Assembly: GCA_030704615.1 (NCBI GenBank)
Contig: CM060733.1
Location: 31,186,001-31,250,000 of the forward strand
Length of the DNA: 64,000 nucleotides
Source of the DNA: Takakia lepidozioides
Lineage: Eukaryota; Plantae; Bryophyta
Reading direction: 5' to 3'
Part shown: one piece after another, positions 1 to 64,000 of the stretch
Layout of the letters: each line of letters starts with the position of its first letter
How positions within the stretch are numbered: position 1 is the stretch's first letter
The notes under the pieces: model-generated
The model's input: the letters and a program-made list of their open reading frames with translations, nothing else
The model's database searches: none
What the model was told of the DNA's origin: nothing
Made by a program: the position numbers and the translations under genes

Positions 1-1484
1 AATGTTTCGTCGGCAAAATAGTGTTTCACCAACGAAACATTGGATTTCGCCAGCGAAATTTCCAGGTCTCTCTGCGTAGGTCATTATCCTATGGTTTCGA
101 GGGCGAAACAAAATGTATTGTGTTTGGTTTTGCATACAAGAGACGACGTGAGATTGTTTTATTTCGCTAACAAATTAGGGTGATAGGGTGACCAAGCCTC
201 GGAAATATGATGACTAACCCATCTTCCTATGGCTTGTGCTCACGTGAGCACATTGTGCTCACCATGAGCACAGATTACACATTTTAGTTTCGCTATTGCA
301 TCTTTTGAGAATATTCTTGGAATTTCCGGTTTTATCTTCTGCTCACGTAAGCAGGCGCACAGATGCGTGAGCATGCTCACGCGCTACCCAACCTCCAGGG
401 CAGAGGTCCCGCCATCGCGCCGACAACGTCCCACCATCGCACAACATTCGTCCCTAGCCCAAGGCGGGGTCTCCGTCGGGCAACGCCCTGGTGTCGCCGA
501 TGATGTCTCAAAAAAAAACAAAACCCAAAAACAATCGTCACGTGGACGTCGTGGGTTTACAACCCCCAAACGTTCCATTGGTTGTCAAGCGGTTTTTACA
601 CACCCATCCCTTAGCTATCCGAGGCGGATACTAAAGGGGAAGATGTGCTGGAATACTCTAAGTATTCTGGCCGCTCAGAACAGTATTAAAATCGAGCTCT
701 AGCAACTGAGCTAATTACCTTAATGTGTCGAATCATCAACTATCAAAGAGCAAAAAGTACATAGATAAATCTACTTCATCAAAACCTAGGTCTCATAGTC
801 TCTTGAGGGTTAATTGATTGAAATAATAACACAAAGTCGTCTTACATCATTCTTCTTCATCACTTAATCAATATATGAAGCAAGGTATTTTGTTTGTTGG
901 CTCTCTTGCAGAGAGAGACTTTGCAACAGGTTGAAGTCAATGGAGAAAATGTGGTCAAAGGACCTTACACCATGTCGAGGCTGCGATTGGTGTGTTGTGC
1001 TCAGTCATGCCCCTTACTCTCACCTTCCTCTTATGTTGTGAAAAAGAGAGCCCATCGCCGTTTTAGGCTTGTTTGTTTTGTTTTGTTTTGTTTTGTAGCA
1101 TTGAGATCTCCCAAACCGCGGGCTGGCCCAGCCCTAGTGCTTTGTACCGTTGGAAAGCCCTCGATGAGGGGGGATGCACTGACTTGGTCTCATTATTTTT
1201 GGACATACGGTGTGGGAGATATGGGATTTCAAGTAGTTTTGGTCACTAGAAATTCGTGAAAAATAGCAAAGTGGGCTTTACTAGAATAATGACGTAGAGA
1301 TTTCCCAAACTGTAGGGTCTTTGGATACATAGGGGATTGCACTTGGACTTTTAGATGACATTGGACACTTGGGCCAACGGCACATGCTACCTAGTTAGTG
1401 GATTCATACCGCACATTATCTCTCTCGTAGGGGCTTAGTATGGGATTTACATGCTTAGCTCATATTGGGGGCACCCGGTTCTAA

Positions 1485-2013
1485 GAGCATCCCCACCCTT
1501 CTCACTGAAATGGCCCCTATATGGCTATTTTGAAGGGATTGGTTCATGACTCTTGAAAGGTATGTGAAGGGGTCGGTTGCTCGTAGCCACACCATTGGCC
1601 CTCGTTACGCCCTTGTATCCTATGTTCCGGCCTTGCTGGAGTTCCCAGCGACGTTCTCATACGCTCCTGGATCACCTGCCTTCATCATCCTCATCACCAA
1701 AAAACTACGGCACAATTGCCTCTCCTTGTCAGTGCTAAAGTTCTTGCCCTTCCTTGGCTTTGGAAGCACTGCAACTGGATTGGAAGTGAGAGGCTGGGAG
1801 GCACGCTCTAACATATCCATGTTCAGGATGACTCGGTTGCGGGACGAGTTGAGGTCACTGGACGGATGTAGTGAAAGAGAAGGAGTTCAAGGTCTGCCCT
1901 TTACAGCATATATGGTAGGGGGGCAAGGGAGTGGTACGTTTGAAGGGAAATTTGAACCTGTACATGAAAAGTACGTGTGCAGGGGTCCATAGAGGCGTAG
2001 AGTGGGGATGCTC
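1485..2013 (-). mobile_element. Internally deleted PIF/Harbinger element with a Myb/SANT-like ORF remnant
   Basis: TIRs GAGCATCCCCAC (1485-1496) and GTGGGGATGCTC (2002-2013), flanked by TAA and TTA (imperfect TSD). ORF 1620-1820(-) contains RKGKNFSTDKERQLCRSFL, resembling the Harbinger Myb-like protein. Confidence 0.65.
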
Positions 2014-2586
2014 TTATGGTATTGCCATATTTCATACCGGTAGGGTCGGGTCTTTACTAAATACCCGTGCTTAGAACCGGGTTATACCCAATGTTATAAA
2101 CTTGGGTATCAAACCCACACTCGTTAAACCTATCATGATTGTGGGAGACTCAACCTATGTTCACACATAATTGGACAATTTGTTGCCTTCTTCCCTGTGG
2201 TTGAACTCAACAACATGCTGAGTTGGTCATATTGTGAACTGATGGACTGGCAAGTTGCAAGTTGCAACTGGGCAATCACTTGAGAAGTTGTGCCCAGATA
2301 GATGCCTCTAGCAACGTGAATTCTCCTGGATCCACCTCTTTCATAGTCTCTGGATAGTAGTGTTGATTGTGTGTCCTCTTGAGTTGTGTAGAACTCTTGT
2401 GTTTTGTGTGTCTCAGGGGAGATGCGAAAGTCAGTAGCACACTTGTGAACTAGGCAAGCATGGATTTGGTGAATTGGACAAGTTTGACGCAGTTGAATCT
2501 CGGGTTCAAAATGGTCACTTTCGGAAACTGTCGTTAGGAGTTAGGACTTAGGACTGAGAAAATCCCTCACAATAGTACAAGGGATT

Positions 2587-5206
2587 TGTCAAGTTATTTG
2601 ACCACTAGTGTGAAACTAGCTAGGAAATAGCTAGCTTTTACATATTGACATTTGGGATTGGCCCAAGTGTCAATCCAGGGGTCAAGGCAGATTTAGGCCC
2701 TGGAGTGGTTATCTTCACGGCAAGCACGGGAGGCTCATCTTTCGCATGGGCTATGATGGGCTGTGGCGGGCTGTGACAGGCTGTGCCCTGTGGCCTATGG
2801 GGCTGTGAGGGGCTGTGGCCTTTGGGGCTGTGACCCCTGTGACCTGTGTAGGGCTGTGACAGGCTGTGCCATGTGGCCTGTGGGGCTGTGAGGGGTTGTG
2901 AGGGGCTGTGATAGGGTGTGCCCTGTGGCCTGTGGGGCTGTGACGAGCTGTGAGGGGCTGTGACCACTGTGACTTGTGTAGGGCTGTGACAGGCTGTGCC
3001 ATGTGGCCTGTGGGGCTGTGAGGGGCTGTGACAGGATGTGCCCTGTGGCCTGTGGGGCTGTGACCCCTGTGACCTGTGTAGGGCTGTGACAGGCTGTGCC
3101 ATGTGGCCTGTGGGGCTGTGAGGGGCTGTGAGGGGTTGTGACAGGCTGTGGCCTTTGGGGCTGTGACCCCTGTGACCTGTGTAGGGCTGTGACAGGCTGT
3201 GCCATGTGGCCTGTGGGGCTGTGAGGGGCTGTGAGGGGTTGTGACAGGCTGTGGCCTTTGGGGCTGTGACCCCTGTGACCTGTGTAGGGTTGTGACAGGC
3301 TGTGCCATGTGGCCTGTGGGGCTGTGAGGGGCTGTGAGGGGCTGTGGCCTTTGGGGTTGTGACCCCTGTGACCTATGTAGGGCTGTGACAGGCTGTGCCA
3401 TGTGGCCTGTGGGGCTGTGAGGGGCTGTGAGGGGCTGTGACAGGCTGTGGCCTTTGGGACTGTGACCCTGTGACCTTTGTAGGGCTGTGATAGGCTGTGC
3501 CTGTGGCCTTTGGGGTTGTGATGGGCTGTGACAGGCTGTGACCTGTGGCCGTGGGGGCTGTGACAGGCTGTGATATGTGGCCTTTGGGGCTGTGACGGGC
3601 TGTGATAGGCTGCGGCCTGTGGGGCTGTGACCCTGTGACCTGTGTAGGGCTGTGACAGGCTGTGGCCTGTGTGGGGCTGTAACGGCTGTGACCAGTGAGC
3701 TGTGTGGGCCTGTGCTAGTCTGTGGTGGCCCGTGTTGACCTGTGGACGGCCTGTGCTGACTCGTGGAGGCACTGGTGGACTGCCTAAGGATTGACATGTG
3801 GTCTTGAAGGCCGAATTTTGAAGCTCGTGGAGGGCGGTTTGAGGAGTATCTTCATGATATTCCCATGGTTATGCAAGTGAGGGAAGAGAGGAGAGGAAGA
3901 GTGTTGGGATGAGGGCATGCTGGGGTTAGGCATTGCTTTAGCTTCTCTTCCTTGTAGTTTCCACCCTCTCATTATGCCAAGATCTTTCCGTAGGTAGAGG
4001 CAAGAGTCAGTCCGGGTTTGGGCTGGGGTGTCATTGTAGGAGCAACACCGTGGAGTTGTTTTTGGTGTGGGAAAGTTGTCGTTCTGATTTCTTGTGTTTG
4101 GATCCTCTGCGTGACTGTGCGTCATGCTAGTTTTGTGTGGGCGCTTGTTTTTATAGGTGATTGGTCCGGATTTGTTCACCGGCCAATCCTAGAGCATGCT
4201 GTCGATGGTGAGGCTGGGGTGATGACCAGCCAGACCATCATTGTTTCTCCTGTGGTGAGGTTGGAGGTGATGACCAGCCAACCATAGGAGTGCTTGCGGT
4301 GGATGCAGGTACAAGTGTAGGCTATGTTAGGAACTTAGTATTCCAAACCATAAGCCGCAACAGGTTCTATACCTTGTGGAGAGGGGGTTAGGGATATGTT
4401 CATGACCGGTTGAATGACAGTTTGTCAACATGGAGGTGCACTAGTTGCTGGGGACAGTGCCAGTTCGAGCACTAGCGATACTAGTGGGTACACGAGACGA
4501 GGTGTGCGGTTTATGCCACCTTCACCTCCTGTGTCTTCTATGGAAGGTTATGATTCGGATTGTGAATCAGGATGACTCATACCGGCGGTGCAAGTTGTTT
4601 CCTTGCCATTGTTGTGGGACACAATGGAGGAGATGTATGGAGCTACCAAGGGGCCACGAAGGTATTTTGGGGCGGTGGGCACCATCGAGTTGGATGATTT
4701 TATCCAAGAGTTTGATAGTTGGTGTGATTTGCAGCAAATGCGCAATCCACAACTATTTACGCCTTTCATGGCATGGAAGGGGCTGTTTCAGCACCTTGAG
4801 GGGCCGCCTATGGATGATTACCATGAGTTCAGGCGGGGGCATGAGGTTGAGATCGAAGAGTGGAGGATGTACTAATCACCCGACTATGTCTCCATCACTA
4901 GGGGCACTAGAGTCACGAAGGCAGTGGCTACACCTGCCGCTGCACCGGCAGCTTCAGCAAGCAGCAGTGGGACTAGTAGACTGGTGGTACCGTAGCTACG
5001 ACGTCTACCCAAGCCACTACCGCACCAGCACCAGTACCCGTGCCTGCCTTCAACCCTATTGTGGAGTTCTTCGAAGAGTTGAGAGAGAACTACCAAGGGG
5101 TGAGGACAGAGAAGTTGCGGAGCTTGCAAGAGTTCCAACGGAAGCCTACTGAGAGCTTGAGGGAGGCTTTCACTCGCATGAGGCGCTTGATAAATGTAAC
5201 CCAAGG
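2587..5206 (+). mobile_element. 5' part (terminus, satellite, leader, gag fragment) of a DNMT-Gypsy family copy
   Basis: Starts TGTCAAGTTA like 36594. About 4000-4320 is homologous to 39550-39880. Gag peptides MEEMYGATKGPRRYFG and FNPIVEFFEELRENYQG match the 39963 ORF. Confidence 0.9.
2752..3780 (+). repeat. GT-rich tandem array (CTGTG/TGTGA-based ~9-11 bp subunits in higher-order units) inside the element leader
   Basis: Repeated gggctgtgacaggctgtgccatgtggcctgtggggctgtga-type units. A reverse-complement copy lies at about 16790-18070. Confidence 0.95.
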
Positions 5207-5235
5207 TGTCGCGCACCTCACTTTGGTAAGCTCCC
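5207..5235 (-). mobile_element. Short remnant of a chromovirus LTR end
   Basis: tgtcgcgcacctcactttggtaagctccc matches the LTR end at 11098 (tgttgcgcacctcacttcggtaagctccc). Confidence 0.75.
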
Positions 5236-5806
5236 TAGTGGTCAAATAACTTGACAGCTGTCGTGCGCATACATATCGCTACACAACTACATCGCTGTCT
5301 AAAACCACACAACACATGTGCACACCACACACTAGTATACCACTAGTCCACCACTAGTCCAACCACTAGTCCAACCACTATGCTGCCCACTATGGCAGTC
5401 ACTAGTCCACACAATCGCCCCCCTAGCTGGTGCTTAGGTCCCTCTAAGTTCAGGTAGCCACAAGATGTGATAGTTACCATAGCCTCACTAAGTCCTCCAC
5501 CACTATCCCTACTACACTCAAACTCGATAGATCAAGAGGTCGGGTGCAAGAGTTGCCCCATCGTTAGTCGCCGTCTTGCAACCTGCAAACTTGAGCTTGG
5601 GATCTCGTGTATTGACTCTTATGAGCTTGGCCTCCCATGTCTTATTAGCTGCCTCTAGTCATGTCCACTGCCACTATCCCAAGCAGTGTGGACACAACCA
5701 ATCTTCGTCAGGAACCTTCTCAAGAGGTGGTGTCAAGCATCCCATATGCCAACCCCTTAAGCATCGATCACACACCAGCATGGTGGCTGTTCTTTTGGCA
5801 GACCCA
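5235..5806 (-). mobile_element. DNMT-Gypsy fragment: PHD + 3' end joined head-to-tail to the first 22 bp of a 5' end
   Basis: 5259-5806 is homologous to 29259-29840 and to the reverse complement of about 47140-47620. 5235-5256 is the exact reverse complement of 2587-2608. Confidence 0.9.
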
Positions 5807-8800
5807 CACTAGAAGCATTCGTGTCATTTACCACTGGGATAACGACTCATTTTGAGTCGTAAAAGTCAAAAAACTGGGATCGACTGGAAGTTACAACAGA
5901 CGTGGTAGTTGGGTTGGACATCCAATGATTGGAGTGGTAAAGGACGCAGACGCGCGAACAACTGCTCAGCGATTAATGCGATTAATGCTGAAGAACCACG
6001 TGGCGTAACCAGGCGGGCCGCCCGTGTGTCTGACCTTTTGGGCTGACTTTGACTTTTCCCTCCGGATGAGTGGACTGACTCACCCGGGGCGCGGTGACAC
6101 ATGGACGCGGACGTGGATGCGGACGTGGATGCCGATGTGGCGGCGCCGCGACGAACGGCAATGCTGCCGCGTGGCCACGGCCCCAAGACGCCACATCGCA
6201 GTCGGCCACATCACTGGTAGTGCTGCATGTGACGTCGCAACAGCCACTGGCGAAGTCAACTGCACAACTTCCGGCAGACGAATCCACGGGGACCACGTGG
6301 AGAGTGTGTGGGTTGACGCGTGGCGTCGTCCCCACGCAATGGCACTGACGGGTACGACTGCTAGTGGAAAGACGCAGAGTGCTTGTGCCATCTCGGGACT
6401 GCTTTGGCCAACTCCGCTGCCACTGTGCTAGTTGGTTGCACTACAGTAGGAAAGCACGAAAAATGAGCACTTGTAGTGGTTTGTGTGAATTTCCAACTGA
6501 CTTGCATTCTAAGCTGAAAATATGGTTCTGATGCATTCTACTGGTTTTAGTGGTTCACCCATATGCAGGGGGAATTGAGAAGGAATAATACTGGGCGAGA
6601 CTGAGAACACAGACCACGATGCATGCACAACATCACGCTAATGAACCAAATAGACGAGGCAACAGGGAGACCAAAGACCATCACACATACACATAGAAGG
6701 TGGACGGACACGACGACAAGTCAGGAAATGTGATATTACATTCAAATTAGAGACCGTCACGGCACACCTGCATATGAGCAAGACTAAATGCCAACATACA
6801 TGGTTGCCGGACATCACTTAAACTGTCATGGCCCAAATGTTCAAAACTGGTAACGTGAGTATCATACACACTTCTATGAGTATCATTACACACCCAACAG
6901 GGACTACAAACATGAAATGTCACTTGATACTTTCACCTTTCCTCATACTCTTCTCTGGCCACAGAGTCACCGTGCCTTTCACGTGCGCTAGTGTGGTCTG
7001 GGGGGGGGGGCATCGTCCACATTTGGGCAAGGCAATGTAACACTTGGAAGCATGATCTCATGGACTTTCACCTTGTACCACCCGGATCGAATGTCCTTGC
7101 AGTGGAACTTGTCAACCCCGGCTATTCCCACCACTTCCGCCTTGGCGGCGGCTGTCTTTGACCGCTTGTCATGGGGGTTCAGGAGAAACATAGGATTTGA
7201 TATCTGCAGACACCAACATCAGGGTCCACTCAGCAACAAACATAGCAATGACAGGGTGAAAGTCAAGCGCAGCTGGGCATGGAAACGATCTTGGTTCCAC
7301 AATACTGAATCAGTAGCCAATTCACGGTGTACCAACGTACCTTGAAGCAAAGCTCGTCACTGAGGGTGGCAACTGAGGAAAGCTGCCCACGTGTCTTCAA
7401 CTGCAGCAGCAAAAAGAGCTTTAGTCAGACGGATAAGAATAACATGAACTCTGGTGGTTGCAATGGTATAAACACACCTCCACGGAGCAAGCTAACAAAC
7501 ACCCTGCTCAGACCCTAGCACTACAACTTCCTGGCAAAAATAACCCTACTAAAAACCAGCCAGGCAAAGCAAGGAGCCATGAATGCATGCCTGGGGAACC
7601 ACGTCCTGCTGCGATGATGGTGCCGGGGACAGCCCACTCCTCTTGCTCACCTGCAATGAATACACATTGCAACGCTTCAGGAAGTGTATCCATAAAGGAA
7701 ACCAACCAAGTAGGTTTGCGGAGAGGGGTTGGGAACAACCATACCTTGGGCGCTGCCTCCTCATGCCGGGGGGGGAATCCGGAATGTTGCCGCCGTAGCA
7801 CTATGGTCGTAGGCGCAGGACCCACCTTCTTCACATTCGACCCCACTGCCACTCCCAGTACATGTGGTCCCTGCAAAACATATAGTGCCAGCCTTGCGTG
7901 AGAGGGCATCCGGGGGGAACAAAACAAACAGTGAGCCCAGCTGAATCTCAGTGTCCATTAAGCCAGCAGCTCATAGACGAGAGCTATGCTAAGGACTCTT
8001 ACTGTCCTTAGAACCCATTTTGTACAGTCCTGCAAGCGCGCAAGGGCGAGACAGTTAATAGTATCCATAATGTCCCGGTATGTGGTCCGTACTGTCTTGT
8101 GAACAAACCTTTTTTTCTTCTGCCAATATTGTTTCTGACATGTGAGGAGAGGATCGTCTTCATGTACGGGAAGTAGACGTGAATGCGTGCATGCATTTTC
8201 TGGCCCAGCTGCATGCTTTCCAGGAACAAATACCACTGGAATGGGGGGTGTCTCCAAAGGAGCAGGACCGAACGACACCTTTTTGTGCTTCCCTTGCTTT
8301 CCTTCTCACCGTTGTTGCATTCTCCCACCTGCCCAACAGCAGCACTCTCGAAGCAATAGCATGACATATGTTGCAACATGGTCTTCTTCACCAGCGAATG
8401 AGCTTTTTTGCTACATGTACTGCCACGTCCACATTAACGTTGATCCTTGCAAGCACTTGGCAAGACACCCCAGAGCCGCAAATCCAGCAACCACCACAAA
8501 CACATCTAACTGATTGTAGTGACACGGGAATAGCTCACATGTAGAGGAATTGAACCTCCAGCCAAATGAATGGCTCTGCCCCTTGTAGGACAAGTGCGAT
8601 GCAAAAACAAGGTGAGTACAAAATGAAGAAGCACTTACGAGGTCCCCATCCCTCGGATGGGCTCCCACTTGTGCTCTGGAACTGTGCAGGCCTGACTAGC
8701 ACCAAATTGCATGAATCCTAAGCCTGAATGTCAAATGCAGGTTTATGTCGCGATGCAGCACGCCATCATCTAACCTGTAGTTTCCAGTTTCACTGGTGTC

Positions 8801-10254
8801 ACAACTGCCTTCAAGTCAACATCAAAATTAAGTCCACCTATGCGCAAATCGCAGAATGTCTCATGACACCATCTGCCGCCGCTGGTTTGGCATGATATGA
8901 TTGTAGTTCACAACCTTAATGAACGTTTTCAGCCTTGACCTCTTTGCGATCTTCTTCTGCGACTGCTTCTTCATAATTTATGAAAGGGAAAAGCAGCTAC
9001 ACATCAAATTCTTGCAAGTACAGGGGGGGTACTCAGGCCTCATTGGGAGAAAGAGTGCCATAAACACAGACACATCCTTAAATGTAAAAATTGGAGAAGC
9101 GAACGTCTGGTGGCAATAACTGCCTAAACCAAAATTATACTCCATTCCAGCGCACATGTAAAGGGTCGGATGATAACTCGGAATCCCAGTTGGAGATAAT
9201 GAGACGAATACATGACTATCTTGCGAGTTTCAACTTTCTTGGAGGTAGTTTCCAGTTTCTCTGGTGTCACAACTGCCTTCAAGCTGGGTTTAGAGGAATT
9301 AAGTCCCACTCGCAAATGCAGAATGTCTCCCTCATCTGCGTGGGCAAAATGGGGTTTGGCATGATATGATTGTAGTTCACAACCAAAGGGCATATTCTTC
9401 AGCCTTCACGTCTTTGCGATCTTCTTCTGTGACGCCTTCTGCATAATTTGTGAAATGGAAAAGCAGCTACACATCAAATTATTGCGATGCCGCTCAATGG
9501 CACTATGAACGTTTCGAGCATGCTGTCAGAAAACTAGACGGGCAAAAACCCAATTCAGCAACCTCACCTTGCGTGGATACTTGGGAATTGATGCCAGAAG
9601 GGCATGCCCGTATGCGCGCTCCATCGTGCCTCCATCCAACACATTCTGTAAATGATGAATGACCAAGACCCCGATGTCACACCGTTCTGAGAAGCCACTA
9701 CGCGCGCTCACAGTATACGAAGGCCTTGCCGTGTCAGGATTTCCATTCCCACGTCCCACCATGTCCGACGCAGCACTTGCATCCTTGTCTCTGCCAGGTG
9801 GAGGCAACACGTATTAAAATATCTATTCCCCCAAGGCCACATTTTGTTTACCTCTTTTTGTGAAAGCCACGTCAGCAAATGTGCTGCCGAGTCATGGGTG
9901 CAATGAATGCGCAGTGGTTCATGGAGTCGTTGAGTCGACTACATATTCACTTTAATGAATAAATATCTTTATTCCATTAATCGAATTAGGAAAGAAAATT
10001 TGTAGTCGCATGTGCAGTAATTACAACCAATTTTGGCTTTTTCAAATTTTATGTATTTACGCAATTCGTAAAATAGCCCGGAATTCTGCTACGACTCCGG
10101 AGTCGTTGACCCCACTTCTGTCCGCCGTTTGAAATGCCCCCGTGGGCCCACATTGTCTGTTTCGACTCTCCACTAGTCTTGTTTACTACCAAGTGGTTCT
10201 CGGAGTGGTCGCGGACATGCAGTCGAATCGGAAAAGACACGAATGCTTCTAGTG
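5807..10254 (-). mobile_element. Non-autonomous CACTA (En/Spm) DNA transposon
   Basis: 19-bp perfect TIRs CACTAGAAGCATTCGTGTC / GACACGAATGCTTCTAGTG, 3-bp TSD CCA on both sides, and CGACTC-type subterminal repeats. It is inserted in the PHD region of a DNMT-Gypsy fragment. Confidence 0.93.
6988..7191 (-). pseudogene. TnpA-like (En/Spm accessory protein) C-terminal remnant
   Basis: AKAEVVGIAGVDKFHCKDIRSGWYKVKVHEIMLPSVTLPCPN resembles the CACTA TnpA C-terminal domain and lies inside the CACTA element. Confidence 0.5.
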
Positions 10255-10261
10255 CCAGAGA

Positions 10262-11097
10262 GGCATTTTGGAGTGCGACGCACTCACAGTTTACTGCAAG
10301 GGCAGTATTGGTGGCGTGGTATGCATACAGAATAGTTCGTGGCTAGGTGCATGGTGTGTGACAGGGTGCGTGCTTCATTCAACACCCCTACACCACAGTT
10401 GCATCATTTACCAATCATGGGATTGGGCTACATGTGGAGTCTTGACTTCGCAGGACCGTTGCCACTGACTATGCGCCACCACAGATATGTATTGGTGATG
10501 GTGGAGCACTTCTCCAAGTGGATTGAGTTGGTTCCATTGCCTGACAAGGCTAGTGAGGGGGCTGCGTATGCATTCTTGGATCGTGTGCTTAGCCGATTTG
10601 GTGCTCCAGCTGAGGTACTCACGGACCAAGGGGAGAGAGTTCTTGGGGGAGTTTCAGGCCTTGATAGACCACCGCACCACTTCTCGGGATCATCCTGAGG
10701 CCGATGGCTTAGCAAAGAGAGTTGTTCAGACGGTGAAGAGGGGTTTGCGCAAGTATGGCTTGCAGAAGGGAGACCTAGGAGATTGGGATCTTCAGGTTCC
10801 TTGGTTAGCCATGGGCTACAGGTTCAGCAAACAAGCATCATTTGCCTCCTCCTCACCATATTTCCTTCTCTTTGGCCGAGAGCCGGATTTGCCTGCAGCC
10901 ATTCGTAGGGACACTGCTCAAGTCCTTAACCTTGACGATCCGGACGTGTGGGTACGTGCATGTGATCAGCGTGCAGAGTTGTTCAAGAAAGTCATGCCCA
11001 TGGCTTTTGAGAACCTTGCCATTGCACAACACCGTGATACGTTGAGGTATGCCACTATACGTGGTGGAGGATATCGTCCTGGGGTTCGGAGGTTTAG
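10262..11097 (+). pseudogene. DNMT-Gypsy integrase fragment
   Basis: WSLDFAGP, VLTDQG and RTTSRDHPEADGLA peptides nearly identical to about 46050-46900, with frameshifts and small deletions. Confidence 0.92.
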
Positions 11098-12452
11098 TGT
11101 TGCGCACCTCACTTCGGTAAGCTCCCCTTCAAGTCATAGTTACTCGCTTTGATGCGCGCGCCTGACTCCCAACCTGGCCGCCGGGCCAACTTGGAGCTTC
11201 GGCTGCTCACCGGGACATAACGGTCCCCCCTTCGCTCTCCCACTAAACCCTCCACCTGTTTGGGCCTAGCGGAATTCCCTTTTGTAGATGGCAGTCCGGA
11301 ACAGCTCCCCACTCTTTGGTCGCTTTCCGGCTCGCTCGCTTACTCTCTAGTTTTTGGTCACCAACGGGCTTGCACCGTTCTCGGGGTCACTACTCCCCTT
11401 ATATATACTTCTGTAGCTGTCCGCGGGGGTTTCACAACTAGCCATGCCATTTTATGGCGAACCACCACGAAAACCCTCGACTCCCGGTGATGAGTCGCGG
11501 TGAGTCTTGGCCCACTCACCACGGCCCCTATGGACCGTGATGAGTCCCAAGACTCCCCACGACTCCCACCACGAGGTCTCTGCCCCCATGGTGAGTCCTA
11601 TGCCACCCCCACTAAGTCCCGCTAAGCTACCACCACCCCTTGTGGAGCCACCCCCACCGCAACCCGGTGTGCGGGGCTCCACCTAGTGAGCGCCTCCGCC
11701 TCCTTGAGTGCCTTGGGCACTCAAGGGTGCTTCAGCCCCCCGTACCTATCGCTGCCGCTGCCCCCACCACAGGGGCAGCCCCTCATGTGTCCCGACCCCC
11801 TGCCCTCAAGGCAAAGGGCCGCGACACACACTCCTACCAACAGGGAGTCGATGTCCTCATCGACTTGTCCATTTTGTAGAAACGAACATCCAAGTTGTGG
11901 CGTCCCACATCAAGGAGTTTGTTTCCGCACCATGGCGTCCCATGGCAAAGAACCAAACCCCACACTTGACTCTACTCTCCACTAGCTAGTTCGGCCGACT
12001 TCTCCAAGTCCCGGCCAAGGGTGGAGCCTCTCAAGCTCCTCCCAGTGCACTCTTCTTGGCCTACTTCAAGGCCAAGGAACGATCCTCCCCGAGGATCGAA
12101 TCGCCTTACTGCAACAACATTGCTTGCGATCGCTCATGATGCCGCTTTTGGCATCACCTTGAGCAAGGGTTCACCTCGAACCCTCTTTGACTAGGAAGAT
12201 AACCTTGAACCAACCGTGCGCCCCAATCACTACAATTGGGTCCGTCTTGGAATGCTGGCATGAGGTACGGGAACACGCCGAAGCCGCACTACGACTTCCT
12301 CCCGAGGCTACACGATTATAGTACGTGAACGGAAGCACGTAGCTTCCGCGTTAGCCCGCACTACAAAGCAACCCCCTCGGTAGCGCAATTTTTGTACAAT
12401 ACAAGTTTTTGCAATCAGATTCCTAAGCTAGCTAAGCCGGGCTAAGCATGCA
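11098..12452 (-). mobile_element. 3' LTR of a chromovirus (Ty3/Gypsy)
   Basis: Follows the chromodomain stop and a polypurine tract GGGGAGGAAA on the minus strand. Starts TG (12452), ends GCAACA (11098), and interrupts the integrase fragment. Confidence 0.7.
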
Positions 12453-12486
12453 TTTCCTCCCCCACGCTCCAAGGTTGATGTCCCCA

Positions 12487-14720
12487 TCAACGCTTCTTCC
12501 GCTTTTGAGGTCGTCCTTCGAAAGCTGCAACCGCCTCGGATGCGTTTCCCATTTCTGAGGCACGCACCCAAGATGCCTCCACATGATGATAGCCCTTCCA
12601 TTTGACGAGATACTCCGTTTCTCGGTTCCTGAACCTCCTCGACTTAAGTATTGCCTCCACCTCGTACTCAGGTTCATTTTCATGATCCAACAGCATAGGT
12701 GGCGGACGCAACACTTGATGCCGATTCGGACGCGCTTCATCTTTGAAGTAAGGCTTCAAAAGGGAGACATGGAATACTGGGTGCACCTTGCTGTTTGCCA
12801 GTAGCTCCAATTCATACACATCCTCATTCATAACCTTCCGAATGCGAAAAGGTCCCGCATACGGAGGTACGAACTTCGGACTCACTTCCGGAGGTAGTCG
12901 GAAATTCTTGATGTTCAACCAGACCTCTGTGCCTGCCTCAAACTTCACTTCCCTCCGCTTCCGATTCGCCTGCCTTTCATACCGTTTCCTAGCTTTGGCA
13001 ATGTTATACTTTGTGAGCTTCAACAAACGCTCGCGTTCTTCCAGTACCGCCGCTACTGCCGGTTCCTCCACGTCCTGGGCGGCCCAACTTGTCAGCACCA
13101 GAGGTGCTTTTCCATAGACCAATACGAAAGGGGAAACTCCTGTTGCGGAGTGTTTTGTGTTATTATAACAGAACTCTGCCGCGTCTAAGTGTTCCACCCA
13201 GTCTGTTTGGTCTGCCGACACGTAATTCCGCAGGATCTGCTTCACTACGGAATTCACTCTTTCTGTTTGGCCGTCAGTCGTAGGTCGGAAGGCGGTGCTC
13301 ATCTTCAGCCTCGTCCCCATCTTCTTCCAAAGTGCCTTCCAAAATTTACTCGTAAACTTTGGATCGCGGTCCGAGACAATATCCTTCGGGACTCCATGAT
13401 GCTTTAAGACGTGGGCGAAGTAAAGTCGCCCTGTCTCCTGCGCCGTAGCCGTCTCCTTGGTGGGGATGAAATGACCCATTTTACTGAACCTATCCACCAC
13501 CACCATGATTGCATCGAATCCTTTTGACAGCGGCATAGCAGTCATGAAATCCATCGGCCAAGTCCCCTCTGGAATCGGCAAGGGTTGTAACAGCCCCGCT
13601 TGCTTTTTGTACTCGCTCCGGTTTTTGTTGGCATGTGGTGCATGTCTTGACATACCCCTCTGCCTCCTCCCTCAGTTTGGGCCAGAAATACTCTTTCTTC
13701 AAGAGTGCCGCAGTGCGCTTGGCTCCGCCGTGGCCCGCAAGCGGGCTATCATGGCATTCTCTCAAGAGGCTATCTCTGATCCCTCCCTTCGGTACGTAGA
13801 GACGCTTTTGCTTATACTGGAGCAGTCCATTGTGCAAGTGAAACTGCGATTTAACCCCCATCCTCAAGTCCTGCATCACGGACTTCGCCAGCTCATCCTT
13901 CCGGCAAGCCTTCCGGATCTTCCTTTGGAGCGCCGTCTCGCCCTTGTACACCAACAAGAGCTGCTGCTTTCTACTTAAAGCATCGGCCACCACATTGTCT
14001 CGTCCCGGTTTATACTGGATATCCACGTCGAACACCGCCAAAGTATCTTGCCACCTAAGTTGTTTTGGGGACAACTTGGGCTGCGTGGCAAAATACTTCA
14101 CTGTGACATTGTCCGTGAACACCTTCACTGGGTTGGAACCAACATAGTGGTGCCAAAGCTCAAGACAGTGCACCACCGCCTTCATCTCTTTCTCGTGCGT
14201 CGGCCACCGTCGCTCCACTTCATTCAATTTCTTACTTTCGTAAGCCACTGGACGTCCATCTTGCATCAGTACACCTCCAATCGCAAAGTCCGACGCATCT
14301 GTATGATCTCGAACGAACGATTGAACTCCGGGATTTTCAAGACTGGAGCTTCCGCCATCCGCTGCTTCAATTCAGCAAAAGCTTGGCCACAAAAGGTGTT
14401 CCATGCCCAGACTTTAGATTTACACAGAAGGTCTGACAACGGCCCCGCGATCTTGGCAAAATTTCTCACATACTTCCGGTAATAGGAGGCGAGTCCAAGG
14501 AAGGATCGCACTCCCGAGACCGAAGTCGGAGGCTCCCAGTCCAAGATCGCCCTCACCTTTCTGTCATCCATTTTGATCCCATCCTGTGTAATCACATGCC
14601 CCAGGAACTCCACTTTTGTCACCCCGAATTCGCACTTTGAAGCTTTGGCATACAGCTTCCCTTCCCGCAATTTCTGGAACACCCTTTTGAGGTGCTCCAG
14701 GTGCTCCTCCTTTGTTTTCG
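12487..14720 (-). pseudogene. Chromovirus pol: RT C-terminus, RNase H, integrase, chromodomain (frameshifted)
   Basis: KCEFGVTKVEFLGHVI, RPVAYESKKL, HDSPLAGHGG, IVSDRDPKFTS, TDGQTERVN, YAGPFRI and the chromodomain EYEVEAILKSR...YLVKWKGY...ASW. Confidence 0.95.
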
Positions 14721-15085
14721 ACCGGTGCTATTTGCAGACAAGAAGGATGGGACGTTGCGGATGTGTGTCGATTACAGGGCTCTGAATAAGGTGACTATCA
14801 AAAACCGGTACCCTTTGCCAAGGATCGACGACCTCTTCGATCGATTGGCAGGAGCGAAGTATTTCAGCCGGATCGACTTGCGCTCCGGCTATCATCAAAT
14901 TCGGGTGGCGGAAGGAGATGAGGAGAAGACCGCGTGCAGGACAAGGTATGGTTCATATGAGTTCTTGGTGATGCTTTTTGGGCTCACCAATGCACCAGCG
15001 ACATTTAGCACGCTGATGAACAGTTTTTCCAGGAGTGGTTGGATGACTTTGTGATCGTGTACATCGACGACATCTTGGTGTATTC
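14721..15085 (+). pseudogene. Chromovirus RT core, inverted relative to the adjacent pol
   Basis: [23 protein letters not shown]...[11 protein letters not shown]...[10 protein letters not shown]...VYIDDILVYS. It stops exactly where the minus-strand piece resumes (S-KTKEEHL). Confidence 0.93.
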
Positions 15086-16513
15086 AGATCCATTGCTTGC
15101 CCCAACACTTGACGACGTGATGCCTCAGAAAGAGACGACACCGCCGTGGTACCAGTGGTAAAACCCATTGCCCGCTCATGCTCGTCAGCATTAGGCTCCA
15201 CTAACTGCTGCAACTGAGCATCCCACAGGAGGCCAGGTCCACTATCCCGGAAAGCATGTGATCCTGGGAAGCTGAGCAGTGTAGATAATGCTGCTCGTGG
15301 TTGACCCACCTTGTTGACCACTGCCAAAGGCAAACGGTCATCGTTCTCATACACTGAGACTGCCTCCCTGTGTCCAGAATGCTATCCACTGTGAGATGTG
15401 CTGGCCGCTGCACCCCATCAAATGCACGCTTGAGCAGTGCGGGTGGCATCAAGTTAGTCCACCATAGCCGTGGACGATGAGCCCGTGACCCCATTGTAGC
15501 TGCATCTAGCAACATTGCTGACCCAAGCCACGACCGGACTTGATGCACACTGGCCATCACCCTGGCCTGAGAATCGCCCATCAGTGGCACATTCTCCAAG
15601 ATGTATGCTGGAGATACAGCTTGATGAAGCTGCAAGTGGCGCAAAACCCGCACCATCTTCCAAAATAGACCCGACCTCGAGTCTCGCAATCCATTGCCAT
15701 GCCCGGCTGATGAATGCCCTTGGCAGGGCCAACCTGCCACTACCAGATCAATGGAGCCAACCCGCTCCAAATCCTGCGCCCCTAGCAACGAAATGTCTGC
15801 TGGCAAGGCCTGCTGATATCCACGAATTGCAGACACCGACAACAACTCAGGGTACCGCTGCACCAATTGAGCAACATGGCGAAGTGAAACGTGTCGTGCA
15901 GTCTCATCCCTCTCCACATACAGGTAACGCCGAACTCGTACACCTGCCTGTAACACAGCAGCCAATCCGGTGCTGATCCCGCCAAACAAGTCCAGAAGAC
16001 AAATGCCTTCATCCGAATACTGCCACACAATAGGTGTGGTGTCCAATGGAGACAATTGAGATGGTCTTGATGCAATCCCCGCACTCTCCTCCTCTCCTGA
16101 CGGTACAAAAGCCTCCACCCAGGCTTGTTGCACCCGTCGATCAGCATCCCGCTGCAAATCCTTGCTCGTGCCCCACAATGGAGTCTAAGCAACCATGGTA
16201 GGCAACTCCGCCATACCATACATATTATCCTCCTCTCCCGGAGGTGGCATATCCTCTGAATGAGCGTTGCTCTCAAGCAACTCTCTAGGCCAACTCACTG
16301 CCGCTGTGAATGCTGCTAGTGTCGGCATCTTGCCTCGCTGGGCAACCGCAACTCCTCCTATGAACGTCACAGGGAGCTACACACGCCGGCCCTCCCCTGA
16401 CTGCCATGCAAGCCTATAGGAAGCTGACTCCTCCCAAAAATCCAGGATGAAGCCCATGGGGTACAACACTGCCCCACCAACCAGGACATCGTATGAGACC
16501 GCGTCTGTCACAA
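15086..16513 (-). pseudogene. DNMT-Gypsy protease C-terminus + DNMT3-like methyltransferase fragment
   Basis: ORF 15201-16178 retains LDLFGGISTG, VAGWPCQGHS, YILENV and RAHRPRLWW. There are upstream TAG stops and a frameshift near 15345. Confidence 0.93.
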
Positions 16514-19500
16514 CCCGGACTGACTCTTGCCTCCACCTACGGAAAGGTCTTGGTCTAATGAGAGGGTGGAAACTACGAGGAAGAGAAGCTAAAGCAATGC
16601 CTAACCCCAGCATGCCCTCATCCCAACACTCTTCCTCTCCTCTCTTCCCTCACTTGCATGACCATGGGAATATCATGAAGATACTGCTCAAACCGCCCTC
16701 CACGAGCTTCAAAATTCAGCCTTCAAGACCACATGCCAGTCCTTAGGCAGTCCACTAGTGCCTCCACGAGTCAGCACAGGCCGTCCACAGGTCAACACGG
16801 GCCACCACAGACCAGCACAAGCCCACACAGCTCACAGGCCACAACCTGTCACAGCCCTACACAGGTCATAGGGTCATAGCCCCACAGGCCGCAGCCTGTC
16901 ACAGCCCAAAGGCCACATGTCACAGCCTGTCACAGCCCATCACAACCCCAAAGGCCACAGGCACAGCCTGTCACAGCCCTACAAAGGTCACAGGGTCACA
17001 GCCCCAAAGGCCATAGCCTACCACAACCCCTCACAGCCCCATAGGCCACAGGGCACAGCCTGTCACAGCCCGACACAGGTCAGAGGGGTCACAGCCCCAA
17101 AGGCCACAGCCCCTCACAGCCCGTCACAGCCCCACAGGCCACTAGGCACAGCCTGTCACAGCCCGTCACAGCCCACAGGCCACAGGGCACAGCCTGTCAC
17201 AGCTCGCCACAGCCCATCACAGCTCGCCACAGCCTGTCACATCCCGTCACAGCCCCACAGGCCACACAGCACAGCCTGTCACAGCCCCTCATAGCCCGTC
17301 ACAGCCCCACAGGCCACAGGGCACAGCATGTCAAGCCCCTCACAGCCCGTCACAGCCCCACAGGCCATTGGGCACAGCCTGTCACAGCCCGTCACAGCCC
17401 CACAGGCCACAGGGCACAGCCTGTCACAGCCCCTTATAGCCCGTCACAGCCCCACAGGCCATAGGGCACAGTTTGTCACAACCCCTTATAGCCCATCAAA
17501 GCCCCACAGGCCACGGGGCACAGCCTATCAAGCCCCTCATAGCCCGTCACAGCCCCACAGGCCACTGGGCACAGCCTGTCACAGCCCCTCACAGCCCCAA
17601 AGGCCTCAGGCACGGCCTGTCACAACCCTTCACAGCCCGTCACAGCCCCAAAGGCCTCAGGCACGGCCTGTCACAGCCCCTCACAGCCCATCACAGCCCC
17701 AAAGGCCACGGGCACAGCCTGTCACAGCCCATCACAGCCCCAAAGGCCAGGGGCGCAGCCCATCACAGCCCGTCACAGGCCCCAAAAGGCCACCGGCACA
17801 GCCCCTCACAGCCCATCACAGCCCCCAGGGCCACCGGCGCAGCCCGTCACAGGCCCTCACAGCCCGTCACAGCCCCGAAGGCCACCGTCACAGCCCGTCA
17901 CAGCCCGTGACAGCCTCGAAGGCCACCGGCACAGCCCCTCACAGGCCCTCACAGGCCGTCACAGCCCCAAAGGCCACCGGCGCAGCCCGTCACAGCCCCG
18001 AAGGCCACCGGCACAGCCCCTCACAGCCCGTCACAGCCCCCAAGGCCTCAGGGACAGCCCGTCACAGCCCCATCCATGGCCGCTCTGGCAGTTTAGCTAT
18101 TTCTCCAAGGGGTTTAGCCACGCCAAGCTAGGGTTTGTGTCTCTTGGACTCTAGGCTTCTTTCCACCGAGCTATGGCGGCTGTGAGGAAATCAGCAAGGT
18201 ATTCTTGCTCTTTCGGCTCCCACACACCACCATAGTAGCCCTAAGCCATGAGGTGGTTGCCACAAACCAAGCCTTCTTTCTCACTTAGCCTCCCCAAACA
18301 CGCCACTAAACTCAATGACAAACAACCAAGCCCTGCTGGTTCCCAGCCCTTGTGAGCACTCATTCAAGCACTCTCCTTGGCCATAGCATCTGTCTTAGAG
18401 CCTATTCCAGCCCCCTACACCTGCTGCTTCAAGAGTTGCGCTCCCTTCAAGCTTGAAGTTGAAACCCCAACTCACATAGGCCCTACAAGTGCTTTTCTTT
18501 CACTCCAAGTGGAAACCAGCCCTAGACCTTCCGTTCTAGCTCTCTAAAGCTTGCAAACAAGAGCCTCAATGGGCTGAAGGCATGCTCCACACATGCCCCA
18601 CTCTCACCATAAGAGAATCAGCTCCCTATCTTGGCTCCTTGGCTCCTTGATGCTCTCTAAGACAAGACTAAGCACTCCACAGCCCTTGCCAAGCTCCTGA
18701 AACCCTAAGGCTTACATTTCCAGCCACAAGACACTCCTCTTGTGGTGCAAGAACTTTTCTTCCAAGCTCTGAAACCCTAGGTGCACATTCCATGGCCTTG
18801 CCGCACCTCTTAGCTCTTGTTCCAGCCCCGCTCTTGCCATGGCAAGAGCCCTCATACCGCTGGAGTTTCAGATTGAAACCCCCAACTCAACATAGCCACA
18901 AATGCATTGGCTTGCGTACAAGAGAAATCAGCCATCTCTCTTCACTCATACCTCCTTATGAGCTTGAAGTTGGAGCTCCCAATAACTGTGACTTACATCT
19001 AACACCCTCGCAGCTCCACATTGCTGCAGCTCCTTAACTTGGCCTGCAGCTGAAGAAGACGACCACCAGTTCACCCACTCGAGACCAGCATCTCCCCCGC
19101 TTCACACTAGAAGCCCAAACTTGGTTGCCATAGCGTTGAGCTATGCAACGCCGCTCTTCAACATATGCTACCTGCCTCTCTATCCATTGCAAACCTGCAA
19201 CTTGTTCACCTTTGCACTCTATCCACTTTGGATAGGCTCATGTACGGATCCCTGCACTCTAGGCTGAACCGCTTCTCATGAAAACACAAGTGCTACAAAA
19301 CAACTCGAACCTGGCACTCACAGACTCGAGCTGATTTTTCTCGAGTGATAACGAAGAAGAATACAAGCACAAGCTCATGCGAGCTCACAAAGCTGAAGCA
19401 TAAACTCATGCATATATAACCTCATCACTCAAATACAAGTCAAGCCAAGTGCACCCCACGCCATGGGGAATCCACACTACGGCGCCATAGCTAGGCGCGG

Positions 19501-19672
19501 TGAGGCGAAACTCGAGAAAGATGAGCCTCCCGCGCTTGCCGTGAAGATAACCACTCCAGGGCCTAAATCTGCCTTGACCCCTGGATTGACACTTGGGCCA
19601 ATCCCAAATGTCAATATGTAAAAGCTAGCTATTTCCTAGCTAGTTTCACACTAGTGGTAAAATAACTTGACA
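16512..19672 (-). mobile_element. 5' terminus, leader and satellite of another DNMT-Gypsy copy (gag deleted)
   Basis: The minus strand starts TGTCAAGTTATTTT at 19672. Inverted homology to 2587-2742 and 2752-4018. The leader is fused to the protease region at 16512. Confidence 0.9.
16790..18070 (-). repeat. Tandem array (CACAG-based), reverse complement of the 2752-3780 array
   Basis: Repeated cacagcccgtcacagccccacaggccacagggcacagcctgt-type units. Confidence 0.95.
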
Positions 19673-19679
19673 GTCTCCA

Positions 19680-20360
19680 TTGTCCCACCATTGACTGGAG
19701 TCGGAAAGTGTTCATTCCAAAGCTTCTCCTCATCTTTGTTATTTGTTTTTGGATGTTCCACACTAGCACACTCCCTTCATACATGTCCACGAGGGTATTG
19801 TTCAGAATGACATTTGACAATTGCCACTTTGACAATGTCACCATGGACCTCTTTGCCCTTTTCCAGAGCTGCCAGGCTTGCACATGCATCGCAGATACAC
19901 ACAAACGTGATGTGGTCGGGCTTCACCCCTTCCCCCATCATTTGATCATAGGTCTCCAAAGCCTCCATAACATATTTCCGCTGTGCATATTACCCTGCAA
20001 GGATCGCGTTCCATGACACCACACCTCGTTTAGTCATAGTGTTGAAAACTCCCTTCGCATCCTTAATGCACCCACATTTGGCATACATGTTCACCAGGGC
20101 AGTGTTCAGAATGACATCTGGTACAATTCCAGCTTTGACGATGTCACCATGGACCTCTTTCCCCTTTTCCAAGGCTCTTAGGCTTGCACACACATTGCAA
20201 ACACAAACAAATGTGATGTGGTTGGGCTTCACCCCTTCGCGCAACATTTGCTCATCGGTCTCCAAAGCATTCCTACCACACCCATGCTTGGTAAGTCCTG
20301 CCAACATTATATTCCACGTGATCAAAGATCGTTGGGGCATTCTACTGAACACTTGGTCAT
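19680..20360 (-). pseudogene. PLS-class pentatricopeptide repeat (PPR) pseudogene fragment
   Basis: GVKPNHITFVCVCNVCASLRALEKGKEVHGDIVKAG...NTALVNMYAKCGCIKDAKGVF...VVSWNAILAG repeats with stops and frameshifts. Confidence 0.9.
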
Positions 20361-21366
20361 ACTAAATTGTAGGGTAAGGATTCTGAAACCCTACATTCAA
20401 ACCAGCAAATGGGCACTTAATAAATTCCACAAGGCCCTAGCCAGGGAATAAATTTTGCAGCAAGTATAGACTAGTCAGTTTCAGGATATCCATAGGAAAG
20501 AATCACTTAATTCCACCTGAAATATTCTACCCAAGATTAGAGAGAGAGAGAGAGAGAGAGAAACCTTTTCAGCACTGATGCCATACATCTCTCAGAGCAA
20601 TGCCATAATGAGGGTTTTCTTGCCTGCTCCAGTGGGACCATAGAACAACAAGTGTGGACAATCTCCCTATGTTGTCTGTCAACCACACAGAGAACATCAT
20701 TCATCTCTTCCTCAACACACTCTCTACAAATTCCCATTGTTTGGCATAGGCCTTGTGAGACCCAAACTGTCTTGCAGGCCCTCAAGGCACCTTGTGGGCG
20801 TTATGAAGTATCTTTTCTCTACACCTCTATATGCATCAGTGTACCATAAGCCATTTGGACTCCCAATCAGCTTCATAAAGTGTCTTTCATTCTTTCTTAG
20901 CAAAGATCAGTCCGTCCCTCCATAATTTCGTCGAAGACCAACTGCCGAATGTGAGCTTAACAGATCAGGGCTTATCTCATTGTAAACAAACAACCTGCAC
21001 ACGCTTTAGTTGTATATCAATCTGCTACAGTGTGGTGCAGGTCTGGTGACGCTGGTGTGGATAGCAAAATGGCCAACCTTCGTAAGTTCGTCTGTGAAAA
21101 TTAAAACTGTATATGGTCAATCCAATATATGCACGGGGTCTGATGCCACACACTGCAGTATGTTGGCAATCAAAGCCCTCTGTGGTCCTTACTTGTCCTG
21201 GGCACCTCTAGAACATAGAGGAAAGTCGATAACATTCGAGCCTCGCTGCATTTCTAGTTACCTTGCGCACTTGTGACAAACCTATCAATGTAGATTTCGC
21301 AACGTGCTCGCTGTAGTTAACCTCCTGAGATCAAGACAACATTTTGCAAAGATGCAAAGTTCTCAC

Positions 21367-21441
21367 CAGATTCTTTAGATGTTGGGCTTCCTCAACATGC
21401 ACCATCACTTTGTCAAGCGTCCGTGGCCGGTACTTGTCTAC
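21367..21441 (-). pseudogene. Orphan first-exon fragment of a replication factor C small subunit (RFC3/38-kDa type)
   Basis: VDKYRPRTLDKVMVHVEEAQHLKNL followed by a GTGAGA donor. The MLW start is missing and I see no downstream exons. Confidence 0.7.
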
Positions 21442-22398
21442 GACCTTTTTTCTTTGCCTTCCAACTCTTATATACCCACAACATTTCTCACTCCTCTCTG
21501 AGCCTCCAACAACACTTCCAATCAACCACTCTCTGTCTGTATTTGCTCTGAGGTTAAGCTAACCTGTAAGCATGTGGATCCACAAGAAGCTGCGATAAAC
21601 GAAACTAGGGGAGTTGTAACATGAAGGCAACAGTAGACACTCTTGTCAATAACAAACTACTCAAACGACACAAACAATGTCTCTAAACAAAACAGTTCTC
21701 CATCTGCGTCTGCATCTGAGTGAACCCAACTTTGATCGTCCTCGGCAATTGCAAGAAAGAAGCAGATGGGTACCAGCGTCCGGAATCATGGCAGCGAAGT
21801 GAAGTGAAGTTTTTTTTTTTTTTAACACTCCAGTGTGAAATTGGTGGGATAGGCTCATGTCGGGTGACCCAACTTGTATGATGGCTAAGTCATGATGTCA
21901 TGGATGTATTTCTTGCATTCATGGGGCATGCATGGTGGATGCGTGCAATACAATAACACTGAGTTCAATGTGTGACAGTAGTTTCGGGAGCAAGGGACCC
22001 GGCGCGGGGGCAGCGGGTGGAGCGGGAGGGCGGCGCCTGGAGCTGCGACCGTGGGCCGCGGCGCTGCCCCGAGGGGGGGGGGCGAGGTGGAGGGCGGGGT
22101 GGGGCCACACAGGCAGGCCCGCTGAGGCAGCATTCAACTCCCGGGCCTCTTTTATCACTTGCCTAACTGAGCTACCAGCTGTTGGTATTTTAATCAAAAC
22201 GAAATACATTTTTTTTTCCCCGTATCAGTAAAATTTCGAGGGCGTCTATCCCCCTTTATGTAACAAAACAAAACCAAAAAAAAATTAGTGTCTGTATGGA
22301 TCATTGCATGGACCCAACCAGGAGGTGTTGGGTTCGAACTTCGAACTCCGGTGGAATACACGAAATGATGGATGTTTATTAACCGGAAACCCCCTCTT

Positions 22399-23465
22399 GG
22401 ACATCTCCACGGTGCGACGGCACCTACCCAAAAACGGGAATCTAACAACGTGGGGTCCAAAAAAGTAGTCCACGATTGGCTCAGCCCGGCAGATTTGCTG
22501 CTGGCCCCGCCTTAATCCTGCCAATTATACCGGGACCCCGCCAATCACGCTACATTAAACTTGTGAGTTATTTGGGAGTTAATGCGATATGATGTCCTCC
22601 GTTAATGAGCCCAGATCGTGATCGAACGGCGGGCCTGCCCCAGGGCTATCACTGCCGTGTCTGGTACAGTCCCGACCGTGGAGTTTCAACCAACCCGTCC
22701 CTGCAAAAATTACCGTAACCTGGGCATATAGTGTTTGACGTGCCGTGCTCACCGTGGAGATGCTCTAAGAGCATCCCCACCGGTGTTCCTAAATGCCACG
22801 GCAACAACGTTACTTGAGCACCTGGCCCTGGTATCCTCACCCCGGGGCCTGCACTTTGGTGCAGGATAGGGGCCCTCTTCAGCCTGGGCGGTACCTGCTG
22901 GAGCGACTAAGAAGCACGCCCGCGTGCTTTTATGGCGTGATGGTGAGGCGGTGTCTGCCAGGTGGTCCCTCCGCAACAGGGGCGCGTCAAAAATAACATG
23001 TGCAGGGCAGTTTGATGGAGTTGCCGCTTGGGGAGGGGAGTGTTCAAGGCAGCGGGAGGCTACCGTGCAGTGGTGAGGCTACCGTGCAGTGGTGTTTAGT
23101 GTATCCCCGGTGGAGTTGCTCTAAGATCATCCCCACAGGTGGCTCTGTATGTGGGTACATCAAGTGCCTTATATTGCAGAGCGCTCAAGAAGATGGACGG
23201 CAAACCTCACGCCACCCTCCCGCTCAACCTCTCGCTCGCCAGCTTCTCATGTGTGGGATGATCACCTGACTCCAGATGCGCGCTGGACTCGTCCGACGTT
23301 GACTTGCGTGAGCCATAACGGGCCGGAAGGACACGGCAAGATCCGGGGTCCGGTTCCAATTTGGAGCGCACGTTACCGCGCATTGTAACGTGTAGCGGTG
23401 GGGCATGGTTTTTGTGTCTTATCTCCACTTCCGTGGCTGATAGCAGGCCCCGGTGGGGGATGCTC
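22399..23465. mobile_element. Three PIF/Harbinger-type (Tourist-like) MITEs in tandem
   Basis: Units about 22399-22765, 22769-23121 and 23125-23465, each with GAGCATC(C/T)CCAC-like TIRs. TAA separates them (22766-68, 23122-24) and follows the last (23466-68). Confidence 0.75.
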
Positions 23466-23626
23466 TAAGGCCTAATTTAGAAAGGGGGTATTAAGGCTGG
23501 CCCCAAAACCTCCTCTACAAACCAAAAGATAACAAGAAACCTCAGTCAAGGAGCTAACTTGAGACCGATACAGGTGTCAGCTCTCACTTTGTCAAACTGT
23601 GCACGAACAGATGAAGTAATGATAGA

Positions 23627-25239
23627 CTAAGTTTGGAGATGTTTTGTAAGAGAAGAGACAAGCACTAGCTGCTGCACACTCACTGGTATACTGAAGGGAG
23701 GTCCATTGAAGAAGACGGCCTGTATGAGCTCTCTGTACATCTTATCAGTCGGATGAAACCAGTCCCACCAGATGTAGTCTTGGGTGTTCTCGCAGAGGTT
23801 GACCTTGGTGCATCCTCCAAAGCTGTCAAAGCCACAGCATCCGGTATCTCCATTTAAAAATCCTGCAAAGTCATTGAATGTTTGATTCATCTCTTTATGT
23901 AAGTAGGACGGATGGCGTTGAGAGCCTCTCAGGACTGTGTTTTTTAAGCAAGTCAAAATCTGCCAAGTGCTGTCGATGGTAGATTTTTCCACTCACCATA
24001 AGCTGGAGGATTTTGGACTGCATCGAGGAGCATGGAGAAAAAATGGGTGGACACCACCCCTAACCCTGGCAGTCTGGCGCTCAAGTTAGCGAGCATGCTT
24101 ATTAGGGCACTGTTAAAACTCAGAGCCGTCGTTTGCAGAAAAGGCACACATGCCCCCACGCTGTGGTACCTGCTGAGCTGCGAGGGGACACACCCCAGTG
24201 GTGCAAGACCAGCCACTCCAATCTTTCTGGCCCCCTACATTGAGTATATCGTCACCCCCAGTGACGATGTAGAAGAACGACTGGGCAAAGAAATTACGGC
24301 TAGCCTCGGGCCCAAGCATCCCAGAAATTTCTTCCTTCACTTTCTGGAAGGCCTCTATCTGCGATGACAACGGAATAACTTCGCCCTGCCATCATTCACA
24401 TCATCCGTTAATCTTCTTGGAAACCTGACACAGTGAAATTTCCAACTCGGGAGACCATGCATCAACTGAACGTCAACTAAACCATATACGACATATTAAA
24501 CCTGACAAACGTACAGCTTCGAAGCCAGTTTGGTTGAGGATGCCCATGCCCCCTGTTGCAAATTCACGCCCTGTAGTAGCCGTTCACCTTTCGTTTCGGG
24601 ATCGAGATATGGTGGCACCAAGGGCTCAGCTGCCAGTTAACCAACAGCCTAGGTAGGCATTAGTTCGGGGCCACGCACAACAAATTACATGAGAGAAACT
24701 TTATAGAGATGAAGCTTTTCAAACCTCTATGCAAACCTTGACCACGTTTCAAGGTCTAGTTTTCCATAACTTTCGGAAGTATAACCAAAATCCTTCCACA
24801 TTCTATTCTGAATCCACAACTGTACCCCTTACATCCACTTCATGGTACTAAAGGAGATCTGTTTGAGGCATGAATAGACAAGTAGTATCAAGTGTACCCA
24901 ACTGAATTCCGATGTTTCTTCGGGGAGCTGCAGAAATTTGCAAGGCCATGTGACCAGCATAATTTACTCACCAAGGAAATCCATTCCATTGCGTCCATTG
25001 CAAAACCTTCCTGTTGGCATGTGTGTGTCGAAGTCTTTTCCGTAGGGTAAGTAGTTTGCCTTGGCCACTGTACATAAGTTGTTGTTGTTGCCTGGGTCAG
25101 CAAGAGAGTCCCCAAATACAAAGAGGGCCGGCACCAATGGTTTTGCCGGGATGAAGTACTGTCCTCCGTTTGCGAAGGCTCCTTGGATCAGTGTTGACCA
25201 GTGGAATATAACCCACACTAAAGCATGTGCCTTAGCCAT
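23627..25239 (-). pseudogene. GDSL esterase/lipase, probably pseudogenised
   Basis: Exon 1 (25239-24972) has ALFVFGDSLADPGNN...PYGKDF...PTGRFCNG. Later blocks PPYLDP, GVNF (1-nt frameshift), GLAPLGCVP and YIWWDWFHPT are present. An apparent internal deletion fuses GGDDILN to GARKIG out of frame near 24240. Confidence 0.85.
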
Positions 25240-26497
25240 TGCACACGATCTCTGTCCAGAGGTTGAGCCATACCATCCAGAGAAGTATCAGAATGGAGAA
25301 TATATGTATCACAAGATCACGCTAGGAATGGAGTAGGAATGATGAACGAATTCTTGTACATACTGATGAGAAAAGTCGTCACAGTTCTCCAAATCATCAC
25401 TCCTCTTGCACCCGACGCAATAAGTCGACCGAAAGCCGTATTCCATAAAAGACGTGCATATACACGGAAGCTATCTAGGACTCACCCGCAAAAAAAATCA
25501 GAAACCTCTTTGAAGAACAGGTCTGAAATCGCTAGCTTGTTAAAATCTGCACATACACCCAGAATTCCTGAGCATCATAGTACTAACAGGCCCGAGATTC
25601 TCAAGATGCAACAACATTTACTGGCCTTCTGCTTGAACGATCTGTCCCTCGGTGCAGCATCTTATGGAGGAGCTAGCTAGGAGCTAGCTTTGAGAGCAAG
25701 ATCGAAGCCGGAAAGATTCTAGGAGACTGCGCATAAACTGCACCGCAAGGCCATCGGTCTCGACATCGGTATACTTGAAGCTTTGCACATAGTTCTGGTG
25801 GGTTGATGCGTTAAAACTCAGAAGACACAATTTCTTATGAATGCAAGCTAGCTACTTACCTCGTCTGGGCTGTATGCACATCAGGTCTTCAGTCAGTCAC
25901 CAGCTCCATACTCAAGTAATGATATTCGACAGCAAACTGTGCTCATGCCGCAGGAAGTTGACACTCAAACTGACGCTTCAAACCGTGAACTCGCCCAACT
26001 GCTCGGCTCTAAGTTATCTCTTACTTCTTCTGAAGTTACATGAGAATACATGCTGATAAAGTTGAAGTCCAGCGGATCCACAAAGCTGACTTACACAGAA
26101 TGAAAGGGCGGGGAAAAGTCAGTTGGAGAGGGAATAGCAAGGGACTGCATGCTGTACGTACTACAGTTTATAATCGAGATTACAGGAAAAAGCGAAGAGA
26201 ACCATGCAAATATTCTTCATGTTGCTTCTCCACTCTCCACACCGCCCGTATTCGTCACCACTCGTCACCATGTTATAATAAAACTCGATTTCTTCTACTT
26301 TGAAAACTACCCAGGGCCTCTGTCCCTGTTCCCCTCATTAAAAAAAAACAAAAAAAAACTACTTACCTAAATGTGTTTGCTGTAGTACTTCCCTACCACT
26401 TATGCTAATAAGTAGATAAGTAGCTGTGCAAGCTACCGAGTACCAAGACCCAGCCCATTAATAAGGGTATTCAGCTTTTGAGGCGCCAGCACGTATA

Positions 26498-26605
26498 GGG
26501 TAATGCCCTGAGTGGAGGGCATTCCCGGATTTGAGGGCCTCACGCCGAGGGCGGTAGCCCGAGGGGAAGGCAATCCGGGAATGCCCTCCACTCAGGGCAT
26601 TACCC
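26498..26605. repeat. 108-bp foldback with perfect 34-bp arms
   Basis: gggtaatgccctgagtggagggcattcccggatt (26498-26531) and its reverse complement (26572-26605). Confidence 0.9.
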
Positions 26606-28462
26606 GTAAAGAACTGCCACAAAATTTAAAAAAAAATTAATGCCCGGTGCATTCTGCATTTCGGAATGCACCCGAATTTTCTTTGTATGTATCGTGCAGT
26701 TAAAAAGCAGAATTCACCGCGGTGCATTCTGCATTTCCGACGATACATACATACAAAGAAAATTTGGTGGCAGTGCTTTACGCACACATAACTGCCATTC
26801 ATTGCCACTCACTTAATACTCCGGACAGCTCCACTGATCATGGCGCACGAGGCTCACGAGACAGTCCGGACTGGAGCTGCCAGTCCCATACAAACTAGAT
26901 TCACCCTCCTTAATTTTTTCACAGTTCAATGATAAACTTCCGTTATTTGTGAGGCTTCCCTCTATCAAAATAAAATGTGGGTATAAGTGTTGAAAGACTA
27001 TGGTGGAGACTGGACTCATGACGACCCACTGCTGAAAAGGATTATTATGCTGTTTGCTTAGGGCTTTGAAACCCCATTACTACTTCTTACCTCGCAGGGG
27101 AGACATCTTTCCTCGAGTAAGTCCGAGGGCCATATAATGGGGAGCCCTGTCGGAGCCCTGTACGGTTGCCTTTCTCCAAAAGAGACCAGAAAACCAAAAA
27201 AGAGATGTCTGTTAACATGTCAGCTAACCCTTCCGAACTGGTTAGCTGAGACTGACCGCGAGACTTTCGAGATTCAAGCCTGGTAAACAGTATGTTCGAG
27301 ATCTAGACTCTAGAGACTCTCATAAGAGGCTGCACTGCAGCGCAGCGCTGTGGCTAGTCCAAGTGCACGGATATAAGAGTCTGGATCAACGTCCGGGAAA
27401 TAATTTGAGTTGAACCAGCCAGTAGCCGCTCATTCCCAGCAGCAATCGGCTAGGTGGGTTGGGCAGTCGGCTGCTGCCCCTCAGCGGTAACTATACCCGG
27501 TCAATTTCCGAGATAAATTCTTTACAACCGGTAATATTCAGCTATAAATCCTGCCCTTATAAATATCAACCGGTTGACAACACAAGTGTCAAATGCACTA
27601 CAATAAGTAAATAATAATAATAATAAATAGTCACAACCAGTTTTAAGCAATTCAAACAAGTGAAGAATATTGTATCCTTATAGAAGGTGGACCTGCCAAT
27701 GCCCTCAAACCACATGGAGGCCAAGAATTTGAACCCGCGTGGACAGGTGAGCTGTGATAGCATGCAGCGAGTGCAAGCAGGCCTGGGGCTGGGGGCTCCG
27801 AGAGCAACGTCCAGACTTAGTGCCCGCCCTCGAGTTCAATATTTTTTCACCTAGATGACCTTCCTCGGATGTAACCCGGCCTGGCACGTTGGATTTCTGC
27901 CATGTGGCGGACTTCGACGGCCATTTCCGTTTTTTGTAATATAAGAAGGGCCGGAATCCGTCCAGGCCTTGCCAACTAAGGCAGATTTCCTGTCTGTAAT
28001 GAAATGGAAAGGCAAATATCCTTCCTAAAAGTAGGGCACCCGGTTGATTTCCGCTTCGGCCATTTTTTCCCTCGGATCTATTTCCTGAGGTTTCATATTT
28101 CATTCAGAAATTCTGGAATTCAGTCGGCTAGCATGGCTGCCGGTTCTCCCTGGACGTTGGTCTGGATCTACTTACACCCACTTCCCAACCTGTAATCCAC
28201 CCATTAGCTTCTGGTTACGTTAATGCGGGGTCCTTGAAGAATGTGTTGGTGAGCAACCCAGATTTATGAACTCATGTGTCATTCATAATGGCGCCAACTC
28301 CTATCAATTGTGTTCTCATGGACTTCCATCACTCAAGCCACTCCCAAGTGGACAGTTGGTCCGGACTCCGGAATTAGGTATTGAATCACATAGAATCATT
28401 GTAGGGCTATCTTTGAACGCTCAGTGGCCGCATGCCCCGCATGCCCCAGTGACAAACACTTA

Positions 28463-29183
28463 CTGTCCCTGGACAACCGTTTAGGCATTTTTGCGCCTAA
28501 TAATAAAATCAATCAGTCATAAAATTAGGCATGTTTTGAAATAATTTCTCAAATTAGGCATCTTTATGCTATAATTTTTTAGAATTAGGCACATGAGAAG
28601 ATAAAACATTTATTTTCTTAAGAATAAAATTACAAAATAGACACCCAATGCCCATGGCCCCTTCCAGGCTCCAGCTACCTTTCATTTCCTTTGAAACCCT
28701 AAAAATGCCCCTCTTTGTTGTACGTGGTGCTCCAAGGCTCAAGCTGGTACAGGCAAGCTCTCCCTTCGCTCTCACACTTTAGGTGAGTTCAATATTGATA
28801 GTCCACACTAGTGTAGGCACGTTGGTTAGGTACAAGGCTTTGGTACATTGGGTACACTTGGTCATTGGGTAGACTGGTTTTCGTATTGGTATGCCGGTGC
28901 ATGGTGAAACCTCTTACATAATGGTACTCTTGAGTTGTGGTAGGCTGGTAGGCTAGTTATTTCCGCACGCATATATTTGTATTGATTTTTGTTCAAAGAA
29001 ATTTTGATCTTATTGCAAACAACATGAGAAGAGGCTTGAAAGTTTTTTGGTGGAATTTTTGGGCATTAGGTACTTTGGTCCCATAATTTCCCAACAATTA
29101 GGCCAAAATCTGAAAAATTCACAGAATTGATTAGGCACTTTCATTTTGAATTAATTATCGCGTAAATGGTTGTCCAGGGACGG
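28463..29183. mobile_element. Tc1/mariner-type MITE
   Basis: 24-bp TIRs (ctgtccctggacaaccgtttaggc versus the reverse complement of gcgtaaatggttgtccagggacgg, 21/24 identical) with TA on both sides. Confidence 0.8.
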
Positions 29184-29258
29184 TATACCAAGAGTTTGAA
29201 ATTAGAAGATGGCCTCTCAGCTACACACATTTACAGTAGGGGCCCATAAACTTGAATC

Positions 29259-31710
29259 TATCGTGCGCATACATATCGCTACACAACTACATCGTTGTCC
29301 AAAACCACACAACACATGTGCACACCACACACTAGTATACCACTAGTCCACCACTAGTCCAACCACTAGTCCAACCACTAGGCTACAACTAGTCAGTCAC
29401 TAGGCTGCCACTATGCTGCCCACTATGGCAGTCACTAGTCCACACAATCGCCCCCCTAGCTGGTGCTTAGGTCCCTCTAAGTCCAGGTAACCACAAGATG
29501 TGATAGTGACCATAATCTCACTAAGTCCTCCACCACTATCCCTACTACACTCAAACTCGATAGATCAAGAGGCCGGGTGCAAGAGTTGCCCCATCGTTAG
29601 TCGCTGTCTTGCAACCTGTGAACTTGAGCTTGGGATCTCATGTATTGACTCCTATGAGCTTGGCCTCCCATGTCTTGTTAGCTGCCTCCAGTCATGTCCA
29701 CTGCCACTATCCCAAGCAGTGTGGGACACAACCAATCTCCGTCAGGAACCTTCTCAAGAGGTGGTGTCAAGCATCCCATATGCCAACCCCTTGAGCATCG
29801 ATCACACACCAGCATGGTGGCTGTTCCTTTGGCAGACCCACAGAGCATGCACCTCAAACCTGTAGATACCACTGCCAAGTTTGGGTCAACTCTATCATCG
29901 ACATTGGGAAGGTGACATGACGCACAATCACGCACATGGTCCTTCCAAGTCAAGCCATCCCGACCCTCCAAGATCAGGACCCCTGAGGGCAACACCTCTC
30001 GAACCCTCAGAATAACACGCCCTGCAGTAACATCCAGAGTCGTAGGAGCAGTCTGCTGCAAATAAACATAGTCACCAGGGCTAAACCTCCGAACCTCAGG
30101 ACGATATCCTCCACCACGTATAGTGGCATACCTCAATGTATCACGATGCTGTGCAATGGCAAGGTTCTCAAAAGCCATGGGCATGACTTTCTTGAACAAC
30201 TCTGCACGCTGATCACATGCACGTACCCACACGTCCGGATCATCAAGGTTAAGGACTTAAGCAGTGTCCGTACGAATGGCTGCTGGCAAATCTGGTTCTC
30301 GGCCAAAGAGAAGGAAATATGGTGAGAAAGAGGCAAGTGATGCTTGCTTGCTAAACCTGTAGCCCATGGCTAGCCAAGGTACCTGAAGATCCCAATGTCC
30401 TAGGTGTCCTTTTTGCAAGCCATACTTGCGCAAATCCCTCTTCACCGTCTGCACCACTCTCTCTGCCAAGCCATCGGCCTCAAGATGATTCCGAGAAGTG
30501 GTACGGTGGTCTATCAAGGCTTTATCACACAAAGCCTGAAACTCCCCCAAGAACTTTTTCCCTTGGTCCGTGAGTACCTCAGCTGGAGCACCGAATCGGC
30601 TAAGCACACGATCCAGTAATGCATACGCAACCCCCTCACCAGCCTTGTCAGGCAATGGAACCAACTCAATCCACTTGGCAAAGGATGCAACTGTGGTGTA
30701 GGGGCGTTGAATGAAGCACGCACCCTGTCACACACCATACACCTAGCCACGAACTGTTGTACCTCTGTATGCATACCACGCCACCAATACTGCCCCTGCA
30801 GTAAACTATGAGTGCGTCGCACTCCAAAATGCCCCAACTCCTCATGGGCATGCCGCACTAACCGTGCACGCTGTGTTGGGTAAGGCACGATCCTCACCCG
30901 ACCATCCTCCCACACTCGAAGCAGGTGTATCCCCTCCCACTTGAACCTCTTGGGTCGTTGTAGGATCCGATCCCTCTCCTTGGCAGTCACAGTGGCTGCC
31001 ATGTCTCCAGTACGAAGGTAGTCCAACACAACTGAATCCTCATGTATATCTCTGGCACCACCTGTCTGATCACTAGCCTCAGGGTCCTCAAAACTCCGTC
31101 TACAGTCATCCCTGTTGTAGGTCCAACCTGACCTCCCGATGCCAAGATACACAAAAAGGCAGGTGCATGTCATCCCGGCACCATCTCCTCATCCGTCTCA
31201 CCATGCCACCGAGCTCCAGTGTCATCCTGCTGGCTCGTGCATGGATTGCGACTCAATCCATCCGCATCCCTATTGACCAAACCCGGTCGATGCAAAACCT
31301 AAACACATCTATCATGCTCCTCCACCGTAGCGCGAGAGGCAAAGCAATTCCTGTAAGCCTCAGGAACTGTCGTATACGTCGTCTTTCTCCTCTAGTGACA
31401 ATAGGTCCAATGTCAAGCTCCCAATTGCCCTTCGTAACTGCAACCTTAAGTCCAGCAGACTTAGAGGTAGAGGACGCGTCCCGTGGTTGCTATGCCGCAA
31501 CCTCTTGAGCAGTATTCTCTGCCTGCTCAGTCAATGACAAGGCCTCATCCTGCCCCATCATCTCATCCTTGAGGACCTCCTCAACCCGAGAAGAATCCCC
31601 AACCTCATCCATCACAGCCGCCTTGGCTGTCAACTCCCTCTGAACCTCGAGCACCTCCCACGTATGCCATGGATGTCTACACCTTGTGGTCCTCACATGC
31701 TCGCCCCCAT
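29259..31710 (-). mobile_element. 3' part of a DNMT-Gypsy copy (DNMT tail, RT/RH deleted, integrase, PHD, 3' terminus)
   Basis: Peptides match 43950-47275, including CMLCGSAKGTATMLVCDRCSRGWHMGCLTPPL. The minus strand ends GCGCACGATA at 29259. Confidence 0.93.
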
Positions 31711-31711
31711 C

Positions 31712-32003
31712 TTTCTCGAGTGATAAAGAAGAAGAATACAAGCGCGAGCTCACAAATCTGAAGCATAAACTCATGCATATATAACCTCATCAATCAAATA
31801 CAAGTCAAGCCAAGTGCACCCCACGCCATGGGGAATCCGCACTACGGCGCCATAGCTAGGTGCGGTGAGGCTCAACTCGAGAAAAATGAGCCTCCCACGC
31901 TTGCCGTGAAGATAACACCTCCAAGGCCTAAATCTACCTTGACCCCTGGATTGACACTTGGGCCAATCCCAAATATCAATATATGAAAGCTACCTATTCC
32001 TAG
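31712..32003 (-). mobile_element. Subterminal 5' fragment of the DNMT-Gypsy family
   Basis: Near-identical to about 19335-19638. Confidence 0.85.
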
Positions 32004-35000
32004 GAGTCAGTTTCCTATAGGCTTGGATGGCAGTCAGGGGAGGGCCGGCATGTGCAGCTCCCTGCGACGTTCATAGGAGGAGTTTGCGGTTGCCCAGCGA
32101 GGCAAGATGCCGACACTAGCAGCATTCACAATGGCAGTGAGTTGGCCTGGAGAGTTGCTTGAGGGCAACGCTCATTCAGAGGATGTGCCACCTCCGGGAG
32201 AGCAGGATGACATGTATGGTATGGCGGAGTTGCCTACAATGGTTGCTCAGACGCCATTGTGGGGCACGAGCAAGGATTTGCAGTGGGATGCTGATCGACG
32301 AGTGCAGCAAGCCTGGGTAGAGGCTTTTGTACTGTCAGGAGAGGAGAGTGCGGGGATTGCACCAGGACCACCTCAATTGTCTCTATTGGACACCACACCT
32401 ATTGTGTGGCAGTATCCGGATGACGGCATTGTCTCTGGACTTGTAGGGGTCGGGATCGCACCGGGATTGTTGTTGTATTACAGGCAGATGTACGAGTTTG
32501 GCGTTACCTGTATATGGAGAGGGATGAGACTGCACGACGCGTTTCACTTCGCCATGTTGCTCAGTTGGTGCAGCGGTATCCTGAGTTGTTGCCAGTGTCT
32601 ACAGTTCGTGGATATCAGCAGGCCTTTCCAGCAGACATTTTCGTTGCTGGGGGCGCAGGCTAGTGATTGGAGCGGGTTGGCTCCATTGATCTGGTAGTGG
32701 CAGGTTGGCCCTGCCAAGGGCATTCAGCAGCCGGGCCATCCATAGCCATAGCAATGGATTGCGCGACTCGAGGTCGGGTCTGTTTGGGAGATGGTGCGGG
32801 TTTTGCGCACTTGCAGCTCATCAAGCTGTATCTCCAAACAACATCTTGGAACATGTGCCACTGATGGGCGATTCTCGGGCCAGGGTGATGACCAGTGTGC
32901 ATCAAGTCCGGTCGTGGCTTGGGTCAGCAGTGTTGCTAGATGCAGCTCACAGTGGGTCACGGGCTCATCGTCCACGGCTATGGTGGACAACTCGATGCCA
33001 CCCGCACTGCTCAAGCGTGCATTGATGGGGCTGCAGCGGCCAGCACATCTCACAGTGGAATGCATTTTTGACACAGGGAGGCAGTCTCAGCGTGTGAAAC
33101 ACGATGACCGTTCGCCTTTGGCAGTGGTCAACAAAGTGGGTCAACCACGAGCAACATTACCTACACTGTTCAGTTTCCCAGGATCGAATTATGCTTTCCA
33201 GGATAGTGGACCTGGCCTCCTGTGGGATGTCTCAGTTGCAGCAGTTAGTGGAGCCTAATGCTGACGAGCGTGAACGGGCGATGGGTTTTACCATTGGTAC
33301 CACGGCGGGGTGTCGTCTCTTTCTGAGGCATCACATCGTCAGGTGTTGGGGCAAGCAATGGATCTCAATTGCTTGACCTGATTATCAGCTTGGCATGGCT
33401 GAACAACGCAGAGTGCAGAGACACTTCCCTCGATGGTCTCTTTGTCTACCGAGCCGGTACAGGCAGTGAGTGGGGGCAAGTATGTGAGGACCACGGGGTG
33501 CAGGCATCCATGGCACACGTGGGAGGTGCTCGAGGTTCAGAGGGAGTTGGCAGCCAAGGCGGCTGTGATGGATGAGGTTGGGGATTCTTCTCGGGTTGAG
33601 GAGGTCCTCAAGGATGAGATGATGGGGCAGGATGAGGCCTTGTCATTGACCGAGCAGGCAGGGAGTACTGCTCAAGAGGTTGCGGCATAGCAACACGGGA
33701 CGCGTCTCTACCTCTAAGTCTGCTGGACTTTAAGGTTGCAGTTACGAAGGGCAATTGGGAGCCTGACATTGGACCTAATGTCACTAGAGAAGAGGGACGA
33801 CGTATACGGTGGTTCCTAAGGCTTACAGGAATTGCTTTGCCTCTCGTGCTACGGTGGAGGAGCATGAGAGACATGTTCAGGTTGTGCATCGACCGGGTTT
33901 GGTCATAGGGATGCGGATGGATTGAGTCGCAATCCATGCATGAGCCAGCAAGATGACACTGGAGCTCGGTGGCATGGTGAGTGAGATGGACGAGGAGATG
34001 GTGTCGGGAGGATGCATGCATATGCCTTTTTGTGTATCTTGGCATCGGGAGGTCAGGTTGGACCTACAACAGGGATGACTGTAGACGGAGTGTCTGAGGA
34101 CCCTGAGGCTATTGATGAGCCAGGTGGTGCCAGAGATATACATGAGGATTCGGTTGTGTTGGACTACCTCCGCACTGGAGACACGGCAGCTAGTGTGACT
34201 GTCAAGGAGAGGGATTGGATCCTACAACGAGCCAAGAGGTTCAAGTGGGAGGGGATACAACTGCTTCGAGGTGTGACGCACTCACAGTTTACTGCAGGGG
34301 CAGTATTGGTGGCGTGGTATGCATACAGAGGTGCAACAGTTTGTGGCTAGGTGCATGGTGTGTGGTGGAGTCTTGACTTTGCAGGACTGTTGCCACTGAC
34401 TACGCGCCACCACAGATATGTGTTGGTGATGGTGGAGCACTTCTCAAAGTGGATTGAGTTGGTTCCATTGCCTGACAAGGCTAGTGAGGGGGCTGCGTAT
34501 GCATTCTTGGATCGTGTGCTTAGCCGATTTGGCGCTCCAGCTGAGATACTCACAGACCAAGGGAGAGAGTTCTTGGGGGAGTTTCAGGCTTTGTGTGATA
34601 AAGCCTTGATAGACCACCGCACCACTTCTCGGGATCATCCTGAGGCTGATGGCTTGGCAGAGAGAGTTGTTCAGACTGTGAAGAGGGGTTTACGCAAGTA
34701 TGGCTTGTAGAAATGACACATAGGAGATTGGGATCTTCAGGTGCCTTGGTTAGCCTATGGGCTGCAGGTTCAACAACAGCATCACTTGCATCTTTCTCAC
34801 CATATTTCCTCTCTTTGGCCGAGAGCCGGATTTGCCTGCAGCCATTCGTAGGGACACTGCTCACGTCCTTAACCTGATGATCCGGACGTGTGGGTACGTG
34901 CTGTGATCAGCGTGCAGAGTTGTTCAAGAAAGTCATTGCCCATGGTTTTGAGAACCTTGTCATTGCACAACACCGTGATACGTTGAGGGTATGCCACTAT

Positions 35001-35260
35001 ACGTGGTGGAGGATATCGTCCTGGGGTTCGGAGGTTTAGCCCTGGTGACTATGTTTTTTTGCAGCAGACTGCTCCTACGACTCTGGATATTACTGCAGGG
35101 CGTGTTATTCTGAGGATTCGAGAGGTGTTGCCCTCAGGAATTCTGATCTTGGAGGGTCGGGATGGCACGACTTGGAAAGACCATGTGCGTAATTGTGCGT
35201 CATGTCACCTTCCCAATGTCAATGGCAGAGTTGACCCAAACTTGGCAGTGGTACCTGCAA
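32004..35260 (+). pseudogene. Degenerate DNMT-Gypsy fragment: PR end, DNMT, RT/RH deleted, integrase
   Basis: MPTLAAFT..., IDLVVAGWPCQGHS, RAHRPRLWW and WSLDFAG...ILTDQGREF...DGLAERVV, with many indels. Confidence 0.92.
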
Positions 35261-35262
35261 GT

Positions 35263-35381
35263 TCACATACTCGCCCCCACTCACTGCCTGTACCGGCTCG
35301 GTAGACAAAGAGACCATCGAGGGAAGTGTACTCCGCACTCTGCGTTGCTCAGCCATAGCCAAGCTGATAATCCAGGTCAAG
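35263..35381 (-). pseudogene. Displaced DNMT C-terminal piece
   Basis: Reverse complement is homologous to about 43835-43953 and continues the fragment that ends at 15086. Confidence 0.85.
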
Positions 35382-35880
35382 TGACTTACTCGGCCGGATG
35401 TACCCCTTTGATATTAGATCCTTGAGCTGAGTCTTCAACACGACCAACTCTCTGTGGCTCAACCGGTAGGGCGCCTTGGCAGGCGGTTCCGATCCCGGTA
35501 TCACCTCAATCTTGTGGTCAACTCCTCTTCGCGGTGGCAAGCCGCTTGGCAAAATCCTCCGGCATCACATCATGGTATTTCTCCAAAATCCCTTGATCCA
35601 ATCTGGGCTCGCTCTCCATCGCCTTCTCCCTTCACTTCTCTAATGTAAAGCAAAAATGGGGGCTCGTGTGCCTCCTCCACGGCCCACTCCCTTGCTGACA
35701 GAAGGTTTATTCGCCCTCCCACGAGTTTGGGCGTTTCCGAAACTCGTAAGACCTCGCCACCATTCCAACATGGCAGCGTGACTATCCTCTTGCGGCCATC
35801 TATGACCGCTCCGGATTTGCTCAAAAAGGTCATCCCCAAAATGAGATCCACTCCATCGATCTCGCAGACGGTGAAGCTTC
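35382..35880 (-). pseudogene. Chromovirus protease C-terminus and RT N-terminal linker
   Basis: VDLILGMTFL and LPPRRGVDHKIEVIPGSEPPAKAPYRLS...ISKGYIRPSKS, which would continue into PVLF at 14722. Confidence 0.9.
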
Positions 35881-37659
35881 CTCTCTATCGGTTCTGATGG
35901 TTTCTATGGCACCTTTTAGCTAAGTCTTAGAAGCGCTAGCTTGTCTTCTGCCTTCGGTGTTTCTATGTGTTTTATATTCTTATTTCATCTCGCATTAGTG
36001 TCTCAAGTGTGCCGCTTTACTCCTGTGCGCCTGTCTTCCCTATAGAATGTACATTCCAGAGTAGTGCTCCTACGAGGTCTGGGCTTTGGGTTTGTTGGTC
36101 GAGGCAGGTGGCAGCTAATTTACGGAGGAAGTCATTGCAGATGAGCCCGACTTATCTTCAAAGGATTTTTGTGTTGGTTACAAGTGTGTAGAGTTTCTTC
36201 GGTTTGGGTGGTGTCTGTGAGCAGATACTCAGCGCGATCAGTTGCAGGGCCATCTATTTGAATTCTCAAAGAAGGCTTCTTCAAGCCTGTCCTATCCTCT
36301 CGGTTCTGCAATTATCATCCCCTCAATTCCAAGTCTCTAACCTTGGGTTTGGCTGCTTCCTGCTTTTGCTTGTGCGCTCTCTCCTTGGCTCGTAGTCTCA
36401 CTCGCAGTTTTTCCTCTTTCGTATTTAGTGTTATTTGGTGACATTCCCCGTTAGGAATTCCGCGCTTCCTATGTTGGTCTTGGTTAGAGAGTCAAGTTGG
36501 TTTCCGGTGATTTTTTTTCTCTATCTCTAGAGTTACGATGACGTTCCGGGGCAGCACCAGTGGTAGACGAGGACGCGGGAGAGCCCTGCTTCCTGTCAAG
36601 TTAAATAAGCACAGTGTGAAACTAACTAGAATAAAGCTAGTTATTTGTATTTAACACTTGGATTTAGGTCAAGTGTTAAATCAGGTGTCAAGTTTAGTTT
36701 GACACCTGAACCGTCTTATCTTCACGAGAGCGTCAGTCGCGCGGCTCATCTCTCTCGAGTTGAGCCTGCGCGACCGAGCTCCTTCATCGTTTAGAACTGA
36801 GTGTACTTATGATGGGAGGATAGGTTGTTGTGGGGTGGAGTCCCCATAGCTTGGGGTGCCCCTGGCTCGACTATTATCTGAAAGAGTGATGATGAGATGG
36901 ATTTCATGTTTCTTGTGTTAAGAGTGTGTTCTTAGCTTTCTTATCACTCGAGAGAGATCACCTGTCTAGTTTTTTTTCTTGTACTGCTAAGCTAGATAGA
37001 GTTCTTTTATGTTAGCACTATGTCGATGGTCGAGGTGAAGAGAGCGGCATGCTTGATGACAACGTAGTTCTCCAACTCGTCATAAGCCATACCAATCTCG
37101 TCCAAGAAGCGGTTTCCGTTTTGTTGTTGTTGCACAGGAGCAATGTATTTTGGAGGAAGTTGATTCGGGGCAGCAGAAGAATGTGTTCACCATAGCTATA
37201 AGGGGAAGACGGGATTCCACGCTTGCAAGCTACCTGCGGAAGCAAGCTGTGATCTAGTTCGAGTGCGAGGTTCTGAAGACAGACCTCGATCGCAATGATC
37301 TTGTCGAAAGGCTGTGCAGGGTAAATGATCCATAGCTACTTGGACGAAGGTCCTGAAACCACTGTCGTATAGCAGCTGTATAGCAGCTGATAGGGTTTCT
37401 CTCATTGCCAGTTGTAGGAGGGTGGTAAGCGCGTGCTCCAGAGATAGCTCCCTGCCTGAGCCGGAATTCCACCAGAAGAAAAACGGTTGAAAAACTGAGC
37501 TGCATGCCATCCGTGCAGCGGGGGAGTACGGTGGCAGACACCTTGGCTTGGTGGGCAGATCACAATTGTATGTTCGAAGCGCAAACAGGCAGTAGCGTTG
37601 AAGGCCAAGCTCCCGTTCACAGTGTCCATCATGGCTGCAGGGAAAAACATCCGAAAAGC

Positions 37660-37986
37660 TCCTACACAGGGTGACATTCACTTGCGTCCTGAACGCATGT
37701 GCCAGCCTAGGAGCTATTGAAAAAGGGCAAGGAGGTACATGCTGAGATCATCAAAGCTAGAGTTGGGCCAGATATCCCTCTTGAGACTGTCCTTGCCAAC
37801 ATGTATTCCAAATACAGAAGCATGGAGGACGCATGGTGTTTGACAATATGGCTCGACAAGATGTGGTCTCATGGAGCTAAATCAGTGCAGGATATGCTCA
37901 GCATGGTTGTGATAGGGAGGCTTTTGAGATGTATGTACAAATGCAATAGGGAGGGGTGCAGCCCGACATCATAACATTCATTTGCT
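37660..37986 (+). pseudogene. PLS-class PPR fragment located inside the element leader
   Basis: VTFTCVLNACASLGAIEKGKEVHAEIIKA...NMYSKYRSMEDA / VFDNMARQDVVSW...GYAQHG...GVQPDIITFIC, with a frameshift and stops. Confidence 0.85.
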
Positions 37987-39962
37987 TCCAGTGCATGTCC
38001 CACTCTCACCTGTACTCATTCAGATCGGTTGCTCCACTCACCGATTGCTCCATCTATCCATCTCTCATTCCATTTCTTCAGCAGCTCGACTGCCCGATTC
38101 GGGGTCGACGTTCATGCCCTTTTGAAGCTGGTTCCATGTCCAGCGCATGCTGTTGGAGCACCTGATAGCCCATCCACAATTGCAGTGGGGGCTGAGAGCT
38201 AATGCCTTCGAGGATTGGCTGATGTTCGTTTGGGGGGGGGCCTGAATTTCCTTGGTTCGGAGTACGAGCTGCCTTCGTCGCTGTGGATGGTGCTGGAGAA
38301 TCGCTTGAGGCTGGGGCTGGTGTGCACCGCCCTACTGGCATGCTGGATGTTGCAGGCGGGGGGGAGGGGCCTCCGTTGGGAGAAAACTCGGTCTTGTATG
38401 ATTGCATTTCCTGGGGCGATCGTTGGTGGTTACTATCTGGTCTCGTGCGGACTTGGTTTGGAGTGCTTGGTCGTCAGCGAAGTATTGCTCGTTAGAGATG
38501 TGCATGTCGCTGACTTCTTCGTCCCCTCCGATTGGCCTCAACTGAGCAGAGCCTTCGTCTTTGTTGCTCATCTTGGCCGTATCCTGTTTCACTAGAGTGT
38601 AGAGGTTGAGGGAAGCCTATGGGGTGCTAAGCCTGTTGAGCAGGGGTGTGTACTGTTGATACGAGCTTGGGTCAGGGAGCTACTTGGTTTAGAATGATAC
38701 AAGCGCGAAGGATCAAAGCCCCAGAGTCAGCATAGTCGGGGAACGGCCTCGGGAACCCGTAGATAACCAGGGAACAGGGAACCAAGACAAGTATTGAAAA
38801 AAAAAAAAAAAAAAAAACGGAGTTTTCTTTGTATTTGTTTTGTCTTATTAAATAAATAAATAAAGGGGAAAAGAAAAGAAAAATGTGTTATGTTTAAAGA
38901 GCCTGGTTGGTCATATCTTTATCAATGAGCTCCGTTTGACTCAGTTTTTGAGGGGATAACTGCAGAAAAGGGATATCTACCTATCTAGACCTGGTTTTTG
39001 TTTTTGGGACTCTGCTAAAAATCTATGGAATTTTTAGAGTGTGAGTGTGCCATGAAAAATCCACAATTCTGTTTCTAGAACCTGTTCTGGTCTACATGAG
39101 AGATAAATCTGGGGATGTACTCCTTGTATGGCTGGGGGAAATGAGGACGTAATTGAAAGGCATGTCTCTTCTCTTAGCCTGTGCACACAAGGGGACAGGA
39201 TTTATGTTTCCCAAGGAACTCAGACTGATTTGAGTGGAGAACAGTTGGACGAGTTGAGTGTTCAGTGAGCGGGAGATAGTAGAGTGTTGCTTTGTCTCTA
39301 CCTGGCAGAAAGAGGAGGAGGGTTGGTTAGAGCGAGCTACTGTAGCTGGGACAAGGTTAGTGGCAGGTTTCTGGACATAGATATACCTCCTACACCTTAC
39401 TATCATGCAGAGCGAGGCACTTTGAGAGAAGTCTGGCAATTGATAGCATAGATTAGGATTAGATCTTGCTGGGTCGGGCTTCTATTCTTCCCCTCCATCT
39501 CTGTACTATTTTCATTACCTTGTACTTGTAGTTGCCAAAGCCTCTCTTGGTGGAGGCCAGTCAGTCCGGGGTTTTGGGTTGGGATATTCTGCAGGTCAGC
39601 ACTGCAGATGGATTTTGGTGTGGGGGTGTTGATGTTTTGATTTCTTGTGTTTGGATCCCCCCCAACACCTGCATGCTTGACTGTGCGCCATGTTGGTTTT
39701 GTGTGGGCGCTTGCTTTCATAGGGATTAGGCCGGATTTGATCACCGGTCAATCCTACAATATGCTGTCGGTGGTGAGGCTGGAGTGATGACCAGCAAGAC
39801 CACCAGTGTTTCTTCTATGGTGAGGCTGGGTTGATGACCAACCAACCATAGGAGTTCTTGCGGTGGATGCAGGTGCAGGTGCCCTGAGCCACTGGGATAT
39901 GACCCTTAAACTGCAACACTGCCCACCCGTGTCACTATTAGAATTAGTACTAGAGCATTATA

Positions 39963-41618
39963 GTGTCACGTGGGGAGGTGCACATTGTGAGTGTCATCAC
40001 GGAGTTACCCAAGGGTTTTGAGGGGAGTACGGCTATAGGCAGTAACAATGAGAGTGGGTTCACAAGACGAGGTATTCGGTTCAGACCACCTTCGCCTCCA
40101 CACTCAACTAGTGTAGAGTCAGACACAGACTCGGAGGCTTCATCAACAGGTGTACAGTTTCATTCGCCATTGTTGTCGGACGACATGGAGGAGATGTATG
40201 GAGCTACCAAGGAGCCTCGTAGGTACTCTGGAGCTGTGGGCACAATCGAGTTGGATGACTTTATCCAGGAGTTCGACAGCTGGTGTGATTTGCAGCAGAT
40301 GCGCAATCCACAGCTATTCACCCCATTCATGGCGTGGAAGGGACTGTTCCAGCATTTGGAAGGCCCGCCTATGGACGATTACCACGAGTTCAGGCGAGGA
40401 CATGAAGCAGAGATTGAGGAGTGGAGGATGTATTGGTCACCTGACTACGTCTCCATTACTCGAGGCACGACGCGACCAGTAGCTGCATCAGTACCAATAT
40501 CTCCCACTGCCAGCACTAGTAGTGGAACAAGTAGTGCCGGTACTTCTGCAGGTGGTACCAGTTCAAAATGTGCTACTACTCCTCCTGCCATGACTACAAC
40601 ACATGTGCCTAGATTCAACCCGGTGGTGGAGTTCTTCCAGGAGTTGCGGAGGAACTACCAAGGTGTACGGATTGAGAAGCTGCGAAGTTTGCAAGACTTC
40701 CAGCGCAAACTCAGTGAGAGCCTGCGAGAGGCGTACACTCGTATGAGGCGCTTGATAAGTGTGACCCAAGGGGTTACTGAAGCTCAGGCAATCCAGTTTT
40801 GGTATGGAATTCTGGACAAGGAGCTCAAGAGAAAGGTGCGAGATGCAACCCTGTTACAAGTAGCCCAACCCACATTAGCAGATGTGTTTCTGCTGGCTGA
40901 GCGGATTGAGCTCAACATGATGGAGGAGCGAGTTGTTACCATTGGATTTGGCAAGGACATGCCTGCACGAGGCGCAGCTGCCAGCCCACAGGCACAAGGG
41001 ACTGCCCAACAGCGTGGTCAGGGGGGCAAGGTTTCCCAACCCAAGTTCCATGGAGCTTACAGGGGAACTCAGGTGCAGAGGCCCGTGGCATCTTTTGCAG
41101 GCCAACAACAACCAGGGGTGGTATGTTGGACATGTGGAGGACCCCATGTCAAGAAGATTTCCCAGAGAGTGGCAAAAGGCTGGCACAAGCACAGCCTGCA
41201 CAGTTGCAGTGTGGGCATTGTGGCAAGTATGGGCATGGAGATGCCCAGTGTTATATCTTGCATCCTGAGTTACGCCCAGGCCAGTTCCAAGGGAACAATG
41301 GTGGCCAGGGGCGGTGGACCAGCCCAGAGAGGACGAGGTCGTCGGGCACGAGGTGCAGGCCAAGGGCAAGCTCAACATGGCCAAGGACGCGGAGGTCAGG
41401 GTGTTGACCAAGGCATGGCCAACCGGCTTCAGCAGCTAGAGCAGAGGCTCGCTGCCATGGCTACAGCTCAGGCGGTACCGGCTCCCAGGCGGGATAGTCC
41501 ACCTCCTACGCCTGAGGGAGGAGATATGGGAGGCATGGGATTCATGTGGAGCAGCACTACCACTAGTGCAGGTGGAGTCTGCTGCAGCTGTGACTCGAGG
41601 AGCAGCACGAGTTCCTGA
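39963..41618 (+). CDS. Gag (frameshift-disrupted) with two zinc knuckles
   Basis: Retrotransposon gag-like QRKLSESLREAYTRMRRL, knuckle CWTCGGPH and, in the 41123 frame, CGHCGKYGHGDAQC. The true start codon is uncertain. Confidence 0.75.
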   Translation: MSRGEVHIVSVITELPKGFEGSTAIGSNNESGFTRRGIRFRPPSPPHSTSVESDTDSEASSTGVQFHSPLLSDDMEEMYGATKEPRRYSGAVGTIELDDFIQEFDSWCDLQQMRNPQLFTPFMAWKGLFQHLEGPPMDDYHEFRRGHEAEIEEWRMYWSPDYVSITRGTTRPVAASVPISPTASTSSGTSSAGTSAGGTSSKCATTPPAMTTTHVPRFNPVVEFFQELRRNYQGVRIEKLRSLQDFQRKLSESLREAYTRMRRLISVTQGVTEAQAIQFWYGILDKELKRKVRDATLLQVAQPTLADVFLLAERIELNMMEERVVTIGFGKDMPARGAAASPQAQGTAQQRGQGGKVSQPKFHGAYRGTQVQRPVASFAGQQQPGVVCWTCGGPHVKKISQRVAKGWHKHSLHSCSVGIVASMGMEMPSVISCILSYAQASSKGTMVARGGGPAQRGRGRRARGAGQGQAQHGQGRGGQGVDQGMANRLQQLEQRLAAMATAQAVPAPRRDSPPPTPEGGDMGGMGFMWSSTTTSAGGVCCSCDSRSSTSS

Positions 41619-41972
41619 GCCACGAGGTGCAGAGGTGGAATTGGATTCACAGCGTGGGGAGGCAAGCCGTCAGGCGAGGCTTCCCTAGTCATTCACATTG
41701 GCGGAGACTGTGTCGAGCTATCCATGGCACCTAGTTCTTGCCCGACTGTTACCGAGGCGGAGTTACTATGCCATTGGGGAGAGCTACACGTGCAGCACTG
41801 ACACCAAGGCTAGTGCAGTCGATGTGTTTTTGGGGGCAGCCACCTCTGTGTGTCAAGCCCCACTATTCTCGGCAACCATGATTGCGACGCCGGGGGTAAG
41901 ACCAGCTGCAGTGTTTAGACTAGCAGCAACACTCTGTGAAGTGGGGAGGTCACTTCATCTTTTGCGGAGTTA

Positions 41973-44159
41973 GTGGAAGGTGTAGTGGCAGAGGGATCCT
42001 CGGATTTGAGGGTCAAGACTGCCACGGCTGCGCCATGGCAAGCTGCAGCTGCCAAGTTGACGGAGCTGCCAGCTAGGCCAGCCTTTGAGCGCGCCATGGT
42101 AACACCTGGAGTTGTCTTGTTAGACAACCAGGATGACATTTTCTCTTTGAATGGACCGGCAGGCAAGAAGTACCGGCCACTGCGGGTCTTGTTGGACTCG
42201 GGAGCTCAGCCATTGATGTTGGGCAGAGCTGCTATTGCAGGTTTGGGCCTCATGGAGGCGGATATGGAGCCTTGTCTTTTCCAAATACAGACATCTCTGG
42301 GAGGATCAGAGCAGGCTTGGGGCATGACATGGCGTGAGTTGGCCATTAGACTGCAGCCGGATCATCCTATAGATGGCTCAGTGATGCGAGCCAAGGCCAT
42401 TGTGATAGACGCGGTCTCTTACGATGTCCTCATTGGTGGAACAATGTTATATCCTATGGGCTTCACCCTGGACTTTTGGGAGGAGTCAGCATCCTATAGG
42501 CCTGGATGGCAGTCAGGGGATGGTCGTCGTGCACAGCTCCCTGTGACATTCATTGGGGGTATTGTGGCTGCCCAACGGGGCAAGATGCCAACACTAGCCG
42601 CCTTTACAGCTGCAGTTAGTTGGCCTAGAGAGTTGCTGGAAGGCAATGCCCATGTAGAGGATGTGCCACCTTTAGCAGAGCAGGATGACATGTATGGTAC
42701 GGCGGAGTTGCCTGCCATGGTTGCTCACACTCCATTGTGGGGTACGAGCAAGGATTTGCAGCAGGCTGCTGATGGACGGGTACAACAAGCCTGGGTAGAG
42801 GCCTTCGTACCGTCAGGAGAAGAGGAGAGTGCGGTGATTGCACCAGGACCACCTCAGTTGTCGCCATTGGACACCACACCTCTTATGTGGCAGTGCCCGG
42901 ATAAAGACATATGTCTTCTGGACTTGTTTGGCGGGATCAGCACTGGATTAGCTGCAGTACTGCAGGCAGGTGTACGAGTTCAACGTTACGTGTATGTGGA
43001 GAGGGATGAGACTGCACGACGCGTCTCACTGCGCCATGTTGCTCAGTTGGTACAGCAGTACCCTGATTTGTTGCCAGTGTCTGCAGTGCGTGGATACCAA
43101 CAAGCCTTGCCAACAGACATTTCGTTGCTGGGGGCGCAGGATTTGGAGCAGGTTGGCTCCATTGATCTGGTAGTGGCAGGTTGGCCCTGCCAAGGGCATT
43201 CATCAGCCGGACATGGCAATGGATTGCGAGACTCGATGACGGGTCTGTTTTGGAAGATGGTGCGGGTTTTGCGCCACTTGCAGCTTCATCAAGCTGTATC
43301 TCCAGCATACATCTTGGAGAATGTGCCACTGATGGGTGATTCTCGGGCCAGGGTGATGGCCAGTGTGCATCAAGTCCGGTCGTGGCTTGGGTCACCAGTG
43401 CTGCTGGATGCAGCTGCAGTGGGGTCACGGGCTCATCGTCCACGGCTATGGTGGATTATCTTGATGCCACCCGCACTGCTCAAGCGTGCATTTGATGGGG
43501 TGCAGCGGCCAGCACACCTCACAGTGGATAGCATTTTGGACACCGGGAGGCAGTCTCAACGTGTGAGACACGCTGACCGTTTGCCTTTGGCAGTGGTCAA
43601 CAAAGTGGGTCAACCACGAGCAACATTACCTACACTGCTCAGCTTCCCAGGATCCCATGCTTTTCGGGATGGTGGACCTGGCCTCTTGTGGGATAGCCAG
43701 TTGCAACAATTAGTGGAGCCCAATGCTGACGAGCGCGAGCGAGCGATGGGTTTTACCACTGGTACCACGGCGGTGTCATCTCTTTCTGAGGCATCACATC
43801 GTCAGGTGTTGGGGCAAGCAATGGATCTCAATTGCTTGACCTGGATTATCAGCTTGGCTATGGCTGAGCAGCGCAGAGTACAGAGTACACTTCCCTTCAT
43901 GGTCTCCTCGCCTACCGAGACGGTACAGGCAGCGAGTGGGGGCAAGCAGGTGAGGACCACGAGGTGCAGGCCGCATCCATGGCACACGTGGGAGGTGCTC
44001 GAAATTCAGAAGGAGTTGGCAGCCAAGGCGGCGGTGATGGATCACGTTGGGGATTTTTCTCGGGTTGATGAGGTCCTCAAGGATGGGATGATGGGGCAGG
44101 GTGAGACATTGTCACTGACAGAGGAGGTAGTGGTCACTGCTCAAGAGGTTGCAGCATAG
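41973..44159 (+). CDS. Aspartic protease fused to a DNMT3-like C5 cytosine methyltransferase
   Basis: Protease LLDSGA (Asp at 42195) and DVLIG. DNMT at about 42909-43850: motif I LDLFGGISTG, II YVERD, IV AGWPCQ (43182-43190), VI ILENV (43317-43325), VIII AHRPRLWW, IX ERERAMGF, X VLGQAMD. Confidence 0.95.
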   Translation: MEGVVAEGSSDLRVKTATAAPWQAAAAKLTELPARPAFERAMVTPGVVLLDNQDDIFSLNGPAGKKYRPLRVLLDSGAQPLMLGRAAIAGLGLMEADMEPCLFQIQTSLGGSEQAWGMTWRELAIRLQPDHPIDGSVMRAKAIVIDAVSYDVLIGGTMLYPMGFTLDFWEESASYRPGWQSGDGRRAQLPVTFIGGIVAAQRGKMPTLAAFTAAVSWPRELLEGNAHVEDVPPLAEQDDMYGTAELPAMVAHTPLWGTSKDLQQAADGRVQQAWVEAFVPSGEEESAVIAPGPPQLSPLDTTPLMWQCPDKDICLLDLFGGISTGLAAVLQAGVRVQRYVYVERDETARRVSLRHVAQLVQQYPDLLPVSAVRGYQQALPTDISLLGAQDLEQVGSIDLVVAGWPCQGHSSAGHGNGLRDSMTGLFWKMVRVLRHLQLHQAVSPAYILENVPLMGDSRARVMASVHQVRSWLGSPVLLDAAAVGSRAHRPRLWWIILMPPALLKRAFDGVQRPAHLTVDSILDTGRQSQRVRHADRLPLAVVNKVGQPRATLPTLLSFPGSHAFRDGGPGLLWDSQLQQLVEPNADERERAMGFTTGTTAVSSLSEASHRQVLGQAMDLNCLTWIISLAMAEQRRVQSTLPFMVSSPTETVQAASGGKQVRTTRCRPHPWHTWEVLEIQKELAAKAAVMDHVGDFSRVDEVLKDGMMGQGETLSLTEEVVVTAQEVAA

Positions 44160-47100
44160 CAACCATGGGACGCGTCTTCTACCTCTAAGCCTGCTGGACT
44201 CAAGGTTGCAGTCACGGAGGACAACTGGGAGCCTGATGTGGGACCTATAGTCACCGGAGGAGAGAAACGACGTATATGGCGGTTCTTGAGGGCTTACAGG
44301 AACTGCTTTGCCTTCAGTTTGAAGGACTTAGGAGCACTGAAGGGTCAAGAGATTCGCATTGAATTGGCTACTGACGCGCCAATCTTTCAGAGACCCTATA
44401 GATACAGTGACATGGAGAGGTCCTTGATTCAGATGAGAACTCAGGACCTTTGGGAGGCTGGTTTGGTGGAGCTATCTTGGGGAGAGTATGCTTCAGCCAC
44501 AGTGATGCCACCCAAGAAGGATGTCTATGGCAATTGGATGGAGAGACGTATGTGCGGTGATTACCGGCCTGTAAATCGTCAGACCAAGTCCGATAGGTAT
44601 GCCATGCCGACACCAGAGGAGATTTTTGATGCCATTGGGTATGCCAAGGTCTTTAGCACATTGGATTTACAATCCGGATATCACCAGTTGCCGATCAATG
44701 AGGCGGATAAGCAAAAGATGGCATTCTGGGGGATCAATGAGCACGGGAAGGATTGCCTATACCAGTGGCGGTTCTTACCATTTGGGCTTAAAAACGCTCC
44801 TGCTGAGTTTCAAAGAGTCATGGACAGGATTCTAGCAGGGGTGGAGTTTGCTCGGTGCTACATAGATGACATCATCATCTTTAGTGCTACGGTGGAGGAG
44901 CATGAGAGACACCTTCAGGGGGTATTTGAGCGCTTGAGGGCGCACGGATTGAAGTTACATCTGGGAAAGTGCAAGTTTTTCCACAACCAGATTGAGTATC
45001 TGGGTCACATGATATATCCTCGAGGATTGGGGGTACAACAGACTAAGGTAGAGTCCATTGCACAGGTTTGACGCCCCACGGATGTGAGCCGAGTTCGAGC
45101 TTTCATGGGGTTAGCAAACTATTATAGACGGTTTGTTAAGGGATTTAGTGCCATTGCAAAGGCTCTAACCAAGCTGATCAAGGTGGACCAGGAGTGGCAG
45201 TGGGAAGATGAACAAGAACAAGCTTTTCAAGAGCTCAAGGCAAGGTTGACCTCGGCGCCCATCTTGAGACGGCCTATTAGGGGGCGTCATTTTCAGCTGC
45301 ACACAGATTGGAGCATGTTGGGGCTTGGAGCGGTGCTCACACAGGTGGATGATGAGGGAAGAGAGTTCGTAGTGGCTTATGCTAGCCGCTCAAACAACGT
45401 TGCAGAGTCTAAGTATAGCTCATATGAGGGAGAATGCTTAGCTGCAGTGTAGACCGTGACACACTTTAGGTGCTATCTATACGACAATCTCTTCACCCTT
45501 GTCACGGATCACCAACCACTCAAGTGGTTGATGGAGTCAGACAAGCTTACGAGGAAGCTTGCACGGTGGGCACTCATCCTTCAAGAATATGACTTTCAGG
45601 TTGTGCATCGACCGGATTTGGTCAATCGCAATGCAGATGGGTTGAGTCGCAATCCATGCACGAGCCAGCAGGATGACACTAGAGCTCGGTGGCATGGTGA
45701 GACGGACGAGGAGATGGTGCCCGGATGGCATGCATCTGCATTTCTGTGTATCTTGGCAGTGGAAGGCCAGGTTGGACCTGCGATCAAGTGTCTGAGGACC
45801 CTGAGGCCAACAATGAGCAAGGTGGCGCCAAAGATATACATAAGGATTCAGCTGTGTTGGACTATCTTCGCACTGGAGACACGGCAGCCACTGTGACTGC
45901 CAAGGAGAGGGATCGGATCCTACAACGAGCCAAGAGGTTCAAGTGGGAGGGGACACACCTGCTCCGAGTGTGGGAGGATGGTCGAGTGAGGATTGTGCCT
46001 CACCCAACACAGCGGGCACGGTTAGTGCGGCATGCCCATGAGGAGTTGGGGCATTTTGGGGTGTGACGCACTCATAGCCTACTACAGGGGCAGTATTGGT
46101 GGCGTGGTATGCACACAGAGGTGCAACAATTTGTGGCTAGGTGCATGGTGTGTGACAGGGTGCGTGCTTCATTCAACGCCCCTACTCCACAATTGCACCC
46201 TCTTCCGATCATGGGATTGGGCTACAGGTGGAGTCTTGACTTCGCAGGGCCATTGCCACTGACCATGCGCACAACAAGTACGTGTTGGTGATGGTGGAGC
46301 ACTTCTCCAAGTGGATTGAGTTGGTTCCATTGCCTGATAAGGCTAGTGAGGGAGCTGCGTATGCATTCTTGGATTGTGTGCTTAGTCGATTCGGTGCTCC
46401 AGCTGAGGTACTCACAGACCAAGGGAGAGAGTTCTTGGGGGAGTTTCAGGCTTTGTGTGACAAGGCCTTGATAGACCACCGTACCACTTCTCGGGATCAT
46501 CCTGAGGCCGATGGCTTAGCAGAGAGAGTTGTTCAGACAGTAAAGAGGGGTTTGCGCAAGTATGGCTTGCAGAAGGGACACCTAGGAGATTGGGACCTTC
46601 AGTTACCCTGGTTAGCCATGGGCTACAGATTCAGCAAGCAAGCATCACTTGCCTCCTTCTCACCATACTTTCTTCTCTTTGGCTGAGAGCCGGATTTGCC
46701 TACATCCATTCGCAGAGAAGATGCTACAGTTCTTAACCTTGACGATCCGGACGTGTGGGCACGTGCATGTGAGCAGTGTGCAGAGTTGTTCAAGAAAGTC
46801 ATGCCCATGGCTTTCGAGAACCTTGCCATTGCACAACACCGTGATACGTTGAGGTATGCTACCATACGTGTGGGGGCTATCATCCTGGGGTTCGGAGATT
46901 CAACCCTGGTGACTATGTCTATCTGCAGCAGACTGCTCCTACGACTTGGATGTGACTGCAGGACGTGTTATTTTGAGGGTTCGAGAGGTCTTGCCCTCAG
47001 GCGTCTTGGTCTTGGAGGGTCGGGATGGCATAACTTGGAGGGACCATGTGCGTAATTGTGCGCCATCTCACCTTCCGAATGTCGATGGTAGGATTGACCC

Positions 47101-47275
47101 AAACATGGCAGTGGTATCTGCAGGTTTGAGGTGCATGTTGTGTGGGTCTGCTAGAGGGGCAGCCACCATGCTGGTGTGTGATCGATGCTCTAGCGGTTGG
47201 CATATGGGATGCTTGACTCCCCCTCTTGAGATGGTTCCGGATGGGGATTGGTTATGTCCACATTGCATTGGATAG
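44160..47275 (+). pseudogene. RT - RNase H - integrase - PHD finger (premature stops and frameshifts)
   Basis: RMCGDYR, LDLQSGYHQ, PFGLKNAP and YIDD (44859-44870). RNase H HTDWS and SYEGE. Integrase HHCC, SLDFAGP/LTDQG/GLAER. PHD C4HC3 at 47132-47272. Confidence 0.95.
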
Positions 47276-50200
47276 TGGGAGTGGATACAACCATGAAAGG
47301 CTAACAAGAAACGCAAGGCCCAGCTACTAGGAGACCTTGAACACACGAGGTTCTGGCTCAAGTTCACAGATTGCAAGACGGCGACTAACGATGGGGCTAC
47401 TCTTGTACCCGGCCTCTTGGTCTATAGAGTTTGAGTACAATAGGGACAGTGATAGAGGACTTAGTACGGCTGTGGCTATTACATCTTGTAGCTATCTGGA
47501 GTTAGAGGGACCTATCCACCAGCTAGGGGGGCGATTGTGGCAGACTACTTTATTGTGCATATATGTGTGGTGTGGTTTGGACAGCGATGTAGTTGTGTAG
47601 CGATACGTATGCGCACGACATTCCTTTTATGCGCGACAAGGGTAATGGTAGAGGTTGGGGCTTCCAGACGGGATTCCAGATTGGCTTTTCTGGGTATACC
47701 TCTACTTCCTCCTTTCCCTCTCTGTTGGGTAAAGGTCTGTTCCATGTGGCTTCTCCTCTTTTATCGTCCGATGCTGAACTTTAGCCAGTTCAGTCGGATC
47801 TACTGGACGTTGATGAACAAATTCACCCCATCAACATGGAGACAGTTAGAAATCAGACTGCCAAGATCTAATCCAGGGGAGCTCTCTTGCATTTTCCTGG
47901 TAGGTCAATGGATCGTAAATGGATGAGAGAGTGGGTTTTTGAGCATTTGGGTGGTGATGGGCAATTGCGACAACTTTTCTGCATCTCCATGGGTAGGGGG
48001 TTTTTTACGGTGATGTTTGAAACGCAAGCTGCTGCTACTTGGGCTCTGTCCTTTAATCCTCACCTGTCTTGCCGCGGGCTTGCCACAAAGTTCATATTTT
48101 TCCGTGGTCCCAAGACTTGGGTCACAAGAATGGTACCTGTTGTAGTTCGCGCATTATCTCCTTGCCCTTTCTGCCTTGTCAATATCCTGCCTCATTACCT
48201 GAGATAGGCACAAGATTTGGGGACTATCTAGGTTGTTTAAGTGTGTTTGATCCAGAGGCCTCCAATTCCATGGTAGCAGAGATGACTGGTTGGGCCCTCT
48301 TTCCAACATCAGCAGAGTTAGGGATGTTTCTGCTCCCAAAATTGTTGTCTTAATGCCGGACTCGGCCATCGTCCCCAAGGCAATCAGGCTCCCCTCTTTG
48401 GTCGCGTCTTTTATCACTGTAGCAGTGTATGAAGAGAAGTTCTCCATACTTGTCACGGATGTAATGGCGTTGGTCATTTTAAGCGGAGTGCCAGTTTTTT
48501 AAACGGAAACGTGACTCTGCTGCTGCCTCGGTTCCCCTGCCTCCGATGGGCTCTCCTCTGCACTCTCCCTCTCCCTCTCCTCCTCTACCCCCAATTCCTC
48601 CCTCTTCCTCTCATGTGCTGACTCTGGCCATCAACCAGCTGGTAATGACCTCCTCTCCCCCTGCATCTAGGTCTCCTCAGGCCTCCAAATGTCAAAGGAC
48701 CCCTGTTAAATATGCAAATCCCCTAGGGTCTCCTCGGATGGGTCTTTGCATTTCTCCCAGTATTGATATTATGGAGAAATCGCTTCTCCCGCTGGTCTTT
48801 TCAATTTCACAGTTCTGGGAATCCACGAGTCCTACCTTTTAGGATAGTTTGGCGTTGCGTTGTCTCAGGCTTCCGTCTTTTAGCGATCTCCAGATAGCTG
48901 CAATGAATGCGTCCTGGAAATGAACAAGTAGGTTGTTGGGAACAAGTAGTCACCATGGATGGAACACTGCCCCTTTGACTATCATTACCGCAGGATTTTG
49001 GGTGGAGGGGGGACGACAGTTGACCGTCGACGTAGCAGGTGGTAGCGGCCACGCGGGTGGGATTTTGCGGCGGGGGGCAATGCAGGGGTTGGAGTCGGGG
49101 GCTTGTGAGGCCCTCCCCAAAATGCCGACGAACACGGGGATGGCTCGAATGAGCTGGCCCTGGCAAATAATGGGAAACCTCGACGTGGCCCGGAAAACGT
49201 CGCCGGATTCAGGCGAAATTCCGGCCACCGATTGCTTGACCTGGAGGAGGCCGGAAATTTCACAAAATCCCACATCCCAAATGCAATTTAGGGAATTTTG
49301 GGGAAATTCTTGGGCAGGCTTGTGTAGTTCTTGGCCTATGAGGGACTGACCGTTGGAATTCCCAAATGAAGGAGAATTTGGGGTCCCAATGGGGCCCATA
49401 TTTCCTTTGCAAATTCTCTTTTTGGACCCCCATTCCAATCACATACAAAGCAGCCCCGCTTTCATTTTGGCAGATTGGGGTGAAATTTGGTGTGAGGGTT
49501 TGGGATTGTGCACTTCACAGGAATATAGCACTTTTTCTCCCAGGAAAATTTGGGATCATGGATAATTTGCTTGGTCAAACATGAACTTTTGCGTTGTTTT
49601 TTCTATTTAAAAAAAAATGCACCGTCTTCAAATGTTATAATCTCCCAAACTACACGGTGGAATCTCCCTAAATTTGGGGGGCTTGTGCATCTTGTAGGTA
49701 GGAAGCAGTTTATACGGTTCATCCACGTGGATGAACGTTGGTGGGCAGGTAGCCGCTGACGTGTGAGGGTGGGTCCCGGAATTGTCCAAAAATCCAAAAA
49801 CACCTCTCGTCCTTTAGGGGTTAATCCTCAACAAAAGAAAGATTGAAAGTGGCCAGCTTGCACCTCTGGTTCGGATAGAGCCCATTCCTGAAAGGGGGCA
49901 GTACCTGTAAAGGGAAAAGGCTCTTATGAGGTAGTGGATATGTAGAATGTCGGGGCATAACCTTGCTAGACAACGACATGGGATATCGAGACATGCAGGG
50001 TAGGAGTCATGGAGGTATTGTGTGGTCGGGTGGTCTACCTTGAAACGTACTTGCATTGTTACATACATTGTTAACGATTACAGTTCTTCGCGTTATCCGT
50101 CACGGTTCGCCTTGTGTTTGGGCCTTATGGCAGCCTATGGACTTTAAGGGTTTTAATTTGTTTCCCTTCAATGATCTTAATAAAGTTTATCCAGGGCCAC

Positions 50201-52098
50201 TGTCCCTGTGCACTTAAAATAAAATAAAAATTGTGACGCCTTGGGGGTTCAGGGTTCAAACCCGCTTCCTTGCCTCATTTGTGGATTGTTCGTGACGGTA
50301 TGGCTGGGCGTTGTTCGTCTTGGAGGTCTCATGGCCCATAAATGAAAAGGGATTACTTTCCCCCCCTCCTCAAGTGCCTGAATTTTCCTCTACTTTCCAA
50401 AAAATAAAAATCATAAAAAAATCCGGACAGCCGCACAATAGGGAAAGAAAAATATGGACTGCCAAAATTGGGACCGCCAGGCGGCAGTCAGCCATATGTT
50501 TTCCTTTTTATTTGTATATGTAGAAATAGCCACCCTTCCATCTACAATTTTCTTTGTCGAGGCTCAGTTTCCACTTGAGCAGGTGGCGCAGTTGTTCTGT
50601 ATTTATGCCTTGACTGTGCATAATCTGAGGGATGCTGGGTTCAATCGTTCAATCCTTGAACATGTGCCTTCAACCGGGCATTGGCTGGTCGATGGGCTGT
50701 CTGTTGAGCAGTAGGCTCTGCCAACATATGAAAGTATTTTTCACCCCCCCCTTAAACAAGTACAGAGGACCCTAAAAGAAAATGTTGTTTAGCTTGCACA
50801 ATCCTGCGCTATGATACCATACCAGATTTTGTATGGGTGAGGCAGAAGCCAAAAAACTGAAGCCTTCACTCAAAAAAGCTTCTTCAAAGCTCAAATTACA
50901 CACTTTGTCAAATCCAAAAACTACAAACTAAAACCCTACTAAAACAGTAAAATCTCTCCATTCAAGGTAAAGAGTAGACAACCTTCAACCCACAAGAAGC
51001 TATCACCATATCTCACTCTCACTCTCACTCTTTCATGAATCCAACAACAAAACAGGCAGAAAGGACAACAGGAAGGCAACTCTGTTTTATCTTCCCATCA
51101 AGAATTTCTGCCTCCTGCCCAATGACTAAGTAGCCAACTTATCAAATTGTGTCAAAAGCCCACACCCTAAACATTCTAACCCTTCAATCCTGGAATAGTT
51201 ACTGGCCTTCATTTAAGTTCATCCTGCTGTATTTTCTCTCTCATCAATACTACAAACATTTTAAGTTCCTCCTTCCTCCCATTTTCTCAACATCAGATTC
51301 AACCAGCACAGAAAAAGCTAAAACACATGGAATACCACTTGTTAGGCTTCCTTCTACAGATGGAAGAAATTTTGTGCAACAACTTTCCTGATCAATGCAA
51401 GATATGGACACTGCTTGCGTCCAACAACCCACCTCCTTGATGCTGCTGCTGAGATGGCTCGAGTAAATTGGTAGCTTAAGTCTCCCCTTCTCATGCTGGA
51501 GGAGATACCCAGCAGAAAAGCCCTTCAGTGGTTTTCCTCTCAATCTTTGCAAAGACCTAAGCTTGTAAAATCAAAACTGCTTCCTGCTTCCACCTATACT
51601 TTTAACAAGGCTGCATTTCTTTACAGTTTACAACAATTGCAGTTCAAATCCAGGAAATTCACTTTACCCAATGTCCCAAATGGATCCTGTCTTCACCAAC
51701 AGACCTAACTAAGGACAGCAAAGACGTACTTGACCATGACTCTGAGCAAATACTTGTGCCTATTGCTTAGTGCATGCCAAGACAAGTCTAGTGTGCAGTG
51801 CGTGCCCCTACCTGCTAACACCCAAATGGCAGGTGATCACTTCCTATCTGCTACCATGGTGAACACATTCTTTATCCCCAATCTCTTTTTGTTGGGTGGC
51901 TATTGCATTGTGACTGCTGGAACCAATTGCTACAACCGATGGAGACCTCCCAATCTCTGTTTAGTCAGCGTTGCGGGATTGCTGGCCCATGAATACCTCC
52001 CCAAATGCTGTGAAGAATGGACATCGTTTTCAGTCCAATCCCTCAGTGGTGGGTGGTAAAGGGTCAATGCCTAATTGCAATGACCAATTACATCTTCC

Positions 52099-53175
52099 TT
52101 ATCTGCAAATCTTCTCTCTTGGCAGGTCAAGGATCATTGACCAGTTGGTATTACTGGATGCACTTTCTTCACGTGCAACCACTTTACCTTTGTCAATCTC
52201 CCCCTCAGCAGCCCCTCCCTGTTCTGGGATCAGAGGCTCCTTTGAGAATCTGGCTATGGTGACCCCAATACAGGTATCAATGAAGTCCTTTTCAACGAAA
52301 TCCTCCACAAAAACCTGCAGCCGGTCTCCAAGTCCTTGCCTAAAAGCTTCAGACACAAACAAGCGGGCATAACCCCGGATCCGATTAGTGACTGGATACA
52401 CACACATCACGGGGCCGCTTACTTGGGGAGTGGCTGTGTTTTCGACACGGTAAAAGTAGCTTCTTTTGTCATTGGGTGGCTGCTTCCCGAGGTTGTCCAG
52501 GTTGCAATTGAACTTGGTGAGAGGAAGATCTGTATCCATCCAATCATCTTTCAAGTATGCAGAGCTCCATAGGGGGCTGCCTGGGGAAGGGACTGGTGCC
52601 TTTCGGGGTTTCCACACACAGAAGATTCTCTTAGGGAGCAGTTCCAACAAGGGTTTGTCAAACATTTTCTCATCTTGCAGGATCAGATAGTCCCCAAGCT
52701 GCTCAATAAGCCATTGATCAAAGTTCGGCGGGTCCAAATGCTGGCACCCTGTTCGAATCTCGAGAATAAGGAACTCAAATTTTGTTTCTGCCAAAAACTT
52801 CTTGATATCATTCACCACCACACCCACCTGGTAGCTGGTTAAAGGGCCGTGACACACTTTTCTGTTCTCCTGCACGCGAATGTCCAGCACCCGAGCCCCC
52901 TTCACAAGCTGTTGATAAATTGAAAGCTTCTGGCATTGCGCAAATGGCCTGGAAATGCCAGGAAAGCCCATCCTGTTGGTGGCAGAATCATGTGTGCCCG
53001 GCCACACTAAGTCCCGCACCTTCATTTTATCTAACTGCAGCGTGGCCATCCATTCCTTGTGATTTGGGTGCTGGTAATTGGATCCTGGAAAGTTGGTGCC
53101 CTGTGCCTGCTCCCTCATTTTCAGCTGCTTCTCCTCTGCTATCACACTTTTCTGTTTTGCAATCTGGCCCCCCAT
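52099..53175 (-). CDS. PI-PLC X-domain / PLC-like phosphodiesterase
   Basis: Intact 358-aa ORF with VWPGTHDSAT, AQCQKLSIYQQLVKGARVLDIRV, VCHG and YRVENTATPQ motifs. Confidence 0.92.
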   Translation of the reverse strand: MGGQIAKQKSVIAEEKQLKMREQAQGTNFPGSNYQHPNHKEWMATLQLDKMKVRDLVWPGTHDSATNRMGFPGISRPFAQCQKLSIYQQLVKGARVLDIRVQENRKVCHGPLTSYQVGVVVNDIKKFLAETKFEFLILEIRTGCQHLDPPNFDQWLIEQLGDYLILQDEKMFDKPLLELLPKRIFCVWKPRKAPVPSPGSPLWSSAYLKDDWMDTDLPLTKFNCNLDNLGKQPPNDKRSYFYRVENTATPQVSGPVMCVYPVTNRIRGYARLFVSEAFRQGLGDRLQVFVEDFVEKDFIDTCIGVTIARFSKEPLIPEQGGAAEGEIDKGKVVAREESASSNTNWSMILDLPREKICR

Positions 53176-54038
53176 GCTTGTAATCTACCACTGGTGCAAT
53201 GGAAACAAAGGCAAATAATTACGAATCCTATCTTTAACCCATATTTCTCTGCAACTCTGATTCCTGCGCAGAAGCACAAGCCCTGAGCTGGCAATGAAAC
53301 CTCTCTCTCTCCCTCTCTCTCTCTCTCTGCAGACAAGGACAGATGCCCAGCCTAACCAAGGACAAATTGAAATGTTACGCTAGATTCAGGTATATAGTAA
53401 ATGTCAACATTCAACAAGACTACAGAAGTCGAGATGAAATTGAACATCACAAAAGTACAGCATCTCAATGATCGACATAGAGACGCTCACGCAGACCTTT
53501 GACATGCAACGCAGAGTTGTTCGCGTGAGGGCACGCAGAAACAAGCCACACTGCCCCTGGGACCACACGATTACCCAACCCCCCACACACCTTTCCAATC
53601 TCCCTCTTCCGTCGTGGTTTTGAACTTCGAAGAAGAAAACTGCAAGTTCTGTAAGAGAGGATGGGTTTCTCTCATGCCACAGATCCAGTCTCGTTACAGG
53701 AGCAGCGAGACGGTTTGACGTGCGTGGACGTCTATAAACGGCCGACGCTCACGTTTGCATGGTGCCGGAGCTGCTCCGGCACGTCCGGTTGTCTTCCCTA
53801 CAGCCGCCAGAAACCCTCCGACGTTGGAGGGCATTGTAAACAAGCCTGGAGCAGGTGCAGGCAGAAGAGAGAAATTCAACAGCCTGGTGCTACCGCCCAC
53901 AAGGCATGGTGGCATACAATTGTGAGAGAGAGGAGTTGTTGGGAGAGAGATGATGTCGTGAGTGAGTAGGCAGCTGGGGAGGCACATGAAAAAGTGGGTA
54001 AGGCATAGAAGAAGGCAGGGCCAAGGGAATTTCCTGCT

Positions 54039-54707
54039 ATGAGTCAATTCTGGCGTCGTCCTGCCGCCTGCTCGTCACTGTTGCGGTCTGCTCATCACAT
54101 CGCAGCACGTCCGCTTCACTTTCTCTCTCATGATGCTGCAAGCATCTCCTCCAAGCCCTCGGCTTGGGAACCCACTTCCTTTTTCCAGTCTTTCCCAGTG
54201 TCCAAGGTTGGCGCCTCGAGGGCACTGGGTACTACTGCAGCCGCCAGCGAACCTGACTATGATCCCACAGAGGCAAGGACCCCGCCCTCGGAGAAGATCC
54301 ACAAGCTGGTTGATGAGATTTCAAGCCTCACTCTACTGGAAGTTTCGGATCTCACGACACTCTTGAAGAAGAAATTGGGGTTGCCGGCTGGAATGGGAAT
54401 GATGCCTATGGGCATGGGAATGATGCCTGGGATGGCTGGCACGACTGCTGCTGGGGCTGCAGCCCAGGCTGCCGAGGAGGTGAAACCAGAGAAAACAGCC
54501 TTTGATGTGAAGTTGGAGAAATTTGAGGCAGCCTCAAAGATTAAGATCATTAAAGAGGTGCGAACGTTCACAGCGCTCGGGCTTAAAGAAGCGAAAGAGC
54601 TCGTAGAGAAGACCCCCGCTTTATTAAAGCAAGGAGTGAGCAAGGAAGAGGCGGAGCAAATCATCGAGAAGCTGAAGGCTGTGGGAGGGACGGCAATCAT
54701 GGAGTGA
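54039..54707 (+). CDS. RPL12: Organellar (probably mitochondrial) ribosomal protein L7/L12
   Basis: Intact 222-aa ORF with a transit-like N-terminus, LTLLEVSDL and EKTAFDVKL...KIKIIKEVR...[14 protein letters not shown]...KEEAE. Confidence 0.95.
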
Positions 54708-57161
54708 GCTCTTCTTTTAGTGGTAGTCGCTGCGCACAAACCTTCGTAAGCTCGCCAGTCTTTTACACCCTGCTGCTATGTCCTATTATTCTCAGCTAGT
54801 CTTCGGTTCCGTCCTTCTTCCTTTTTGTCTGCATTCTGTCTTTCGACCCTCTTGTCATCACTGTTGTTGATCTAGTTCCGTCTCTGTGTTAGTGGCCAAC
54901 AAGTTCATGTCCAGCCGCTCTCCAGCCCTGTCATTTCTGGTCGGGTTATCATTTGTCGGATGGGATTACTTGGACATCAAGGAACTCATCGAGGCAATCG
55001 GAATCTTCAAAAGCTACAAAGGAGCTGAGTAGGGAAATGTAGCAGGCCGTTGGTAGGGTTTATGAGGTGGAGAGGTTTGCAAGTATGGTTTTGTGGAAAG
55101 ACAGAATAGAGCAAACTCAGGATATTGCACATGGCAGACGAAGTGTAAATGCCTGCCTGTTGTAGAGCTGCTTGATGTTTTGGAAGTCAATTTGCCGAGG
55201 GTTGTTTTAAAAGACATGCTCATATTCTGATCCATGCCATTGTATGGATTATGCCGCAAATGTATAGTGACAAATTTCTCCTGGCATTTGGTCCTCACTG
55301 CCCTAATGCGTGAGTGGTAGGGCATCATTATATCCCCAGAAACTCTCTTTTTCATGGTGAACTCTGCCACCAATTCTGAGGCCTGAGAATGCAGGATACA
55401 CAAGCAAGCTCTTTGAGGTAATGAGACAGTGGCGTACCCTGGAGAGTACTTGGGTCAATGTGGAACCTGCCCAACTCCAAAAATCCTTGCCCAAGGTAAC
55501 AGTCGTTGTCGTATGAGGGTTTTAGCAGGGTATAAGCAGGGGTTTAGCAGGAATCTGCTGTCTGGCCCAAAGGAGGCATAGCGATGCAACAGCTGAGCTT
55601 GCAGCATCAACATCTGTACCGTACCCTCCAGCACTAGCAAAATGATGACCAATTGCTGCTTCAGTCAGAGTTCAGATTACTATAGCCAGCAGATTAAGCC
55701 CAGGAAACTTGTAGGCTGTATATGACTGGGAGTTTGATGTTCGTTCGCGATTGAAGATTTGACAAATTCACTATGAAGGACAAAAAGAGAGAATTGAAGA
55801 AACTTGTATTAGGCATTCATTCCTCACATTTGTAGGTAATGATTACCAAGATTTGGAATCCATTGAGAAATGGAAGTGTCTCTGTTTCATTTCACCACAA
55901 TCTATCTGATCCCCAACTGTTACCATTCCTTAAGTTTTGTTGATTAATCACATCTGTGAGCTTGAAGAGAGAAAATCTGGCTGAAGCCAGTGTAACTAAC
56001 AGCCACTTCACCTTGCCTTTTCTCAGAGGTGGGTTCTATGGATCTCTCTATAGTTGTGTGGAAACATGTGGGCACATCTAATCGATGAAATATCCTATCG
56101 ATATGGCAACATGGCAACCTATCACAGCTGATCTGCAAGCCAGACATTCTTTGTTCCATTACCACTTTGGACACCTAGATACTCAAAAGGCTTTCATTTG
56201 GTTGGACTTGAGGATTGAAGCAGGTGTTGCGAGTGCCTTGCGAGAGGAGCTGGCATGCTGGCATGCAGTCTTTGTTGAAGAGTGGAACATGTGACACTCT
56301 CAACATGTTCCCAGTCATACCATTCTTCTCCCAAAGGTTCTCTCTGTATGTTTGGACCCTATACTTGCAACAAAAACTTGATGGACTTCTGCAGCTCAAA
56401 ATAAACAATTACACAGAATCTCACAGCCATGCGGCACAGAAAGCAAATGACTGTCAAGTCAGCTCTTTGTCCTACATATTATATAACACTTGAATAATGG
56501 CCATCATCCGATCTTTAAATTTTGATGAACTTCCGCAGTAAATCAACAATTACACAGAATCTTACAGCAATGCTGCACAGACAGTATATTACACAAGCCT
56601 TGAATAATTGCCTGCATGCAGTGTGTTAAGTACATCGAACACCATGTAGATTTCCGTATTGGCGGTCACGCCCTCAGGATAAGAGTTGTATGTCAATCTG
56701 GGGCAATTCCCTAGTTTTGTCTCTTCCAAAGGTGAGAAAGCCAATTCCAGTCCTAGGTTTAAGCCACAGGAGAACCCTCGAGGCAATCCACAACCCACTT
56801 GGAGAGGGAAGCGAAAGCGAAAACCAGAAAACTAAAGGAATGATGTGACGCAATGGCTCGAACTGATCACCGTCCTCCCCCTTGGCTCTAGCCGGCTTCA
56901 TGTTGACATAGTACACTTCCTTGACCACAACCAACTGGCAAGCCCTAACTATTGTGGAGAGCTTCACCTAGCTGCTGGGAGAGCAATCTCTCTGAGAGCA
57001 GTTTCTTCACGACAGCCCCAATATAAAGCAGAGCATTTCAACTTTACAAATGCGTTGTAATACAGGGCAGAAGTTTCGAAATTGTGAACTTCTCTGGCAT
57101 ACTTGAGTTGCCCAAAGCAGTGTCAGAAAGAGTTGGATTCTCTCCATCCAGGGCAGCCATC

Positions 57162-59474
57162 TCATTCGGCGTATACTGGCATTGTATCAAGTAAACTCTC
57201 AGACACGGTGGGAGACTTTAACTGGAGGTTATCGGCTTCCTCCTCCACCCATCGATGGTAATCTAGGATGAGGTGGTCCACAAAAAGCATGACAAGCCGG
57301 TCCAGCATAGTTTTCATAATTCTGCAAACAAAAACACAAAAGGTGCAGAGTATCCAATAAGCACATGCTCTTACATCATTTCATCGGAAGTAGTCCCACA
57401 GTCTGGAGTGAATCAAAGCGTGGTCTTCTTAGCTCTTACCTTCCCAAGGATGGCTGTCACTAGTCACAACTGAGGGTAATCCTGAGTGACTTAAGCCAAT
57501 TGATTTGAGGATTGAATATGCCTTAGCAAGCACACAGAGAGAGTGTGAGAGATACACTTATTGACCAGTCCTAGAGGGCCTAGTCCTTGGCAGATGCCAA
57601 TCCTTCTGAGGCCAGTTATGGGTTTACTACAAGGTGTGAATTGGTTCTGCAGTAGAGCATACAATGCTAACCAGTTACAGGCCATTGATTTTGTTGACGG
57701 CTGGAAATGACGTTGTCCTCAAAGGCATAATGAACAGGCGAGAAAGGGGTTTGATGCTGAGACTGGTCTTCATAAATCCCTCATATCTAGCAGACAACCT
57801 AGATGCCCAATCAAAACTGCTCATTTGAGAATTTGTATGTTCTTGTTGGAGACTTTCAGCAAAGACATGGTAAACCAAATGAAAACATGATTGGTTGCTC
57901 TTACGCGTTGCCAGGTGTCTCCACAGCCGAGAGAGGCAACAGTGTGAATGGGAGGGTATAGACCTGCCAACCAAGAAGTCCATGACGGCCATGAATAATG
58001 TTCCTACTCCTCCCTAACCCTCTTTTGAACACCTCTGTCTCAGGCCGTTCAAAACAAAAACAAACAATGAGTCCAGTGTCTCTCAACCCAGTATGCACAA
58101 TCCTTTTGAGGCCTCGGCTACCCGTACACTCTACACAATTTATTTTGGGCCCTCTGAAAAAAGCAGTTGAGAAAATTGGACTTGTAATATGAAATGTGAA
58201 GCCTACCCGGTAGCTGAAGGTGTCCTTCTAAGATATTTGAATTTTAATGGAAAAATGGTGAGGCTTATAACAAGTACAAGATCCGTTGAAGCTTGATCCA
58301 TGCAAACATCTACAATCAGCTCTAATTTGGGCCCTCTTGGAAGAACTTGAGGGGCTGACTACCATAGGACAAACATTGCTTTCTGGTAAGAATATCAACC
58401 TACTCAAAACTTCATCTGACCAAGTATGGCTAGCAGACTTCACCTCCAAGGATATATTGAGCTCCACGTTCACGTCCAACAAAGGCTCTCCCTCAAGGCT
58501 GGACTGCCATGTCAGATGATTCTTTAAACTGGCTGCAACCAAGACACCTCAACTTAGAGCTCCCCATATGTAGTTGCCCAAACCACGTATTCCCTAGGCA
58601 GCTTTGGACCTTCTCCCACAACCAGATCATTGTTGCCCATTGGGGCCTGAGGGGAGCTTGGCAATGAAACTACTGACCAAACAAAGTTGGATGCACAAAA
58701 AACAGGAATTAAAATTTGTATTGAGACCACGGGTGATCCACAAAACAACTTGCATCAAAGCTTAGATCATCTCATAAAGAGGGATTAGACACAAGGGGTG
58801 TACCAGAGAAACGGTTATTCTGGGCCTCCACAGCTTCTGAGCCTACAAACTGCAAAACAGTGACACCATCAATATGCCTTTTTCAACAGGGCTGATGGGA
58901 AGAAATGATGTCTGCTGGATACATTGTTGCCTTCAATAACACCAAAACAGGGATCAGTGGTACCAATTCGTTGTCCACATGCCAGATGTTACAGACTCGG
59001 TGAGTTCCATCTTTATTTGCTGCCATGTAAGTTGTAGTTATTAATTAGTAGATTGCATCTAATAAGTGGAGATATGCTTGTCAAACTAAGCAGCAAGGAC
59101 CCTGGGTGGTTGCAAAGGATGCTGGGGCACACCTTACAGGAAAGCATCTCCACCCGGCAATCACTTTCGCTGGCAGAGACAAACAGGTCGACTACGGGGG
59201 CCACCTCAAAGTTCAATAAAGCCACTTTGGGCAAGTAGCACCTGAAAACATTTGCACCAACATACTCAAAGTGTTGCAGCGCCTTCGTGTTAAGCATTGA
59301 CTGCAACCCTGCCGGCTGCTGAAGGAAAGTGCTCAGTGGTTGCGGCGTTCCAGATGAATCCGTCAATGTTGGAAGGCGTAATGTTTGCCGCTGTTTCACA
59401 TGCAAATTCGCAGTTCGATTTGGAGAAGCCGCTGCTGTTACCAATCCCTGCGGTCGATCCATATGTCTTGCCAT
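57162..59474 (-). CDS. DUF1997 family protein, 5 recognisable coding exons
   Basis: Exons 59474-59133, 58849-58804, 58532-58444, 57963-57905 and 57321-57162, all GT-AG and in frame (...FRCYLPKVALLNFEVAPVVDL...MLSCK/FVGSEAVEAQNNRFS/ASLKNHLTW.../VYTLPFTLLPLSAVETPGNA/IMKTMLDRLV...). Further 5' exons are possible. Confidence 0.88.
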
Positions 59475-61953
59475 AGCTATCCTGCCAGATAGTGTTCATC
59501 AAGTATATCAGTCATCTCAATTAAAATGTCACGACTTGTTTCACACACCTTTCAAGGACAGCAGATGCAGATGTTCAGGAAATTTCTGCAGGAGCTAGCT
59601 AAGTCAGAAAACGGCAGGAGAAAATCTTCAACAATGGTAGTGATCTTCAGCAATGGTAGTGGCCCTCGTTATGGTCTTTTCCCATCGTCCAAAAACCTTG
59701 TCCCCTCGCACAGGGTCTCTTGCATTGGGAAATACTAAAACCTGATGAGAACATCTCTATTAAAAATGATCATAATTGGATCAAATTGTGAGTACATCGA
59801 ACTGTGGGACATATTGGCCTGCAGTTCAGCTTCAGGAGACAATAGGATGATCACCGCACTCAGATGACACAAATGGATGGGAGTGTGACTTGCAGGCCCA
59901 GTTTGAGAAGCCTATGCAGATTGCAGGTGGGGAGCAATCAACATAATTACCACTTCCTGGTCATTAAAACTCAAAAGTTCGCCCTGCCACGCTCTGAACG
60001 TGATTGAATCTGGCAAAGGGATAAACAAAGAGCGTATGCAGTCTGTGACTAGCAAACATTTGATGATTTTATGGCACAGAAGGTGAGCACTAGGGGAATG
60101 AACAGAGGGGTTCCAGCGGCAGAGGGGTCACAAACGGAATTCCCTTCAACTGGTGCATCCTGCTTGGCATTGGACCAAGAATGTTTGTGTTGGTTTTGGC
60201 ATGGAGACTAGAATGCCAGTAATTGGGAGCGTACCTTTGCGGGTGCCATAAAGCATGAAGGACGACTCTTGAGAATGGTGCTGCGCAGGCAGAAGAGAGC
60301 CCACTTGCATCATCCGGCGCACACCCAGCAAGCCCCTGCAAGCACCGTAGCAGTGTGAGGAAGGAAGTAGGAGACACACAGCAAGAGGGCGAAAGAAATA
60401 ACAATCTTGAAACATTAATGCAAACTTCAGCCTTTCCCTAGGCGAGGCACGAATGAGATTGATACACCACTCGGCGTCATGATGCGGACCAATGCACAAG
60501 GGCTACAAAGACAAACTCGGAGAGTCATGGGTCGAAGACTGAATCCTCCACCGTAATTCGAAATTGTGAATTCCAATTCCTCGCCAAAACGTGATACAGG
60601 TCCTACGAGATGACCGTTAGAAAAATATTCAGAGTACGACAAAACCCATATATTGCGAAGGAGACAGAGAGGGCCAAATTCACCGCAGCCTTTAAAACTC
60701 CTGGATTTGATCTGTCAGACTTTCAACATGGACACGGAGAAGAGACGCACATATGAACCAACCGTGAATACCGGGGAAGACGCTGACACACAGACTGAAT
60801 GACTTGGCTGGCGCAGTGATGCCACCGCCATAGCCACACCTGCACTCTCTCACCTTCCTCAGGCCGTCGTCTTCCCCTTCTTCCCCCTTGTAACAGGAGA
60901 ATCAGAGGATTGGGGACCCACCCGAAAGGCAGGATTTGGCAACGCCTTTCCTTCGTTTTCTCCACACATCGCAAACTTAGCCTCCCAGTTTTTCAGAAAT
61001 GCTTAAGTGACGACCACCGTTTTGGTGGGCCAGCCCAAAAACGGTATAGGGTGATAGTAATACCCTTCCTACCATGATTCATCCACAGAAACTAACCTTA
61101 CAAAAATATGTAAAGCAGTTTCATTCGGGCCGGCTAATTCTAGAGTGGTCTAGGAATTAGCGCGGTCCAGGAGTTAAAAGAGGGGGCCAATGTAATAAGG
61201 CCACCTGTATTAATTAACAAAATGAAGGGTCCGGAAAAAGACGGTAGGAAGCTAGCTATTAAATAGGGGATGGTTACCTCCTACATCCATATGCCGCCCC
61301 TCAAACTTTCACCATTGCAAGCTGGCGGGGCCACCTGTGAATTCCCATGTGGTGAGAATAACGAGGTGACGGAGTTAGAAAAGTGGCTATATTCCAAGTG
61401 GCACATTCTAACTAGTCCACGTGGGCAAGATTAGGCTCCTGAAATTCATTTGCTGGTGCTTTTTGGTGAAAATGTCGGATTTTACCCCAAGGTAATTCCT
61501 TTGTACAAGTAGCTGACCGAGTTTCCAAGTCGAAATCTGGCGATTTTTTGCCAGAAAAAAAAACTAATTGGTAGATTATAGAAAAACAAAAAAAAACAAA
61601 TAAAATAAAATAAAATGTGGTTTTTCAATATAGAGTCTAAATTTACCCCAAAAAAAGCTTTGACCAAGCTCGACCTGTCAGTTCTGCATTTTCTTGTGGG
61701 AATCCCCAGCATATTCAGATTCCTAAGCCATCCATATGGTTTACGAGGCAAATCTCATCCTCATATGGTGTGGGGTCCTTTGTATGTGAAATTGGGGGGG
61801 TTAAATTACATTTTGAGTATAAATTGTGATATTCTGGCTATGGGGTCCTCAATTTCAACCTGAATTCCTATGGTAATCTTTTGCTATGCAACCATGCATA
61901 CCGATTGGCCAAGAAATATTGGGATTATGATAGTTTCTCCCCCTTAGATATGA

Positions 61954-63259
61954 AAGCCTCTCATTTTAGATTAATTGGGTCTTAAAGTCTCACGTGTGGG
62001 CTAGGCAGCGGGCCCCACGCACGGACGCAGAGTCCCCCGGACCCTACCAGCCACTCAACCGCCGTCAGAGTTTGCCGTGATGGTCTGCCCTAAGTCTCCG
62101 CCAGTCCGATCTGCCCTTGGGGTCTGTCGTCGGGGTCTGCCCGTATGGTCTGCTCTTCTAGTCTGGCCTGGTGGTCTGCCCTTATGGTCTATCTAAGCGA
62201 TCTGTCGAAGTGGTATGCTCTTCTGGTCTGCCCCATGCTGGCAACGTTTTCGGTACAATATGCATTCTATGGAAGGGTCTGTTGGCGGGGTCACTAAGGA
62301 AGGTCCATCCATTTGACCATTTGAATGGTCCCATCTACCGGTGTGTCGATCGGGTCTCTGTCATGCATCCATATGGAAGGTCCACTAGTGTGGGTGGGTG
62401 CGCAATAAATTTCGCCGGATATTCCCACTGGCAAGGTCCACACGCTAGGTCCACCTACAAACAACATGGAAGACACGCAACTCGGAAGCAAATCTGAATT
62501 TTATACAACCAACCATGCACATATGCTTCCGCCATTTTTGCAATGTTGTTCTACACATGGTATATGGAGGACTCGCCTCAAACAAGAGAATGAGACAAAA
62601 GATGATTCACAATTGTTGTCCACTAAAATGACTCACTGAATACTTCCAATTGTTAGTAAAGAGCTACATACTTCCAAAGCAAAAATAGTAGAAGCATATG
62701 AACGAAGGAGGCTACGGCCTGAAACGATGGACTCTGACATTGTGTCGGACGTCCACGACTCCATTGCGCTGAGTCATGCTCCAGGAATCTTCACAACCGC
62801 GCTTACAGCGTCGCAGGAATCTGTTGGGTCCAAACAGTCAAACAAGAAACAACAAAAGGCAAGGAAGACAAAACGAGGAACAAGGGACGATGAAAGAGGA
62901 GGAAACAGAAAGAGAGCAAAGTGGTCGTAGGAGCCGATCGGCTGCGATGCGATGCCCTAAATCCGGACGGTTTGGATAGAACTGGGGTTGGACGGGCAAA
63001 TGCGCACCACGTCTGCTCGGGTCTACGTGGGCTCGGCGTGGTTTGCCGCGGCAAGAAGGGTGGACCCAGCCAACTGCGGGCTGGCAAGGCCGTGGGCGCA
63101 GGGACTGCAGGCAGCACGAGCTGCGGGCCACGGGGGGCTGCGCGGCTGGCTGGTCAGGGGGCTAGGGCGGGGGACGCAGGCCGGCCCCGCATTCACGTCC
63201 ATGCACGCCTGGCCCACACGTGAGACTTTCAGACCCAATTAATCTAAAATGAGAGGCTT
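61954..63259. mobile_element. Non-coding element with 53-bp inverted repeats (superfamily uncertain)
   Basis: 61954-62006 versus the reverse complement of 63207-63259 is 51/53 identical. Internal GGTCTGCCC repeats. No unambiguous TSD. Confidence 0.65.
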
Positions 63260-64000
63260 GATGCCTGACCTAAATTGAAATTATGATTAAGATTGATGTC
63301 CGCGGGGTATATTTATTTCTACTATGGCTCTATACCCGGGCCCAATGGACATCAAGAGTTGAAAAATACCCCATAACCCTGCCCGGAGGGTATAATCAAA
63401 CCCATATACCCACCCAACACTGGTACAGACAAAGACAAATAATCCGAGTTCTCCAAATATCCTCTAGAAATCCCCCACACAAACATCAATCAAGCCCAAT
63501 AACTAAGTTAGGCCCCAAAAGGGCCTGGGCTTAGCTCAGCCTCGTGACTTTCGTAGTTGGTAAACAGAGGTTCAGGAACAATTCCCTTGATGGATTTGAA
63601 GAGGGCGTCTCTCTTGGACATCGATTTGGGAACCACGTAGAGTTTAATACAGAAATGCAAGAGTGATGGTAAAGGGTTCGATCTTGAGCTTTTGATGTCT
63701 ATTTAATGGTGACCTATGAGGTTGCATGAGGCTTGCTAGGCTGACCTTGTTGGGTCGGATTATCTCTCTTCCACCCAGTAGAAAATAGAAGAAAGACAAC
63801 CAATGAGAGGCAAAAAGGTTTGCCCTGCTTCCGTGTCCACTACAACCCATGCAAAGTCTCAAATACAATGTGAATTAATGCATCAAACCACCCTGCAGTA
63901 TGGATGAGTGGTGAATGCTTCCCCAAAGCTTCTATTTCACATCAAATTTGGTTATCCCACTTCCACATCGCAAAACAGGACCAGGAAGGTCAAGATTGGA

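Follow-up and report, generated by a model that had tools for sequence, protein, structure and literature searches.

How does the 3' end of a retroelement come to lie directly in front of its 5' end? The question is raised by a short joint in the 64,000-nucleotide stretch of Takakia lepidozioides DNA that we analysed (the window). On the minus strand the order is ...GCGCACGACA (last base 5259), the spacer GC (5258-5257) and TGTCAAGTTATTTGACCACTAG (5256-5235), and the 3' terminus before the spacer can also be written ...GTATGCGCACGACA, with final base 5259. In the following, A and B denote the sequences of the 5' and the 3' terminus, I the internal part and NN the two spacer bases, with numbers for the order of occurrence along an element; the copy that carries the joint is copy X. 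The initial annotation of the locus described this arrangement correctly, and both termini occur far above chance. The 22-mer of the 5' terminus has three sites in the window (2587-2608 on the plus strand, exact; 5256 on the minus strand; 19672-19651 on the minus strand with one mismatch) with 0.01 expected by chance, and the 21-mer of the 3' terminus also has three (5259 minus, 29259 minus and 47620 plus) with 0.00 expected. The annotation was also right that the GC spacer is not a target duplication, as the duplication of this family is 4 bp (TTCC in copy C). The palindrome that it saw, GACAGCTGTC on the plus strand at 5253-5262, is present, but its perfection over 10 bp is partly the luck of having GC as the spacer, since relatives carry AC, TC or AT.

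The window is a nest of retroelement fragments, at least seven of which belong to the joint-bearing family (Table 1). The claim that integrated copies can lack LTRs is borne out by copy C, in which we found no terminal or internal direct repeat of at least 25 nt, save two weak chance pairs. This copy is flanked by the 4-bp duplication TTCC at 36590-93 and 47621-24, and its diverged 5' end at 36594 was located through a weak match. Copy D resembles copy X closely (29249-29842 against 5248-5808, 90.8% identity). No longer A2 or B2 was found after the end of copy D, where local alignment scores of 35-38 are within the shuffle range (maximum 45). The end of copy Y adjoins a broken integrase fragment on the plus strand (10262-11097). 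We considered whether a single insertion has copy E as its 5' end (at 19672) and copy Y as its 3' end (at 11098), and rejected this because their flanks have no common duplication. There is no complete A-I-B-NN-A-B copy within the 64-kb window, which holds only the truncated layout B1-GC-A2[22 bp]-28 bp and the A-I-B form.

Table 1. Positions of the joint of copy X and of related family fragments in the window.
Feature	Position	Strand	Description
Spacer GC	5257..5258		2 bp separating the two terminal sequences of copy X
A2 of copy X	5235..5256	-	first 22 bp of the element, truncated; exact match to 2587-2608
Tail of copy X	5207..5234	-	28 bp, ends ...GTGCGCGACA; occupies the place of B2; matches the last 28-30 bp of B type Y
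Palindrome GACAGCTGTC	5253..5262		4-bp inverted ends and self-complementary spacer; predicted integrase cut site
B1 of copy X (U3, 5' part of LTR)	5259..5414	-	156 bp, ends ...GCGCACGACA at 5259
Polypurine block AGCTAGGGGGGCGA of copy X	5415..5428	-	from motif and sequence; plus-strand priming predicted to begin right after it
Copy A (target)	2587..5206	+	A[1-157], tandem repeats, partial gag; broken at 5206 by the minus-strand insert
Copy C	36594..47620	+	complete A-internal-B, 11,027 bp; gag, DNA methylase, RT, RNase H, integrase
A of copy C	36594..36946	+	353 bp, ends TTATCA; predicted transcript start near 36748
Primer site of copy C (predicted, self-priming)	36947..36958	+	CTCGAGAGAGAT; complements 36748-36759
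Polypurine block and B of copy C	47521..47620	+	block 47521-47534; B 47535-47620, 86 bp
Polypurine block and B1 of copy D	29259..29461	-	block 29461-29448; B1 29447-29259, ends ...GCACGATA
Possible decayed joint of copy D	29235..29258	-	GA, then TTCAAGTTTATGGGCCCCTAC; about 17/24 like GC plus A2; weak
Copy E	19334..19672	-	A1 19672-19346; predicted primer site 19345-19334; random flank upstream
Copy Y	11098..11230	-	G-run 11230-11225; B about 11223-11098, ends ...GTGCGCAACA

Beyond the 22 bases of A2, copy X has a tail that the first reading overlooked. Bases 5234-5207 are GGAGCTTACCAAAGTGAGGTGCGCGACA, also written ...GGTGCGCGACA, and they too end in GACA. The tail is 93% identical over 30 bp to 11097-11126, where these bases adjoin the broken integrase fragment. 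In copy X the 28-bp tail adjoins the exact break 5206|5207 in the gag of copy A, and we therefore place the end of the inserted DNA at 5207 and not at 5259. The likeness of copy A to the gag of copy C dwindles near 5206-5212. In other copies the gag continues past 5206: among the contigs listed, this is seen in 34 contigs of sequencing run X1, 4 of X5, 2 of X6 and 1 of X8 when compared at 90% likeness, and in 45 of X1, 13 of X3, 3 of X5 and 1 of X6 at 85%. The rest of the copy A gag beyond the insert was not found within the 64-kb window. As assembled, copy X is defective: of A2 only 22 bp are left, and directly after them come 28 bp from a B type other than its own. The fusion may derive from a circle joint that suffered a deletion, from recombination, or from a deletion that arose later between nested copies. 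No contig among those listed spans 5206-5259, and with it the joint 5234|5235 between the 22-bp and the 28-bp parts. A candidate reading of the tail as a tRNA-like or splice-donor sequence was dropped, as TGG/GT is absent from the second copy at 11101-11125.

The B-GC-A joint itself can be followed in public sequencing data. Among Logan contigs we found 14 runs, 11 of them carrying part of the stretch, from five studies; none of the runs listed with the stretch is an RNA run. Contigs of X1, X3, X5 and X6 were compared with 4900-5700 at 85% likeness and those of X1, X5, X6 and X8 with 5170-5310 at 90%; X8, which is labelled as a different organism, covers the gag part only. Three studies, represented by X1, X5 and X6, have contigs that bridge A-GC-B, with the aligned part running from 5235-5251 to 5276-5309. 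The annotation had asked whether the junction is unique or has random spacers, and it is neither, as the same GC joint returns in all three. Among the contigs listed, the bridging ones have depths of 227 and 311 (X5) or 69 and 109 (X6), and the lowest contigs of those runs are at about 5. Across 5170-5310, GC spacer included, no alternative letter or length reaches a share of at least 10%. One 88-letter contig of X5 consists of 41 bases of B, GC and 43 bases of A. Among the contigs listed, 12 of X1 and one of X5 continue before 5235 as the normal 5' region (agreement 0.99 and 1), and seven of X1 and one of X5 show the same joint in another 5' subfamily that departs from the first after TGTCAAG. 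The public contigs cover A over about 45 nt beyond the joint. Some contigs go back from 5303 to 5247 or from 5303 to 5250, giving forms of the type B-GC-A(short)-B(45 bp). At 5259 the sequence also runs into unlike flanks, in 30 contigs of X1 at 90% and 38 at 85% (agreement 0.36, contigs listed), and these diverse flanks indicate that ...GACA is a true genomic end as well.

The full layout becomes visible in relatives of the family. A profile search with the methylase ORF yielded 79 metagenome loci, which may stem from few host species and of which L049 and L053 are the same locus. An exact-pattern scan of the metagenome contigs for the joint of the window itself gave no match. Self-comparison revealed the order A1-coding-B1-A2-B2 in five loci (L053, L063, L067, L068 and L077), with A of 276-344 bp and B of 96-176 bp, and partial versions of it in seven more (L011, L017, L034, L037, L057, L059 and L075). 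In 11 of the 12 loci that hold a B-A joint, this joint is ...ACA, exactly 2 bp, and TGTCA..., its arms being partly mutated in L063, L067, L068 and L059. L037 has a deletion across it. The two spacer letters are GC in L011, L017, L053 and L057, AC in L034, L067, L077, L068 and L059, TC in L063 and AT in L075. An apparent 0-bp joint of L059 at 5118 was discarded as a chance match inside the integrase/PHD coding part, the real joint of that locus having a 2-bp AC spacer.

The position of the joint within the elements is just as regular. None of the 15 A starts upstream of the methylase (14 distinct loci) is preceded by B, but all nine downstream of it are preceded by B plus 2 bp. Wherever the contig of a downstream joint runs past A2, B2 comes next (8/8, and also in L068), the last base of A2 being fused to the first base of B2, and B2 opens at the same base as B1. 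A motif search picked up seven such A|B joints, each of them downstream of the methylase, and those of L057 and L068 were seen by eye. In four of the five loci with both ends, the start of A1 and the end of B2 are flanked by 4-bp target duplications (AAGG in L053, CATA in L063, GGTC in L067, CATA in L068; none in L077). Integrated copies thus open at A and close at B, with 4-bp duplications of the target. Three further loci (L004, L006 and L045) have the polypurine tract and B followed at once by unlike DNA, as in copy C. The repeat-less form, seen in copy C, in these three loci and in the many B ends with random flanks, may be common.

What kind of sequence is B-NN-A? The polypurine block AGCTAGGGGGGCGA stands directly before B in copies X (5428-5415), C (47521-47534) and D (29461-29448). 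It is nearly identical to the block of the metagenome relatives, and a G-run lies directly before B1 in all ten loci looked at. At the other side, the bases directly after A1 complement a stretch about 165 nt into A. A script found this complement over 14 nt in L053 (16 nt when extended by eye), 13 in L077, 12 in L067 and 9 in L063, and none of at least 8 nt in L017; we estimate the chance level for a 12-mer at about 4 in 10,000. Within copy C the complement extends over 12 nt and pairs 36947-36958 with 36748-36759 (A positions about 155-166). The complement of copy E is 9 nt exact, or 11/12 by eye, and a deletion copy at 31726-31712 carries CTCGAGAAAGAT, by eye a 12/12 complement of the upstream stretch of copy E. 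TATA-like motifs were seen by eye about 30 nt upstream of the complementary stretch in L063 and L067. We predict the transcript start in that stretch, and the bases after A1 are the predicted primer site. Complementarity at this place fits self-priming of the kind known from Tf1/Sushi and predicted for the moss Tcn1 clade (PMC6317226). As to a tRNA-type primer site, the initiator-Met motif matches only at 50808 (one mismatch), outside the elements, and ARAGORN reported no tRNA gene in the window.

Since the polypurine tract abuts B and the primer site abuts A, B (the start of U3), NN and A (the rest of U3, R and U5) together read as one LTR, in which B closes with ...GACA and A reaches from TGTCA... 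to a ...CA in front of the primer site. Judged by these sequence marks, B-NN-A has everything that one LTR should have, and the joint at 5257-58 is its middle. This changes two ideas of the initial annotation. It had taken the joint for a fossil left by one event in an element that has no LTRs, but B plus 2 bp plus A behaves as the LTR of the family, and the joint would be passed on through RNA. It had also proposed that read-through transcription supplies terminal redundancy. With a predicted transcript start inside A, A1 and A2 would supply the redundancy themselves, and tandem read-through is unneeded.

With moderate confidence we take the joint at 5257-58 to be the middle of an LTR and the genomic ends to lie inside that LTR, likely because integrase cuts ...GACA-NN-TGTC... 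in a circular DNA copy. In a provirus of the form A1-I-B1-NN-A2-B2, transcription would begin within A1 and stop within A2; the transcript would then have an R at either end, and B1-NN would be its U3. Self-primed reverse transcription, as in Tf1, would turn it into linear DNA with two B-NN-A LTRs, and joining of the linear ends would create a 2-LTR circle and with it the A|B joint. The fusion A2|B2 indeed looks like the end of U5 joined to the start of U3, as in the joint of a 2-LTR circle. Integrase would then nick 3' of each CA, 2 bp apart, at one NN site, leaving CA-3'OH ends with 2-base 5' overhangs, and the opened circle would be inserted. When retroviral ends are processed 3' of CA, a 5' overhang of two bases remains (PMC1636480), and cleavage of palindromic LTR-LTR junctions by integrases is described in parts of PMC1905944 and PMC1180852. 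Nicks 2 bp apart would explain why the spacer keeps its length while its letters drift between lineages, and proviruses would be circularly permuted because integration likely uses a ...GACA-NN-TGTC... site inside the LTR. We infer the cutting of circular DNA from this anatomy, and the cut at 5253-5262 from the positions of the target duplications. Two proposals of the initial annotation gain from this. A circular intermediate is the best reading of the anatomy, and the ...GACA-NN-TGTC... site is tied to integration in that it marks where the integration ends fall, with their 4-bp duplications. Repeat-less A-I-B copies such as copy C would come from an opened 1-LTR circle, or from linear DNA in which both LTRs were cut; lacking the 3' R, they should be dead ends.

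Some observations speak against this circle-cutting explanation. The tail of copy X is of another B type than its B1, which would not be expected if one cDNA had closed into a simple 2-LTR circle. Copy C and the loci L004, L006 and L045 have no A2-B2, and the window contains no complete copy of the full form. Among the relatives, L077 has no duplication, L017 no primer complement, and L037 a deletion across the joint. A wider form of the explanation would hold that a bryophyte Ty3/gypsy clade with a DNA methylase integrates only from circular DNA, that its retroviral-type integrase opens the 2-LTR circle within the LTR, at an ...ACA-NN-TGT... site that is inherited, and that every functional provirus is a circular permutation, A-internal-B-NN-A-B, with the LTR-LTR joint buried inside. 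On this claim we are evenly divided.

The same layout could arise without any cutting of a 2-LTR circle by integrase, if the B1-A2 joint served as a template that bridges the ends of single-stranded or incomplete cDNA before insertion. Such a bridging role of the internal B1-A2 joint has been proposed for tyrosine-recombinase retroelements. The order A1...B1-A2-B2 is that of PAT, Toc, Kangaroo and Ngaro (PMC4157794, in the part covered here), and it has been noted for KnitGypsy-Dnmt3 in the covered part of PMC5890265. We nevertheless consider this route unlikely. The ORFs scanned contain no tyrosine recombinase but an H2C2 plus rve integrase, and TG...CA ends with 4-bp duplications are hallmarks of an integrase. 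Moreover, B comes right after the polypurine tract and A right before the primer site, and A2|B2 is therefore precisely the fusion of U5 end to U3 start that the joining of the ends of a finished linear cDNA would give.

It is also conceivable that the joint has no role of its own and is what remains of a head-to-tail tandem, formed by adjacent insertion or by integration of a concatemer, with later deletions in the second unit. The second unit indeed amounts to only 22 + 28 bp in the window, the public contigs follow A for just about 45 nt past the joint, and the contigs that go back from 5303 to 5247 or 5250 would be other shortened A-B units. This reading is nonetheless distinctly improbable. 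The 2-bp spacer recurs in 11 of 12 loci from several lineages, and no upstream A start among the 15 has B in front of it. A2 leads into B2 and never into internal sequence, so that neither the eight joints nor L068 continue into a second full unit, and the tandem form that the initial annotation allowed for finds no example there. In every such case B2 starts right after the polypurine tract and A2 ends right before the primer site, a coincidence that random deletions would not repeat. That the two termini came together by chance, or through misassembly of a region rich in repeats, is barely credible and for B-GC-A largely refuted: inversion or deletion joints do exist elsewhere in the window (32002, 35263, 14758-15021) and no contig among those listed spans 5206-5259, but contigs of three independent studies bridge the joint at multi-copy depth, it recurs in relatives from other samples, and its termini are far above chance.

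The proteins of the family help to place it. Pfam domains in the window include C5 DNA methylase, RT, RNase H, H2C2, rve integrase and PHD finger. The ORFs of copy C (44160-46686) and copy D (30257-31188) give the pol order RT - RNase H - integrase (H2C2 plus rve core), and the methylase domain PF00145 is found in 41940-44159 (E 2.9e-11) and again in 15201-16184. A second integrase in the window, at 12487-13671, bears a chromodomain. The best relatives of the methylase-bearing ORF are from Marchantia (55%), Calypogeia (59%) and Sphagnum (46%), together with unnamed metagenome proteins; overall the protein relatives are from liverworts and mosses, at 46-60% identity, and there is no Klebsormidium protein among the 52 matches. 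L053, L063 and L067 encode the same set of methylase, RT, RNase H, H2C2, rve and PHD, and in L067 the methylase shares one ORF with RT and RNase H. No tyrosine recombinase (Phage_integrase) was matched among the 19 + 19 ORFs of at least 110-120 aa scanned in the window and the relatives.

By its proteins and its end chemistry the element is Ty3/gypsy, and it falls outside DIRS because it has no tyrosine recombinase. It has the TG...CA ends and 4-5 bp target duplication of Ty3/gypsy elements (TGTC...GACA, with TTCC in copy C and duplications in four of five relatives). It also has a polypurine tract before the 3' LTR and a primer site after the 5' LTR, whose functions are predicted. The one feature of that group that is absent is the same LTR at both ends, since copy C has no terminal repeat and the relatives open with A alone and close with B-NN-A-B. 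From the DIRS order the relatives share the split direct repeats A1...B1-A2-B2, but a tyrosine recombinase in place of the DDE integrase is missing. The element does not look like a tandem pararetrovirus-like array either, as B2 comes next wherever the contig of a joint runs past A2, and both an integrase and target duplications are present.

Among the closest known cases is KnitGypsy-Dnmt3 of Klebsormidium nitens, which like our family is Ty3/gypsy-type with a C5 DNA methylase within the pol frame (PMC5890265, in the part covered). Its figure legend (de Mendoza et al. 2018; PMC5890265) gives a DIRS repeat structure (A-coding-B-A-B) with Gypsy domains and calls the repeats 'the same as that of a DIRS retrotransposon'. 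We find this layout in the same five relatives that showed the full order. The closest proteins of the window family among the 52 matches are from liverworts and mosses, with none from Klebsormidium. The covered text of PMC5890265 contains no mapping of ends, target duplications, polypurine tract, primer site, spacer or mechanism for KnitGypsy-Dnmt3. In a literature search that lay mostly outside subscription journals, this 2018 legend was the only hit for a gypsy element whose repeats are split or whose attachment site lies within the LTR, and the search returned no account of the ends, spacer, duplications, polypurine and primer mapping or of a circle-cutting integrase for such elements.

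Several better studied systems share parts of the picture. PAT, Toc, Kangaroo and Ngaro have terminal and internal repeats in which the internal B1-A2 is right end plus left end (PMC4157794, part covered). They encode a tyrosine recombinase, whereas the window family has a DDE integrase (H2C2 plus rve), TG...CA ends and 4-bp duplications. With the Tf1/Sushi-Tcn1 group our family would share a stretch in the LTR, at the predicted transcript start, that is complementary to the bases after the LTR, but each end of those elements is an ordinary LTR. The covered part of PMC6317226 predicts self-priming for the Tcn1 clade of mosses, and the words 'methyltransferase' and 'PHD' do not occur there. For the 2-LTR circles of PFV and HIV-1, a retroviral-type integrase is described as cutting circular DNA at the internal palindrome where two CA ends abut (PMC1180852, PMC1905944, parts covered). 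In retroviruses this palindrome arises at the LTR-LTR joint and linear DNA is the usual substrate. In the window family, by contrast, the predicted cut site lies within each LTR and is inherited, and the LTR-LTR joint (A2|B2) lies inside the provirus. Bacterial insertion sequences of the IS3, IS30 and IS256 families form circle junctions in which the ends abut a few bp apart and are the reactive substrate of a DDE transposase. These are DNA transposons without reverse transcription, and the likeness is an analogy only.

Elements of this kind are plentiful in the window and in metagenome contigs with liverwort- or moss-like methylase ORFs, and they carry a DNA methylase. As they have no matching end repeats, programs that look for LTR pairs should miss or miscut them. 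Direct and cheap tests are possible for the 2-bp spacer rule as well as for the predicted start and primer sites. If the proposed mechanism is true, we would have a retroviral-type integrase whose attachment site lies inside the LTR and which requires a circular substrate. In the wider form given above, the clade would be a natural case of the long-abandoned model of the circle as an integration precursor, and would stand beside the DIRS/PAT elements as their counterpart with a DDE integrase in place of the tyrosine recombinase. The mechanism would link LTR retrotransposons, split-repeat tyrosine-recombinase elements and the circle junctions of bacterial IS elements, and for at least one lineage of retroelements it would change the notion of the circle as a dead end.

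In the retroelement family studied here, of Ty3/gypsy type, the pol frame contains a DNA methylase domain of the C5 cytosine kind (PF00145). The nearest named relatives of the frame that holds this domain are hypothetical proteins from Marchantia, Calypogeia and Sphagnum. Downstream of the integrase core the family has a PHD finger at the position where chromoviruses carry a chromodomain. An integrase with a chromodomain is also present in the window and belongs to a separate lineage.

Features of the methylase-bearing family and its surroundings (window positions unless a metagenome locus, L053 or L067, is named)
Feature	Coordinates (strand)
Methylase domain in pol frame	41940-44159 (+); 15201-16184 (-)
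PHD finger after integrase core	29678-30256 (-); L067:13841-14995
Integrase with chromodomain, separate lineage	12487-13671 (-)
Long tandem-repeat block, between 5' end region and gag or methylase	2748-4018 (+); 16512-18070 (-)
Deletion derivative, end of A and 12-nt primer site fused directly to mid-pol	31700-31726 (-)
Small inverted RT fragment inside minus-strand pol	14758-15021 (+)
Inversion joints between element fragments (n=2)	32002; 35263
Block TTAGAGGGACCTA..CCA.CTAGGGGGGCGA preceding B	5428-5450; 29461-29480; 47500-47534; L053:10190-10237

The tandem-repeat blocks have start-to-start spacings of 10-130 nt and a between-copy similarity of about 75-85%. Copy A, a broken 5' unit, ceases to match copy E at position 157 of A, the part that forms the element's 5' end (window 2743-2748, +). 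This is the predicted transcript start, and from there copy A runs directly into the tandem repeats. Copy A is therefore without R, U5 and the predicted primer site.

In the deletion derivative, the pol breakpoint is equivalent to position 43938 of the complete copy C, and this fragment could be the product of a misplaced strand transfer during reverse transcription. The area with the inverted RT fragment and the two inversion joints has either been heavily rearranged or is imperfectly assembled. Beside the repeat nest lie two frames resembling host genes (52099-53184, -; 54009-54707, +), for a PI-PLC X-domain protein and an organelle-type ribosomal protein L7/L12.

A distant relative from a metagenome (L069, 32% identity) contains a direct repeat some 4 kb long (886-4957 / 7545-11666, offset about 6.7 kb), which could be a true head-to-tail tandem. 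Eight bases past the end of copy C we find TATGCGCGACA (47625-47636, +), which is similar to an end of B, the part that forms the element's 3' end, and copy C may have inserted beside the end of an older element.

The block preceding B is near-identical between the window and distant relatives with a methylase ORF about 45-60% identical. This near-identity points to a putative conserved cis signal that is larger than the G-run.

Follow-up and report, generated by a model that had tools for sequence, protein, structure and literature searches.

The closest described system is KnitGypsy-Dnmt3 of the alga Klebsormidium nitens (de Mendoza et al. 2018, PMC5890265), a Gypsy element with RT, RNase H and integrase (RT-RH-IN) that carries an intronless, non-rearranged DNMT3 domain between protease and RT, is under purifying selection and has a DIRS-like split repeat layout. 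The main text of that paper does not mention a PHD finger, and a mechanism for the split repeats was not found there. SymbioDIRS-Dnmt3, from the same work, encodes an enzyme capable of de novo CG methylation in yeast. The DNMT of the EpiLTRs is sister to DNMT4 and occurs alongside DAM and a chromodomain (bioRxiv 10.64898/2026.05.21.726589). The role of retrotransposon-borne DNA methyltransferases has been unsettled since 2018, because the hosts are hard to work with. Here we describe such an element from land plants, found in a stretch of 64,000 nucleotides from the bryophyte Takakia lepidozioides (the window). A sequence-only reading of the window had pointed to DNMT-bearing retrotransposons from Klebsormidium, which agrees with KnitGypsy-Dnmt3 and its identical domain order, and our literature search found no land-plant description. 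The kind as such is already published and so not new; the conserved stop and the palindrome at the split ends matter more.

The main window copy spans 36594-47620 (Table 1). An open frame leads from 41940 to the junction stop and, counted from a start at 41973, measures 728 aa; the LLDSGA protease, the full C5-MTase and its PC, ENV and RxR motifs were located in the proposed order (42189-43826), and RT indeed lies beyond a single stop in that frame. The two further copies claimed to have the same domain were also recovered. That the DNMT lies inside the polyprotein is right as far as its place between protease and RT is concerned, but it does not share one polyprotein with RT, the conserved stop putting it on the Gag-protease side. 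The part of gag with a knuckle-like CxxC pattern lies in the frame 40910-41407. Residues 1-300 of the Marchantia protein P0004 resemble PF03732 (Retrotrans_gag) clusters with a score of 0.93, and a weak Pfam gag match (E 0.023) was obtained on P0003; Pfam searches of the window gag frames and of the window copy's own protease gave no match. With a frame change in gag, stops at 45069 and 45450 and frame changes in RNase H and integrase, the window copy is a dead A-internal-B insertion.

Table 1. Features of the element and its further copies, in positions of the window.
Feature	Position	Strand	Basis
Left TSD TTCC	36590..36593	+	same 4 bases after right end, 47621-47624
5' terminal repeat A, starts TGTCA; 3' limit approximate	36594..36892	+	71-78% match to 5' ends of copies at 2587 and 19673 (minus), left flanks all different
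gag, split by frameshift	39954..41618	+	64-66% identity to N-terminus of Marchantia proteins P0003/P0004
Aspartic protease, active-site LLDSGA 42189-42206	42075..42530	+	motif seen; homologs match PF13650 below cut-off, E 1e-4 to 2e-4
DNMT3-type C5 cytosine methyltransferase, motifs I-X intact	42900..43865	+	PF00145; best PDB sequence matches DNMT3A; fold model
Conserved stop (44157-44159) and hexamer TAG CAA CCA (UAG-CARYYA readthrough context)	44157..44165	+	comparison of window copies and related loci
Reverse transcriptase, DNMT frame	44259..45068	+	PF00078 E 7e-32
RNase H, broken by stop at 45450	45072..45599	+	PF17917/PF17919
Integrase core, Gypsy order RT-RH-IN	46240..46686	+	PF00665 E 3.2e-13
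C-terminal PHD finger of integrase	47099..47269	+	PF00628 E 2.9e-11
G-rich purine tract (PPT-like), directly 5' of repeat B	47521..47534	+	sequence inspection
3' terminal repeat B, ends GACA = element end	47535..47620	+	83% match to B of copies at 5259-5343 and 29261-29343; TSD follows
Right TSD TTCC	47621..47624	+	equals left TSD
Second copy: partial protease and DNMT, one frameshift; repeat A starts 19673 (minus)	15082..16514	-	85-93% aa identity
Third copy: decayed DNMT (many frameshifts), junction stop with hexamer one base short, RT start	32002..33842	+	sequence comparison
Fragment: DNMT-RT linker, TAG CAA CCA, RT start	31325..31708	-	continues to integrase, PHD, B down to ~29249
B-GC-A palindrome GACAGCTGTC, 3' end of another copy (5248-5820, minus)	5253..5262	.	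sequence comparison

The order gag-PR-RT-RH-IN with a DDE integrase is that of Ty3/Gypsy, the protease and gag matches being weak. Neither direct repeats nor a canonical LTR pair were found around the window copy; the element functions in the Gypsy manner but, lacking two direct flanking LTRs, does not count as a canonical LTR element. Marchantia, Calypogeia and Sphagnum hold relatives at 67-73%, and 18 of the 77 database matches are from Marchantia polymorpha. Compared with the liverworts, the DNMT is 73% and the RT 75-76% identical; compared with the K. nitens protein P0271, whose domain order is PR-DNMT-RT-RH-IN, the values are 45% and 43%. A 64-row DNMT clade (support 97) and a 79-row RT clade (99) each include the K. 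nitens element, in midpoint-drawn trees from quick and FastTree searches, the DNMT tree comprising element-borne domains only. By sequence, the element belongs to the KnitGypsy-Dnmt3 lineage, as a variant with the DNMT apart from the RT ORF. Set against the plant Gypsy lineages of REXdb (chromoviruses, Phygy, Selgy, OTA), it has a PHD finger instead of a chromodomain, and the main text of the REXdb paper (PMC6317226) mentions neither a PHD finger nor a methyltransferase. In viral contigs, 22 pattern matches included no relative.

Motifs I, IV (PC), VI (ENV), VIII (RxR), IX and X of the window methyltransferase stand in canonical I-to-X order, with LDLFGGISTG at 42918-42947, GWPCQ at 43179-43193, ENV at 43317-43325, AHRPR at 43431-43445, ERERAMGF at 43731-43754 and GQAMD at 43812-43826. 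The match to PF00145 is well above the cut-off of 22 bits (43.8 bits, E 2.9e-11). In phmmer, DNMT3A scored 45.6 bits, DRM 24.1 and HhaI 17.9; profiles gave 88 bits for DNMT3, 46 for DRM and 28-30 for DNMT2 and bacterial enzymes (DNMT2 27-28, HhaI 30). The predicted structure (pLDDT 94.5) has a TM of 0.74 to DNMT3A 6f57, and the top fold matches listed are all DNMT3. Scores and modelled fold alike thus confirm a complete, non-permuted DNMT3-type domain, with DNMT3A/B rather than DRM, DNMT2 or bacterial enzymes as its nearest matches, as had been read from its motifs. A plant DRM was rejected because motifs I-X are not circularly permuted and DRM matches only via the part with motifs I-IV, and a bacterial origin because the HhaI scores are below those of DNMT3 and the top fold matches are DNMT3. 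The element-borne domain is intronless and has no chromatin-reader of its own. A candidate open DNMT-PHD fusion, locus L009, was discarded on account of stops in its DNMT.

The order PR-DNMT-RT recurs in 31 of 80 related loci (L numbers below). For the DNMT, dN/dS values of 0.23 (0.13-0.34; second against main window copy), 0.12, 0.12, 0.07, 0.20 and 0.07 were obtained. Five of the six computable pairs lie at 0.07-0.23, and one pair of decayed copies gave 0.99 at a dS of 0.05; the pair of window copy and L001 was left out as saturated. Selection on RT is stronger (0.05-0.07). These ratios indicate that purifying selection acts on the element-borne DNMT, and the suspected family trait holds up. 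An active DNA C5 methylase is the probable function predicted from sequence and model, the catalytic motifs all being intact in the window copy, L016 and Marchantia P0004. We regard it as quite improbable that the domain is retained instead for a structural or DNA-binding role, or has RNA as its target. Such a role would be in line with the K. nitens domain, which gave no methylation in yeast, but the authors call that result inconclusive, and human DNMT3B was likewise inactive in the same assay (PMC5890265). It would also suit the outcome of strict regular expressions on 92 full-length domains, of which 65 matched for PC and 78 for ENV, the misses including decayed copies and divergent wording; sequence and fold are nearest to DNMT3, with DNMT2, as given above, far lower.

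The stop between DNMT and RT is present in all three window copies covering that point and in 28 of 28 related loci reaching the junction (28 of the 31 with PR-DNMT-RT order). It is followed by CARYY in 27 of these 28, as against 1 of 79 other in-frame stops taken as control; the counts rest on the window and the related loci. On these numbers a chance nonsense mutation was rejected. The full CARYYA hexamer occurs in two of the three window copies and in L001, L016, L018, L020 and L071, and CARYYC in 22 loci. These numbers are limited in independence, as 22 of the 27 motif-bearing loci form one family and are partly the same insertions across several assemblies; the hexamer of this family is CAACCC, with the sixth base off consensus, and its stop is TAA in 8 of 22. 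In L016, which is intact, the junction stop is the sole stop in 2,417 codons, and L020 has one stop in 2477-7804. The DNMT-RT linker of 327-450 nt keeps its frame in six lineages, with one stop (two in L022) versus 3-11 in the other frames. Of the database proteins with protease and full DNMT, 30 of 34 are without RT and 25 end 60-140 aa past the DNMT. Counting against readthrough, three land-plant gene models (P0007, P0011, P0049) continue into RT, probably via predicted introns, and P0068, with a single ORF for DNMT and RT, nevertheless groups with stop-bearing elements in the 20-row RT clade. A shared stem-loop 3' of the stop was not found (z -0.09 to -2.74). Stops in CARYYA context have reportedly been noted in other retrotransposons, e.g. 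SIRE1. On the strength of the conserved context, a known readthrough stimulator in plant viruses (PMC4132726), we predict that the junction stop is likely to undergo readthrough. Since the stop before RT is conserved in this context, Gag-protease-DNMT would outnumber RT-integrase-PHD. Summed contig depth gave DNMT/RT ratios of 1.03, 0.82 and 0.75 in three runs; these were set aside, contig depth being unable to rank parts of a gene.

Alternatively, splicing, reinitiation or an internal promoter may supply pol separately from Gag-PR-DNMT, with the stop as a true end and its context incidental. Splicing across gag-pro/RT is known from Ogre elements. In-frame ATGs lie 2, 4 and 13 codons past the stop in L004, L022 and L020, that of L004 being placed to permit reinitiation, but none occurs within ~50 codons in the window copy, L001 and L016. 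A crude pattern search for a shared intron across the stop found no common donor or acceptor positions, and the linker has a GC content of 0.47-0.58 and is open in frame on both sides. Tca2 of Candida has a promoter at its junction, where the flanks alone give no readthrough (PMC2194720). Here, however, CAR-YY is retained across lineages with near-saturated synonymous sites, so that we consider separate pol production unlikely; it would still leave the DNMT on the abundant Gag side.

With readthrough as the preferred reading, most ribosomes would end at the UAG-CARYYA stop and a minority would read through, so that DNMT3 would outnumber RT and integrase in the particle about as strongly as Gag does. 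The enzyme would then methylate the element's new cDNA before insertion, and the new copy would arrive already marked like host heterochromatin. As the predicted substrate we lean slightly towards cDNA of the element itself, located in the particle or close to it. Gag-like production would seem to exceed the need of one cDNA, and the excess, once released from the precursor, might rather act in trans or as a brake, methylating host chromatin or genomic copies and limiting or shaping transposition; a slowing of transposition is named as an option in PMC5890265. Element DNA is poor in CpG (o/e 0.28-0.69), and CG and CHG sites show more private C-to-T changes than CHH sites do. But a host-gene stretch in the window is equally CpG-depleted (0.52), so host enzymes explain the depletion. 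With a domain that lacks a chromatin-reader in a family that is very abundant, action in trans or as a brake appears distinctly unlikely.

The best PDB matches of the PHD finger are CHD4, KDM5B/KDM5A, PHF12 and PHF21A, which we take to prefer histone H3 unmethylated at K4. By analogy, the finger may steer the integrase to H3K4-unmethylated chromatin, a prediction for which we see the chances as evenly balanced.

The element ends are split, as A-internal-B-A-B or A-internal-B, with 4-bp target duplications, which were seen in both elements having both ends (2/2); TG...CA ends are present. Repeat A begins sharply at TGTCA, without a preceding B, in 10 loci (8 insertions), and B ends in GACA. Split repeats were found in L004, L023, L037 and the window copy. 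The palindrome GACA-GC-TGTC, always downstream of pol, occurs in 13 of 80 loci (L050/L053/L054 being near-duplicates) versus 0-3 in 10 shuffles; it is absent within 3.5 kb in 22 of 36 PHD-bearing loci, these being either short contigs or forms that stop at B. All integrated ends seen map to the palindrome. The two A|B junctions seen are unlike each other, as circle junctions may be, and the split ends around the palindrome fit integration from a circle. We therefore somewhat favour a model, predicted from this layout, in which the cDNA circularises and the integrase opens the circle at the internal palindrome; a circle with one repeat would then yield A-internal-B, and one with two repeats A-internal-B-A-B. 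A serious though less probable competitor, which concerns the ends only, is a DIRS/PAT-like reverse transcription yielding linear cDNA with A and B ends and no circle, short forms arising by B-B recombination after insertion. The A1-B1-A2-B2 layout defines some tyrosine-recombinase elements, and B-B recombination would preserve the TSD too. Against this, a purine tract precedes B1 (110-120 bases 5' of the palindrome in L004, L016, L020 and L023), a position from which plus-strand priming would turn B into the beginning of an ordinary repeat, and the spacer-2 palindrome is kept even in a distant architecture whose A and B have little else in common. A tyrosine recombinase was not found in the L016 ORFs, in which rve and H2C2 are present, so the element is not DIRS/PAT.

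Taken as a whole, the reading we favour on balance is a Gypsy element of the KnitGypsy-Dnmt3 lineage, arranged as gag-protease-DNMT3-stop-RT-RNase H-integrase-PHD, with a readthrough-set DNMT3 excess and predicted methylation of cDNA. More tentative, and as a conjunction doubtful, is the scenario of an old green-plant lineage, persisting in land plants, in which readthrough loads a capsid-like dose of DNMT3, the cDNA is methylated as a circle, the PHD-bearing DDE integrase opens the palindrome and a pre-silenced copy is inserted. If enzyme dose is set by a recoding signal, selection would act on the amount made, beyond mere presence. If true, split ends at a conserved palindrome would point to routine use of circles by a DDE integrase, unlike canonical LTR integration, and could account for an abundant family being missed at times by LTR-finding programs and plant reference sets. 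In bryophyte annotations, counts of host methyltransferases are contaminated by element-borne DNMT3 domains. Marchantia polymorpha, which holds members with intact motifs, offers mutants, methylomes and gene editing.

Unlike KnitGypsy-Dnmt3, with an algal host and DNMT, RT and RNase H in one ORF (PMC5890265), the land-plant element has a stop between DNMT and RT. Its in-frame UAG-CARYYA resembles that of tobacco mosaic virus and other plant viruses, where it sets the ratio of short to long product (PMC4132726). Tca2 and VdLTRE5 (PMC2194720, PMC3441728) are Copia-type elements with a leaky gag/pol stop after gag and without CARYYA, whereas the stop here follows gag, protease and the captured enzyme and would thereby set the methyltransferase dose. 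SymbioDIRS-Dnmt3 (PMC5890265) and EpiLTRs (bioRxiv 10.64898/2026.05.21.726589) share a retroelement-borne cytosine methyltransferase, but belong to other retroelement classes and hosts. PpDNMT3 and MpDNMT3b of bryophytes (PMC10952607, bioRxiv 10.1101/2021.02.12.428880) likewise have a non-permuted DNMT3 catalytic domain in seed-free plants, but are stand-alone host genes, whereas the domain here is part of an element. In foamy virus (PMC1180852, PMC1905944), a DDE integrase opens a palindromic 2-LTR circle junction to give processed ends, much as is proposed for our element; there, however, cleavage falls where two LTRs meet and ordinary LTRs flank the provirus (PMC1180852), whereas here the palindrome lies inside the repeat unit.

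In the Gypsy element at 36594-47620 (the main copy), the methyltransferase (DNMT) frame is followed by the reverse transcriptase (RT) in the same frame, just as the sequence-only reading had it. The C5-MTase claimed there proved complete, with motifs I, IV, VI, VIII, IX and X all intact and in canonical order; Pfam matched DNA_methylase (E 2.9e-11) and, on subsequent frames, RVT_1, RNase H and rve, with a PHD finger at the C-terminus. Both further copies reported for the window were found as well, plus several fragments. The main copy is a dead element, because its gag shifts frame, stops occur at 45069 and 45450 (sense codons at those sites in the related metagenome locus L001) and RNase H and integrase also change frame. 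A poly-A run (38794-38818) within its long 5' region may mark where a nested non-LTR insertion ends. Two family copies contain arrays of 10-base GGGCTGTGAG-like units between terminal repeat A and gag (2748-3724 and 16806-18082), which are absent from the main copy. An unrelated Gypsy element with a chromodomain (rve, SH3, Chromo; 12487-15054), its RT partly inverted, adjoins the second DNMT copy.

Features of the main copy and host genes (window positions)
Feature	Position	Strand	Remark
Open frame	41940-44159	+	739 codons (728 counted from 41973); RT continues in same frame
Junction stop and hexamer	44157-44165	+	TAG CAA CCA
PI-PLC X-domain protein (host gene)	52099-53184	-	
Ribosomal protein L12 (host gene)	54009-54707	+	
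DUF1997 (host gene)	59013-59495	-	

The domain is a predicted cytosine methyltransferase of DNMT3 type. Sequence searches against solved structures gave it 45.6 bits for DNMT3A, compared to 24.1 for DRM and 17.9 for HhaI; a profile from 66 sequences gave 88, 46 and 30 bits, respectively, and 27-28 for DNMT2. Its AlphaFold model (pLDDT 94.5) matched DNMT3A with a TM of 0.74, every listed rank being a DNMT3, so that the DNMT3-like rather than DRM-like character proposed earlier is upheld by sequence, profile and fold. Nei-Gojobori dN/dS of the domain (one pair saturated) was 0.23 (0.13-0.34) for two copies in the window, 0.12 for L016-L018 and L016-L020, 0.07 for window-L004, 0.20 for L001-L004 and 0.07 for a pair from the second architecture described below; L002-L004, near-identical decayed copies with a dS of 0.05, gave 0.99. 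RT values were 0.05-0.07.

Long homologs (n=77) included, by name, Marchantia polymorpha (18), Closterium (2), Sphagnum (2) and Calypogeia fissa (1). Shorter ones (best 120 of 219) added M. paleacea, Riccia sorocarpa and further Calypogeia and Sphagnum, and the Pol search (120 of 177 listed) a Klebsormidium nitens protein, P0271, with the order PR-DNMT-RT-RH-IN, and a Coleochaete transcript protein. No vascular plant was named among the matches listed in the DNMT and Pol homolog searches. Identity of the window DNMT is 73% with liverwort proteins, 67% with those of Sphagnum and 45% with those of K. nitens; the domain lies with them in a 22-row clade (support 99) nested in a 46-row clade (97), whose members stop after the DNMT, except Marchantia gene models. 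These affinities make a land-plant host very likely, and probably a seed-free one. The family is abundant in its host, since one public run has 35,339 contig records across a 3.6-kb stretch, covering 30/30 bins. Two family members with bacterial labels in public databases, P0099 (Obscuribacterales) and P0330 (Synechococcales), are likely eukaryotic contigs binned as bacteria.

Among the best 80 of 120 metagenome loci, 31 have the order PR-DNMT-RT. Three of these (L008, L009, L034) end short of the DNMT-RT junction; all 28 others have an in-frame stop there, 28-35 codons upstream of the RT core or at the equivalent position. The loci do not amount to 28 separate events: 22 belong to a single family, and some insertions occur twice in the set. 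About six lineages stand behind them, with synonymous sites near saturation between the lineages compared. CAR-YY follows the stop in 27 loci (CAACCA, CAGTTA, CAATCA, CAACCC; TAGCCA in the remaining one) vs 1/79 other in-frame stops in seven loci, and TAG CAA is present in 3/3 window copies spanning the site. The linkers (327-450 nt) keep frame and contain one stop in it (two in L022) vs 3-11 in the other frames, and L016 reads from gag through to PHD as a single 2,417-codon frame, interrupted only by the junction stop. By this comparison, the junction stop is a conserved feature and not chance decay. UAG with 3' CARYYA is the readthrough signal of tobacco mosaic virus, as stated in the available text of PMC4132726, and we infer that ribosomes probably read through, in which case Gag-PR-DNMT would be the main product and RT-RH-IN-PHD a minor extension. 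Several points count against readthrough: in the 22-locus family the sixth position is C, the stop is often TAA and an in-frame ATG lies two codons beyond it; no stem-loop common to the loci was found 3' of the stop; P0068 lacks the stop, yet the RT tree places it among elements that bear one; and in Tca2 a stop of such kind is passed by other means (PMC2194720, available part).

A second architecture, RT-RH-DNMT-IN-PHD, comprises most of L035-L079 and proteins P0043, P0046, P0047, P0051, P0054 and P0061. Here the DNMT lies behind RNase H, without a conserved stop after it. The two architectures are separate in DNMT and RT trees and have the PHD finger and a palindrome in common; it appears that the module shifted position within pol or was captured twice. 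In L009 (8001-9560), a decayed copy, the DNMT end is fused to the integrase C-terminus and PHD, the RT-RH-IN core being deleted. Two related Pol proteins (P0301, P0303) carry PF05869 (adenine methylase) and PHD upstream of the integrase core, resembling the DAM-LTRs in the accessible text of bioRxiv 10.64898/2026.05.21.726589.

No LTR pair flanking the main copy was found. Its layout is A-internal-B with TTCC on both flanks, and that of L023 is A1-internal-purine tract-B1-GC-A2-B2 with AAGG on both flanks. A starts sharply at TGTCA without B upstream in 10 loci (8 insertions); B terminates in GACA, with unrelated flanks beyond. The B-GC-A joint forms the palindrome GACAGCTGTC, perfect in 13/80 loci (ten shuffles of the 567,757 bases gave 0-3), always downstream of pol and in 10/13 cases in the second architecture; it is absent within 3.5 kb in 22/36 PHD-bearing loci. 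The two A/B junctions observed differ from each other. A rearranged copy (L017 and L019) has an inverted protease-region piece beside an A/B junction retaining about 15 extra bases. Should B+A, which follows the purine tract, be the ordinary repeat unit, the two integrated forms would correspond to circles with one and two repeats, each opened at the internal palindrome. Cleavage behind CA on both strands would leave two-base overhangs as in processed retroviral ends; a palindromic circle junction is cut by foamy-virus integrase (PMC1180852, in part). Alternatively, linear cDNA would be made DIRS-style, with short forms arising through B-B recombination. A legend in PMC5890265 states DIRS-like repeats for the algal element.

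In the proposed mechanism, transcription would start from A, translation would mostly end at the junction stop, and the protease would release Gag, DNMT, RT and integrase. Excess DNMT would methylate element cDNA, which integrase, via its PHD finger, would insert into silent chromatin, so that a new copy might resemble host heterochromatin from the outset. The PHD finger is closest to those of CHD4, KDM5 and PHF21A, which prefer unmethylated H3K4. CpG o/e (elements 0.28-0.69, host-gene stretch 0.52) shows equal depletion and does not separate element from host methylation. In the L016 integrase, the catalytic second D to E spans 34 residues by hand count, one under the usual 35.

The full-text literature outside subscription papers, as far as available (including PMC6317226, PMC8616336, PMC10952607, PMC3441728, bioRxiv 10.1101/363937 and 10.1101/2021.02.12.428880), yielded no land-plant description, no report of readthrough in this family and none of a circle model for its ends; supplementary figures of PMC5890265 and the trees and supplements of PMC12344493 and 10.64898/2026.05.21.726589 may contain bryophyte rows. 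The last two word the range of KnitGypsy-Dnmt3, the K. nitens element, as 'streptophytes' in their accessible text. DNMT capture by a Gypsy element is already published: the available text of PMC5890265 describes KnitGypsy-Dnmt3, with a survey table of seven land plants (no liverwort, no Sphagnum) and a DNMT domain inactive in yeast in an inconclusive assay. Our additions are the land-plant range and, from comparison, a putative dose-setting stop and palindrome-centred ends. According to the review file of PMC5890265, the K. nitens element has its DNMT in the same ORF as RT, whereas in the window family a stop lies between them.
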